A stretch of DNA of 62,966 bases, filler included, from Reticulomyxa filosa (GCA_000512085.1; 20 parts of 20 records of this genome joined end to end with filler, not necessarily neighbours in it), one strand, 5' to 3'. Shown: positions 1 through 62,966, counted from the whole stretch's first letter. Numbers and translations are program-made. Notes: generated by a model not told the origin, from the sequence alone.

Positions 1-369
1 ACGCGATTAAACAATCATTGCCATCCTTGTGAAGCAAGCTAATTTCATCCCGAATGAAATAATAATCAAGCATTAATACGAGATCAAATTTACACGTCGA
101 AATACTGCCATCAAAAAGGAGATAGCACCAACTTAATTGATATGGTCGTTGTTGTCGTCGACATGTACAAAAAAATCAAATGTTGGTATGTTCATATTAA
201 CAAGTTAAAAGAATCAGAGACAAGCATTTACTGAAATAATCTACTTCCCTCTTTCTTCAACTTCATCTTCTCGCACCACCTCCCTTCACACTCACAGTAA
301 TCTCCAAAGTTATATGTTATCGTTTTCCTGTGCCTGTAGATGTGAACAACAAGACAACAGTCCAAAAAA

Positions 370-720
370 AAAGATTTTGGTCCAGATGGAACGTTGAACC
401 AAGGTGAAAGATTTAAAGGTTATTCACAATTTGTTCAAAGCAGAGCTGGCATTATATATATGTATTCCATTTCAGATTTATCTTGGTTGTGCATAAGCAC
501 TGAAATTCTCAAGATTTGAGTGATATGTCGAAAGCATTGAATATCTTTCATCCTTGGCAACAAAGGCTATTGGTACTATTGATGCAATTTGAGCAGCATT
601 ATTGTTGGAGGGGCTCAAAATGTCAATCGCATCCGAATCATATTTCTATAGGCAATCCAAATATTGAACGTGATCAATCAAATTATTAATGTGGTTTCCA
701 ATTCGTTGGTATCATCATCG
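370..720 (+). pseudogene. Possible decayed Ras-superfamily small GTPase fragment
   Basis: Broken frames read GTLNQGERFKGYSQFVQSRAGIIYMYSISD and ISFILGNK, loosely like the G3 region and G4 (LVGNKxD). Stops and frameshifts are present, and no P-loop was seen. Confidence 0.25.
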
Positions 721-1745
721 AATAAATGCATTGTTCGATAAAGGTATCACTTGAAAAATATTTTGAACAAAATTGCATTGTGAAAAGATCCGGCAAACAT
801 GTTGATCAATTGGAACTGCTACAAGTATATCGACGACCATGAATATCGCCTTTGTCACAAGTCACCACCGAATATGAAGGAAGCAGTGTGCATTCATATC
901 CATCGTCTTTCGTTTTGATATGTCGTAATTACAGTTCAAGAGTGGGTTGCTTCGTGATAATCTCACAAATTAGTTCACACAATCCAAGAAAAGAACGAAA
1001 AGATAAATTTATCGGGAGCTTTGGAAAAAAAAAATGGCAAACAACGAAACAACAAAGAACAAACATCAATCGGGTACGAGAAGAAAAGCAGCTATGTTTG
1101 AAGTTTGGTGTGTATATATATANNNNNNNNNNNNNNNNNNNNNNNNNNNNNNNNNNNNNNNNNNNNTTAATTAATTAANNNNNNNNNNNNNNNNNNNNNN
1201 NNNNNNNNNNNNNNNNNNNNNNTCAAACCTTTAGAATATGGACTTGTACTACAAAGTCTTCCTTATGTTTTCAACAATAAGCATCAATCTGCGCTGTCTG
1301 TGATCAACATGCAAAATCTGACCAAATTTTTTGGATAGCCCTCAATGACAGGAAAATTATTCCACTAAAATATTCAAAAAATTATTAGTGAACATTCTCT
1401 GAAAATACTTTTAAAATTCATTTTTATGAAGTAGACACAAACAATTTACAAAAACTTAAAACCATATCGAAAAACTAATTTTCTCTATAATATCGCATCT
1501 TGATTTATACTTTATTTCATCATACTAATTTTATGATAATTTTGTTTAATTCGTCGATCCACCAAAAATTAATAATCGACACTAGCAAATGAATAAAATT
1601 ATTTAGATATAATTTTTAATCAACTTGTTATTTTTATCACATATTCAAAAAATAAAATACAAATTTTTATAATTTATAAAAATTTTTAAAATTTACTGTC
1701 CCTTGCGTTTTTTACATCTAGTTATTATAAAGAAAAAAGATTATC

Positions 1746-2120
1746 ATGAAACATTTAAGCCAACTGGTACGTAAATGCCAAGATTCAAATACATGTCAGT
1801 TGAATTTAATCGTGTTTGTTATCACTTTAAGTTTTGATTCTCTGGTTTATTCAATTAACTTGGATTATCAAAGGGCTATGCTTGCATGTTGCGTTATTAC
1901 ATTTTTAGCATTATTTTTTAGTGTGGTCATAATGGTAATGCCACTTACCAGTTAAGTAATAAAATATTTTTATCTTTTTCATTTAAATATTTTGTTTCTA
2001 TTTTCTTTTTTTTTAGGAAAAAGCAATAATTATAACTTTCACCAGTACAATCATGATAACCAATATGAACGTCGTCATTTTGGACAATCTTCATTAAATA
2101 TCAATAATTACAATAATTAG
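1746..2120 (+). CDS. Small two-TM membrane protein, copy A; exons 1746-1950 and 2017-2120
   Basis: Two hydrophobic segments. A 66-nt GTTAAG...TTTTAG intron joins in frame to RKSNNYNFHQYNHDNQYERRHFGQSSLNINNYNN*. A paralog lies about 1.4 kb downstream. Confidence 0.6.
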
Positions 2121-3152
2121 AAATTTATTTTTTGAAAAAAGTTTTATCTGATTATTACAAAGGTTTTAAACTAGATGACTTGATAAATTTTGAAAAAGCT
2201 TTAAATTTGAAAAAATAGCACTTTAAAAACTAAATATTACAAACAAATTGTATGTATGTTTAAAAGTTCAGACATTAAAGTTATTGCTTTCTTATGTTCA
2301 AAGAAAATTCATCTAGCAATGTACTTATCAATTGGAGTAACTCTGAAAATTTGCAAACTATTTCTTCTGTTATGTATGATTTGAACATCTGATGAAAAAT
2401 AACAAGAAAGCTCACAAATTGTTTAAAAATAAACATTGCAAATTGTTGTTGTATATAATCACAAAATAAACAATTCAAATAACAAATATTTTAAAATTTT
2501 TCTCTTCCTGTTTGTTATTACCAAAACGGATATTTTCAATTGTTTTATTTTTAAAAAACTTATTAAGCAAACTTTGAAAGGAATGTTTTTTTTGCATAGT
2601 GCTCACGAATTGTAAAAAATCATAACACTTTATCCAATTACCTTCGTTCCCTATTTTTACAAGTGATCTTACGTGTTTGCACTAAATATTATCAAATACA
2701 AATATCGAAATTGAATGGGCAATAATTGCTTTAGACTTGGTGACAAAAAATATTATTTTCATAACACTTTTTTGATTTCACAAGAAATAACAGCTTTTCC
2801 ATTTTCAATCCTTTTCATAATTTGTGGTAAACAATTCTTTTTCATTTATTTAATATCATTTCATGGGCTAAACACTATATTGTTAGTAGGAATCAAATAA
2901 TTATTTCGTTTATGTGTAACTTTTATTTCTCTTCAATTCACCATTTTCTCAACAAAAAAAAAAATCAAAATGTTTTGCAAGAATTTATATATCAAAATCT
3001 TCTTTTTACAAAATCTGCCCTTCTTTAGTGCTGATATCTTTTTATAATATAATTTTCAAAATAAAATACAAATTTTTATGACTTAGAAAAATTTTTTTTG
3101 AATTTATTTGCATTTTTTCACTAGTTATTATCTACAAAGAAAAAAGATGATC

Positions 3153-3548
3153 ATGAAACATGTAAGCCAACTGGTACGTAAATGTCAAGATTCAAATGCC
3201 TGTCAGTTGAATTTAATCGTATTTGTTATTACTTTAAGTTTTGCTGCTCTGGTTTATTCCGTTAACTTGGATTATTACAAAGCTGTATTGGCAGTTTTCG
3301 GGATTATATTTTTATCATCATTTTTTAGTATGGTCATAATGGTAATGCCACTTACCAGTTAAGTAAACAAATATTTTTATATTTTTTATTCGAATATTTA
3401 TTTATTGTTATTTCTGTTTGGAGGAAGAAATAATAATCAATATTATAACCAGTACGGTCATGATAATAATTATTACCTTTAGATTTATCAAAATAATGAA
3501 CGTCACATATTTAGACATTTTTCATCAAATATGGACTTCAATCAATAG
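3153..3548 (+). CDS. Small two-TM membrane protein, copy B (exon 2 has an in-frame TAG at 3480-3482; truncated or pseudogene)
   Basis: MKHVSQLVRKCQDSNACQLNLIVFVITLSF... is nearly identical to copy A. The intron sits at the same position (3358-3423). Similarity to copy A continues past the TAG to 3548. Confidence 0.55.
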
Positions 3549-4040
3549 TTTGATTAGATAAATTATCTTTTGATTTTTGTGTGTAATAAGAAAGAAAATA
3601 TTGTAATTAAAAAAATTAATTACAAAATAAGTATTACTTTGCCCAATTTTTAATAATTTGATTATCATTTTATTGATGTAAAGATAAATATATTATCAAA
3701 TATTTTTTTGAAAGTACCATTGGAATAAATTTATTCAATTCTTAATTCATTTTTATAATAATGATTATATTGGATTTAGTTTATACTTTCAAATGGAAAT
3801 AAACATGTACGAATACAACACATTAATATGACTAAAGCCTTATTTAGATTTCATTTCTTAAATTATACATGTTTCATTCGAAGCTTATCAAAAATTTATT
3901 TTAAGTGAAGTGAGCGAACTGTTTCGTGAAAATAATGCATAAAACTTTGTTGAGAGTTAGGAAGGGATTAAAAAAGGACTGAGAGAATAATCGAATTATC
4001 TATGTCTTAATAATATAAAGTTGTCAAATTGTTGGTCCAA

Positions 4041-4631
4041 ATGAATTATCATAATTTTTTCCTTCTCTTGGTGTTACATTTTTGCAATCACTTGCACTTC
4101 GGTCTGTTGCTTAAAAAAAAAAAGAAACTCGTAGAAATTTCTTTAATTTTTTTTTTATCGTGAAATAAAGGCAGCAGCCAATGCTCAGCCACCCATGACA
4201 CTGGATTGATTTGGGAGTTGTTAAAAGATGTTACTAACAAACCAGCAGAATGGAGCAATGTGTGTGACCTATGCCAATGGGATACTTCTCGTGTAGTGTG
4301 CGTGGATAGCTACATAGTCGCATTGGATTTAAGCAATATGTCCCTATCAGGTAAAAAGCACAAACGACAACAGCAAATCAAAAGATAGATACCATAACAA
4401 AATGAATGAAAATAAAACAAAAGGGTCACTAACAATATCGGATAATTCTGACAATTTTCCAACAAATTTGCACTATTTGTCATTTCGCAACAATCTGTTG
4501 AGTGGTGACATTAAAGAAACGTGGAAGCAGTTGCCCTCTGCCCTGGAATGGTTGGATCTAGGTAACAACTCGTTTACAGGTTCCATTGAATGGTCCAACA
4601 CACCACCTAATCTCCAGTACTTGTACTTAAG
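4041..4631 (+). CDS. Secreted or cell-surface leucine-rich repeat protein, 5' partial gene; exons 4041-4101, 4171-4350, 4424-4631
   Basis: Signal-peptide-like N-terminus (MNYHNFFLLLVLHF), a cap W..VCDLCQW...VVC...IVALDLSNMSLSG, and repeats LHYLSFRNNLLSGDI and LEWLDLGNNSFTGSI. The GT-AG introns keep the frame. Cut by the contig end. Confidence 0.8.
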
Positions 4632-4693
4632 GTTTGTTCCAATAATTATACAATACTCTGTTATCTGTACAAAGCAGTTACAAACCACGGTCT

Positions 4694-4726
<33 letters not shown>

Positions 4727-5080
4727 NNNNNNNNNNNNNNNNNNNNNNNNNNNNNNNNNNNNNNNNNNNNTTAATTAATTAANNNNNNNNNNNNNNNNNN
4801 NNNNNNNNNNNNNNNNNNNNNNNNNNTTGCAATTTGGTTTTTTTAAATTGATAGCACAGTAATCGATAAGCAAAAAAAGAAAGAAGTACAGAAGGATTGA
4901 ACAGATTAACACTTTGGAGTGAAAAAAGGAAGCTATACACATCCACGTAAAATAGAGAGAGCTATCGCGCATAGATATAAACACTAGCTGATGATAAACT
5001 GGGCTACGAAAGTAAAAGCGTGGATGTTGCAAAACGATTAGATATATTGAGAAAGCGACAATACAAAAATCTAAAACTAC

Positions 5081-5215
5081 GTAAACATAAATTCCATAAA
5101 TTACACAAATAATATGCTTTCATGAATTACTTTGAAATATTGACTTTGTATACTTCTTTTTCTAATTATTTTATCGTAAAAGATATTTAATGCACAAGGC
5201 ATGGATTGATATCAG
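5081..5215 (+). repeat. Dispersed AT-rich repeat, homologous to about 54716-54843
   Basis: Shared blocks cataaattac..aaat, catgaattact and tttatcgtaaaagatattta..gcatg.attgatat, in the same order on two different contigs. Confidence 0.65.
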
Positions 5216-6183
5216 ATAATTTATTTGAAATGTTATTAACATAAATATCAATCCATTGTTCATTGAATGCTTCATACAAATGTGATTTTGGTATTGTTTC
5301 ATTAAAACTGTAACACAGTTAGAAGTGCTTTGATTATTATTTTTATCAGATTTATCAAATATTTCATCAAATGCATCCAATAAACACAAATGAAAATATT
5401 TATCATATAAACAAGTGCGTCTCTGCAAATAGAATATTCAAAAGCAAATGGAAAGGAAACAGATGGTATTGAACCTTCAGACAAAAAGGAATTGAGAAGT
5501 TATATGTCCAGAAATAATTTAGAGTGAGAATTTCTAATTCTCGCTTGCAAATGCAAACAGGTTGATCGATTTCTGTAAGTTTGGATTTTTTTGAACAGAA
5601 AAATATTCAAATAGGAAGTTTCTTCATTTAATTGTCCATTTATAAAAAAAGATTTTTCCAAAATAATAATTTTATCATACTAAGTATTTGTACTCCATTT
5701 TTTTAGAAATTATTTCTTGAAAACCACAAATATTCAACTTCATAACAATTGTCAATATTCAAAAAGTGTGTAGCATGAAGACAAATTAGTGATTTAACAG
5801 ATTTACATAAGATAATTTGAAGACATCAAATGAAACTGATGAAAAAACATCTGGAGTGATTACATGTGATTTAAAAAGGAAATTAAAAAATTTAATTGAT
5901 ATGTAACATGAAACAAAAATAGATTTGATTGTATGACATGATTAACAAATAATAAACTGTTAAAAAATGAAATTCGAATCCAATGATGAATAAAAAATTT
6001 TATTTCAAAGATAAAATTAGGTTGAATTATTATCAAATATAAAAAAAATTAAATTTTTGATTATAAAATTTTCCAATTTTTTNNNNNNNNNNNNNNNNNN
6101 NNNNNNNNNNNNNNNNNNNNNNNNNNTTAATTAATTAANNNNNNNNNNNNNNNNNNNNNNNNNNNNNNNNNNNNNNNNNNNNT

Positions 6184-6829
6184 GATAACGATATTACTAA
6201 TAATATATTACATTCATTTTATTCACATTTTCCTTTATATAAACATTTAGATCCACAATATAGTGCTAAATTTATTCTAGTGTTACGTATTATTGAATTA
6301 GTTCAACAAAAACAAGAAAAATGTTTATTTTTTAGTCAATCATTAAATACATTAACTTTATTAGAATATTTTTTATCTTTATCAATGTATGGATTAAAAT
6401 TAAAGAAAAATATTCATTATTTTCGATTAGATGGATCTATTCCTTATTCTACTCGAGAAAAATATATAACAACTTTTAATCAAAATAATAATAATTCATG
6501 TTTCCTTTTTCTTATTTCTACTTTTGCTGGATGTCTTGGAATTAATTTACAAGCAGCTAATCATATTATTCTTTTTGATTGTACTTGGAATCCTGTTCAT
6601 AGTTTACAAGCTATATTTCGTTCTTATCGTTTTAATCAAAATAAACCGGTTCATATTTATCGATTAATTTGTGGAGGAACTATTGAAAATCATATTTTTG
6701 ATCAATGTTTAAAAAAGCAAAGATTATCTTTAAGAATATTAGATGAGAAAGAGACACGGATTAATTGTCAAAATAAATCATTTTATTCATTTTTATATAA
6801 TAATAATAATGATAATAATAATAATAATG

Positions 6830-6880
<51 letters not shown>

Positions 6881-7380
6881 TACAAGACTTTAATATATCT
6901 TCTTCTTTAGATTCAAATTCTATTATTGTAAAATTAGTTAATGAAAAAAAATCATTTATTAAAAATATTCAATCTACAGATAAAGAATTACAAGATTTTG
7001 AGCATTTAGCTTTAACTCAACAACAAAGATTAGAAATTTGGGAAACATTTCAAAATATAAATAAAGAAAAAAGAAAACATAATAATAATGAATATTATTA
7101 TAATCGTAAATTTCAATCTTGTCAAATTCAATGGATTCAACCAATTACAATAATTATAAAAAAATGTATTCAATGTGAAAAATGTCATAATCCTTTAACT
7201 ATAAATATAGAACCATGTGATATAGGAATGTTTGATTCAGAAAAATGTCAATTAAATGAAGGAATTGAATGTATTAAATGTAAACAAAAAATAATTTTAA
7301 ATATAAAAGAAGAAGAATTAAAAAGAATGAGAAAAAGATTTAGACAAATGATAAATGATAATGAAGTTAAGTTAAAATAA
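6184..7380 (+). CDS. SNF2-family helicase, ATRX/ARIP4-like HELICc lobe (5' partial), with a poly-Asn tract and C-terminal Cys-rich motif
   Basis: FSQSLNTL, YFRLDGS, FLISTFAGCLGINLQAANHIILFDCTWNP, QAIFRSYRFNQNKPVHIYRLI. The frame is open from the contig edge. Ends with CIQCEKC...CIKC. Confidence 0.88.
6797..6880 (+). repeat. (AAT)n coding microsatellite (poly-Asn)
   Basis: Direct AAT/GAT triplet run inside the SNF2 ORF. Confidence 0.9.
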
Positions 7381-8395
7381 AATATTATTATAATATTATA
7401 ATATTATANNNNNNNNNNNNNNNNNNNNNNNNNNNNNNNNNNNNNNNNNNNNTTAATTAATTAANNNNNNNNNNNNNNNNNNNNNNNNNNNNNNNNNNNN
7501 NNNNNNNNGTGTAGATATTGGTGTCAAACAACAGCATTCGCAAAATGAAATTTAAAACATATCAATAGTTTTCTTTAACACGATTGATGAAAATATTTGA
7601 TATTGATGATTGAATTAGTTAATGAAAATTGTGGATTATTTTTGAATCATTTTGTTGAAAATAAAATATGTTTCAAAGTAGTTGGAAGTAAAAACTTGTT
7701 TGCAATTTTGCTTTCGTTCTTTGTAGTGATTGTTACTGGTTTAAAGAGCAAGTTGGTCGTTAGCAATACTCCATTTTTTGGTTATTGATGTGCTCCTCTG
7801 CATAAAAACAAGGGAAAGAGGATTGAGTACAAAAGATAGAAAGCGAAAGGATATGAAAAGAAATGACAAAGGAAATGATTGTTTGGTATTGATAACAGAG
7901 TAAAGAAAAAAAATACAATACTTTGATCGGGTCATTTGAGTAGATTTATCAATTTAGATAAATGATAGCCTTGTATATGTCAAAACTATCCAGTCACTTG
8001 TTCTGAAAACATTACTCACAGGCCAAATCTTCCAATTCTAAAATCATAAGGGACGACATCTTCCCATCTTCTTTCTTTTGGTTAAGAATATTTTTTCAAC
8101 AAAACCAAGTTTTCTGGAATGACACTACTTTGTGGAACAACCTTTGCAAATGAAATGTTAATTCCTGCTCAAAATAAGTATTAAAAAAATGTAACAACAG
8201 ACTTAGAGTTGTCAAAAAGAGTTAGTCCCTTTTTTTAACTATTCTTTCGAAGAAAACGGCAACACAGAATCCAAACGATGATGAAGGCACAAAAAGCTTT
8301 TTGATTTTGGTTGATACTACAAAGAGTTGAGCGAAAACGTGTTTTTTTCTTTTTTTTTTTAACACAACTTTAAATACTGCTGTGTTTCTGAACAG

Positions 8396-9222
8396 TTGGA
8401 TCAAACAAGGCGACAAGTTTTTTTGCTTATGAACATAATTGATTCAATGGTATTCGAGCTTGTATCTATAAAGAAGACGATTGCAAAAACGAGTGAGATC
8501 TCGATGATCATTGTCATTGCTGTGACTTTTGTAATGCTTATTTTAATTTCATTGGTTAGTGATCGAAGAACCCATACATCACCTATTGGTTCCGAGTTAT
8601 TTCTATTTATTCTGCAGGTAATCAGGTAAATTGAGTCATTGTTTAATATTTTTTTTATTATAACTGAGAACATACTTTTTTTGTACGTATTTAATTTACA
8701 CAGCGATGGCAATATTTGTGTTTATCTTGCAGCTAGCTCCTTTGATGCCTGGCTTTAGTAGTTTGCTTTTTGTTTGTTTTTTTTATTAGCTACGTATATT
8801 TGTTCATGTATTTTTTTACAAACACTTATGTACATATTTTTTTGTTTGATGAATACGTCTGTCTGACCCTGAAATAGCAATAATTATGGTCAATTCGATT
8901 ATTGCTGAGAAACGTAAGAAAATCCAAAGTGAAATGCCGATGCAGTTCAGTATTTGTTTTTTACTTTTTTTAGATAAAGAAAAAAGTTACTTTTTTTTTT
9001 TAGGTTATGGATTTAATGTGCGTTACTTGTGATGCCAATGAAGTGGCAACATCAGAAGATAAAAAGATAGTTTGCCAGGCAAGGAACAATAACTTATTTC
9101 AAAATGCCTGCTTGGAAAGTCATAATATTTTTGTTAGCACTTTTTTAATCCCGTTAGGCAATGGATTGCTTATATGGTATTTGCCTGGTTATGCTTCCGC
9201 AAGTACTATGCGCAAAGGTTAA
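8396..9222 (+). CDS. Putative multi-exon membrane protein; exon structure uncertain
   Basis: Hydrophobic exon-like segments (ISMIIVIAVTFVMLILISLV; AMAIFVFILQLAPL; IFVSTFLIPLGNGLLIWYL) separated by T-rich intron-like stretches. No family recognised. Confidence 0.4.
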
Positions 9223-10474
9223 ATGTTGGGAGGTTTTTTGTTTTGACGAAAGCTATTTTTGTAAATTGGAGGGGAGGGGGGAAAAGCATTTTACAGCGTG
9301 TTTTTCTTAGTTCTCATTTTTTGTGCATTTTTGTTTGTTTTTACTTTTCGCTTTTTTTTGGATTTTACTGGTGACACTTTGTCAATCTTTTGAATTGCAA
9401 TGAATATTATTTTTTTGGAATGACATCAAAACAAACGAAAGCCATTCTTTTTTGATTTCAGCCATGCTACCAAGTCAAATATTCTTTTTTTTTTTTTACC
9501 CAGAAAATGGCAAAAAACATGTTGCATTTCATGTTCTGATTGTTGGATCACATGAAACAAATGTGGGTCATTTTTATATTTTTTTGAACCGATTATTATA
9601 AAAAAGTACTTTTTTTTTTAGAAAAATGTAGTTAAAAGGGGGATGTTGTTCCAAATTTTTTATTTTTTTCTTCTTAATGGTTGTTGTTGCTTTGCAACTT
9701 TAGCCGCATTGACTAGGATCTTTGTGACTATGTGAGACCAATCGTTGCTTTTGTGAAGTCTTGCTATAATCATTGGGCCACCTTATTGTCAATTGATATT
9801 TCTACAATCTACTTTCGTTCGTGCTTGAAATTCGCGGATGCCTGCATTGAGATATTTAGTATTCAAATGGCAAAAGAAAAACGGTCGAGCTTGTTTACAA
9901 GTGGTATATACGAAGGCAAGGAAAAAAAGTGAGGACATTATTAACGTGATTGCCATTTCTTGCGAAGCATATGTTATGAATGAACATGGGATATGAGTTC
10001 AAGCAATACTTGCGTTCGCTTGTTATCGTGGAAGTCGAGAGACACGCAATTGCTGAGCGCAGCAGAGGCGGCAGGACGTGGAGTGTCGATGAATCGTGAC
10101 ATTGTGGCGTGGGACACCCAATTGCGAGTGTAGTATCAATGGGCATTTCCCGAGACGAAACTGGCAGTGTATTTGGACCCATTGCTACCTCGCATTGCAG
10201 AGATCGACGGACCAAAGTCGCGGCATGCGAGGCCATACATGCCATTATGGTGAAAATAGTGTCGGACAATGCAAGCGATCCCAATATCGACAAACACAAG
10301 GCAAAGACACTCGGAATATCACAAAATCTATTCCCATTTGTTCCCTTGTCCTGCTCCGATTGGCCGTCGACACCNNNNNNNNNNNNNNNNNNNNNNNNNN
10401 NNNNNNNNNNNNNNNNNNTTAATTAATTAANNNNNNNNNNNNNNNNNNNNNNNNNNNNNNNNNNNNNNNNNNNN

Positions 10475-11509
10475 AAAAAAAAAAAATTTGCCTAACCCAA
10501 AAGGTGTTGAAGCGTCTGTTGCCTTGGGGATCCCAACATGACTTGAGTCGACTTCGGGCAGTTTCATTCCGAACCGTGAATACATTTGATTAGCGATGCC
10601 TGTTGTGGTGAGTGGCTTGTTGGGGAATATTCTATTCGCATGTGTCGATATGTGAATATTAGGTCTCAAGTCGTGTGACAAGCGCTTCTCTTTGCTCTCT
10701 ATGTGTCCATTCGACTTGCTGTGTCCATTCAACTCTTTCGTTCCGATTTGGGCCAATGATATTTTAAAATTTGTTTCTTTTTGAGTCAATTGAACTTTCC
10801 TGGAACTCAACAACGCTTTATTCTTTTGTTGATTGTCAATAGTTTTATCATTTATTTTATTATTATTATTATTATTATTATTATCGTTGTTATTACTGTT
10901 TTTTATATTATTATTGTTACCATTGTCATGAATAAGGGTATGACTATTTCTGTCATTGTCAGTGTCTTTGATTTTTTTGCGCTTTTGCAACGAAACTCGC
11001 GCACTTTGGCAAACTAGAGATGGCCTCGAATCCCACTTATCTCTTGTTTGTTCTTTGGATGAAACGTTTTGTTAGGCTTTTCCACTGATGGTGAAAGAGC
11101 ATCTAACAATGGAGAACATATGACTGTATTTGTGTCTTCTTCACTTGTCTCCAACTTTTCTTCATTTTCATTGTCATTACTTTTATTGCTGTCCACCTTT
11201 TTCACTTCCTTCTGTTTTAATGTTATCATTGGGGAACATTGCTCTGTTTTACTTGTCCACATACTCGTTTCTTCTCCTTCTTCTTCGGTATCTGTGATAT
11301 GTGCTTGAAGTGATGCCACAATCGACATCGATAACTCTCGCGACTCACGATTGCCATCAATTGTTATCTCCGCGTCACTTTCAGTACCTGTCACACAGAG
11401 AGAGAAGAGAGAAGAGAGAGATGCATCTACCATCCACACGATTTTCACGCACAACAAAACTTGGAGAAATTGCTTCTAAGTTGATCGATTGTGGAATACT
11501 ATTGGTCAT
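10475..11509 (-). CDS. Hypothetical low-complexity hydrophilic protein (3' partial; one short intron near 11390-11430 and one apparent frameshift near 11040)
   Basis: ATG at 11509 (MTNSIPQSINLEAISPS...). The intron ends tgtgacag. ORFs 11014-11457 and 10427-10990 read as one product across a frameshift. Confidence 0.5.
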
Positions 11510-11937
11510 TGGAAGATGATAAAGAAAGACAAAGATCAAAGGGAATACGTTCTTTTTATTTCACTCTGACAAGAGTACAACTAGAGCATATGAAATGCTT
11601 TTTCTTGTGTTTTTTTGGTAAATTTGCAAACTTTCGACAGAAGAACTTTGCAAAGAAGGAGAATATTGCTTTAATAAATCTGATGTATATAATAGTTGAT
11701 ATTCAATTTTATAGAACTGCCTAAATTTTAAATTTTTTTGGAAATTTTCGTCTTTTTTGTTGTTTGATCGTTTTGTGCATTTTTTTTTTATTATTATTAA
11801 TTTTTCTTTTTGCATTTGCAACTTTTATTAAATTTATTGTTTGCGTTCTTTTTTTGTTCTCTGAAACGGTTACAATAACAAAACTCTCGTCTAAAAAATC
11901 CTTAAGTAATTAGCAAATATATGCATGAAATTTGAAT

Positions 11938-14226
11938 ATGAACAATTATCTCTACGCGAACATGCCACAAGCGTCTGTTGGGATGCCATCAGCGCATAAT
12001 ATAAATAGTAATGTGGAAGTAACTAAAAAAAGTACACTTTCCACTTTGTATGAGAATGGAAATCCTAGCCTTCAATCATTTGGTTTCCCAAGCCCGCCAA
12101 ATGACATTCCGAACACTATGTCTCCTGCAAACAATCACAACTATCCTGCAAATATTCCCTTTCCGGAAAGTTACCCCAAGTTGATTTCCCCAATGGGAAG
12201 ACATATGGATATGATATCAAACAGAACTACATTATATCCTTCCATCCCGCATGGATGTATGTAGCGCCAGAATACTACGTGGTGGACACCATGAAATCCC
12301 CATCGGACATAAGCTCAAAGTCATTGTCCTCGTATTCCTCGATCCATCAGCAACCAATGAGAAAGCGCAAAAAGCATGCGAAAAAGGCAAAGCATGGAAA
12401 GAGCAGTGAGAAAAAGAACGCAAGACCTGTCAAGCAAGAGCAGAGGAAAAGTAGTGGTCGCAAAAGAATGGACTATTTGTTAGCCAACTATGAACTACGG
12501 TCAAGATTAGCCCAGTACTCAGTTCAAACACAGATTTCTAAGCTCCAGTCTCCCATTGTCTTGCATTCTGAAAACACTATTGCTCACAAAGTACGTATAC
12601 ACTTTTTTAAAAAAAAAAAAAAAAATCAATGAAGGTTAAATTCCCCCCTTTTTTTTTTTTTTTTTCGTAATCCATCCTGATTAGCTTAGCAAGACATTGA
12701 GCAATGGACTAGAACAAATGCTAATGCACAATGGCTACTGCGTCTTTGAAATCATCTCGGTTGTGCTAATGATCAATTGGACACTCTGCTATATGACAGT
12801 GTACATTGACAGCGTGTGGCTATGTGTCGTGCACATGCTAATGGTACTTTTATTTGTCACGCCGTTGCTATTGGCCGCAAATCTAAGTATTATACGCTAT
12901 GTTTCCACTACATCATATGGGCTATATTCTCTTGCCAATCATCTGGCGTTCTTGATCGTGTATCTTTATGCCTTTCGCTCCAAAACACATGTCGGAACTA
13001 TTTGGTATCAATATCTTAGTTTATGTACACATATTATGCATATATATGTACGGAGCTATTTTTTTATTTTTTATTTTTTATTTTTTGGTTTGAAGGATAA
13101 CAAGAATAAATTTGATCAATTGTCTTTAACGTGTTTGTGTATGTATGTAACGTAATGTACTTTTTATAGTGTGTATACGTAATGTGAATATAAAACATGC
13201 GCAAAATTGGTAATTGTAATGTACACACATTTTTTTTTTTTTTTTTAGTTGTGTGAACATTTGCCCTTTTTTTTTTTCTATGCAATTTTTTATAATGGCA
13301 AAAAAAAAAAAAAAAAGGGTGAATGCGATTTGCATGGTTGTAATTAATTTCTCATGGCTGTGCATGGATGGATGGACGATCCGGTCAGTGTTCTTGAAAG
13401 TGTGTTCGATGTGGTATCCGACGGTGTACATGATAATGGTCCTTCGGCTGTATTTTGGAGATAACTCTCTGGAGAGTGTCGGCCACGACAAGGCACTTGA
13501 AGTCCAAGACAATGACAAGGTCGTGTGCGTGCTGCTGTTGGTGTTCGGCACGAATATGGCACTGCTGTTGTATCGAAATGCCATGTCGCTCACGTTTGGA
13601 CAACAAGACCGGTTTTCTTGTTGCTTTGTGACCCCCACCAAATACATGCACGTGCCAAACTCCAACAAAGATATTGAATACGAGTTCAATTCCAAACGTG
13701 GAGGACAACTGCCAGCTGCAGCTGCAATTGCTTCTGCAGCTGTCGCGTCCTCCAATGTCCCGGCGGACAGAGAAGAAAGTGCTCCTCTGCGACGCAAAAG
13801 CTATTCCAATGGAAACTGCGATGCAAACGTGGAACCCATCGTTGTGATGGATAATAACACAAGGCGTAATAGTCTCAAACCACTTTCACCACGTTTTGTT
13901 TGGGTGCTTTTTTTTTTTTTTTTTTTTTGAAGTTGCGAAAATTCATAAATATTGTGTGCATTTTGAAACAAAATTAATGATATGGGGGGAGTTCAGGAAG
14001 CGAGTTTTCAATCTTTGGAAATGGTCGGGTGCATACAGTCGTTGTTGAAAGTGAAGATGATAATAGTAATGCTAGTGAGTGTGAAATGGGAACTTTGACC
14101 GCAAATGAGTATAGAATAGACACAGGGAACATCCCCACCACCACGGCCTTGGCTTCCATGAAAGAAGTTCCACTGGAAAAGGATAATTATTCAGGAAGCG
14201 ATAGCGAAAACGAATACCAATTTTAA
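11938..14226 (+). CDS. Hypothetical multi-pass membrane protein with disordered N- and C-terminal tails (multi-exon; apparent frameshift near 12255)
   Basis: Consecutive + ORFs at 11932, 12255, 12697, 13253 and 14029 with intervening introns. About 7 hydrophobic segments lie in 12730-13600. Confidence 0.6.
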
Positions 14227-14725
14227 GAAAACATCAAGACAAAATGCAATATTGTGTTATTTCCAATTTTTTTTTTTTTTCTTTTTGTTTTTAGTTTTAA
14301 ATTTTTTTTTCTTTTTGCATAAATTACCGCACTTTACTTTTTGGTTGGAGTTCGGTTGAAATGTGAATGCTTTCGTTGGTCAATGTCAAAAGGTTCTGTT
14401 TGCTTTATTAAAAAAAACTTTTTCATTTTACACAAATTTTGAAACGCATTCGTTCTTCACAAGATTTGGACACAAGACTCCAATGAAATAACTTACCAAA
14501 AAGAAGGCCATTGCATATCTTATCACAGCAGCCCAATTATTAAAGTTATATGAAACAGTACTCATCGGGTCCATTTGGACGTGTTTTTTTTTTGCAAAAA
14601 AAAAAAAAAAAGGGGCAAGGATTTGCGTTTTTTTCTTAAAAAAAGTTACTGAGCTCTTATTTTTGGCGGTCTATCGAATTGTACAAAAAAAGCATACTGC
14701 GGACATTGTAATACTTGGACTACGG

Positions 14726-16978
14726 ATGTCAAGCAGTAATATCTCACAAAAGGAACAAACGTCGTCGGGAGAGTTAGCAACTCGGTGTGAGCGCATTCTC
14801 AATACTTTTCGAAATGGTACACATAATGCATTTTCCTTTGAAAATGTATTTTCTTGTCAGTGTGTCAAATAATTTTGAATGGGAACGTATAAGCTAAATT
14901 GGAGAAGTTGTGATGTGTTAGCGCAAGAAGACATCAAGCCCACAATACGCGAATTGGGTGCAATATTTGCAAGATATATTAACAAAGACATGACAAATGA
15001 AGAATTGAGTTACATTCGACAAAGCGTATTGCATAATGTTTCCATTGTGCTAATGAAGCGAGAATACACGTTTAAGTAATTTATGACCAATACTTTTTGC
15101 TCATGCATGTACTTTTTTTTTTTTTTTTTTTTTTTGTATTGACAGAAAAGAAAGGGACACAGCCAAATCAAACACATAAACACATATACGTGTATTTGAA
15201 TATGTACGTACATGTCATAACGTATAAACAAAAAAAAAAATAGACGTTTTCAATATGACTACGAAATGGCAGATGAAGTGGAACAACTGGTACGACAGTT
15301 GATCCAAATTGCAATTCCAATGATAGTAAACGAAGAAGAAGAAAAAGAAAAAGACTCGGAAATAGGAATGCAAATACTCTACTTTTTATTAAATGCACGC
15401 TCCAATTTTTACCAACAATACGGCCATGATTGGGTATGTAGAGTGAGTGTGTTTTCACCAGCATTGAGGTCTTTTTTTTTTTTTTTTTTTTTTTTAAGTA
15501 CATGAATTGAAAAGAAGAAGATGATTATCGTTGTAATCATCCCTCCCTCTGTTCCCTTCTTTCAAACACATTACAGAGACAGCAGCGTGGGACACCCTTG
15601 AGTGAAGAAAAAGTAAAAGAATACGAAGAGTTTCGAAAGGGTATTCGGGAAAACGTGGAGTTGGATTACTTTCATGAAAACCGTTGGAAAGTTTGGAGAG
15701 CCCCTACCCCCCCCCCCCCCCTTATCAACGATCCTTTCATTTGTCAATTTTTTTGTTGTTGTTAAAAACATGCTAAAAAAAAAAAAAAATATAATAGAAA
15801 GGTACAGTTCGTCAAGTGCGACAAGTACAAAATGCAACGAATGGAACAGTGACGATGTTGGACATCGGATGTGACGTTGGACCATCTCGTTCGACACTAA
15901 GTGATAAGAGCGACAACAAGGACAATGGGATTGTGAACCCGTGCACGTTCGACACGGAGCATTACGGCAGCTATGCCCCTGCAGGGACGCAAGTGAAGCA
16001 GCTGCGTCCATTGCTGTCCAAGTGGAGAGCAGAGCTGAGTCCCAAGTCGCAATGCGACTGTATGGATTGCACCGACAAGTGGTACACGTGCACAGTGGTC
16101 TCGGTGGACGAGCTGACCAACAGTGTCAAAGTCAATTACGATGAGTGGAGTAGTAAGCATGACGAGTGGATTCCAAGGTTAAGATTAACCTGTGAGCAAG
16201 TTTTTTTTTGTTTTATTGTACATGTTCAAGAAGGAACCACAACTTGCAAATTGAACTTTCAAAAAAAAAAAAAAAATATATATATATATGTATATATGTA
16301 TGTACAAATAAATTTATGACAATGTTCGGAGTGACACAGAGATAGTCGTCGAATTCAAAAGCACAAGTCTCAAGCCAAAGGTGGAAAGGACACCGGCGGG
16401 GTCTTCCGTCCTCTCTCCCAACTGGTCTCAAAAATGGACGAGGATGAGGACGAAGGCGATCCCAGTGATGACACGCTCTTTGCAGTGTATCGAGTTAGGA
16501 TTCAGTTTCTTCATCTAGCTTTGGGTAACATATACATATATATATATATATATATATACATAAAATGACACAGGGAGACGTGGGAGAGGTGTCGTTCCAT
16601 TTGGTGTCCGCGTGGAATGCCTTTGGCCGTGCAGGAGGCTTCCACGCACTTGCAAAGCGATTGTCCCACTACAAAGCAAACACATCCATCAGAGACGTGC
16701 GACTGGTGATGCTGCTCCTGTCGCGGTCCATTCACACGTTCACCCGTCGCGCCTATCAAAAGTGCATTTTGCCTTTGGACACGTCGGCGTGGGCCATCCT
16801 CGACTCCATCACAGACGCCGAAGTGCAAGTCTTGAACCCAAACGCAGTGGATCGAATCCTTTTGTCCATTCAATGTTTGTTGAAGCGAGGAAGATCTATT
16901 TTGCAAATTGCACAAGCGATTGAAACCTTTAGCCTTACAATGAGTTACTTATATACATATATATATATATATATATGT
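14726..16978 (+). CDS. N-terminal part of a large USP34/USP24/USP9X-like deubiquitinase with a Tudor-knot/chromo-barrel-like domain (multi-exon, 3' partial)
   Basis: DCMDCTDKWYTCTVV...VKVNYDEWSSKHDEWIPR (barrel) and SAWNAFGRAGGFHALAKRL, resembling the NxFGxxGGF motif of large USPs. The catalytic domain is not on this contig. Confidence 0.55.
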
Positions 16979-17078
16979 NNNNNNNNNNNNNNNNNNNNNN
17001 NNNNNNNNNNNNNNNNNNNNNNTTAATTAATTAANNNNNNNNNNNNNNNNNNNNNNNNNNNNNNNNNNNNNNNNNNNN

Positions 17079-17112
<34 letters not shown>

Positions 17113-17277
17113 GCAATAAAGACGCTTCATCAACCCCAGCAAACAGTGACAAGCAAAAAGAAAAAAGCAAAGAGGAAGAAGAAGATCTTGTGGAAGAAGT
17201 TGATGAATTGGACGACACTCCAATACAGCAATATGATATTGTATCGGGAATGTATTTAGGTATAAATAAATAAATAT

Positions 17278-17313
<36 letters not shown>

Positions 17314-18560
17314 TAGCAATTAATAAGCAGAAGGAGAGATAACAAATAGACACATAAACTAAACATAAACACACAAATAAGGAATGGAATTTGTATCCGA
17401 GAAAACATCAACATATGTGTTGCAGTCGACACAAGAAAAGTCATTGATAGTGGCAGAGGTGGACGACTCATGGGCGGTGTTTGCATTGAACTCGGAATTC
17501 GACGCGAAAGATCGCTGTGGACATTGGTATGAGGGCAAAGTGGTGGACGTGAAGCCTGCGGGAGAGCCGATCACAAAAGACAAGCGCATCAATCCCGCCC
17601 AAGTGGATATGGAAAAACTCCAAAAATTGGTGAGCGTGTTTATGAGATACAAAGGGTGGGAAGATAAGTGGAACGATTGGATTTACGTTAACGACGATTC
17701 TATTTGTCATTGCACCAAGCAATGTACTGTTTCTGCGCACCGCTTCGCCCCATTGCAAACTCAGTCGCAATGGAAAAATAATAAATCGAATCAAGGAGCA
17801 GGAGGAGGGTATGTCCCAACACGAGATTATTATTTTTTTTTTTTTTAAATGATATTCAATTTTTTTTTTTTTTTTTTTTTTTATTTAAACAATAAAAAAT
17901 AAATATATATATATGTATATATGTATATATGTATATGTATGTGTATGACTTCAGAATGAGTTATATGAGTAGTTTGGAACGACGGGCGACAGTAACGGGT
18001 ACTCCAAGCACTGAAGGGGTAGTCGGACTATCAAACTTAGGCAACACCTGCTTTATGAATAGTATAATCCAATGCGTGTCAAACACGCCGCCTTTGCGCA
18101 ACTTTTTCATAACGGGACAATACAAAATGGAAATCAACAAGAGCAATCCTCTGGGCCAACAAGGCAAACTGGCACATGAGTTTGCACGTCTGTTGACGGA
18201 CATTTGGAGCGGTGAATATGTGGTGGTCGCGCCTCGTTCGTTCAAAAAGCCATTAGCAATTTCGCGCCGATGTTCAGTGGATGGCAACAGCATGACTCGC
18301 AAGAGTTTTTAGGATACGTGTTGGACGGATTGCACGAAGATCTCAATCTCGTCAAATCCAAGCCTTACACCGAAAAAATTGAAAGCAATGGTCGTCCTGA
18401 TATCGAAGTCGCCAATTTGTCGTGGCAATTGCATTTAATGCGAAATCGATCCAAAATTGTCGATTTGTTTCAGGTGTTATAACTTATATACGTGTATATA
18501 CAATACATATATGTGTATATGTCTATAAGTTATTGTCTTGTACATGTGAACATGCATACC

Positions 18561-18591
<31 letters not shown>

Positions 18592-19244
18592 GTAAAAAAA
18601 AAAGGCACAATACAAGTCCCGAGTAACATGCCCACAATGCAATCGTATATCGATAACATTTGATACGTACATGTACTTGTCAGTGCCCATCGCAGGGTCC
18701 CAGACAAAACAGCTAGAGGTGGACGTATTCCACTTGGGCCAGGTAGAGAACCCCAAACCATTTCGCCATGTGTTTCAAATGAAAAAGTATGACCGCGTTC
18801 GTGACTTGATTCAACTCGTCGCATATGAGTACAAGTGCAAACCTGACTTTATACTGGGCTTTGTTTCAGGCGACTATCAGCTGAAGCGCGATTTGGAACA
18901 CAATACCACATTGGCTGCTCTCTACGATTGCGATGACACGGACGAATCGTACAAATTATACATACTGCGAGATTGGAACAAAGAGGTCACGAAAGAGGAC
19001 ATTGCAACCAAACAGTTAAAGTTATTCGTTGGCAGGACTGCCTTTGCCAGTCCAATTGACAAGTTTTTGGAAAATTTCAAAAACGGGGCTGTCAACAATT
19101 CCACTCGCAAAATTAATCAAAGAACGGGAGCCACTACAAGTTTGCGTGAAGGAGAATCGCCATTGTTTGGGTTGCCATTTGCATTTTCGTTTTTAAATAT
19201 CCATGTTAAAGAGCTGCAAATTAAAAAAAAAAAAAAAAGGGGGG
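17079..19244 (+). CDS. Ubiquitin-specific protease (peptidase C19, USP4/11/15-like); partial at both ends, multi-exon; 1-nt frameshift in the A-run near 18245
   Basis: Cys box [54 protein letters not shown] and MYLSVPI. An upstream barrel-like domain reads [15 protein letters not shown]...[12 protein letters not shown]. Confidence 0.9.
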
Positions 19245-19481
19245 NNNNNNNNNNNNNNNNNNNNNNNNNNNNNNNNNNNNNNNNNNNNTTAATTAATTAA
19301 NNNNNNNNNNNNNNNNNNNNNNNNNNNNNNNNNNNNNNNNNNNNGGTGGAGTGTTATTACTATTTGTACATGTATGTACCTACATAATGTATATACGTTG
19401 TTTATATACATATACATATATGTATATGTATGTACTTTTTCTTTTTTTTTTCCCCCCCCCCCCCCTTCTCTTCTTTTTCAG

Positions 19482-19860
19482 ATTTCGTGAAATTACTGGA
19501 CATTATCCAAGTGACATAAGTGTGATATCTTGGTCATTTAAACAAAATCGCTTCGTGAATCTACATCGGAAAGCTCTACTGTTCCCGAAAAATCAATTCC
19601 ATTTCATTGGCGTGGACGGAGGTATCAATGTCACTTCCAATGCTCTGCAATGGGAACAAAAAGCATATGATTTGTTTTCTATGGATATGTACGGGTGCAA
19701 AAGCTTATTACGGCAAACTAGGATCAATAGAAATCCCTACCTTCGATCTATCCCCTATCCACATTCTTGTCCTGAGATATCCCAATTGTTTAGTACTTGT
19801 GTGGATGATTTACAACTGATCCAGCAAAAAGATATTAATGTTGGTTTACCATGGAAATAA
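19482..19860 (+). CDS. Last exon of a conserved uncharacterised protein (yeast YOR238W / S. pombe C57A10.07-like, DUF218-related)
   Basis: FREITGHYPSDISVISWSFKQNRFVNLHRKAL.FP, DMYGC..L...R..RNPY.R..PY..SCPEI and terminal LPWK* match my recollection of this family. Confidence 0.65.
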
Positions 19861-20729
19861 CAAACCTTGTTTTTTCCTCTCCATCTTCTTTGTTTTGTTG
19901 TACTTTTGAAGGGGCGCTTTGTCGTACGGTTTGTTCAGTTGTCAAGGAAGTCTTGCTCTAATTTTATCTTATAATTAGCGCCGTTTCAAAATTTTTTAAT
20001 TAATTTTTTTTCTTGTTGTTGCGCAAACGCCATTTCTACAAAATACATCTTACAAAACCACACAAAAACTTTAAATCAAAAAATCAATTTGAAAAAAAAA
20101 AAACCTCGCCCCTTCATATGTTTCAACTTGTTAAAAGGTTGTTTTTTTGAAGGAATTTGAGTAAGCAACAGTGTAAATTTTCGTTATCTTTCGAGATTTG
20201 AAGTTATTTTGGAAAGATTGGTTGCTGAATTTCAACAATTAAAATTTCGAGAAATTTCATAAGTTTTTGAACAAGCGGACAATTTGCAGATTTTGCTGTA
20301 CGAAAAGCAAATTTATTATTGTGATATCAAGATATCTGATAATAGTCATAAGACTACTGAAAATCTCTATGAGAATTTGTACTTAAAATTATTATTTGCA
20401 GATACATAAAGTAAAAATTTGTGAAAAAAGTACTAAATCCGCTTGAAAAGAGTTACTGTTGGAATAAATATTGCAAGATCGTTTAAAATTTTGTCCAAAT
20501 GCGTTTACGCACATTTGCACAAATTAATAAAATAAATGTTGATAATAAATTGAACAATATACTGCAACATTTACAATAACATAACATGTTATTAAAGAAA
20601 GAAAATACGTTTATTTGAAACTGTAGAAAATAATTTAAATTAAACATTTATTGTGAAAAACACATACAATCAGAAACACAATAACAGTTCAATGAAGAAA
20701 CAATAAAATTTTTCAATCATAAAACATCA

Positions 20730-20935
20730 AAATCTAGTGATAGAAATATGGTTTTGTTGTATTGCTTTGGAGGGTTAGTATTTGTGTATGAATGAAAAAT
20801 TAATATAGCTGTAAATGCAGATATATACAAAGAAACTCTAGTTGATGAAATAATTAAAATCATTAATTTGTGTTAGAATATAATAAAGATTATTATTTCA
20901 GTAGATAATGGCACTAGCCAAACAGCAATTACATG
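20730..20935 (+). mobile_element. Tc1/mariner transposase remnant (DDE region)
   Basis: Degenerate CF..., KETLVDE and (F)Q.DNGTSQTA. DNA similarity to the remnants at 36860-37235 (-) and 57170-57540. Confidence 0.65.
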
Positions 20936-21546
20936 AAATGAGACAAAGCAAATACTGATTGATGCAATAAAATACTTTTCTATTTTTTGTATACAACAGT
21001 TACAGTTTGACATAGATAATAAATAATAGTATATTTTTCATAATCATTATAATCAAATCAATTGAACGTATTCTAAATGTAGTAGAATAAAAAAAAGTTT
21101 AACATAAATTGCACTTTATAAAGATTATTGACTTTCCAAATGAAAAAACAACATTTAATCAAATATTTTTTAAAATATCTAATTGTATAGTTTTTAATAT
21201 AGTTTTGGTTGTTTCATTTATATTTCAAAATTTTTTCAAAAGTTTAATTTTTTGCATAAATATAAGATTATCATTGTTTTTGTTTATAATTTTTGTGTTT
21301 TTTTTGTTTCAGGAGCTGCAAATGTGAAGTAATTTTCACTTTCGAAAAGCAACAAATAGATAGCAATCAAAATGGAACGTTGACTTGATGTTACAAATAT
21401 TTAAAAAAAGCAGAATTACAAATTCTACAATACCACGACATTTTTAAGCTCCAAGAAGAGGTTTAGAGTATGTATTTTAACGTTTTGTTACGTGGCAAAG
21501 CAGAAAGTTCAAAAGATTTCGTGTCAACAAGAACAAAAAAAAATCC

Positions 21547-23310
21547 ATGACAACACCAGTCTCAGATGAAGGAGAAATTACAAAAATAAAGGAAGATAAA
21601 AAAGAGCGTTTGAGATTATGTTCTGTAAAAGAGCTTGTAGAGACGGAGCAGTCTTATGTGAATGATTTAGAAACAGTGACAAAGCTATACATTGAACCAC
21701 TGGCAAATAATGAAATAATTTCACAAGAATATCACGGAGTGCTATTCAAAGAAATCCCCGCACTGATGAAATTAAATCACAGCTTTTGTGCCAGCTACGC
21801 ACCTTTTATGTGTGTTGTTTGCAAAGGAAAAGAGAGGGAGGGGATGAGGTGTACCTATGCACAAAGATTAAGAGAACAAACAGTATCCCAATAATAAAAC
21901 ACTTGAATGCATTGTAGTATTGGTCTCACGGTTTGAACATTGGGACCCCAATTCTTCAAAAATTGGTGATCACTTTTTGCAATATGCGCCATTTTTTAAT
22001 ATGTACCAAAGGTATACCTTCTCTCTTTAATGTAATTTAATTTAACTTTTTTCTTCCGATTTTTCGGATTTCGTTTTTGAATGTTTACAATTACAAAAAA
22101 AAAAAAAAAAAAGTTTTTTTTTTTTTAGTGTCCCCTCTCCTCATTTTTTTTTTTTTTCTCTCCTCTCTTCTTCCTTGACACAATGCTTGACCTCACACAA
22201 AATAAAATTAAGTTATTTAAATGTCCATGAAATGGCATCTGCGCTGCGACGCAGATTGTATGATACAAGTCCTCCTTTCAAAGATTTTTGTGACAAGGCT
22301 TGCAAGGAATGCAACGGACTGGATTTATCATCTTATCTTTCCAAACCGTTTCAAAGAATATTAAAGTATAAACTCCTTTTACAAGTTTCGACATATTTGT
22401 ATCAAAATTTATACCCCCTTTTTTTTTTTTTTAACTTTTATCTCTTGATACCTGCTTTCTCTTACAACTCTCTCTTTCTATCTCTTCTCTGATTCTGATC
22501 AAGATGCATGAAAAAATGCAAACATGCTTTTCAATTTGTCTATTGCTATTACTTGTTTATTTAGTTATTGAATAAAACAACAGTAAAAGTGGTTCAATTT
22601 AATGCACAAAATATGTGTGCGTGCAAACGTGCGATATATGTGACACGACAGGAAATATTGAAGTATACCAAATCTGCTCATCCCGATTTGAAAGATATCA
22701 CATTAGCATTAGAAAAAATAACAGAAGTTTGGTGTTTGTTCTTGTCAACAACAGCAACAGTAAAAACAAAGATAGTCTGTTGAAAGATTGATTGCTCAAT
22801 ATACCTTTTTCGATTTTTTTTTTTTTTTGTTCTCCATCTCCTGTTATATTGTATCATATACACATTCATACATATAGATATATATGTATATAACATGCTC
22901 ATTGCATATTTGTACGTATGCATGTGCATGTTTTGCATAAACAGCTGAATAATCGCATCAACGAAAAAATGAAAGAACACGACAGCCGTATGAAAGTAAG
23001 AGATATTGAAATGCGACTGCAGCCACGGATTGAATTAGTAGCACCAGCGCGGAAGTTTGTAAGGGAAGGAAAACTTACCAAAGTGTGTCGAAAAAGTGAC
23101 CAATCATACCAATTTATTTTATTTAATGATTTATTGCTATATGGACATTTACTGAACAATCAAGACAAATCGCTCAAAGTTCATCGTCTGATCACTATCG
23201 ATAGCTCCTTTCGTGTCCGTGATATCCCGCAAAACTCTATTTACGGCACCAAGTGCTTTGAGATTCATTCGCCAGAAAAATCTTTCATCGTTTATGGTGA
23301 TCATCCAGGG
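21547..23310 (+). CDS. Dbl-family RhoGEF (DH-PH), FGD-like; multi-exon, 3' partial
   Basis: VKELVETEQSYVNDL, LSSYLSKPFQRILKYKLLLQEILKYT..HPD, and the PH start RKFVREGKLTKVCRK...FILFNDLLLYG. Confidence 0.92.
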
Positions 23311-23540
23311 TTATTTATTTATTTTTTCGGCAAATATTTATACTTACGTACATATATACATGTATATGTGTACATATATGTATTGCATGTATATGATATA
23401 ATATATACATATATATATATTTTTTTTTTTTTTTTTTTTTNNNNNNNNNNNNNNNNNNNNNNNNNNNNNNNNNNNNNNNNNNNNTTAATTAATTAANNNN
23501 NNNNNNNNNNNNNNNNNNNNNNNNNNNNNNNNNNNNNNNN

Positions 23541-23888
23541 AAAAATGAAGGAAAAAGAAAAAGAAGAAAAAGAAGAAGCAAAGCAAGAGCGAAAGATGAT
23601 TTGTCGCAAAAATAGGCACGAACAAAATCTGGTTTGAACAACTTGTGTGTGTGTGTATGTGAATCAATACAACCAAATTGTGCTTGGATGTGCCATGTGT
23701 GGATAGAAATTAGAAGTGTATGAACAGAAGCTGGATTTGGAACAAAAGCGCAATAAGCAATTGGAACAATACATTGAAACCATCGTCACAGGTGATGCCA
23801 AATCCTCTGACAAAATGCCGAGCGTTGAGTACACGCAATTATGTACACACATATGTACATAAGTATATATGCATAATATATATATGTG

Positions 23889-23921
<33 letters not shown>

Positions 23922-25447
23922 GGGCGGAGATACGTTTAGCTTCGGTCTCAGGTGGATGACATTGTTTTGAATCTCAACGCGATTCACACGAATATACAAG
24001 GGTTTGAAAAGTTTGACGGCGTGATTCAAAAGTTGCTGGAGTTGGTTATGGACGCACAAAGAATTGTTAAAAAAGACCCCTTTTTTTTTTTTTTTTTTTG
24101 TGATTAGTGGTGTGCGCACATACGTACACGCAATACACATATGCACATAGATACAGCTACAAACACAAATGCAAATATATAAATATATATAAATATATAT
24201 ATATAAATTAAATAAAAGAGTGTAAGCGTATTGAATGAAATGACGTCGAAAAGCGATGACTTACTAAAAGTCCACGAAGAGCTAAACTTGTGGTTGTACT
24301 CGAAGCGCCTGCAGGATCTGAAGACACTCGTCCCACTCGCGCCGAACTTGGATACTGGCAACAGCTGCGCGTACCAAGAAATAACGCACGAGTCGTTGAA
24401 GTGGTCGTCCAAGATCGACCAGATCGTCACTCGCTTGCAGCAGCTGCGCAAAGACATTCCTCAGTCGACCACTACGTACCAAGTTAACTTCCAATCCAAA
24501 GGCAGTCCAAGTCAAACCTCTCAAGTTATTTGCTTTTTATAAAAATATATGTATATGTATATATATATACATATATATACATATATATGTATACATATGC
24601 ATATATACATATATATATATGTATATACATATATGTACATATATGTATATACCTCTTCCAAACATAGAATAACAATCTTGCAAAATCCTCTCCCATATCG
24701 TACTCGGTATCGCCATCGTCATACTCACCCCTATGGACGGCAAAGAATTTGAACATGTCGACCCCGCAGGAACACAAGGTCAACGTCGCCGAAAGTGCGG
24801 CGCCCGAGACGGACGCGACGAAGCTCGCCCCTCAGACGTTCCACTTGGACAGCGAAAGTGAGGACGAGAGGGAGGCCAAAGCGTTCACTACGGAGCAGGG
24901 CTCTGGCGCGGTATCGACGTCGGCGGCCAAGACTTTGAAAAACCATCCCATGCAATCGGCCGCCAGTCAAAAGCTCTCCTCTCTGCTCGCCAAAAAGAAG
25001 CCGGTGGCAGAGGGGAGTTTGAGTGATAACGAACATAACAAGCGAAGACCACAGCCCAAGTCTCAAAGCAAGGGCAACAACGACGGTGATGTCGGTGATG
25101 ATGACGACGATGACGATGATGACGATGATGATGACGATGACGATGACGACGACGAGGAATTAGAGGAGCATGGCAATCAAAATGCCGGTGCGGGATCTCG
25201 TGATGATCGTAGTGATTACGTACCCTTTTCTCGACCTGGTGTAAATCCCTTCTTACCTAAACTGCGTGCCAAACGCGCCTCCACTGAAGCGTACAGAGAT
25301 GTCCTCAAACGGTTTAGTAAAAACGATGAACAGATCTTAGATGATGTGCTCAAAGATGCCTTGCTCGAAAGTGATCCAAATAGCACGTCCCATCCCAACA
25401 CAATGTCACACACCGAACAAAATCCCAATCCTTTAGAATTTTCCTAA
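23541..25447 (+). CDS. 3' part of a hypothetical coiled-coil protein with a poly-Asp tract (multi-exon, 5' partial)
   Basis: GC-richer exons (about 23706-23825, 23940-24065, 24220-24525, 24669-25447) separated by (TA)n-rich introns. A (GAT/GAC)n run lies at about 25095-25155. Confidence 0.6.
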
Positions 25448-26420
25448 GACGTTTTCTAACTTTTCCTTTTTTTATTGTTATTATTTTTAAAAAAAAAAAA
25501 TTTCCCTTTCCCCCTTTTTCTTTTCATATTTGGTGTCTTCTCGCTGCAACTTTCTCCAACATTTTATCAAGTCTTTGTTTTGAATGCGTATACGGTTGTT
25601 CAACCCCCCCCTTTTTTTTTTTTGGCTCATTATCTTAAAAAAAAAAAAAACTGGTTGTCATTTGTGCATATGGGTTGGACATATTCTAGTTGGCTGTCTC
25701 AAACGCAATGTGTGGAATTGCTTGAGTACAAATTATTCAATTTTTTTTTTTTCAGTATTTCATCATCTTTTTGACAAATATAAAATTAATAATATAAATA
25801 AGTTTACAGTGTTTGGGTGCTTATTAGAGACCAAGTCTCGATGCTTGAAAGTAACATGAGTTTCATCCAAAAATGCGTCAGAAAGTTTTTTTATGCGATT
25901 GTACATGCGAACATTTTAATGTCATATATTTCAATAACATGTAAGGCCTTCCTTGAATCTGGTTTTATTATCGACTATTGGTAATTTATCTTTATTTTTG
26001 GCGATGACTGGTCTTTTGTCAATCCTAAATTGGATGACGTTGATCAATATTTCATTAACAGTATTTCGTGTAGCCAAGTATGCATTTAGAAGTTAGCAAA
26101 TAATGTATTATAAGGAAAAACAATAAATCAAGTAGATACTTGGAATACTTGCAAACCAGCTGAGAAAAAAGCAACAATTTGCACAAACTTTATACTAACA
26201 CAGCGGTCATGCAGATTTTGTTGAAAAAGAATCTCAATATAATACTGCGGTGGATTCCTTAGTATCATGCCATTTTTATATTGTTATTCCGCTAATGTTA
26301 TGAATGCCGCTAGAGTAACACACAATGTTTTGTCTCACAAATTCCAACATTCTACGCCCAACAGGAAATCTTAAAAAAGAATACAGACCCATTATAATTT
26401 AATCTAGAGAAAAAAAGTTA

Positions 26421-29400
26421 ATGGCCAGCCAGAAAAAAATGATTGAAGAGTATACTTTGGAGGAAATAAGTTTTGGTGATATATCCGAAGTAAAAGATGA
26501 AACAACGAGTATAAACAAAGAAACCGAAACAAAAGAAAAGCTGAAAGGATATTACAAATCTAAAGACAAGTTGATCCCCCTGTTTGACGATCATGACCAA
26601 TCCATTGATACTTGTTACATTCGATTGGTTCTTTTAAGCCAACAGCAACTCAATGAAGGAAAACAGCAAATACAAGATAAAACAGTAAACAAAGAGAAAA
26701 TGAAAAAAAGCGAGGAGAACGAAGCATGGCCAAATACATTGGACTATTCATTGATGCATACCAGCAAACAAGGAACAATGGAATTGCAAGACATTTGGAA
26801 AGATGAAGAGAATGAATCGATACGTGTCGTCACATTAGTATTCGTGGAGAAGCCGGGAGTGGGAAGAGTGTATTAGCGCAAAGAATTGCATATTTATGGG
26901 CAAAAGATGGAATGTGGAGTGATCAATTTCAATGGCTGTTGCATATTCCTTTGAGAAAAATTGTCAGTATTTTTGATGATGAAAAGGATAGCAAGAGCGA
27001 TATCAATATGGAAAGTAAATGGTCGAAAATAATGAATGAATTGAGTATTCCACAATGGAATGCAAGTGATACAAAATGTGTAATGCGTTGTATGAATGGA
27101 TTGTTATTGTTATTGGATGGATTTGATGAAATTGCAAACCAAGTCCATAAAAGCAGTGGTCTAAGACAATGGTTGCAATATTGCACTGCAGACAGCAATA
27201 ACTGTCATGTGATAATAACAAGTCGTCCGAATGCAATGTGTTCTTATCTAAATAATCCAAGAATGTTGAATGTGATTGGATTTCAATCACAGGATATTCA
27301 CAATTATGTGCGAGCGTATTTCCAAAATATGATAAGTGGAGATAATTATGACAATGGCAAGTATCACGCAGATTTGCTAATTCAAAAATTGAGCAACAAT
27401 CCGAGCTTGAAATTGTTAAGTCACACACCTTTGTATTTGCGCTTGTTTTGTTACTTGGTAAGACAACAAATCAAGGAAACGAAGGAGGAAGAGAAAGAGA
27501 GTAAATCATCACTGGATAAATTGGACAACATTTCACTTTCAAAATTGTATCAAACATTATTGGAAAGTTATATGCAATGGAATTGGATTAAATTAAATGG
27601 AACAAAAAGCAAATCAAATGAACAATCCATGTTTGGCTTTTTTGCAATGGAAATTGATTATTTGTCACAACTTGCTTGGGAAGGATTGAGACATGGACAG
27701 GCTGTCATTTCTTGTGAAATACAACAAAGGATATTAGATATTATTAAATCAAAGTATCCCCGCAAACATATTTCGGAAATTTCTCAATGGTCTCGAATCA
27801 ATTCATTTGGATTTTTGCAAGGACAAGAATCTGTCAATTCAACACATCCAATGGACTCTGTGTATTTCCCTCATTTGACATTTCAGGAGTGGCTTGCTGC
27901 CTATTATTTGGTCCATTGCTTGTATCGACCTGTTGGAACAAACGATCATCAGAAAGTGCGGTCTGTTTTAATCAATAAATCACTCACTCCAAAATTTTCT
28001 GTAATGATACCATTTATGGCTGGAATATTATATGATAATATCCAAAATGAAAAAAGCCCATCGGCATCTGGCTTGTTGTATTTTTGGAAATTGTTGCATT
28101 TGTTACCATCTCAAGTCACTCCTGTTCATCAAATGATGTTACATATGCGTTGTCTGGACGCTTGTAAAGCAGATACAGATAGTCCATTTCTTCCATCTCA
28201 ACTCCGAAATTGCCACGAAATGCTCATTGCCTCTTTCAAATCATTGCTTGTCGCCTGGATCAATTTTGACAAGGATATTGGCTATGTATATTACAAAAAC
28301 TATTATGGATCGTATACGCGGACCACGAACAGACCCATGGACAATGTGATGGAATTGTATTTACCCAATTTCCGTCATCTCCTTATTCATCCAGTCATCC
28401 ACATGTGCATTATCGACCAAATTAAGTTATTCCAAAAACAATGGAGTGTAACCATTGATAATCATGGATTAATAAAAGATAGGCTCTATCTATTAACATG
28501 CTTGTGTATCTCCACAGAGACTGTAAACATTGTTGTACAGTGTTTTAAAGAGACATTGAGCTCTCTTTATCCTATTAACCGACGCATGTGCGAAGAGGCA
28601 TTATTGGCAGTGGGAATGAAATTGAAAGAAGACCAATTGGACATCATTGTAAAATTTTTGCTAGATGGGTTCCACGATAAAAGCGCGCATTCAATATATG
28701 TAGGATCACTTGAAAAAATGGCATTGAATTTGAATGAGAGACAATTGAGTGGTATTTTTGAGCAATTGATGAATGAATGGAACAGCAACAAAATACATTT
28801 TTGCAGCGCGTGTGCATCTACACTAGCAACAATTGCAGTAAAGTTGGGCGGAAGACAATTGGACGACGCCTACCAATATTTAACAAACAGACTACATAAC
28901 AATGATGAAACGAACTTTTGCACATGTGCAAGCTCGCTCGGAAAAATTGCAATGACACTGAATGAGAAGCAATTCAATGATGCGTTCATGATTTTGAAAA
29001 CTGGTTTCACAAAACAAGATGAAGAAATTCGTAGAACATGTGCAACAATTCTGGATCAACTTTCATCGAAGTTGAATGAGAGACAATTGAATGATGCCTC
29101 CCAATGTTTGATGAATGAAGTAAAAAGTGAAGGCAAGTACTATTATTGGGAATACATCGCAGCACTTGGAAAAATCGTGACGAAATTAAATGGAACACGG
29201 TTTGATGAAGTCATGGCCTATTTGAAACAAACGTTGAGAGATAAAGATAAATGCGAGTACACTCGTAAAGAATGTGCACAAGCACTTGAATTGCTTGGTA
29301 TGCAATCAGATAAAGTACAAATTGACGATATTTTCAAATGTCTAACAAACATGTTGAAAGATAATGAGAAATATGTTCGTCAATCATGTGCCGATGCTAT

Positions 29401-32400
29401 TGCAAATCTATCCTCCAAATTGAATGAAATGCAATGCGATATTCTTGTGGAATGTATTGTTGATGGATTTAGCAATAAAAATGGATACTGTTGTCAAATA
29501 TCAGAACGTCTGGTGAATGCAATGGCAATGCAATTGAACGAGAAGCAGCTTTGTGATCTTTTTGCCACTTTGATAGATGACTCCAAACATTCCAATGACG
29601 ATGTCTGTAAATCGTGTGCAATATCGATTGGCAAACTCGCTGTCAAGTTCAATCCAAAACAATTCGACAATGCCTGTCAATGGTTGAAGAGCAAATTGCA
29701 AGACGAAGATAGAGTCACAGATGGAACAGTTCGTAGCTCATGTGCAGAAGCGCTTTCAGAAATGGCAAAACGATGCAATGCAAAACAATTGGATGATATC
29801 TGCAGCTGTCTTTTGCATGGCATGCAGGATACACATTGGCTTGTTCGTGGATCATGTGCAGCAGCAATTGAAAACATTGCAATACAATTGAATGAAAAAC
29901 AATTGGATGATGCTATGAACTGCTTAAAGCGTGGATGTAATAATGAAGATCTGTATTCTCGAATATCGTGCGTAAGAGCATTTGGTGGAGTCATACTTGG
30001 AGAATTGAAAAGTACGCAATTGTATTTCGCTGTAAGCGAGTTGCTGCAGCTATTAAAATGTCAAAATACTTTTGTCTGTGAAATTGCAAACAAAGTACTA
30101 TCGACAATGTCCGAGGACATATGGAGACTTGTGACAATTGAAACTTTGAGAGAAAATATGGATCTAAAACTGATCATGCAACTGGAAAGAAAAGAACAGG
30201 GACAACAACCGACAGAAAAGACATCAGTAAGAAAAGCATCAAGTTCCGTTTGGGAATGGTTTTTTGGTAATACAAAAGAAAGAGTTGAACAAAAACAAGC
30301 ACTTGAAACAAAAGTAATGAACAACAATCTTGAAATGAAAAGACTAGCTTTTGCCTTATCGGTGTTCAATCCTCGTATTCAATTCAGTTTCAATGATAAT
30401 ATCAGTCCAGATGCTTTCAATGAGTTAATACATTTGTGCAATGAACAGGCATTTGAATGGGATTTCCCAACTGAACATAAGTGGAGTGATTATAATAATA
30501 TTCCATATCCTCAGTTGAGCAATGACGAAATAATCTTGCAATCACAGCAACTTTTCAAGGATAATAAATGCCAAGGACATTACAACGCCATTCATAAAGC
30601 AGCGCAGTCGGGGGACATCTCACAATTGAAATTTGAATTGCAACAACATCATCATATTGACATCAATAATTCATTTAATGAATGTGGACAAACTCCATTG
30701 CATTTAGCTATCAATAACAAACATTGGGATACTGTTCGTTATTGTATTGAACAAGGTGCATGGATTGACGTCAGAGAGGACGCTGTAGATATCAAAACAG
30801 CACGAACTCCTTTTGAATATGTAATAGAGCAGACAATGAGAGCAAAAAAAGAAAAGAATGAAAAAGAATATTTTGAGATATTGGAGACGTGCAAATGGAT
30901 ATTGAGAAAACGGACTATGTATCCATTGAAGCGAATTGAATATGCGATTGATTATGTGAAAGATAAAATAATTGATGCAATAAATGATGAAAGCTATGAG
31001 ACATTGTTGCAAGAAGGTGCAACTTTCTTGCTGGGAGTGAATGAGAAAGAATTAAAAGAAACATTAATCCAAAATAATTTATTGTATTGGGCAGCTGGTC
31101 GAAATGTGGTGTCAATTACAGCGGAAAATTCAATTAAAAGAAAATTTGATAAAGGATGGGCTCCAGTACCATTTTTAATTAATCGAATATTTTTGTTATT
31201 TGAAGTATGCGTTCAAATGAAACGAGAAGGAAGACATTTCATTGGATTGCCAAGACGTACAACGACATTTGAACAAGTATATGAAAAAGGGATAAAAGAA
31301 TTGCAAGTGCAATTAACAACATATTGGGATTACATTGTCACCGAGGAATTCAAACATAAATTCCCGAATTTAATTGATGACTGGAGCTGTAATGTGGTGG
31401 ATCGTTTGATGGGTTTAAAACCAATTCCATTGAATTCATGTTGTGAAATAAGTTTGGTGGTTGGTCATGAAGGTCATTGTATTTATTTAAGTTTATGTAA
31501 AACATCTGACTCTATTTTGGTGCGAGTAGACAATCGATGGATGGAAACAGTTCCATCGGATACACCTCATCCAAGAGATGAACATAAATTGATACAGCCT
31601 TATTTGACTGCATATTTCCCATGGAATGGTGCGAACATCGATCAAAATAAAAAATGGTTGAAAGAGTATATCAAAAATGCAACTCAATTGAGAGATAGTA
31701 ATAGCAATATAAGTATGAAACATTTATATTGCAGTGATGGTAATAATAAACAATCACTCAATAATTCTCTTCCTCCTCGTGAGGGAAGTTTGCCATCTGT
31801 TGTGAAACATTGGCCATATCGTCCAATTCAAATTGATGCAAACAACTGTTATTTGCGAAGTCACAATGTAGGATATCGAGTTCGCTTAGGTGATGACATT
31901 TATCAATGGTTTCGTAATCAAGAGAGCAAGAGTTTTGTATTTAATAGGAGCAATTACAACGAAGCCATCAATAACAAATCGAGTACCTATGAAAATGCAA
32001 ATTCAGTAAAAGGCGGAAATTCATCAAATACATATTTGTCATCATCTTCAAATCTTCCAACACACTCTGAACTGATGAAATTACTTTCCAAACAATTGAA
32101 AGTTCCATATGACGAAGTGTACAATGGAATAGCGGTAGAGCAAGCTCTTGTTGCAAAAGCAAACATTTATGCGATCCAAAAAGGAGCGTTTTATCGTCGT
32201 GACGAATCAACCAACCAAACTTATTTTCAATTGTATCTCAGCTTAAGTGAACGGTCCCATTTTTATCAAGTTTATCATTCTCAATTTCCCAAACTTATTC
32301 AACACTTCAAAGAAATTGATCAAAATTGGGTCCAATATTTCTTTGATACACATGTCTTTTATTATCAAGTACTCCCTTCGTTGTTTTCGTGTCCTTACGC

Positions 32401-32410
32401 AAGTTTGTGA
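26421..32410 (+). CDS. NLR-like STAND protein: NACHT NTPase, WHD, HEAT repeats, ankyrin repeats and a putative CE-clan-like cysteine protease (about 2000 aa, intronless, one frameshift near 26820)
   Basis: Walker A ISIRGEAGSGKS (about 26835-26870) is in frame with ORF 26912-32410. Walker B LLLLLDGFDE, sensor IITSRP, TPLYL and WHD FPHLTFQEWLAAYY follow. Then 38-aa HEAT repeats (LNEKQLDDA..CL..G..D....VR.SCA.A) and ankyrin GQTPLHLAINNKHWDTVRYCIEQGA. Confidence 0.9.
28530..30120 (+). repeat. Tandem HEAT-repeat array (about 114-nt / 38-aa period, roughly 13 units)
   Basis: ttgaatgagagacaattg recurs at about 28730 and 29072 (3 x 114 nt apart), with variants at about 28958, 29418, 29532 and 29887. 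Confidence 0.85.
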
Positions 32411-32945
32411 TTTTTATTTTTTTATGAATTACTAAATTTTAATCCAAAATTTATCACTCACACTACATATTCCTATCCAAAGCAAAGCAGAGGAAAAAGT
32501 TGACATATTTATAAAATCAACCCTTTTTGTTGAAGGATAAATTAATTAAATTTAAAACAAATAAAACAATATGCAAGGAATGATATAAACAATCAAAATA
32601 TCTTTCATTTAAATAAAAAGGGTTGTTATTTGAGTATCTGTACAACTGTACAAATTTAGAGCAATGAACTTATTCAAGTAATTCAGTAGTGCAAATTTTC
32701 CGATTTTATACAGAAACCACAGAGATGTTTGTTCCACTTTTATAGGCTGAAAGAAATAATGGGCCAAGAGTAATGACATTTTTTGCACATATTATGAAAT
32801 GTCTCAAAAATATGAATTATTGCTAAATCGATGATCAAGATTTACACAGTGACTTGAAAAAGATAATCACTAGACATTCATGTAATTGAAAATTAGAAAC
32901 AAAATTAATACAGTTGTACTGATATTTTTTGATGTCTTTATAAGT

Positions 32946-34131
32946 TTAAACGCATTTTTTGTATACAATAATAGGGCCACTTTCGTCATATTCGCCTTTT
33001 GTAATCCACATTTCTTGAAAAGCGTCGATATTACTCAGGACACTTCCTCCAATCCATGCACCATATTTCCTTTCAGGAGGAGCAATAACTTCAATTTGCG
33101 TCTCAAGCGGAGCTAAAACAGTAAATGTGTTAACAAAGCGTTTTTGGATATTAGGAAACATAGTAGTACCACCACTTAAAACAATATTACGAAATAACTC
33201 TGCACGAATATCGGTGTCGCATTTCATGATACTTTGATAAATCAATGTATCAATTCCTTCGCATTTTTGTTTAATTAAATGAGGTGAAAATAATATTTCA
33301 GAACATTGGAATTGCTCTGATCCAATAGTGATTATTTGTCCATCAGGCAATTCATACCTTTTTCAATATTACTTAATGTCTCTGCTTTCTTTAATTCAGC
33401 TTCATAATCTATTGCAACATATGCAAATTTTTCTTTGATATGACGAGCTATTTCTCCTTCTGTTCTAGTTGCAAATGAATAGCCTTTTTTTGTTAACATT
33501 TTCATCAAATAATCAGTTACATTCTTTCCTGCCAAATTAGATCGTAAAGTACCATGTGGTAACGCATATCCTTCATAAATTGGAATTGAATATGTAGTAC
33601 TATCACCAGCATCTAATACAATTCCAGTTGTTCTTCCACTTGCATATAAACATAATACTGCTTGAATACTTAAATACAATAAAGGAACTCTGAATGTTTC
33701 AAACATAATTTGAGTAATTTTTTCTCTATTCGGTTTAGGAGGAAATGGAACTTCAGTTAACAACACTGCGTGTTGTTCAGGTTGAATACACAGCTCACTG
33801 TTACATTTTGATAAGAAGTATATATTTCTTTTAAAAATGTGAAATTAAGCTTTTTTTTTAACTTATTAAAAATATGATGCCAAATTTGCTCCATGTCATC
33901 CCAATCTGTGATAATACCATATTTAATTGGACATTTTAAGTCCAAAATATCGCTTTTTGTTTGTGCTTCATCACCAATATATACATCTTTTTCAGTCGTT
34001 ACACCTTCATGTTTGGATCTTCCGACAACAGTTGGAAATGCTACTCGCGGAAAATTCTCACCACTAAAACCAGCTTTCATCATTCCACTTCCATTGTCTA
34101 TTACCACATTTCCTATCTCATCTTCATCCAT
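32946..34131 (-). CDS. Divergent actin / actin-like protein; intron 33798-33862; 1-nt frameshift in the A-run near 33360
   Basis: [105 protein letters not shown]. Confidence 0.93.
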
Positions 34132-34525
34132 GATTTTTTGAAAAGCAATAATAACAACAGGAGGATATACAAAAAAAAAAGGTTTAACGTTCATTAAATT
34201 TGATGATTTTAAAAATATGGATGTTAAGAAATTGTGTATTGGTTATGAAAGTATATAAAAAATACGAGTACTATTCAATTTAAAACTCAGTCAAAAAAAA
34301 CTTTTTAATAAAAATCCCATCAATATTATCTTTGAAAGATGGATACAAGTGAAAACAAATGCGAAGAGTCTTTGACTACGGACAACACAATTACCTTTGA
34401 GACTTTAAATTTGAAGAAACATTGGNNNNNNNNNNNNNNNNNNNNNNNNNNNNNNNNNNNNNNNNNNNNTTAATTAATTAANNNNNNNNNNNNNNNNNNN
34501 NNNNNNNNNNNNNNNNNNNNNNNNN

Positions 34526-35121
34526 TAGTTAAGAAAGCACAAGCATCCTCCTCAACAGTAATGACAGAGCCGTTGGAAGTGAACATAACAGTGCAAGTGA
34601 GTCCAACGATCGGACTTGACAAACGTGACATGTCATTCGACATAGCGACGAACAGCAGCAGCAGCAGCAATAGTGGGATTCAAGCAAAAGTGAATGTGGA
34701 AGTGGTAGAAGAGGATGTGGAAGGCTACGAAGGATCGCAAGCAAAAACAATGGTGAGACGCGAGAAAAGTGTGACGACCAAACGGGGAGGAGAAAGAGAA
34801 GGAGAATCCCCCGTAGCAATGCCACAAATATTGAAGCAAGGGTGGCTTTTGAAACAAAGTGCGGTTTTGAAAGTGTGGAAACAAAGATACTTTTTGCTGG
34901 AAAAAGATTGCAAATGGTATTACTTTGAAAACGACCACAGTAGATATTGCAAAGGCATTCTCGACTTGTCTCAATGTACAAAAATCAAATGCGGAGATAA
35001 AACTGACTTTGATATCTTCCTTGATCGCAAGCGCTTTCGATTTATTGCCAAAACTTTGCAAACGCGAGACGAGTGGATTGCACTCATTTCTCAACTTACA
35101 CAATGCGTCATTGAAAATTAA
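34526..35121 (+). CDS. PH-domain protein (C-terminal PH; possibly 5' partial)
   Basis: ILKQGWLLKQSAVLKVWKQRYFLL...YYFE...KGILDLSQC...F.F.A.....RDEWI. Confidence 0.85.
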
Positions 35122-35853
35122 TAACTGTGTTGTTAGTGAGTTGTGAGCTGTTTTTTTTTTTATTATGCCCCCCCGCCCCCCTTTCTCCTCCTCTTTTACT
35201 TTATAAAAATTATTAAGCCAAACATTTAGGTGCTATTTAAGCTACCCAACTACCTCCTCAATATTTATTCATATATTTATTTATATATATACACATATGC
35301 ATTTATGGATTTTTGCTATGATTTGGTTCGTTGAACTTGTGCTGTTAACCTCAATTTCGAAAGCAAATATATACACTTGAATAGTGCTGAAGGGAAACAT
35401 ATTGACATATCAGCCTTGGGTCGGCTTGTGGCTTTTTTTATTGTTATTTTCATTTCTACTTTTGTTTGATGGTCTTTTCGCCTCCTTTACGCTTTAGAGT
35501 GTGCAAATGATTAGAAATTTTTAATCTTAATATTGAGTGTCATTAGATTTGTTTGTTTTTTTGTTAAGAGACATGTGAAATTTCTCTATTAACATCGCAT
35601 GTCATTTTCTTCTGTTTTCCTCCATTTTATTCTTTATTTAAGCTTTTATGAACATTCCAAAAAAAAACTGCTTCCCGTTTACAACCCACAAACAATAAGA
35701 CATGAAATATAACTTGGAACACAACCCATTGAAAACAATGTACAAATAAAAATTTAGTGTTAGCTTAGGACAAATTGGTCCACTACGAAGTTTTTTTTTT
35801 GGTATGATTGTGCCGCAAGATAAGCAAAAAAAACTTGGAAATAAAAAAAAATA

Positions 35854-36708
35854 ATGTCATTTGAAGATAGAAAAGTAAGTAAAGAGCGAATAAAGCCGAG
35901 TTTGGAAGATGTATATGGGAAAGGCTCTTCGCGTCGTATGGAAGGGTATGGGAATGGAAACTTGAGCCCAGGAAGAGGTAATTTGAGTATCCCGGACAAG
36001 AGCTACCGAAGTTCAATCGGAGCGTCCAAGATAGGATTGGCATCATCTCGCTTGTCCTCTCTGGGTCAACTTCCAACGAATGTGTCATTACCAGCGGCGT
36101 GGTTCCATCCGACATACAGTGTATTTAGCAAGATCGGAATGGAAGCCATGATGCAATCGTTTGAGCAAAAGCGAGCAACAGCACAAAAGAGCAGTGGCAC
36201 CAGCAATCAGAAGCGCCCTCAGTTGGGGGCCATTAGTCCAAAAAAGTCAAAGTCGAATTTGGACACAAATGGAAGCGAAGATGAAAATGATGACATTGTC
36301 ACAGTTTCACCAAAGACAGTTTCACCAACATTGCAAGAGCGTGTCAGCAATGGCAATATTAAGATCAGCAGTAGCACAACAAGCAATACAAACAATAACA
36401 ATAGCAATAACAATAACAATAATGGTAATAGCAATAGTAATAACAATAGTAATACAAATAATAACAATATCAAAAGCAACAGCAAATGTGGAATGTTTGG
36501 AATGTTTTTGAAGCCAAATGACATGAGCGAAGAAGACTGGATTATACACATCCTTGAGTTTGAAGCGAGCGGCGAGTGGGTTGAGGCAAGGGAGTCATTG
36601 TCCGGTCGTATTTTGTGGTTTAACTCGAAGTCTTTTCGCATTGTCTTTGACAACCCACCGCCAGGAGTAAGTCCTGTTTCCGCTACGGTGGTGGCAAAAA
36701 CAGTTTAA
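35854..36708 (+). CDS. Hypothetical Ser/Asn-rich protein with a C-terminal WW-like domain
   Basis: 284-aa ORF. GEWVEARESLSGRILWFNSKSFRIVFDNPP fits a WW pattern with the second Trp replaced by Phe. Confidence 0.65.
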   Translation: MSFEDRKVSKERIKPSLEDVYGKGSSRRMEGYGNGNLSPGRGNLSIPDKSYRSSIGASKIGLASSRLSSLGQLPTNVSLPAAWFHPTYSVFSKIGMEAMMQSFEQKRATAQKSSGTSNQKRPQLGAISPKKSKSNLDTNGSEDENDDIVTVSPKTVSPTLQERVSNGNIKISSSTTSNTNNNNSNNNNNNGNSNSNNNSNTNNNNIKSNSKCGMFGMFLKPNDMSEEDWIIHILEFEASGEWVEARESLSGRILWFNSKSFRIVFDNPPPGVSPVSATVVAKTV

Positions 36709-36859
36709 CAAAAAAAAAAAAAAAAANNNNNNNNNNNNNNNNNNNNNNNNNNNNNNNNNNNNNNNNNNNNTTAATTAATTAANNNNNNNNNNNNNNNNNN
36801 NNNNNNNNNNNNNNNNNNNNNNNNNNTTTTTGTGGTAAGATTGTTTTTAATGAAAATTA

Positions 36860-37235
36860 CCATTTAGTTAAAGTACTTTTTGCGTTGTGTACTGCTTGTA
36901 TTTCTTTGGCATTGATTTTGTTAAGTTTATGCATATTTCTTTGTCATTTTTTTCTATTTTAATGTAAATTGTTTCAGTAGTTCTTCTTTTGATCCGAATG
37001 ATCCATTTTTGAATAGTTTCGTTTTCACTATGTTCAGGTCTGGAGAATTTGGAGTGAAATTCAATACTTTGATAGCGTTTGTTCAAACTATTTTTTTGCT
37101 ATAATTTCTGTGTGGCTGGTGGCATTATCTTGATGAAACATTTAATTTTCATTATCTTCTAAACCCCAATTAATGCTTTTGAGCATTTCATCAACTAAAA
37201 TTTCTTAGTAAACATATGCGTTGACACATCAACTA
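36860..37235 (-). mobile_element. Tc1/mariner transposase remnant (C-terminal half of the DDE domain)
   Basis: The reverse strand reads ILVDEMLKSINWGLE..MFHQDNATSHT, AIKVLNFTPNSPDLN and NLTKSMPK.IQAVHNAK...TKW*, with stops and frameshifts. Confidence 0.85.
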
Positions 37236-38384
37236 ATGTTAGGTCTTAACACTCAAGAACAAGACCACACGATTATGCTTCCAATATCAATTTGATATTT
37301 TTATGATGAACGTCAGTTTCGGTTTACGCACACATTTATGACTTACACAAAATTGTTTTGTAACTCTGCGCAAACTCCAGCACTGACGCAACAGCTCAAT
37401 AGCAAGTCTTTTGTTCAAATTCTCAAAAAAAATTAAAAAACTCAAATATTGAACTACATTGAACTAAAAAAAAAAGAAAAGAAAAATAAAAGATAAAATA
37501 TTGAAATAATTAGGAAAGATGTAATAAAAAACCAAAATGATATTTAAAAAGTACACAATTTGTAGATATTTTTTTAAAAAAAAATTAGGTCTGAATGTTG
37601 TTTTTTCATGTAGAAAATCAATCATTTATATAAGGTACCGTTTTATGTGTCAACTTTACTTTGCTATAAGATATTTTCGATTACAGTATAATGCAAAGTA
37701 TCAGATATATATCAACTCAACGAAGTTGCGCAAACAATAGAACAGCTAGAACATAATGAATAAGCAAAATCGCAAACAAAAATTAGCAACTTTGCTACTA
37801 GCTAGTCAAAATAGAAACACAACAACTTCAAGTACCTTTGATGACTAAGATAGCTATGCTGTTCAATGTTACTGTAATCCCAACTTGCTATATACATGAA
37901 GAAACACAATTATTTTCGCAAGTTGATTGATATCGTACAACATTTGATATTCAATTTGTCTTTTTTATTTTGAAGTTTTAATCAAAACTTAAAATTATGT
38001 TTTTTTAATTGTCGTTGTGTGGGTCCACAGTTTTTGCTTTCTTTTTGCTTTTTTTCTTTTGCTTGTAAAGATTTGCTCTTTTTAACTTGGAAAAAATAAT
38101 TTCTAAAACATTATGCAAACAACTGGTCTTTGCAATCAAAAATGTAAAGCTAACAAAAAAGTGCTAAATGTGCAAACATTTTACAACATTTTTTAGAAAG
38201 TTAAAGCAAAATTATATTTATCATAAGAAAGGGACAGTCACATTGTTAATTCTATATCGGTGATAATTAGATGAAGAATTACATCAAAGGTAAGTTTTGG
38301 CCTGTTGAATAAGAGATTGAAAAAGTAATCCGTCTGATACATTAGAATTTTTGTAAACACAACACGATCCGATAAAAAAAGAAT

Positions 38385-41300
38385 CTATTTCTTGCATTGC
38401 TGATACACATAAGCATAAGCAGCACTACAATTTTCCCACAATATTGTTTCTTTGGGAAAAAATTCCATTTCGTTTTCAAAAAGATAACAATTTTCCAAAT
38501 AGTCACTAATTTTTGCATTTACATTCATGGGTTTTTGTCCTTGTTCTTGCGCCAAGTTTCTCCAGCTTTCTAAAATCTTCCGGGTTATGGCCAATGGAGT
38601 CTTGGTCACAAATGTGCGCAATTGCTCAAACATTTGATTGGCTAAAGGTTTTTGGTAGATATCCAAGACATATTCGTCGATGGAACTTTCATCTGTAAAC
38701 TCCGATTTCACCATTGAACTCAAGTTCTTCCACAATACAAAAATGTGTTTAACACATAAGCCGTGGTCATTTACTTCTTTGGTTCGGACATCAAAAAAGG
38801 CGCAATCGGACTGATCAAATGATAATTTCTCCATGAGGTGTGCTAATCGTTGATTTCTAATTCAAACAATCGCAATTACCAAAAATTTAAAAACAAAGGG
38901 GTTATGCACACACAATGAACAGACATGAATCGACTTAACGGATCAATTTTTTTGATATTTTGATGCAAGAATACAATGACATCACTTAGTATTTCCAGTG
39001 TCCGTTGTTTTTGCACAGGAGATTCAAATGAGCTGATAAATGTGTCCCACAAACGAGGATCCAATCGCTCCTTGGATATTTGAGGATTATTCATGGCGAT
39101 GGTTTCCAAGCAATTTTCAATTCGTAATTCATTAGAAAATTGGAAATTGCTAACGGCAATTTCTAGAATTTGCCGGCCACGAACAAACCGATTATACAAT
39201 TCATGCTCAATCGATTGAAAGTCCAGAGAATGTTCTGTGCGTTTGTTTATGTCGCCTAACGTGACAACCGGTAAGCTCCATTGGCGAATGATTTCATTGA
39301 CTTTTGCTTCATCCAGGCAAACGACATCCTTCGGCGTGAGTTCAAACAAAGAGATACCATTGACAGCCCAAATGTCCTCCTTGACATTCTTCTGTTTATC
39401 GGAACTGACAGGTGGCGCAATATTCAATTTTTCTTCCGCTCTTTCGTCTACAATATTTTCAAAGAACGATTCCTTCTTCTCTTCACTGCCATCTTTGTTG
39501 TCTTCGTCCCATTCAAATCGTGAACGTTCGCGATAATGGCGGCAGTTTTCCAAAAATTTGTTGTTAATTTTTTGCAATAAACCGATAATCTTGAGAATGA
39601 TCAATCCATTGTCACTATCTCGAGCCATGCAAAATTCCACTCCAATTTGTTTGTCATTATCCAGTTCTGGAACCACAAAGGTTTTGCACTCGTTTTCCAC
39701 TTTCGTGCGCGCCAGTCTGTTCCAACACGTTTTGAAGTCACTCCACATTTTTTGATATTCTCCTTCTCCACAATTGCTTAATACTTCCGTAATCGTTATT
39801 TGTTTGCACTGCGCTTCTGAGATTTGGCGGAAATAACGCAAGTAGATATATTTCATCCATGCTCCAATGTTTGGTAAGTACTTGAGTAGCCAAAGTCCAT
39901 CATTTGGAAACAGGATCTGATAGAGCAAAGGATATTTTGATTGCAACGACTTGTCATTTGTAAATTTTTCGAGTAAATCAGTCATCAACAGCCGACGGGT
40001 GCATAAAAACAAATGTGGCAAATAATTGGCCCGGTATGATTCATTTAATACGCTCTCTTGTTCTTGAATTTCTGATAGAATCAATTCAAAGTCTTTGACA
40101 TTGCACTTCTTTTCCTCTATCGAACTCTTGTTTCGCAATTCATTCAATCGAGTTTTGTTGCCAAAAAATGCTCCATATTTAATGTCTACTTTCCTTTCCA
40201 GTTCGTATGTTGCACTCAAACTAATGTCTGTAAGTCCTTGTGGATACCATTCATTGAAGGACTTACCAAAATCTACCAGTAAATCGTGCAAAGCAATACA
40301 CAGCTGTTCTTCGTTCAATTGTACCAGCTTTCCCAACAACAGGAAATTTCCTTTCGCTTGGTTTCGTAAAAACTCGGTTGTTGTTTTTTGATTTCCTTTT
40401 TTAACAAGTCTCTGAATTTTTGGACAACCATTTACGGTGCTGGCATCTCTTATCAATAATGGCAGATGAATTAACAAGCGTAACAGTGTGCATGGTATCT
40501 GTTGTAAATACCTTATCATTGTCATCATTTGATAGGTCCAATAATAGTCTGCCACTGCTAATTCTTCTTTCGATCCATCTAATAAGTATCTACGTTTTGT
40601 TTTTCTTATGATGCATCTGGCTCTCTGTTCAAAAAAAAAAATATATATATGTACGTATATTCATACCCTTTTGGCACTTCTCTTTCTTTGAATCCAGTAT
40701 CGGCAGCAACATGCGAAGGGTCACCAACAACAGCCCCACATCCATCCACGCGGCATACAATTTTTTCAACAGGATGTCCGCATCCATTTATAAAAAATGG
40801 ATGGCCATTTGGACAATATCGCACTGTGAAGGATTGACCATCGCTGTTGTCCCTCAACGCTCGAGCCAAAGGAGCAAGCAAATCATCCGGCATTGCAGGA
40901 AGATATCCTGACAAAAATGCTTCAGGATCCTCCAGCAGCATTCGGAATGGATTTTCTGGTATCCCAACAGATTAAAATACATATACATTTACTGGAAAAG
41001 AAAAAAACATATAAAAAAGTTACAAAATTCAACTGTTCATAGTCTGAAGTATTCCTAAAAAGTGAAAACATAATCTGGCCATAATTACATCCAAACTGTC
41101 TTGCATACGTTCCAATCGATAAGCTTCAGCAGATGGAGATCGTCTCAAGGACATCATTGCTTTACAAAAATTTGTTTCCACTTCCGACTGGAGTACTTTG
41201 CGCTCCAGCAAATAATTTTGCAAGTCTTTGCCCAAAAATGCACCATTAACAAAAAAAAAAAGATAGATATATACGTATTCCCTTCCCTTTTCTCATTAAC

Positions 41301-44300
41301 TTTGCACGTGATTCGAACGGTACTTGAAGTCGGATAGATTGACAATGGTCAATGAGCAAACAAGCAACGGTATGAAGTTTTTATGATCTCCATTGTAGTT
41401 CAAATTAAATGCTCCAGTTTCCAGACCGGTCAGCAATTGCTTTTTGAAATCCGAGTAATCTTTTTCATAAACTCCAATGAAAGGTCAAAAGATGGAGCAT
41501 TGGACGATGAACGATCTAATTTCTGAAATACTGAACTAGTCACGAACACATGGCAGTTGTCGTGTATCGTGGGATGAGTGAATACAGATCGAGTCCAGTC
41601 CATGCCTTTGAGGACATAAAATTGTTTCAAGAACCATACATGTAAGCTGTGTTGATAACGTTCATTTCTGTCATCAAAATAAGTCAACAATGGTGTCACA
41701 TTTCCTAGTGCCTCAAAGAGACCATGATTGTTTTCAATTTCAGAGGGTCTCACATGTTCCGCCATCCAATAGATATGTTTGATTAACATTACTTTAATTT
41801 TGGAAATGGTTTGAATAGTGTCATTGTTTGTGATCAATTTATTATCCAAAAGTAAAGGGTCTGTGGAATTCATAAAGACGTGTTCGAACACACGATTCAA
41901 TAAAATGCTTTCAAAGCTCAATATATTAAAGTCTTCAGTGATCCATTGATTACGTACCATTTCTTCCAATCTTTGCAATTTTATGATATCCCTTTCATTC
42001 GCAGAAGCGTTGACAAATTCTTCCGGTTTCCAAAACATTCGGCAAACCAATTCTCGATAGTTTTTTTCATGATCTGCATCGGTTATTTTTTCAATTTTTT
42101 TGGATACTTCCAACAAATCATGAATGAAATGAACGCATCGATTGTCTTTTAATCCCATTTTTTTTGCGTGTTCGATGATATTGCAAATAGTTTTATTGTC
42201 TTGCAGAAATCCATTTTTACACAATTCCAATAACACTTCATCGTTTTTATTCTTGACACTCGTGTTAATACTCTTCAATAGTGAATGTTTAACCCCAAGA
42301 CGGCGCATTTCAATTTGTCGAGATATCGACAGCAGTTCTCCGTAATAATGATTGTCTCTGGAAAAATGCGTTTCGATAAATGACAAAATCCCAGGTGTCA
42401 CGGAGCAGACTGCATCCATTACCTGTTTGAAATTATTGAAGCTGCATTTTTCTGTTTGTTTTTTTTTTTGTTGTTGTTAATTTGGTTTTGTTTTCTTTTG
42501 AGAGGAAAAAAAAAAAGACGTATACGTCTGGTTGAACTTGAGATGAAGTATTGGTAAAGCGCAAGAGTTAATTGATGAAATTTTTCGGTTGTTGTTGCAT
42601 TTAAATTGACTTGTCTGATCTGTTCATACTTGTACGTTTCGTCATCACAATTGACAATCAATTGAGTGTAAAGCGCAATGACATCACGACAGCAATAAAA
42701 CGTGGATTCGATAAGGGCGATGGACAACTTGTTCACTTGGCATACAGCAAAGATAATCCAAGTAATAACGTCTTGAAGCACAGTCAAATCAAACTCTGTT
42801 TCAATTGGCACTGACAATTTTTGGCGAATCAAATCCAAGAGATAACATTTGCAGTTTTCATCGTCACATGATTGTAATAGTTTGAACGGATCATCATTGC
42901 CCGCAAGCATGGTATCCAACACGGCAGCGATGGATGTGATTTTGTTGTTCGTATTGATCGGACGATCGGACGGATCTTTCATCTCTTTTTCTTCCAAACT
43001 GTCATTTAATGCCACAATTTTGGTATCATTGGTAATTTCGTTGGATAGCTTGGCATTGCACCATTCATGCAATTGACGACTGAATGGAAATGCCGCCACG
43101 TATTGAACGCGAACCACATATAATTCCGTTTCCAATGAAGTCAAGCGAGAAATGATTTCAGTCACATCATTCACGGTCACTAACGAACTATTCTTCAAAC
43201 ATTCGATAAACAACTTATTTTTATCCGACGATTCATTCTCGACGCCTTCAAAAAATCGAATAAGATAGCAATTTTCGTAAAGCGCCAATAACACATTGAC
43301 AAGCGTCATTGTCATGAGCTTGTCGATGGTATTTTGATATCTTTCATGAAACGAGCCAATGGAGAGTATTTTTTCAGTCGAACCGACATTCTTCACAACG
43401 GGTTTATTCAAGATTCTCGCAATAGGTTCGTTTAGCGTTCCTTTGGAAACCATTGCTTTCAATCGATCTCTTATACTGTCTCGAATTTCTTGGAATTTAT
43501 CATCCCCAAACAATCTGTTTAATCGATCAATTTCATTGTCTGTGTTGACGTGATGCGGAAATTGTAACCTCGCCAATGCCCGTCGTCCATTTTTCTTCCA
43601 AAGTTCCTTGGAGTCGCTATCCACGATATCGGATATGTTTTGCGTAAGCACCACATCCAATTGCATTGGGTGGATGGAGGACAATGAGTCAACGTATACA
43701 AACTTCCATTTTCGCGAAAAAATCAATGGCACCGATTGATCTAGTGAACCTCGACTGACGTGTACAACCAATACCACCAACTTATTTTGGTTGCTTTGTG
43801 CTTGATAAAATCGATGATGCGCACTTTGGAGTACGTGTTTGACATACACAAATTGTGTAAAGTTAGTTTTTGTGTGACGATATTGCAACAACAGGATATC
43901 TTTGGAATCGTTTTTAACGCTAAAAAAATTTTCGACTGCTCTTTCGAAATCGATGGCTTTGACGTATGAGTCAATCTTTTGCAAGTACGGACTCCAATCC
44001 TTGGAAAGATTGCATTCAAAGTCGCAAGTCAATACCATTAGCATTTGTTCGTTTGCATATCTTTTGTGTTGATCCACGGTCTCGGCAAAGGTCAAAAATG
44101 TTTCCTGCTTGGCTCTCTTTTGATCGAATCTTTCCTTTCGATCGATCGCCACTTCGACAATGGCCTCGGGTCGACATAAAGGTCGAAACATTTTCAACAC
44201 TCGTTCTTCGAGCTCTTCGTCACTCCATTCTTGAGCGGGAATTTGCGGACGTTCCTCTTGATATTTGGATTCGTTGTCCGGCATTTCACGTTGTTGGGCC

Positions 44301-47300
44301 AACAGACATGATACTACAGACGCAATCGTGTCGTCGCAAAATCCTGGGAATAATTTGGGCAGCTCTTTTTTGTCGACACCAAAGACACGCAAGAGGACCG
44401 AGCCGGCCTTTTTTGTCCAATCCCGTTTTTCCAGAGGCAGAGAGGAGCGATAGGAAATTAATTGCTTTTCGAAACGGTTTAAAAATGCAATTGGCATTTC
44501 AGGTGAATATGCGTCCGCCTTGTTGACGATGACAACACATTTGAATCCAGTTTTCACAAAACAGTCCTTGCTTTCACTGCCAAGTGCCACTCGACAGTAC
44601 ACATTGCCCGAAGGCTTTTTTTGATATCTTTGATTGAGCATATCGTACAAGCTTTCGTGGATATATTCCAAATTGTATAAAATGACCCGTTTGCCAGTGT
44701 CCATGCAATTGATGACCTTGTTTAAGTGATCGAAATAAGTAATCGTGGACGCTTTGTCATGGACAAAGCTACTGCCAAACAAAAACACATCATCATAACT
44801 CAATATGTTGTGGTCCAACAAGATTTGCCAGGAATGCTCCATTTCACTAATTATCATGCAATGGCGACTGATCATATAATTATCATCTTGAAGATTCGAA
44901 TATGTACTTCGAGTGTCATTTAAATTACTGTTCACGCAGTTCAATGGAGTCCATTCGTTCATTTTGGTTACCACTTCTCTTTTTTCTATTCCCAATACCG
45001 AGGTGAGAATAGAGCCCAAGTGCTCTTGCAAAAAGTCGTTTGCAACACCTCCAAAGTTTCGCATAAAGCCTTGGAAAGATTGCTGATACGACACGCTATT
45101 CAATTGATGTCGAATCAGCGAATAAAAATCTCGAGCGCCAAAAAAATGTTGCTTTGGTTTGAATGCAGGTGAGAGCTCTGTGATGACCCTGTGATATACC
45201 TCTGCGATATTTCGGATTTCACATTCCAAACAATCATTGGCAATATGTCTGTTTGAATCCTTCAAAATTTGTTTGTGATGTCTCAGCATTTCACGGGCAG
45301 TAAGGGCCAAATCGTCTTTTTTCATATCTGGGATACGATGCATTACGACACGGTTCATCTTCGCAGCATCAAGACTCCAATTGGAAATGCCCACAAATGA
45401 TATTTTCGGATCTTCCAACAATTGGTGCAATATCTTCAAAGGTCCATATTTGCTGTGTTCTGCCAATCCAATCTCATCCAACAATATCATGGGTTTGATT
45501 TGTTTGTCATCAGCATGTCTCATGGTCTGGTTCCATCGCTCTTTGATTCCGCTAGGTTTGCTGTCGCGGGTACATTGAAAGGCGATGGTATGGATAGGTT
45601 TCACGGAAATTTCAAAGTCATGTTTTGCCAAGCTTTCCCGGAAGATTGGGGTGGCACTGTGCGACAAATTATTACGTATAATTTGAAGCGACAATGTTTT
45701 TGAAGTGCCAGGATTGCCAACCAAAATAATCGGAGTAGTTGTCATTATACATAAAAATAAAATGAACAAGTTTTCTTTCAATGCCTTGTTCATGGCCACA
45801 CCGCTGGGAATATTGAAGGAAGCACACAATTTTTTAACTTCCTCTTCCAATGGCACTTTCAATGAATTTCCACCTGCATCGCGAATTGCCCGGTCCAATC
45901 CATACCGTTCGCTATTTTCCAAACGGAAATAATATGACAGTCCCAATGCAATATTTATACATCTCTCCATCCATACACTGCTGTCTTTGGCCGAATAACC
46001 TGTTCCCTCGACTATCAACCAAGTAAAGATTTTTAGACATCTTGCCACGTCTCGCAAAGATGTAATTGCCTTGTCCTTCAACTTATCCCGCAAAAACTTT
46101 TGTGCAATAGCAATTCTGCGAGCAAATTGAATTTCGCTTTTTTCAAAGGTATAACGTAATTTCTCCGGGAGCCTCGTTTTCACTTTTCTTGTCATTTCCC
46201 AAATGTATTGCCTCTCGTCCAAATCTGACAATCTTCCAAACATCCATACGTATTCTTTCATGGTTTCACATAATGGATATACGCGATATACGTATTTGCT
46301 CAATGGATCATTGGTCAATGTTGACTCTTCCTCTTTGCTCAGTATACGTTTGCGATAAGGATTGCATGCAGCAATGATTTTTATTTCTTCAGGGATTTTG
46401 CGTCCATCTAAAGTATGATTACAAATCAATTCTTTAAACCAGCCGATATCTGGTGATGTGTTCACTTCATCTAAAAATAGCCACAACTGATCAGTCTTTT
46501 TCTCATCATCCGAACATCGGTTTGGATCTTGAAGTTGTTTCAATTTCTCCACGCATTTTTTGATAGTGTCCCGAATCTCTTGCTTTCCAAAGCCGCCATG
46601 AATATCCACTTCCTCCAATTCTACATCGGCAGCGCATGCCAAGCACTTTATCAATGAGGTTTTGCCACAACCAGTTTCTCCCATTAACAGCACTGGAGTA
46701 TTCGAGCGTATCTTCAATGATATTGCAATCATCTTTAAAATGTTGTCGAATGTCAATACGTAATGCTCAAATTCCCCATGGCACAAATGTACGGTGATTA
46801 TGTCACGTTGGAACTCTGGCGTTCCCAACACTTGGAATAACAGCGCTGCCCTTCGTTGTTTTTCGTCCGTATTTCCTCCTTCTTTTCCCTTTTTTTTTTT
46901 TTTTTTGTGGCCATTTATTATTATTATTTTAAACATAATTTATGATATAGAGATAAAGGCAATGTTTTGGTTGGTGTCATAAGCAACTTGAAGCATAATT
47001 TCTCTTTGTCTTTGGTCGGCTTCCCAATCAAAGAGCAAAAATCTTAAGTGTCTCAGCATTTCAACTTTCTCTGATTGCAAATGTTTGGTGTCGCTGATCA
47101 ATAACGATATTGTTTCTGTTTTTGTTTTCATTATTAACAACACATATATAGTATAACATATATGTATATGTAATGCTATATAAAGGTCTAAAAAAAAAAA
47201 AAATAAAAATAAAAATCGAATACCTCTGTCTTGGTTGACTAAATAAAAGAAATCTTTCGTTTCGTGCCATTTCTTGCACAAGTAGAATTCCTCGCTGCCT

Positions 47301-47327
47301 GAGCTTTCATCGTCTTTCTTTTCATCG
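38385..47327 (-). CDS. RNF213: RNF213 (mysterin)-like giant AAA+ ATPase / RZ-finger E3 ubiquitin ligase; multi-exon, 5' partial
   Basis: PVLLMGETGCGKTSLI, LFLDEVNT, IIAACNPYRK, YRVYPL, SLRDVARC, ILVGNPGTSKTLS, LLDEIGLAE...PLKILHQLLE, VGISNWSLDAAKMNR, FFGARDFYSLI, LYDMLNQRY, FLNRFEKQ. RZ finger YCPNGHPFFINGCGHPVEKIVCRVDGCGAVVGDPSH at about 40711-40821. Confidence 0.9.
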
Positions 47328-47427
47328 NNNNNNNNNNNNNNNNNNNNNNNNNNNNNNNNNNNNNNNNNNNNTTAATTAATTAANNNNNNNNNNNNNNNNN
47401 NNNNNNNNNNNNNNNNNNNNNNNNNNN

Positions 47428-48668
47428 CGTCATTGTCATTGTTGTTATTACTATGATTGTGTGGCTGTGGTCATTGTTATTGTTCACGTAGTCTGTATTG
47501 TCATTATTTGCAGGGCTATTGCTATTATTGGTATTCGTATTTAATATTATTAACATTAATATCTGCATTTGCATTTGTGTTTGTGTTGTAGTGATTGTAA
47601 TTATTGCTGTCAGTCACATTGTTTAATTTGGTTGGATCCGTTTTCGAATTGCTGTCTTCCTTGGAAATGGTCATTCCTTGCATGCCAATTGTAATTCCTG
47701 CATTCAATCCTCCTTTGGTTTCCCCGCGCCGATTTTGGTCCAGGGTTGTCGCACTCGGTATCTGCATCGCTCGCGCGGTTGGACGCCTTGGATGGTATTG
47801 CCGATCACTCCGATCCACGTCTTTGGAGGGGGAAGGGGGAAGGGATGTCACTTAAATACTACTACTGTTACCAGAAGATCCACTTATGCCCATTCCCATG
47901 TTCACATTCATTTCACCGCTCATGCCTTGTCCCATTCCCATGCCCATGGTATAGGTTTGCGGTATGTGGACACGATTCCGTTTATTGTTGGTGGATAGTA
48001 CTGCGGATGATGCAACGGCTGAATTACTGACGAGTAAATCTCATTACCATTGCTGCCATTGTGATCCCGTTCATTCAAATGGATCGTGGATTTCTTCACT
48101 TGTGCTTGTGTTGGAGTTTTCTCATTCTCTGTTTGTTGCTCCCAATGGATTGACAATGACACATTGTCCGCCGAAACACCAAACTTGATCCTTTTTGAAA
48201 AAAAAAATGATAAAGTGTTTTAATTTTATTTTAAATGTTTTTATTTTTACTTCATCATAAACAAATAAATAAAAATATAAACACGATATAAATAAATACG
48301 TATACACATATATGTACATATACATAATATGTATATGTATACATAAAACGTAAACAATTAACTAACAGCTTTCAAAGTTTTCAGTCATATTGTCCGTTAT
48401 GAAAACATTGGTGTTTTTAAAACAGCCCTCTGAACAGACCGTGTAAGTACTGATAATCTGGTCTATGTTCAAATCACAACTCCCGACAGTACTTTAGGTA
48501 CAGATAGCATTTTTGTGGCAAGTCCTCGCACAACTCTTGAACCGACGTTTTTTGTTTCACCGTCGCAATTTGAGCTCAACGTTTCCAAATCGTCTCTGCA
48601 GGCTTGTTCGTGTTTGCCCGTCTTTGGGACGATACACTATTTTGTTAGCCCAAAGTCGATCACATAAA
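47428..48668 (-). pseudogene. Casein kinase 1-like pseudogene (C-lobe plus low-complexity tail)
   Basis: YVIDFGLTK*, PKTGKH, EQACRDDLETL and ELCEDLP...YLKYCREL*FEHRPDYQYLHGLFRGLF*. Three in-frame stops, frameshifts and internal deletions. Confidence 0.8.
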
Positions 48669-48845
48669 CTTTTTTAATTTTTGAATATGCATACATATAA
48701 CATACAAATAATATTTTTTTAGCAACATTTATCACAACCACAAGTNNNNNNNNNNNNNNNNNNNNNNNNNNNNNNNNNNNNNNNNNNNNTTAATTAATTA
48801 ANNNNNNNNNNNNNNNNNNNNNNNNNNNNNNNNNNNNNNNNNNNN

Positions 48846-48971
48846 TCAATTATGAATCAATATCAAAATATTCCAAATTATTCTTCCTTGATGAATGATG
48901 GAAATTTGGAACTATATCCTGATCATGCTTTGCAACAAAAAATTCAAAAATTTCTGGAAAACTTAAAGTGA
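48846..48971 (+). CDS. 3' end of a U-box protein (fragment)
   Basis: SIMNQYQNIPNYSSLMNDGNLELYPDHALQQKIQKFLENLK* is nearly identical to the end of the U-box ORF at 50396-50593. Confidence 0.7.
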   Translation, partial: SIMNQYQNIPNYSSLMNDGNLELYPDHALQQKIQKFLENLK

Positions 48972-49690
48972 TTTTAATTTTTTGATTGTAAAGTTTTTTT
49001 GCTTTTATCAAACATTTTGTTCAAGCTTTGACTTGGATTGAATGAACATGTTGTTTCAAAGGCACTTCCTTGAAAAAGTACTATTACATGTGTCAACTGA
49101 ATAAATCATACATTTATATTTGAAATGCGAATTATTATTTTTAATTTTGTTGTTGTTAATCCAAGACATTCAAATTGTTTTCATTATTTTGAAATTCTTT
49201 TTTTTATTCACTCAAAATTAAGAAAAATGTAATAGTCTGCAATTTATTTTGGCTGTTTACTAAATATGAGATTAAATGTAGATGGATTAAAAAATAATTG
49301 TGAAATAGATATGTTTAATTTACCATAAAGATAAAATGCTCTCTTTGAATGGTATTATTAGTTTTTGAACAAGAGGTATTACGTAATCAATTGCATTATT
49401 GATTATGGAACATTAATGGCATTGCACATTTTTTGAATTAGACGAGACGGCCAATGTCATAATTTCTAAAATACGACCAGATCAAGCAGGATCCTTTTAG
49501 TTTTGATATTAATATGTAATATCTTCACTATAAATGATGCCATTATGAAAGTAACATGCCATTCCATTTAATATTATCTGATAATGCCAAATAACGAAAT
49601 AAGCTTAAATAATAGTCTCAATTGAAAGTCTAATATTTCAATTATTAAATAATGGAACTAACTTGTCTTGTATCGATTATATTTTAAATC

Positions 49691-50039
49691 ATGATATTTC
49701 TTATTTTGACAGACGATCAAATTTTTATTGAAATTGCACAAATCAATCGAATAGACTCTATATCTTTATTGCAGCTATCAAAAAAAGACTGGATGGACGT
49801 ATTCGGTTTGGGAGAGTTGAATGATGCATGCTACGTCCACAATACGTTTTTGAGTGATGAATTTCCGATTGACAATGAACCCAATCAAGTTGCAAATGTG
49901 CAAAATGTCCCAAACGAATATTTGTGCTCATTGTCTAAATATTATGAAAGACCCTGTCATTGCTCGAGATGGAGTCACTTATGACCGCGAATCAATTGTG
50001 TCCAAAGCTCGTCAACTTGCTTTGCGACACAAGAATTAA
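49691..50039 (+). pseudogene. SAM-like plus U-box remnant (frameshifted, truncated)
   Basis: IDSISLLQLSKKDWMDVFGL (SAM-like), then VPNEYLCSLSK / IMKDPVIARDGVTYDRESI split across frames. Confidence 0.7.
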
Positions 50040-50395
50040 CTAATTTTTAAAGGCAAAGCAGTAACTGAGTTCTCATTTTTATTTCATTGACGAAGTCTCA
50101 CAAAATGTTTGTTTGCAATCCAGTAATTATTGCATTAAAATAATGCCATTCTTTCATCCAAAGTGAATGTTGTACGTTTTGATTTTGTTTGATGTCAATC
50201 AAGTGTTAAAAAGCGACAAAGCAATTTATTTGATCTATAGTATGAAATAAAGTACTGCATTTACTTTTTTTTTTCATTTTCCCATTTCAAATTATGTGGA
50301 AGAAAAAGTCAAAGAATGTACAATTTCAATAATAAAGTAAATGTCTTTCTCCACAAAACTTGAAAACAAAAAACCATGCACACAAAAAACGAAAA

Positions 50396-50674
50396 TCATT
50401 TTGAATTTTTAAAAAATTGTTGGATTTTTTGTCGCAAAGTATGATCAGGATAAAATTGTAACTTTCCATCAATCATCAAAGAATAATAATCTGGAATATT
50501 TTGATATTGATCCATAATTGATGATCGATCATATGTTATTCCATTTAAAGCAATCACAGGATCTTTCATTATTGATTTTGATAATGGACACATAAATTCT
50601 ATTGAATGTCTTGTGGAACTTCATCTGAATCAATTACATAAATTGGATATTTTTTACAAATTTCATTGAATGAA
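50396..50674 (-). CDS. U-box domain C-terminus (5' partial; frame disruption just upstream of the U-box)
   Basis: EFMCPLSKSIMKDPVIALNGITYDRSSI...FYPDHTLRQKIQQF. Confidence 0.8.
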
Positions 50675-50774
50675 NNNNNNNNNNNNNNNNNNNNNNNNNN
50701 NNNNNNNNNNNNNNNNNNTTAATTAATTAANNNNNNNNNNNNNNNNNNNNNNNNNNNNNNNNNNNNNNNNNNNN

Positions 50775-52409
50775 TGCGAGTAAATTTTCGGATCAGTTTG
50801 ATCTTCTCCTCCGCCTCCTCAAAATTGTAGCAATTGATGGCAGCCTTCACAATCGCCATCACTTTAAACAGCCACCTTTCGATTGATGATTTCGTTTCAG
50901 ACTCTATCTTTTCGATTTCTTTCATAGTATTTTCCCCTACGTATTCAAGTACATATTTTTTGGCATCTTCGATTGCTTGCAATTGTGCCTCTAAATCGAT
51001 CACATTTTTTAAATCCACTTCATTATCGCCCAGAGTCAATACTTTCATCATTGTAGTTTTGGCCAAAGCTCTCAACGAACGTGATAGAGAGTTTTTGAGC
51101 TCCTCAAACACTCTTTCCACTTGCGCATCTCCATCTTTGCGTTGATTGATTTTGGACATTTCTGAAGTGACATCAATGTAACGATGTTCATCCATGGCTT
51201 TTAACACTTTGCCAGTGTCGATCACATTATTAAATAGAGCCTCTTGATGCTTCACAAATAAATCACGAAATTTACAATTGGATTTGGTGTGCTCATCCAA
51301 GGTACTTAATGCCTTGGTTACAAGTAGTTTGGATTTCAATGCTGGCAAATTACTTTGTTTTTCCAAATTCATTATGTCATCGGACAAGTTCCACCAAATA
51401 TTTTCAAGTTTGCTGTGGAATTGTTTCATCATGTCCTGAGGAAAAAATGCAAATATCACAGGGTGATTCTTTTCTAATTTATTTATTTCATACAGTCGAC
51501 TCACAATCACCTCTACTTTTTCCACAAACTCATTCGTGTCTGTATTGAGTGACGAGATTTCCGTATAATCCAACCATCGGAGTTGATTTTGAACAAATTC
51601 ACCATAGCATTGCAAATAGCGTTCCATCAAACATAATGTCGTGGCAAGATTTTGTCTCAATGTACTTTGATTTTTCTCTCCGCTTTGATTTCTCTCACTT
51701 TGATCGTTGACTGTCACAATGTCTGTAAAAGAAAAAGTAGTCTCTTTGCATTTTTTCAAATAATGTAATACTTTTTCAGCTCTTGAAGCATTGAGTATAT
51801 GGAATATGTAGCCCACGCCTTTAATGTTATCGATTTCACGCTCATATTTTCCAATCCTTTCGATAAGTTCATTTTCGTTATTGGCTAATCTTGAGATTTC
51901 AGAGTCTAAGAAATCTCGATTCTTTAAAAATTCGGAGACATTCTCCAATATCACTTTTTTCTTTTTTTGCAATTGACGGAACTCTTTTTGAATTTGTTGA
52001 TATTCTTTCAAACTTTTACCCAATTTTTCAATGTGAGTTTTTTCCAATTCTTTTTTTTTTTTTAGTGTTTCAGATTCAGCCTTTACCTGCTTTTCTTGTT
52101 CTTCAACTTGTCCAATTGATACATAACCTTGTTGTTTCAAAAAGTCAGTGGCTTTCTGCGGACTTTTGTTCTTCCGACTCTTTTTTATGAGTAATTGATA
52201 ATTCTGCTTGATACCCATCAATTTCGAAATTTCTTCATCTATTCTCTGAATTTCTTTATCAAAATTGTTTTGTTTTTTTTCAAAATCTGTATTTTTCATT
52301 TTTATTTCATCTTCAATGGATTGGATTCGGGAATCTAATTCTTGTGCACTCTTCAATTTCTTTTGTTGTAAATATGCATTGGCATGATTGAGACTTTCGA
52401 CATACACTT
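50775..52409 (-). CDS. Internal fragment of a large coiled-coil / all-alpha protein
   Basis: An uninterrupted ORF of about 545 codons spanning the whole contig, with K/E/Q-rich heptads. No family recognised. Confidence 0.7.
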
Positions 52410-52749
52410 NNNNNNNNNNNNNNNNNNNNNNNNNNNNNNNNNNNNNNNNNNNNTTAATTAATTAANNNNNNNNNNNNNNNNNNNNNNNNNNNNNNNNNNN
52501 NNNNNNNNNAATGAATGCAAATGGAAGAATGAAATCACAAAGAATGATATTAGTTCTATTCGTATTTCCATTGTTGGATACCTGGAATTTGTTACGTTAT
52601 GTCTTTAATTGGTTATAGTCTATATATGTGTGTGCTATTTACAATAGATTAATCAGGATAATAAAGAAAATGAAGTTAATTAATTGTGTGCTCTTTTGTT
52701 CTTGTTTCTAATCGAATGGCTATAACAAATATAAATAGTTGACAGCATG

Positions 52750-53327
52750 TGTGATAGTAGATGAAAGAAAAAAATTGATAAAAATGAAACAATTGACATT
52801 TGAAGAGCTTCTTTTTCAGTGCCATCATTGCTTAGAATCAAAGGATTTTCAAAAGATAAACAAAAAAAATTTAAAACTGCAAATAGTCGAGTGAAGAATA
52901 ATATTATTGAAACAGATGGAGTTGTTATGGGGGAATTTAAAAGTAAGGAGCCTACATTTAAAATTACTTGGACTTATCTCAACAGATAGTAATTGGAAAA
53001 ATGAAAACAATCAAAAATGCATTAGTAGTGATGATTGCTATTAGCGAATACAAAGATAACAAGAAATGGCCAAATCTCGATAGGGATACCAACAATTTCA
53101 AAAGCATATTTAAACAAGAATTGAATTACGAATTTGTGTGCAATGAAGAGCCTAAGATGAATAAAAAAGATGTTAATGAATTTTTGGCAGATTTAATATC
53201 TACTCATAAACTTCACAAAAACAAAAAGGAGTATGATGCACTGATAATGATAATAAACGAACATGGAGATGAAGAAGTTATATTGGTAACGAGCGAGGGA
53301 AATTCCATTCCGATTAATATATATTAG
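52750..53327 (+). pseudogene. Caspase-like (peptidase C14 fold) relic, truncated before the catalytic Cys
   Basis: NALVVMIAISEY....WPNL..RD..NFKSIF..ELNY and YDALIMIINEHGDE..LVTSEG (His-Gly motif). The upstream part is frameshifted. The ORF stops at 53327 with no xACRG-like motif. Confidence 0.7.
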
Positions 53328-53749
53328 CAACACCTAGATTGGTTAATAATACAAGCAAATGACAAAATAATGATTGTCTTTTTTTTAATTGATTGTAAAT
53401 CAGATAAAATAATCTTATGTTCACGCTGCCTTTTTATGCTTTAAAGAAAGGTCTGAATGACATTGTAATATTTTTTTATCGAGTTTTTAGTTTCTGGAAT
53501 AAATAAAAAAAAATAATTCTTATGTTCACCAACTATGAGTTGAACAATTGCATGAACTATAAAAAGAAAAGAATTTTTCAAGAACATTATTCATCACAAA
53601 AGTTTGGTGAAATTGAAAAACTAATGCACAAACGAACTCTCCAAGGAAGAAACACTCGAAGATGAGATGTTTTGGACTACAGAATTGATTCAACTTTATT
53701 TGGGTTGTTTATTTCAATCAACTGGTTCAGACATTGACGCAAACAAAGA

Positions 53750-54117
53750 ATGGCGAAAGAATATATCAAAAAAATAACAACAATTAGAGTAAATACATTT
53801 GATCACAATAATGACAACAAAACACACAAGACTAAAAAGAAAAAAAACAGTAAGGATGAGTCAATGTGTTTTTGTTGTGGCATATTTCATTATCGAGTGG
53901 ATTGGACGGACGACATTGCACAGTTTTGTATTGTGCCAGTGTTGTTTTTCATTTCCACGTGTTTGTGCGTATTCCGAGTCCGTGTATTTGCTTTGCTTCG
54001 ACTAATGCAGCAACAGCATGCTTTGCAATACATTGTATTATCATCGCTATCATTGAGACTCAATCGAAAGCGTCTTTGGCAGCGGCCAATGCAAGAGGCG
54101 AAGAAGAAAAAAGAGGA
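53750..54117 (+). CDS. Hypothetical protein fragment, possibly membrane
   Basis: ORF with a hydrophobic stretch that runs into the contig end. No motif recognised. Confidence 0.25.
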
Positions 54118-54715
54118 NNNNNNNNNNNNNNNNNNNNNNNNNNNNNNNNNNNNNNNNNNNNTTAATTAATTAANNNNNNNNNNNNNNNNNNNNNNNNNNN
54201 NNNNNNNNNNNNNNNNNTGTATAATTTGAATCTTTTCTTCTTCAGACTGTTTGAACCACAAATTATATACGATAAATAAAAATAAACTTTCTGAAAGATT
54301 GTAATACAGCTTACCAATACTAGTTGTGTTGGAGCTTGCTTCTCATTACTAAGGTTGTCATTTTTTTTTTTGTTAAGTTCGTTTTTGATGATGTAAAATG
54401 GAAGATATTGAACTTTTTTTTATCTAAAGGGCGATGAAAGGGGTTTTCAAAAATATGTTGGCGACGTGAAAAACAGGATTTTAGCAAACATGTTAGTTTT
54501 TTTTTTTCAAAAGATTTTCAACAAAAACTTTAAAAACAGCTTTTTAAATTTTTTTGTAGTTCTAAAGAATGTTTGAAAACAAAAAGGAATTTTGACGTGG
54601 GGATAAAAAGTGTAATTTAATACATCTTTTATAAACTTTAAATGTGTTTGTTTCTTATTTTTAAATTGACTATTGCTTTGTAAGCTTGAAAGGTAAAAAT
54701 TTGTGTATCTGACTT

Positions 54716-55175
54716 TGAAACATAAATTACATAAATGATATATTTTCCATGAATTACTTAGAAATAGTCGAATAAATTGTGTAATTCTTTTTTAGATTAC
54801 TTTATCGTAAAAGATATTTATGCAAAGCATGAATTGATATTCCTTAGACCATTGCAAAGAGGATTTAATTAAAATGTACAACCTTTTGTTTTAATTTTAA
54901 TTTTTTATTAATATGTTTGTTTTGATTTAATCTTTTAAAATATAATTTGAAATAATTAAGAAAAAAATTGGTAAATTTCATATGATTATGAAATAAAACC
55001 AAATTTAAAATCATATCTAACAGATATTTAATTATGCTTCTTCAAAATTTATTTTATCTACTGTATTTCATAATAATCTCATCAAAATCATTGATCCTAA
55101 TTTATCTTTAAAGTTCAAGTCCAATATTTAATAATTAATTTTATTTCATTTTTTGACTGTTTATTATTTGTCAAT
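54716..55175. repeat. Dispersed AT-rich repeat related to contig 4827-6082
   Basis: 54716-54843 matches 5081-5215 on the same strand. About 55090-55175 matches about 5945-6025 as the reverse complement (caaataataaac.gt.aaaaaatgaaat; aaagataaa.ttagg). Confidence 0.6.
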
Positions 55176-57169
55176 AATTTCACAAGAAATTTATTTATGT
55201 TTAATCAAAATAAGTAATAAATAAACAAATTATTATTAACTGTGAAGGATCCCATTCACGCATTTTGGTCTTCATGTAAGTTGATACTGATGTGTATATA
55301 ATTGTCTTCTTCATTCAATACAATCTACTCTTATCAAATATATTCTAATACTGCCCAATTTTAGCACTATTTTATATTACCAAATGTATTGAAATAATAA
55401 CAAATATTTAAATACAGTAAAATGCAAAGTAAAGTTGACACCTTATANNNNNNNNNNNNNNNNNNNNNNNNNNNNNNNNNNNNNNNNNNNNTTAATTAAT
55501 TAANNNNNNNNNNNNNNNNNNNNNNNNNNNNNNNNNNNNNNNNNNNNTCTCTTAATTTATTGAGTGTATCAGTAAAAATGTGATTGTAATTGTTCCATAT
55601 CTGTGATATTCTCTTTTTTTCGAGCTTATCGCCAAATGCTTTGAATAAATCCATCAAATAATGTTGTTGTTGTAAATTCGTGCTTTATTAAATATATAAA
55701 GCAATGATTTAATGATGATATAAATTTCAAAGCAAAACCCTTTTTTTATTGAGAGTTCAGAACTTGGTTTCAAATAAAAAAATTTTGCTCAGTTAAAATT
55801 TGAGTGAAAGCGAGATGCTAAGCCAAAAACATTTGAATGTTGCTTAAAAACAAATTTTATAGTTAGTCAATGTATTTACTCAAAAAATTGTACAATAAAT
55901 CTTTTTAACAGCTTCGTTTAGGGGTTGTGTCTAAAATTTCAATTGTATATCGTCTCACAAATTTTTTTTAACAGGAAAATGTATAAAAAATTATTGTTCA
56001 TAAACACATATAACAATAAAATCAACTTTAATAAAAGGTCAAAGTTTGATTAATGTGGTTTTAAAGTTTTGGTAAGTGAGCTCACGGGAAAATAGAAGGA
56101 AGACTTCCAGTACACAACTTACTATAATTACGGATTGTGCAAATGTCTTTTTCGCTTGATTTTTCTTTTTAAATCTAAGTTGTTCTGATGTATGCTCACA
56201 ATTAAAAAACTAGGTTAAAAAGTGCAAAAAAATTAGTTTCGAATTTATGTCTTTCTACAAAATTATCGAAGCTATTCCTGTTTACTTTTTTGTTTTGTTC
56301 AAAAATCATTTTTACAACATTAATTTTTCGTTAAACAGAATCCAAGAAAAGTCTATTGAATTAGCTATCATTTTGGAAAAGACTATATACAAATTGGAAA
56401 CAGTAATTGATTATAATTTTGTAGAAATTGTTGAAAAAATTTTTCAAGTTTCATATAATTATTAAACTAACTATTACCATTAATCTTTTCTCCCTGCTTA
56501 AATACTTGTTGCAAAATAGAAACAATCTCCATCGATTGTTCATAGGAAAGTTTACCACGTATCAGTCTTCTTTTTTCCATTTTCGTTCTTAAAATCAGCC
56601 CTTCTGCGTTTACCTTTATTCGTTCTCTTTATAAATGGTGTCGATAATTCGTTGATCGCTGTAAGCTGTGAATAACATGAACGGCTCCAGCTGACAGTTT
56701 TGAAAAAATGGTACTGCAAAAGCAGGAAAAATAAATGAAAATTTTTTTTGGGGTAGTATACGTATCTCGTTCGCATTTGATATAAGACTCCCACCATCAC
56801 CACTGAGTTTCTCGTTTTCTTTATTTTCATTGCTTTGATCTATGCGACCTTATATTGCATGCAAAGCTGTTTGGAACTTCTCAAGCACAAACCTTATAAG
56901 AGACTTTCATAAGGTAATACGCCTCCTTTGGTGTAGTTTTTTGCGCCAACACACGATGCAAATTCTTATTACTATTCGTTCTTTTTTTCAACATTTGCAA
57001 TTGAGTTAACAACTTTCACAATAAACTCCTTTTTGTCTGAAGATTCAATTAATATCTCCCTTCCCCTTCTAAGAAAAAAGTCCACGTGAATAATACAATC
57101 GATAAAAAAAGTTAAAAGCAAAGAATGATTATATCTTAGCAATACAGTAGATTGCAGAAAAAACTGCAT

Positions 57170-57540
57170 ACCTAAATGGCATTATATGAAGATAATCATT
57201 TTTTCCAATGAAAAATAAAGATTTAAACATAATATTTTTAAAAAATATACTAATCTTGTAGTTTTTAAATATGAAATTGGTTTTGTAATAAATGTTGATC
57301 AAAAATATGATTTTTTAAAATTTCGAATGAGTTCATATAATTGAACCTATATTGCAAATAAAAAATTTTAAAATCTTTTGTTTTGATAGTGGAAGCATAA
57401 TCGTGTGGTCTTGCTTTGGAGTGTTAAGATATGTTTATGCATGTAACATTAATTGATGTGTCAATACATATATTTTCAAAGAAATTCTAGTTGATGAAAT
57501 GCTCAAAAAGCATTAATTGGGGTTTAGAAGTAATTAAATT
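57170..57540 (+). mobile_element. Tc1/mariner transposase remnant (N-terminal half of the DDE domain)
   Basis: IIFSNEK (compare VIFSDE) and DSGSIIVWSCFG....ACNIN*CVNTYIFKEILVDEMLK. It shares tagttgatgaaatgctcaaaa.gcattaattggggtttagaag with the 37150-37200 reverse copy. Confidence 0.8.
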
Positions 57541-58226
57541 TAGATTAACATTGTTAAACATCAATGATTAAATGAAGGTAATGTATGTCTATCCGAAATA
57601 TCCTCTTTTTGATTAAAATTACACTCGACATATTGTACATTTTCTTTAGACAAAGTATACTAGATTTTTGAGAGTTAATTTAATGTAGGCAAACACTTCT
57701 ATTTCGTATTTGTCTAATTTGTGATTATTTTCATAATGGTCCATTTATAATGCTTTTCTTGATAGCCACAGTTGATCAACGATCATATTCCCTTCTCTTA
57801 TTATGTTTTGATTAATGAGCCATCTAAAATGATTCAATATTGATTTGGGTGTTGTCTGCCTTTTTTATATCTATCACTGCATTCTTCAAAAGATTCAATG
57901 GCAGCAACAATATTTCAAGTTTTTAAATAATATTCTGTGTTCTTCGAAACAGAATTCTATCATGAATTACTACAAAAACAATTTTGATCGATTATATAAA
58001 AACACAACACTTGAAATGTCTTACAATTTATTTTGATATTTTGATACAATTTTTCATTAATTATTTAAAAAACATTGAATGCAGATTTTTCAATTTTTTT
58101 AAACAACAAAGTAAAATAAAACACATCATTCAATACTTGCACTCGATCAAATCAAACAAGTTTAATATCACCTTACTTTTCTTTAATCAAACATTTCAAA
58201 AAAAAACTGATTCGACAAAAAATAAA

Positions 58227-58688
58227 TTATCCCCAAATACTAACGGGACCTTTCAATGAACCATAACACAAATTTAAATCATATGTAACATTCTTTGTTT
58301 TCTCTTTTTTTTCAATCCAATAAATTTAAGACAAATTATTCCATTATCTTCTTTATCTCCTTTGATCATACACAATTCATTCTTATTTGATCGAATATCC
58401 CAAAAACGAATTGTATTATCCAATGATCCAGAACATATCACTTTTGAATTATCACTACTATCATTTATTACAAATGATGAATATTCAACAGCATGCACAG
58501 ACATTTTATGTCCGTTGAACACTTGAATTTGCTGACCAGATCGAATATCCCACAAACGAACGCTTTTGTCAGATGATCCAGATAATATTGTGTTCACTAA
58601 TTCATTTGATCCATATTTTACACTCTTCACATAATTTGTATGTTCTTTGAATACATTTAATTGTTTTGTTGTTTCAATATCCCATATT
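58227..58688 (-). CDS. WD40-repeat protein, 3' end (5' partial; frameshift near the poly-A at about 58310)
   Basis: IWDIETTKQLNVFKEH, ILSGSSDKSVRLWDIRSGQQIQVFNGH, ICSGSLDNTIRFWDIR, terminal LCYGSLKGPVSIWG*. Confidence 0.88.
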
Positions 58689-58876
58689 NNNNNNNNNNNN
58701 NNNNNNNNNNNNNNNNNNNNNNNNNNNNNNNNTTAATTAATTAANNNNNNNNNNNNNNNNNNNNNNNNNNNNNNNNNNNNNNNNNNNNGGGGGGGGGGAA
58801 TGATTGACATTTGCATTGCAAGGATGCGTTTATATATAACGTCTCCATAATATCAAATGTATGTGTTTATGTGCAG

Positions 58877-59297
58877 TATCCCCGGAAATACTACGCATGC
58901 ACGGACACGGATTATCTTCGGATTGGTGGGGATTTGGGTGCTTATTGTACGAATTAGTGATGGGCTCGCCGCCCTTTTTTATGAAACAAACCAACGATCA
59001 ATCGGATGATGCGCTGTACCAAATGATTCAAACCAACGCTGTCGAGTTTCCACTGTCTGTCAGCAGTGAGCTCAAGGATTTCATCACGCAGCTGCTTGTC
59101 AAAGACTATACCAAACGCCTCGGACACAAACATGGCTTCGATGAAATCGCTTCTCATTCATGGTTCACTGGAGTTGATTGGCTGGGATTGCTCATGAAAA
59201 AGATTCCATCGCCTCTGAAAATAATCTCAGCCACAGTTTTGTAAATCTTACTTTTTTTTTTTTTTTTTTCTTTTGTCCTTTGACTCATTAAAATAAT

Positions 59298-59329
<32 letters not shown>

Positions 59330-59474
59330 AATGATAGCAGGGATACAATGATTACAGAACTTTGACAAAGAGTTCATTGGGAACACACAAAGTGTGCAAG
59401 ATTTTATTGCACGTCGTGGATGGGAAAACGCTTATCCTGATCCTTGGAAATATACCGACTGGGACTATCCCTAG
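58877..59474 (+). CDS. AGC-family Ser/Thr kinase, C-lobe and C-tail (5' partial, spliced)
   Basis: SPEIL...GH...SDWWGFGCLLYELVMGSPPF, KDFITQLLVKDYTKRLG, H.WF.GVDW, then NFDKEF and YTDWDYP*. Confidence 0.9.
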
Positions 59475-60020
59475 GCGTCAGTATTTAATATATCACTAAT
59501 AAAATATATCACATTTGCATTTTTTTTTTTGACGACGAGTAGTGTTTTTGTTTGTTTGTTTTTTTTTTTTTTGCTTGCTCTTTTAATTAAAGTTTGTATT
59601 CACAACAGAGTTTCTTTTACTTTACTTTTCCTTCTTATCTAAGAACCACGAGAGAGAATATTCTGATATCCTGTGGGCTATTTTACTACTAAACTCAGAG
59701 TGACTCTTTTTCGAACAAATATTAACATGTAGCATTAAAAAAAAAAAGTTGGATGTTAGCTTGATGCAGAATAGACAATATCGCCAAATTTAATGTAAAT
59801 TTTGTTTAAACATCAGACAATAATCTCTTTTTCGGCAATTAAACCAGAGCGACACATGCATCAGTTTTTAGAGGACCGAACGAAAAAGATTAGAAATAAG
59901 ACATTTGCGAGTTTGGATATTATCAACTTCAATCAAAATTACATTAAAAGATGGATACAAAATAACGTTGTAGTGATTAGTCGGTCTGTAGCGTAAAAAG
60001 GCGGTTCATTTGGGGCGGCT

Positions 60021-60059
<39 letters not shown>

Positions 60060-60163
60060 AAANNNNNNNNNNNNNNNNNNNNNNNNNNNNNNNNNNNNNN
60101 NNNNNNTTAATTAATTAANNNNNNNNNNNNNNNNNNNNNNNNNNNNNNNNNNNNNNNNNNNNA

Positions 60164-61304
60164 ATGATCAATAAAGGCAAGATCCTAAGCAATGACGTGT
60201 TCAATCTGTGTTGGCTTCACAACAAAAATAAAATGGAAGATGCCATGCTTCAAAAGTGCGAAGAGTTGTTAAACATTGAAAAGTTGTATAATAACATAAA
60301 CGATCAAAAATGGTTGGAAGAGTGCGTCATGGACAATCGAAATTTATTGCTTTGGATGAATGAAGTGAAAGGATCTGAGCACGAGAATAAAGAAGAAAAT
60401 ATAATCACTAATAACAAAGATCAAAATGAAACGTTTGAAAAACGCTTGAAGTGGCACGATCTCCAAACGAAATGCATTAAGGAAATCGAAAAAGCAGAGA
60501 AAAAACTTAAGAAAGCATTTGAGAAAGAGATTACATCGAATGAGGAATCTCTGGACAACTACAAGAAATTGACCCAATTCAATATTAAATCATGCGTGAA
60601 ACATCGAGACAAGGACAAAGAATGTCGCCAAGACAACGATCTCAATGGTGTAAAAAGCATATTTAACGAACAAGAGTTATTGAAAATACAGATCAGCAGC
60701 GAAGACATGGCTTTTAATTTTAAATATGTCTACGACTTTGAAGTTTATTTGAACGAGTTATTGGCCAGGGCTCACATCATGAACGACCCCTTCCAAGCTG
60801 AAATGGAAAATATCTTTCGGAGTTGTGAAGGATGCAAGTTTGAACCAGGTCCAATTAAGACGCACAACCAATGCAAATTGAAAGCACAAGTAGAATACAA
60901 AGATAAAAAGTTTCCAAAATCAGCTCACATTATTGATGTATTACGATGTCAGGCCACGTTCCCCAATATCGAACGTTTAGTGCAAGGATTGGAACACTTC
61001 ACTTCTTTGATCCGTTCTCCACAATATTCTGAGAAATTCAAAGTGGTGCGCGTAAAGAATGTCTTTGAGGACGCACAACAAGGGAAAAATGATAACAACA
61101 ATAACGAAATAACATCATTCAACATCCCTCAAAAGAACAAAGACGTGAAAATAAATCTTTTATTCACAAAAGATGGAAAGAGTATTGTTGGTGAAGTGCA
61201 GTTCCTGTTTGAAATCATGTCAGTTTTCAATCACGAAACGCATCCTTTTTATGAGATATCGAGACAAGAATCGTTTATACTGGGCTCTTTCGAGATTATG
61301 GATA
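60164..61304 (+). CDS. Protein with a RelA/SpoT-like (alarmone synthetase-type) nucleotidyltransferase domain; partial at both ends
   Basis: PGPIKT..QC..K, IIDVLRCQATF, VVRVKN.F, KDVKINLLF, IVGEVQF and H.FYEISR occur in the order of RelA/SpoT SYN motifs. The ORF fills the contig with no intron. Confidence 0.7.
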
Positions 61305-61404
61305 NNNNNNNNNNNNNNNNNNNNNNNNNNNNNNNNNNNNNNNNNNNNTTAATTAATTAANNNNNNNNNNNNNNNNNNNNNNNNNNNNNNNNNNNNNNNN
61401 NNNN

Positions 61405-62299
61405 AGGAGGAGGAGGAGGACGACGACGACGACGACAACGGCGATGAGCCAGCGACGAGCACACACGACACGAACGTGCAGTCGCAAACGACCGAGGCCA
61501 AATGGAGCGACAAGAAAACCAGTGAGCATACTGCACTCCATGGAGACCACGCCAATACAAAGATACCTCTCATTTCCAAACGCAGCTCTCTCCAAATCCA
61601 CATCAGCGAAGTGGACAACCACACCACCATTCATCACAAACACGACAGTGGAAACACGAGTGGCGAAAGCGAGCAAATCACTGAAGTAAGTCCTCTCCCT
61701 GACGAATCCTCCAGTCGAACCGCATCTCCCTCGCCTCGAATACAAGCCAAGGCTATTCCGTTTTAGTGGTTTATATACATATATATATATATATATATGT
61801 GTGTGTATACGTATATATGTACATATATGTACATGTATATATATATATACGTATATATGTGGTCCCCACGTTTCCAACTTTACAAGATTGAACTTTACTT
61901 CTCTTCTCCCCTTCCCCCTTTTTTTTTTTCCCTTTGTGCATGCAGAATGACGGCATTCGATTTGATCGGTATCGTGTCGACGCAAATGCTCAGCAATGTG
62001 TTCACTCGATCGCTGCAAGAGGAAAGGACGATCAAAACATACACGCGATTCGTGACGGACGCGCAGCCGGCAAAGATTTTGTGGGCGATCGAGCAGTCCG
62101 TGGAGAGAATGGCAGACTGCACGTCACGGGTCGAAACGGATCGCTACGAATTGCTTGTCACGAAAAAGTTTTCCAATTCGCGCTCCGTCGTCACTGCCAA
62201 TATTAAGATCTTTCACAGTCCAACCGGGCAATATATTGTGGAATGTCGGCGACAATCAGTTAAGAAAATGTGAAATAAAACCAAATAAATTATATATAC

Positions 62300-62331
<32 letters not shown>

Positions 62332-62966
62332 ATATGTATATATAATTTATTTGATTTGATTTGTTTGATTTGTTTATTTAATTTAGGGTAATGTATTTCG
62401 TTTTCACGAGTTTTTTCAAGAGTTTCAAAACACGTATGAAGACGTGATGGAGCAGATGACAGGCCCGCATTCACTTGGCGCGTCAAGCACGCCGAAGAAC
62501 ATACAGCTGCGCAAGAGCTCTTCTCCTTTGCTAAAGCCCTACGCTCGGAATCCGTTGACGGCGTTTTCCAAGCGAAAGGCGGAAAGCAAGCCTCGGAAAA
62601 AACAGCGTCGACAGAAGCAGCAATCCAACGCTCCGGAGCAACACGTTCCGACAACTACTAGTAGTCGCACAGATCATGGACGGTCCACTTCGGACGGGGC
62701 TGTGTTGGATGATCTGCGTGAAATTGGAGAAGTTGCTGTTTCTTATAGTGACGTGGAGGTGGGTCCTCTGTCCGCTCAATGGACACAAGGGTCTGTGGCA
62801 TCCCCTGTCCATGAGTTGGATGTGGATCACTATCCTCATTCTACACATGGACATAATGTCAGTCATGCTAGTGTCACTAGCATTGCGAGCAATACCTCGG
62901 GCACCAGCAGTGCCAGTGAATTACAACAACCTGTCACAATGACAAAAGGAGGAGGAGGAGGAGGAG
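61405..62966 (+). CDS. C-terminal regulatory region of a CIPK/SnRK3-like kinase (NAF-like plus KA1-like); exons about 61405-61759, 61946-62258, 62388 to end; partial at both ends
   Basis: Spliced reading AIPMTAFDLIG...TRFVT......IL..IE...IKIF......YIVECRRQ.GNVFRFHEFF. The kinase domain is not on this contig. Confidence 0.7.

Follow-up and report, generated by a model that had tools for sequence, protein, structure and literature searches.

The window analysed here (62,966 nucleotides, filler included, from 20 joined parts of the Reticulomyxa filosa genome assembly GCA_000512085.1) carries in the piece 23541-34425 a single 5.5-kb open reading frame (ORF) on the + strand, 26912..32410, encoding 1832 amino acids. 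R. filosa is a freshwater naked foraminifer. The ORF matches the last 1832 residues of X6MV23 ('NTPase [Reticulomyxa filosa]', P0001, 1977 aa) at 100 % identity, and an ORF residue number plus 145 gives the X6MV23 number; ORF residues 1290-1832 are also numbered q1-543. Pfam confirms the domain order given by an earlier, sequence-only reading of this DNA, with NACHT, HEAT and ankyrin (Ank) repeats preceding ~540 residues that lack annotation and for which a Pfam search (536 aa), even at E<=10, found nothing real. The features of the locus are as follows.

26421..26822, + strand: N-terminal piece preceding NACHT, ~134 aa, with no recognisable domain; it lies in another frame than the main ORF and is homologous to the '...LDYSLI...QDIW...' region 5' of the P-loops of paralogs
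26820..26828, + strand: frameshift site, where paralog homology changes frame between ...ENES(I) and RHISIRG
26828..27328, + strand: NACHT NTPase core (Pfam NACHT, E 1.1e-9, ORF residues 55-139)
26846-26869, + strand: P-loop GEAGSGKS, in the main frame, recognised also from paralog P-loops
27101-27130, + strand: Walker B, LLLLLDGFDE
29162..29962, + strand: Pfam-detected part of the HEAT repeat array (HEAT, HEAT_2, HEAT_EZ and related families, ORF residues ~750-1017); a ~40-aa periodicity runs on beyond it on both sides
30590..30775, + strand: ankyrin repeats (Pfam Ank_2 4.5e-7, Ank 5.6e-7, ORF residues 1227-1288)
30779..31423, + strand: N-terminal half of a predicted AnkH-like module (q1-215), with helical hairpins prolonging the Ank stack, a beta-hairpin and three long helices, from the AF2 model and the VIA alignment to AnkH
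31424..31984, + strand: cysteine-protease-like core (q216-402), from motifs, conservation, AF2 model and fold matches
31985..32062, + strand: Asn/Ser-rich low-complexity linker, predicted disordered (AF2 model, pLDDT <50)
32063..32407, + strand: mobile alpha/beta tail domain of ~115 aa (q429-543), from homolog alignments and the AF2 model
32946-34194, - strand: actin gene ~0.5 kb downstream, split over three frames; the breaks may be introns

As assembled, the NACHT NTPase does not lie in an intact single reading frame, the break falling at 26820-26828. The P-loop is in the main frame and 5' of the first ATG of the ORF; stop codons precede it, an ATG is absent from the stretch that separates it from the upstream stop, and the N-terminal ORF (26421..26876) occupies another frame. 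Because paralogs run through '...QDIW...(I/V)RHISIRGEAGSGKSVL' in one frame, the frameshift is placed ~7 codons 5' of the P-loop. The ~135 aa that had been counted before the P-loop are obtained only by reading across this frameshift; as assembled, the frame of the P-loop is separate from the N-terminal ORF. A search of sequencing runs for the locus returned only 'synthetic metagenome' contigs, with 13 % of the sampled words.

The break could reflect either a pseudogene or a 1-nt error in the assembly just 5' of the P-loop. We think it somewhat unlikely that the gene is dead within a large, decaying repeat family, an explanation to which the frameshift, the missing ATG, the occurrence of the family mostly as fragments on short contigs and the similarly split actin gene all lend weight. 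Against it stand 5.5 kb of uninterrupted ORF 3' of the break with all catalytic-type residues intact, the sufficiency of one 1-nt draft-assembly error to account for the break, and the possibility that the actin gene is interrupted by introns.

The sequence-only reading had drawn attention to a CE-clan-like arrangement of His, Asp-Asn, Gln and Cys in the unannotated region, and its motif positions prove right to the base, the ORF holding both VGHEGHCIYLSLCKTSDSILVRVDN and PIQIDANNCYL. His1522 (q233; 31475-31477) lies in GHEGHCIYLSL, Asp1540-Asn1541 (Asp being q251; 31529-31531 and 31532-31534) in LVRVDN, and Gln1640 (q351; 31829-31831) and Cys1646 (q357; 31847-31849) in PIQIDANNCYL. From His233 to Asp251 is 18 residues, and from Gln351 to Cys357 is 6. 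In clan CE the linear order is His, Asp/Glu/Asn, Gln, Cys, with ~17-19 residues from His to the acidic residue and the Gln six before the Cys, where papain-like and CE enzymes have their oxyanion-hole residue.

An exhaustive HMMER search with ORF residues 1290-1832 yielded 162 proteins. A profile search with the alignment A1 added ~100 further R. filosa fragments, from no other source, and found no bridge to Legionella proteins. Across this wide family the residue order His-Asp-Gln-Cys is conserved. Among homologs below 45 % identity, His, Asp and the adjoining Asn are each retained in 29/29, Gln in 26/31, the Asn of Asn-Cys in 31/31 and Cys in 30/31, and R. filosa-like copies keep His in 57/60, Asp in 54/56, Gln in 53/58 and Cys in 54/59. 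The family motifs are GHC(I/L)Y, R-x-D-N-(R) and N-C-x5-N-(V/L)-G with Gln 6 before Cys, and further invariant or near-invariant positions are Tyr236, Arg249, Gly365, Arg369 and Gly371. The near-invariance of the GH, Gln and Asn-Cys motifs thus bears out the conservation check proposed earlier, and by these alignments the motifs are no chance occurrence, being conserved among distant homologs. In the paralog P0009 His is replaced by Tyr and Cys by Ser, a joint loss which suggests that the two residues cooperate.

AlphaFold run on the single sequence gave a pLDDT of 36, and that model was discarded. With the 110-sequence alignment A1, AF2 reached a pLDDT of 89.6 and a pTM of 0.76. In this model His233 opens a strand (233-241), Asp251 closes the next strand (246-251) and Cys357 opens a helix (357-370), while a beta-hairpin (q112-122) follows helical hairpins that prolong the Pfam Ank repeats. 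We infer from these secondary-structure positions and from the alignment ranges that His, Asp and Cys would be adjacent in three dimensions. The region flagged earlier as one globular unit of ~330 aa falls instead into three parts, namely helical/Ank-like repeats with a beta-hairpin, the protease-like core, and a separate tail domain. The homolog matches likewise divide the sequence into two modules, a core at ~q215-400 that contains the motifs and an independent tail of ~115 aa at q~420-536.

Foldseek, the comparison that had been suggested as a check on the fold, placed AnkH and AnkD of Legionella first, the best seven rows all being the effectors LegA15/AnkD and AnkH. The next long-alignment matches were all CE-clan proteases: XopD (5.6/153), NEDP1 (5.1/164), NopD (5.0/144), SENP7 (5.0/180) and SENP2 (4.7/159). 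These are the only long structural matches after AnkH/AnkD (144-180 residues aligned). In the VIA alignment to AnkH, model positions 14-476 correspond to chain positions 40-397, and the model has the overall AnkH/AnkD fold of Ank repeats set against a protease-like middle domain and a helical cap. A permuted NlpC/P60 fold (LRAT-like, H...H...NC) was dropped, there being no such structure in either exhaustive fold search. A caspase-like (clan CD) reading was likewise set aside, since the motif runs G-H and not H-G and no fold match was obtained. An ESM-Atlas shape search gave only noise (TM<=0.24), and a language-model search gave unnamed clusters together with YopJ (0.79) and ShET2 (0.78), which lie below the trust level and serve as leads only.

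To our knowledge, secreted effectors of Legionella-type bacteria were until now the only proteins in which the AnkH/AnkD cysteine-protease-like domain had been seen, and we know of no member of the group for which protease or deubiquitinase activity has been demonstrated. Of the two Legionella pneumophila proteins, AnkH (LegA3) has the structure PDB 6MCA, and AnkD/LegA15 the structures PDB 7KJ6, 7EW8 and 7XQL. AnkH consists of four Ank repeats, a helix and beta-hairpin, a 'cysteine protease-like domain' whose nearest relative is XopD of clan CE, and a cap domain; H243 begins a strand, D258 terminates the antiparallel strand and C324 precedes a helix, within the motifs rGHa, D/NRg and GNCSWANV (PMC6712400). 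Its pocket is closed, protease activity was not detected in vitro, and its Ank repeats are proposed to present the substrate (PMC6712400). LegA15 is reported to bind and hydrolyse GTP in a manner that needs Cys361, Lys367, Arg291 and Arg408, with H268A having little effect (PMC9757750).

The layout of motifs and beta-hairpin in AnkH is the same as in our model, and the motifs are alike in kind and placement, though not identical. AnkH is a 460-aa secreted effector, whereas here the module forms the C-terminus of a eukaryotic NACHT-HEAT STAND NTPase, is longer by ~40 residues between Asp and Cys, and precedes a different tail domain. The Cys on which the reported LegA15 GTPase depends is equivalent to the one in this core. 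The host-targeting context of LegA15 (p115) has no counterpart here. With the CE-clan proteases (Ulp1/SENP, NEDP1, XopD and NopD; YopJ and adenain) the core shares the His-Asp-Gln-Cys order and the 18- and 6-residue spacings.

For comparison at the level of sequence, AnkH-family genes were gathered from metagenomes by the published GNCSWANV motif, and the resulting profile A5 matches 6mca at 2e-182. When A1 and A2 were aligned with A5 by hhalign, one weak local match was obtained (P 0.011-0.019, probability 2.5-3.9 %), in which the two GH motifs coincide and Asp251 falls on the AnkH Asp. Kinship to AnkH is thus suggested by predicted structure together with motif agreement and is insignificant by sequence. 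Phmmer and profile searches of PDB sequences with the single protein, A1, A2 and A3 found no match, and Pfam, searched with the last 536 aa at E<=10, found no sequence-profile match to CE family models (Peptidase_C48, YopJ, adenain and others). The CE-clan-like assignment made earlier accordingly stands at the level of fold and motif, by way of the AnkH family, and fails as a Pfam or PDB sequence match; the model supports a core that is CE-clan-like in these two respects, and stops short of demonstrating that it belongs to clan CE or to the AnkH family.

Homologs of the core, at 25-35 % identity, place it C-terminally in several architectures. It follows NACHT-(HEAT)-Ank in P0056, P0070, P0077, P0081, P0086, P0088, P0142, P0147 and P0155, and is found as TIR-NACHT-HEAT-core-tail in P0151, U-box-Ank-core-tail-tail in P0063 and ubiquitin-TPR-Ank-core-tail in P0115, and with Sel1 repeats in P0119, P0122 and P0126. 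The tail also occurs in other proteins, alone or in tandem, with U-box, USP/UCH, Ank, TPR or Sel1 domains; proteins that contain the tail without the core carry a U-box (P0055, P0068, P0082, P0124), USP/UCH (P0137), or Ank or TPR repeats.

The same whole architecture is present in genomes of obligate intracellular bacteria (Chlamydiae-like, Midichloriaceae and Holosporaceae), and the homologs whose source is identified belong to bacteria living inside protists, namely Holosporaceae 'Namur', Ca. Jidaibacter, a Midichloriaceae MAG and a Proteobacteria MAG. A Tara contig that looks chlamydial, with Hc1 and ATP/ADP-translocase (TLC) genes, has several NACHT/HEAT/Ank genes in tandem. In R. filosa the family has undergone a very large paralog expansion, judged from more than 100 diverged fragments in one assembly, largely on short contigs. 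A maximum likelihood tree of the core unites the R. filosa copies in one clade (support 100/99), grouped with HEAT-bearing bacterial and metagenome sequences (100/98). Such a topology, in an unrooted tree, is compatible with one exchange of the entire gene, in either direction, and expansion afterwards. The family has probably moved as a whole gene between intracellular bacteria and the foraminifer and then expanded.

We propose that the flagged region forms the core of a module of the AnkH/AnkD(LegA15) type, which combines Ank repeats with a distantly CE-clan-like cysteine-protease-like domain, sits at the end of a NACHT-HEAT STAND NTPase and is followed by a mobile tail. Taken whole, with the putative hydrolase activity, the gating and the gene exchange included, this explanation has our moderate confidence. 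The core would be a hydrolase with a Cys nucleophile, whose most likely activity is that of a protease or isopeptidase towards a substrate that is ubiquitin-like or otherwise of host type; the adjacent Ank repeats may hold or present that substrate, as has been proposed for AnkH, and the NACHT/HEAT part may gate the core or concentrate it by nucleotide-dependent oligomerisation. A protease or isopeptidase is favoured because the Gln six before the Cys is conserved and because homologs repeatedly join the module and the tail to domains of the ubiquitin system.

The Ank-core-tail region could instead be the ligand-sensing or bait end of a STAND protein, for example for ubiquitin-like proteins or a pathogen factor, or else a catalytically silent scaffold. 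The C-terminal region of STAND/NLR proteins is normally the sensor, and in P0151 a TIR domain occupies the canonical N-terminal position of the effector, which leaves the C-terminal module in the usual place of the sensor; the closed pocket of AnkH, its inactivity in vitro and the mobility of the module, joined as it is to many types of repeat, point the same way. This sensor or scaffold role nevertheless seems unlikely to us. His, Asp-Asn, Gln and Asn-Cys are near-invariant at an overall identity of 25-35 %, a pattern more typical of catalysis than of binding, the concerted loss of His and Cys in P0009 suggests cooperation, and most members have no other candidate effector domain.

Still less probable, in our view, is that the core is an atypical nucleotide hydrolase like LegA15, with GTP in the cleft, the conserved Cys activating water and no cleavage of peptides. 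By motif offset, and not by superposition, the positions of LegA15 Arg291, Lys367 and Arg408 seem not to be basic here: the invariant Asn252 stands in for Arg291, and Asn363 or the invariant Gly365 for Lys367. AnkH itself has Glu at the position equivalent to Lys367 (AnkH-family consensus NCSWANVE). If the His were dispensable, as in LegA15, the invariance of His and Asp would be left unexplained. We regard a GTPase of this type, on the strength of these offsets, as less likely than the Cys-hydrolase reading.

It is highly improbable that this contig entered the R. filosa assembly as a bacterial contaminant and that its gene is a symbiont effector: every non-foraminiferal homolog found is bacterial or on a bacterial-looking contig, but the actin gene on the same piece makes the contig eukaryotic, such a multitude of diverged paralog fragments is ill-suited to a small symbiont genome, and the R. 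filosa copies form one tight clade.

The protein has the P-loop, Walker B and C-terminal HEAT and Ank repeats expected of a NACHT STAND protein, and shares with NLR and bNACHT immune proteins a NACHT domain with both motifs, a helical arm and C-terminal repeats. It differs from them in lacking an N-terminal effector, in having HEAT and Ank in place of LRR, WD40 or TPR repeats, and in placing an enzyme-like domain at the extreme C-terminus. Pfam finds no effector or adaptor domain in the ~134 aa before the P-loop, and the shortness of the N-terminus stated in the sequence-only reading extends to R. filosa paralogs, whose P-loops begin at residues 92-216, and to most bacterial homologs. Since most family members have ~90-220 residues and no domain before the P-loop, the C-terminal enzyme is the only candidate output in most of them. 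That the protein might be an immune receptor, with an effector switched on by NACHT oligomerisation, is pure inference. A bolder proposal, which we consider doubtful, is that the foraminifer and obligate intracellular bacteria exchanged a complete NACHT-HEAT-Ank-(AnkH-like Cys enzyme)-tail gene and that the foraminiferal family of more than 100 members represents a new kind of NLR, whose output would be a C-terminal ubiquitin/ubiquitin-like isopeptidase or protease triggered by NACHT oligomerisation. If true, a host would be employing an effector-type enzyme of pathogens as an immune executioner.

The fold class is already known, from AnkH/AnkD and, distantly, from clan CE. What is new is the sequence-distinct family, its fusion to a STAND NTPase, the tail domain linked to the ubiquitin system, and the expansion in a foraminifer. 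In the full-text literature no paper was found that pairs Reticulomyxa with NACHT, and searches covering NACHT, the endosymbiont taxa concerned and the cysteine protease-like domain found no description of the fusion; the architecture is thus undescribed in the literature searched, as had been thought possible. It is not specific to protists, being present in intracellular bacteria. The chemistry of the AnkH/AnkD fold is disputed between a silent protease and a GTPase, and a far larger, sequence-distinct sister family with a strict His/Asp-Asn/Gln/Asn-Cys signature and recurrent STAND and ubiquitin-system fusions adds handles on the role of the fold. For protist biology, the locus exposes a large, unannotated NLR-like expansion in Rhizaria with an enzyme at the 'wrong' end, and with nearest relatives in Chlamydiae, Rickettsiales and Holosporales it offers a test case for host-endosymbiont gene flow and for non-canonical NLR outputs. 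The analysis also shows that the public gene model X6MV23 loses the P-loop, through an artificial intron of ~30 nt that spans the frameshift.

In X6MV23, the public R. filosa model annotated as an NTPase, '...RVVTL' is spliced to 'SVLAQ...' over a GT..AG "intron" of ~30 nt (window 26820-26870), which deletes the P-loop GEAGSGKS from the predicted protein. The genome sequence has a frameshift a few codons 5' of the P-loop rather than an intron, and the lack of a Walker A motif in the annotated protein is therefore an artefact.

The contig is eukaryotic, as marked by the actin gene downstream of the main ORF. The neighboring features are:

24749-25447, plus strand, upstream ORF encoding an acidic low-complexity protein
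32946-34194, minus strand, actin gene in three overlapping ORFs in different frames

The upstream ORF product contains a run of ~25 Asp residues and has no significant Pfam family. The three actin ORFs cover actin profile positions 2-88, 97-248, and 264-409, and the breaks between them are either short introns or frameshifts.

Alignment of the cysteine-protease-like core domain with that of P0009, an R. filosa paralog, revealed replacement of His by Tyr and of Cys by Ser in the two motifs, with the remaining domain retained; P0009 may have lost its activity or may serve a regulatory role. A second histidine, His1553 (q264 in the aligned C-terminal region; window 31568-31570), is found in the loop C-terminal to the Asp strand. 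It is invariant across the 14-sequence bacterial subgroup (alignment A4), where its context is D..xH, whereas in the R. filosa ORF it is TPHP.

The metagenomic homolog P0151 (2318 aa) has the architecture TIR-NACHT-HEAT-core-tail, combining a canonical N-terminal TIR effector with a C-terminal Cys-enzyme-like module. On the 53-kb Tara metagenome contig L001, three large, consecutive NACHT/HEAT/Ank genes of the core family (positions 1-14893) adjoin genes for EF-P, HU, RNase E/G, an ATP/ADP translocase (TLC), and the chlamydial histone-like Hc1. This contig appears to come from a marine Chlamydiae-like genome in which the NACHT/HEAT/Ank genes have expanded in tandem.
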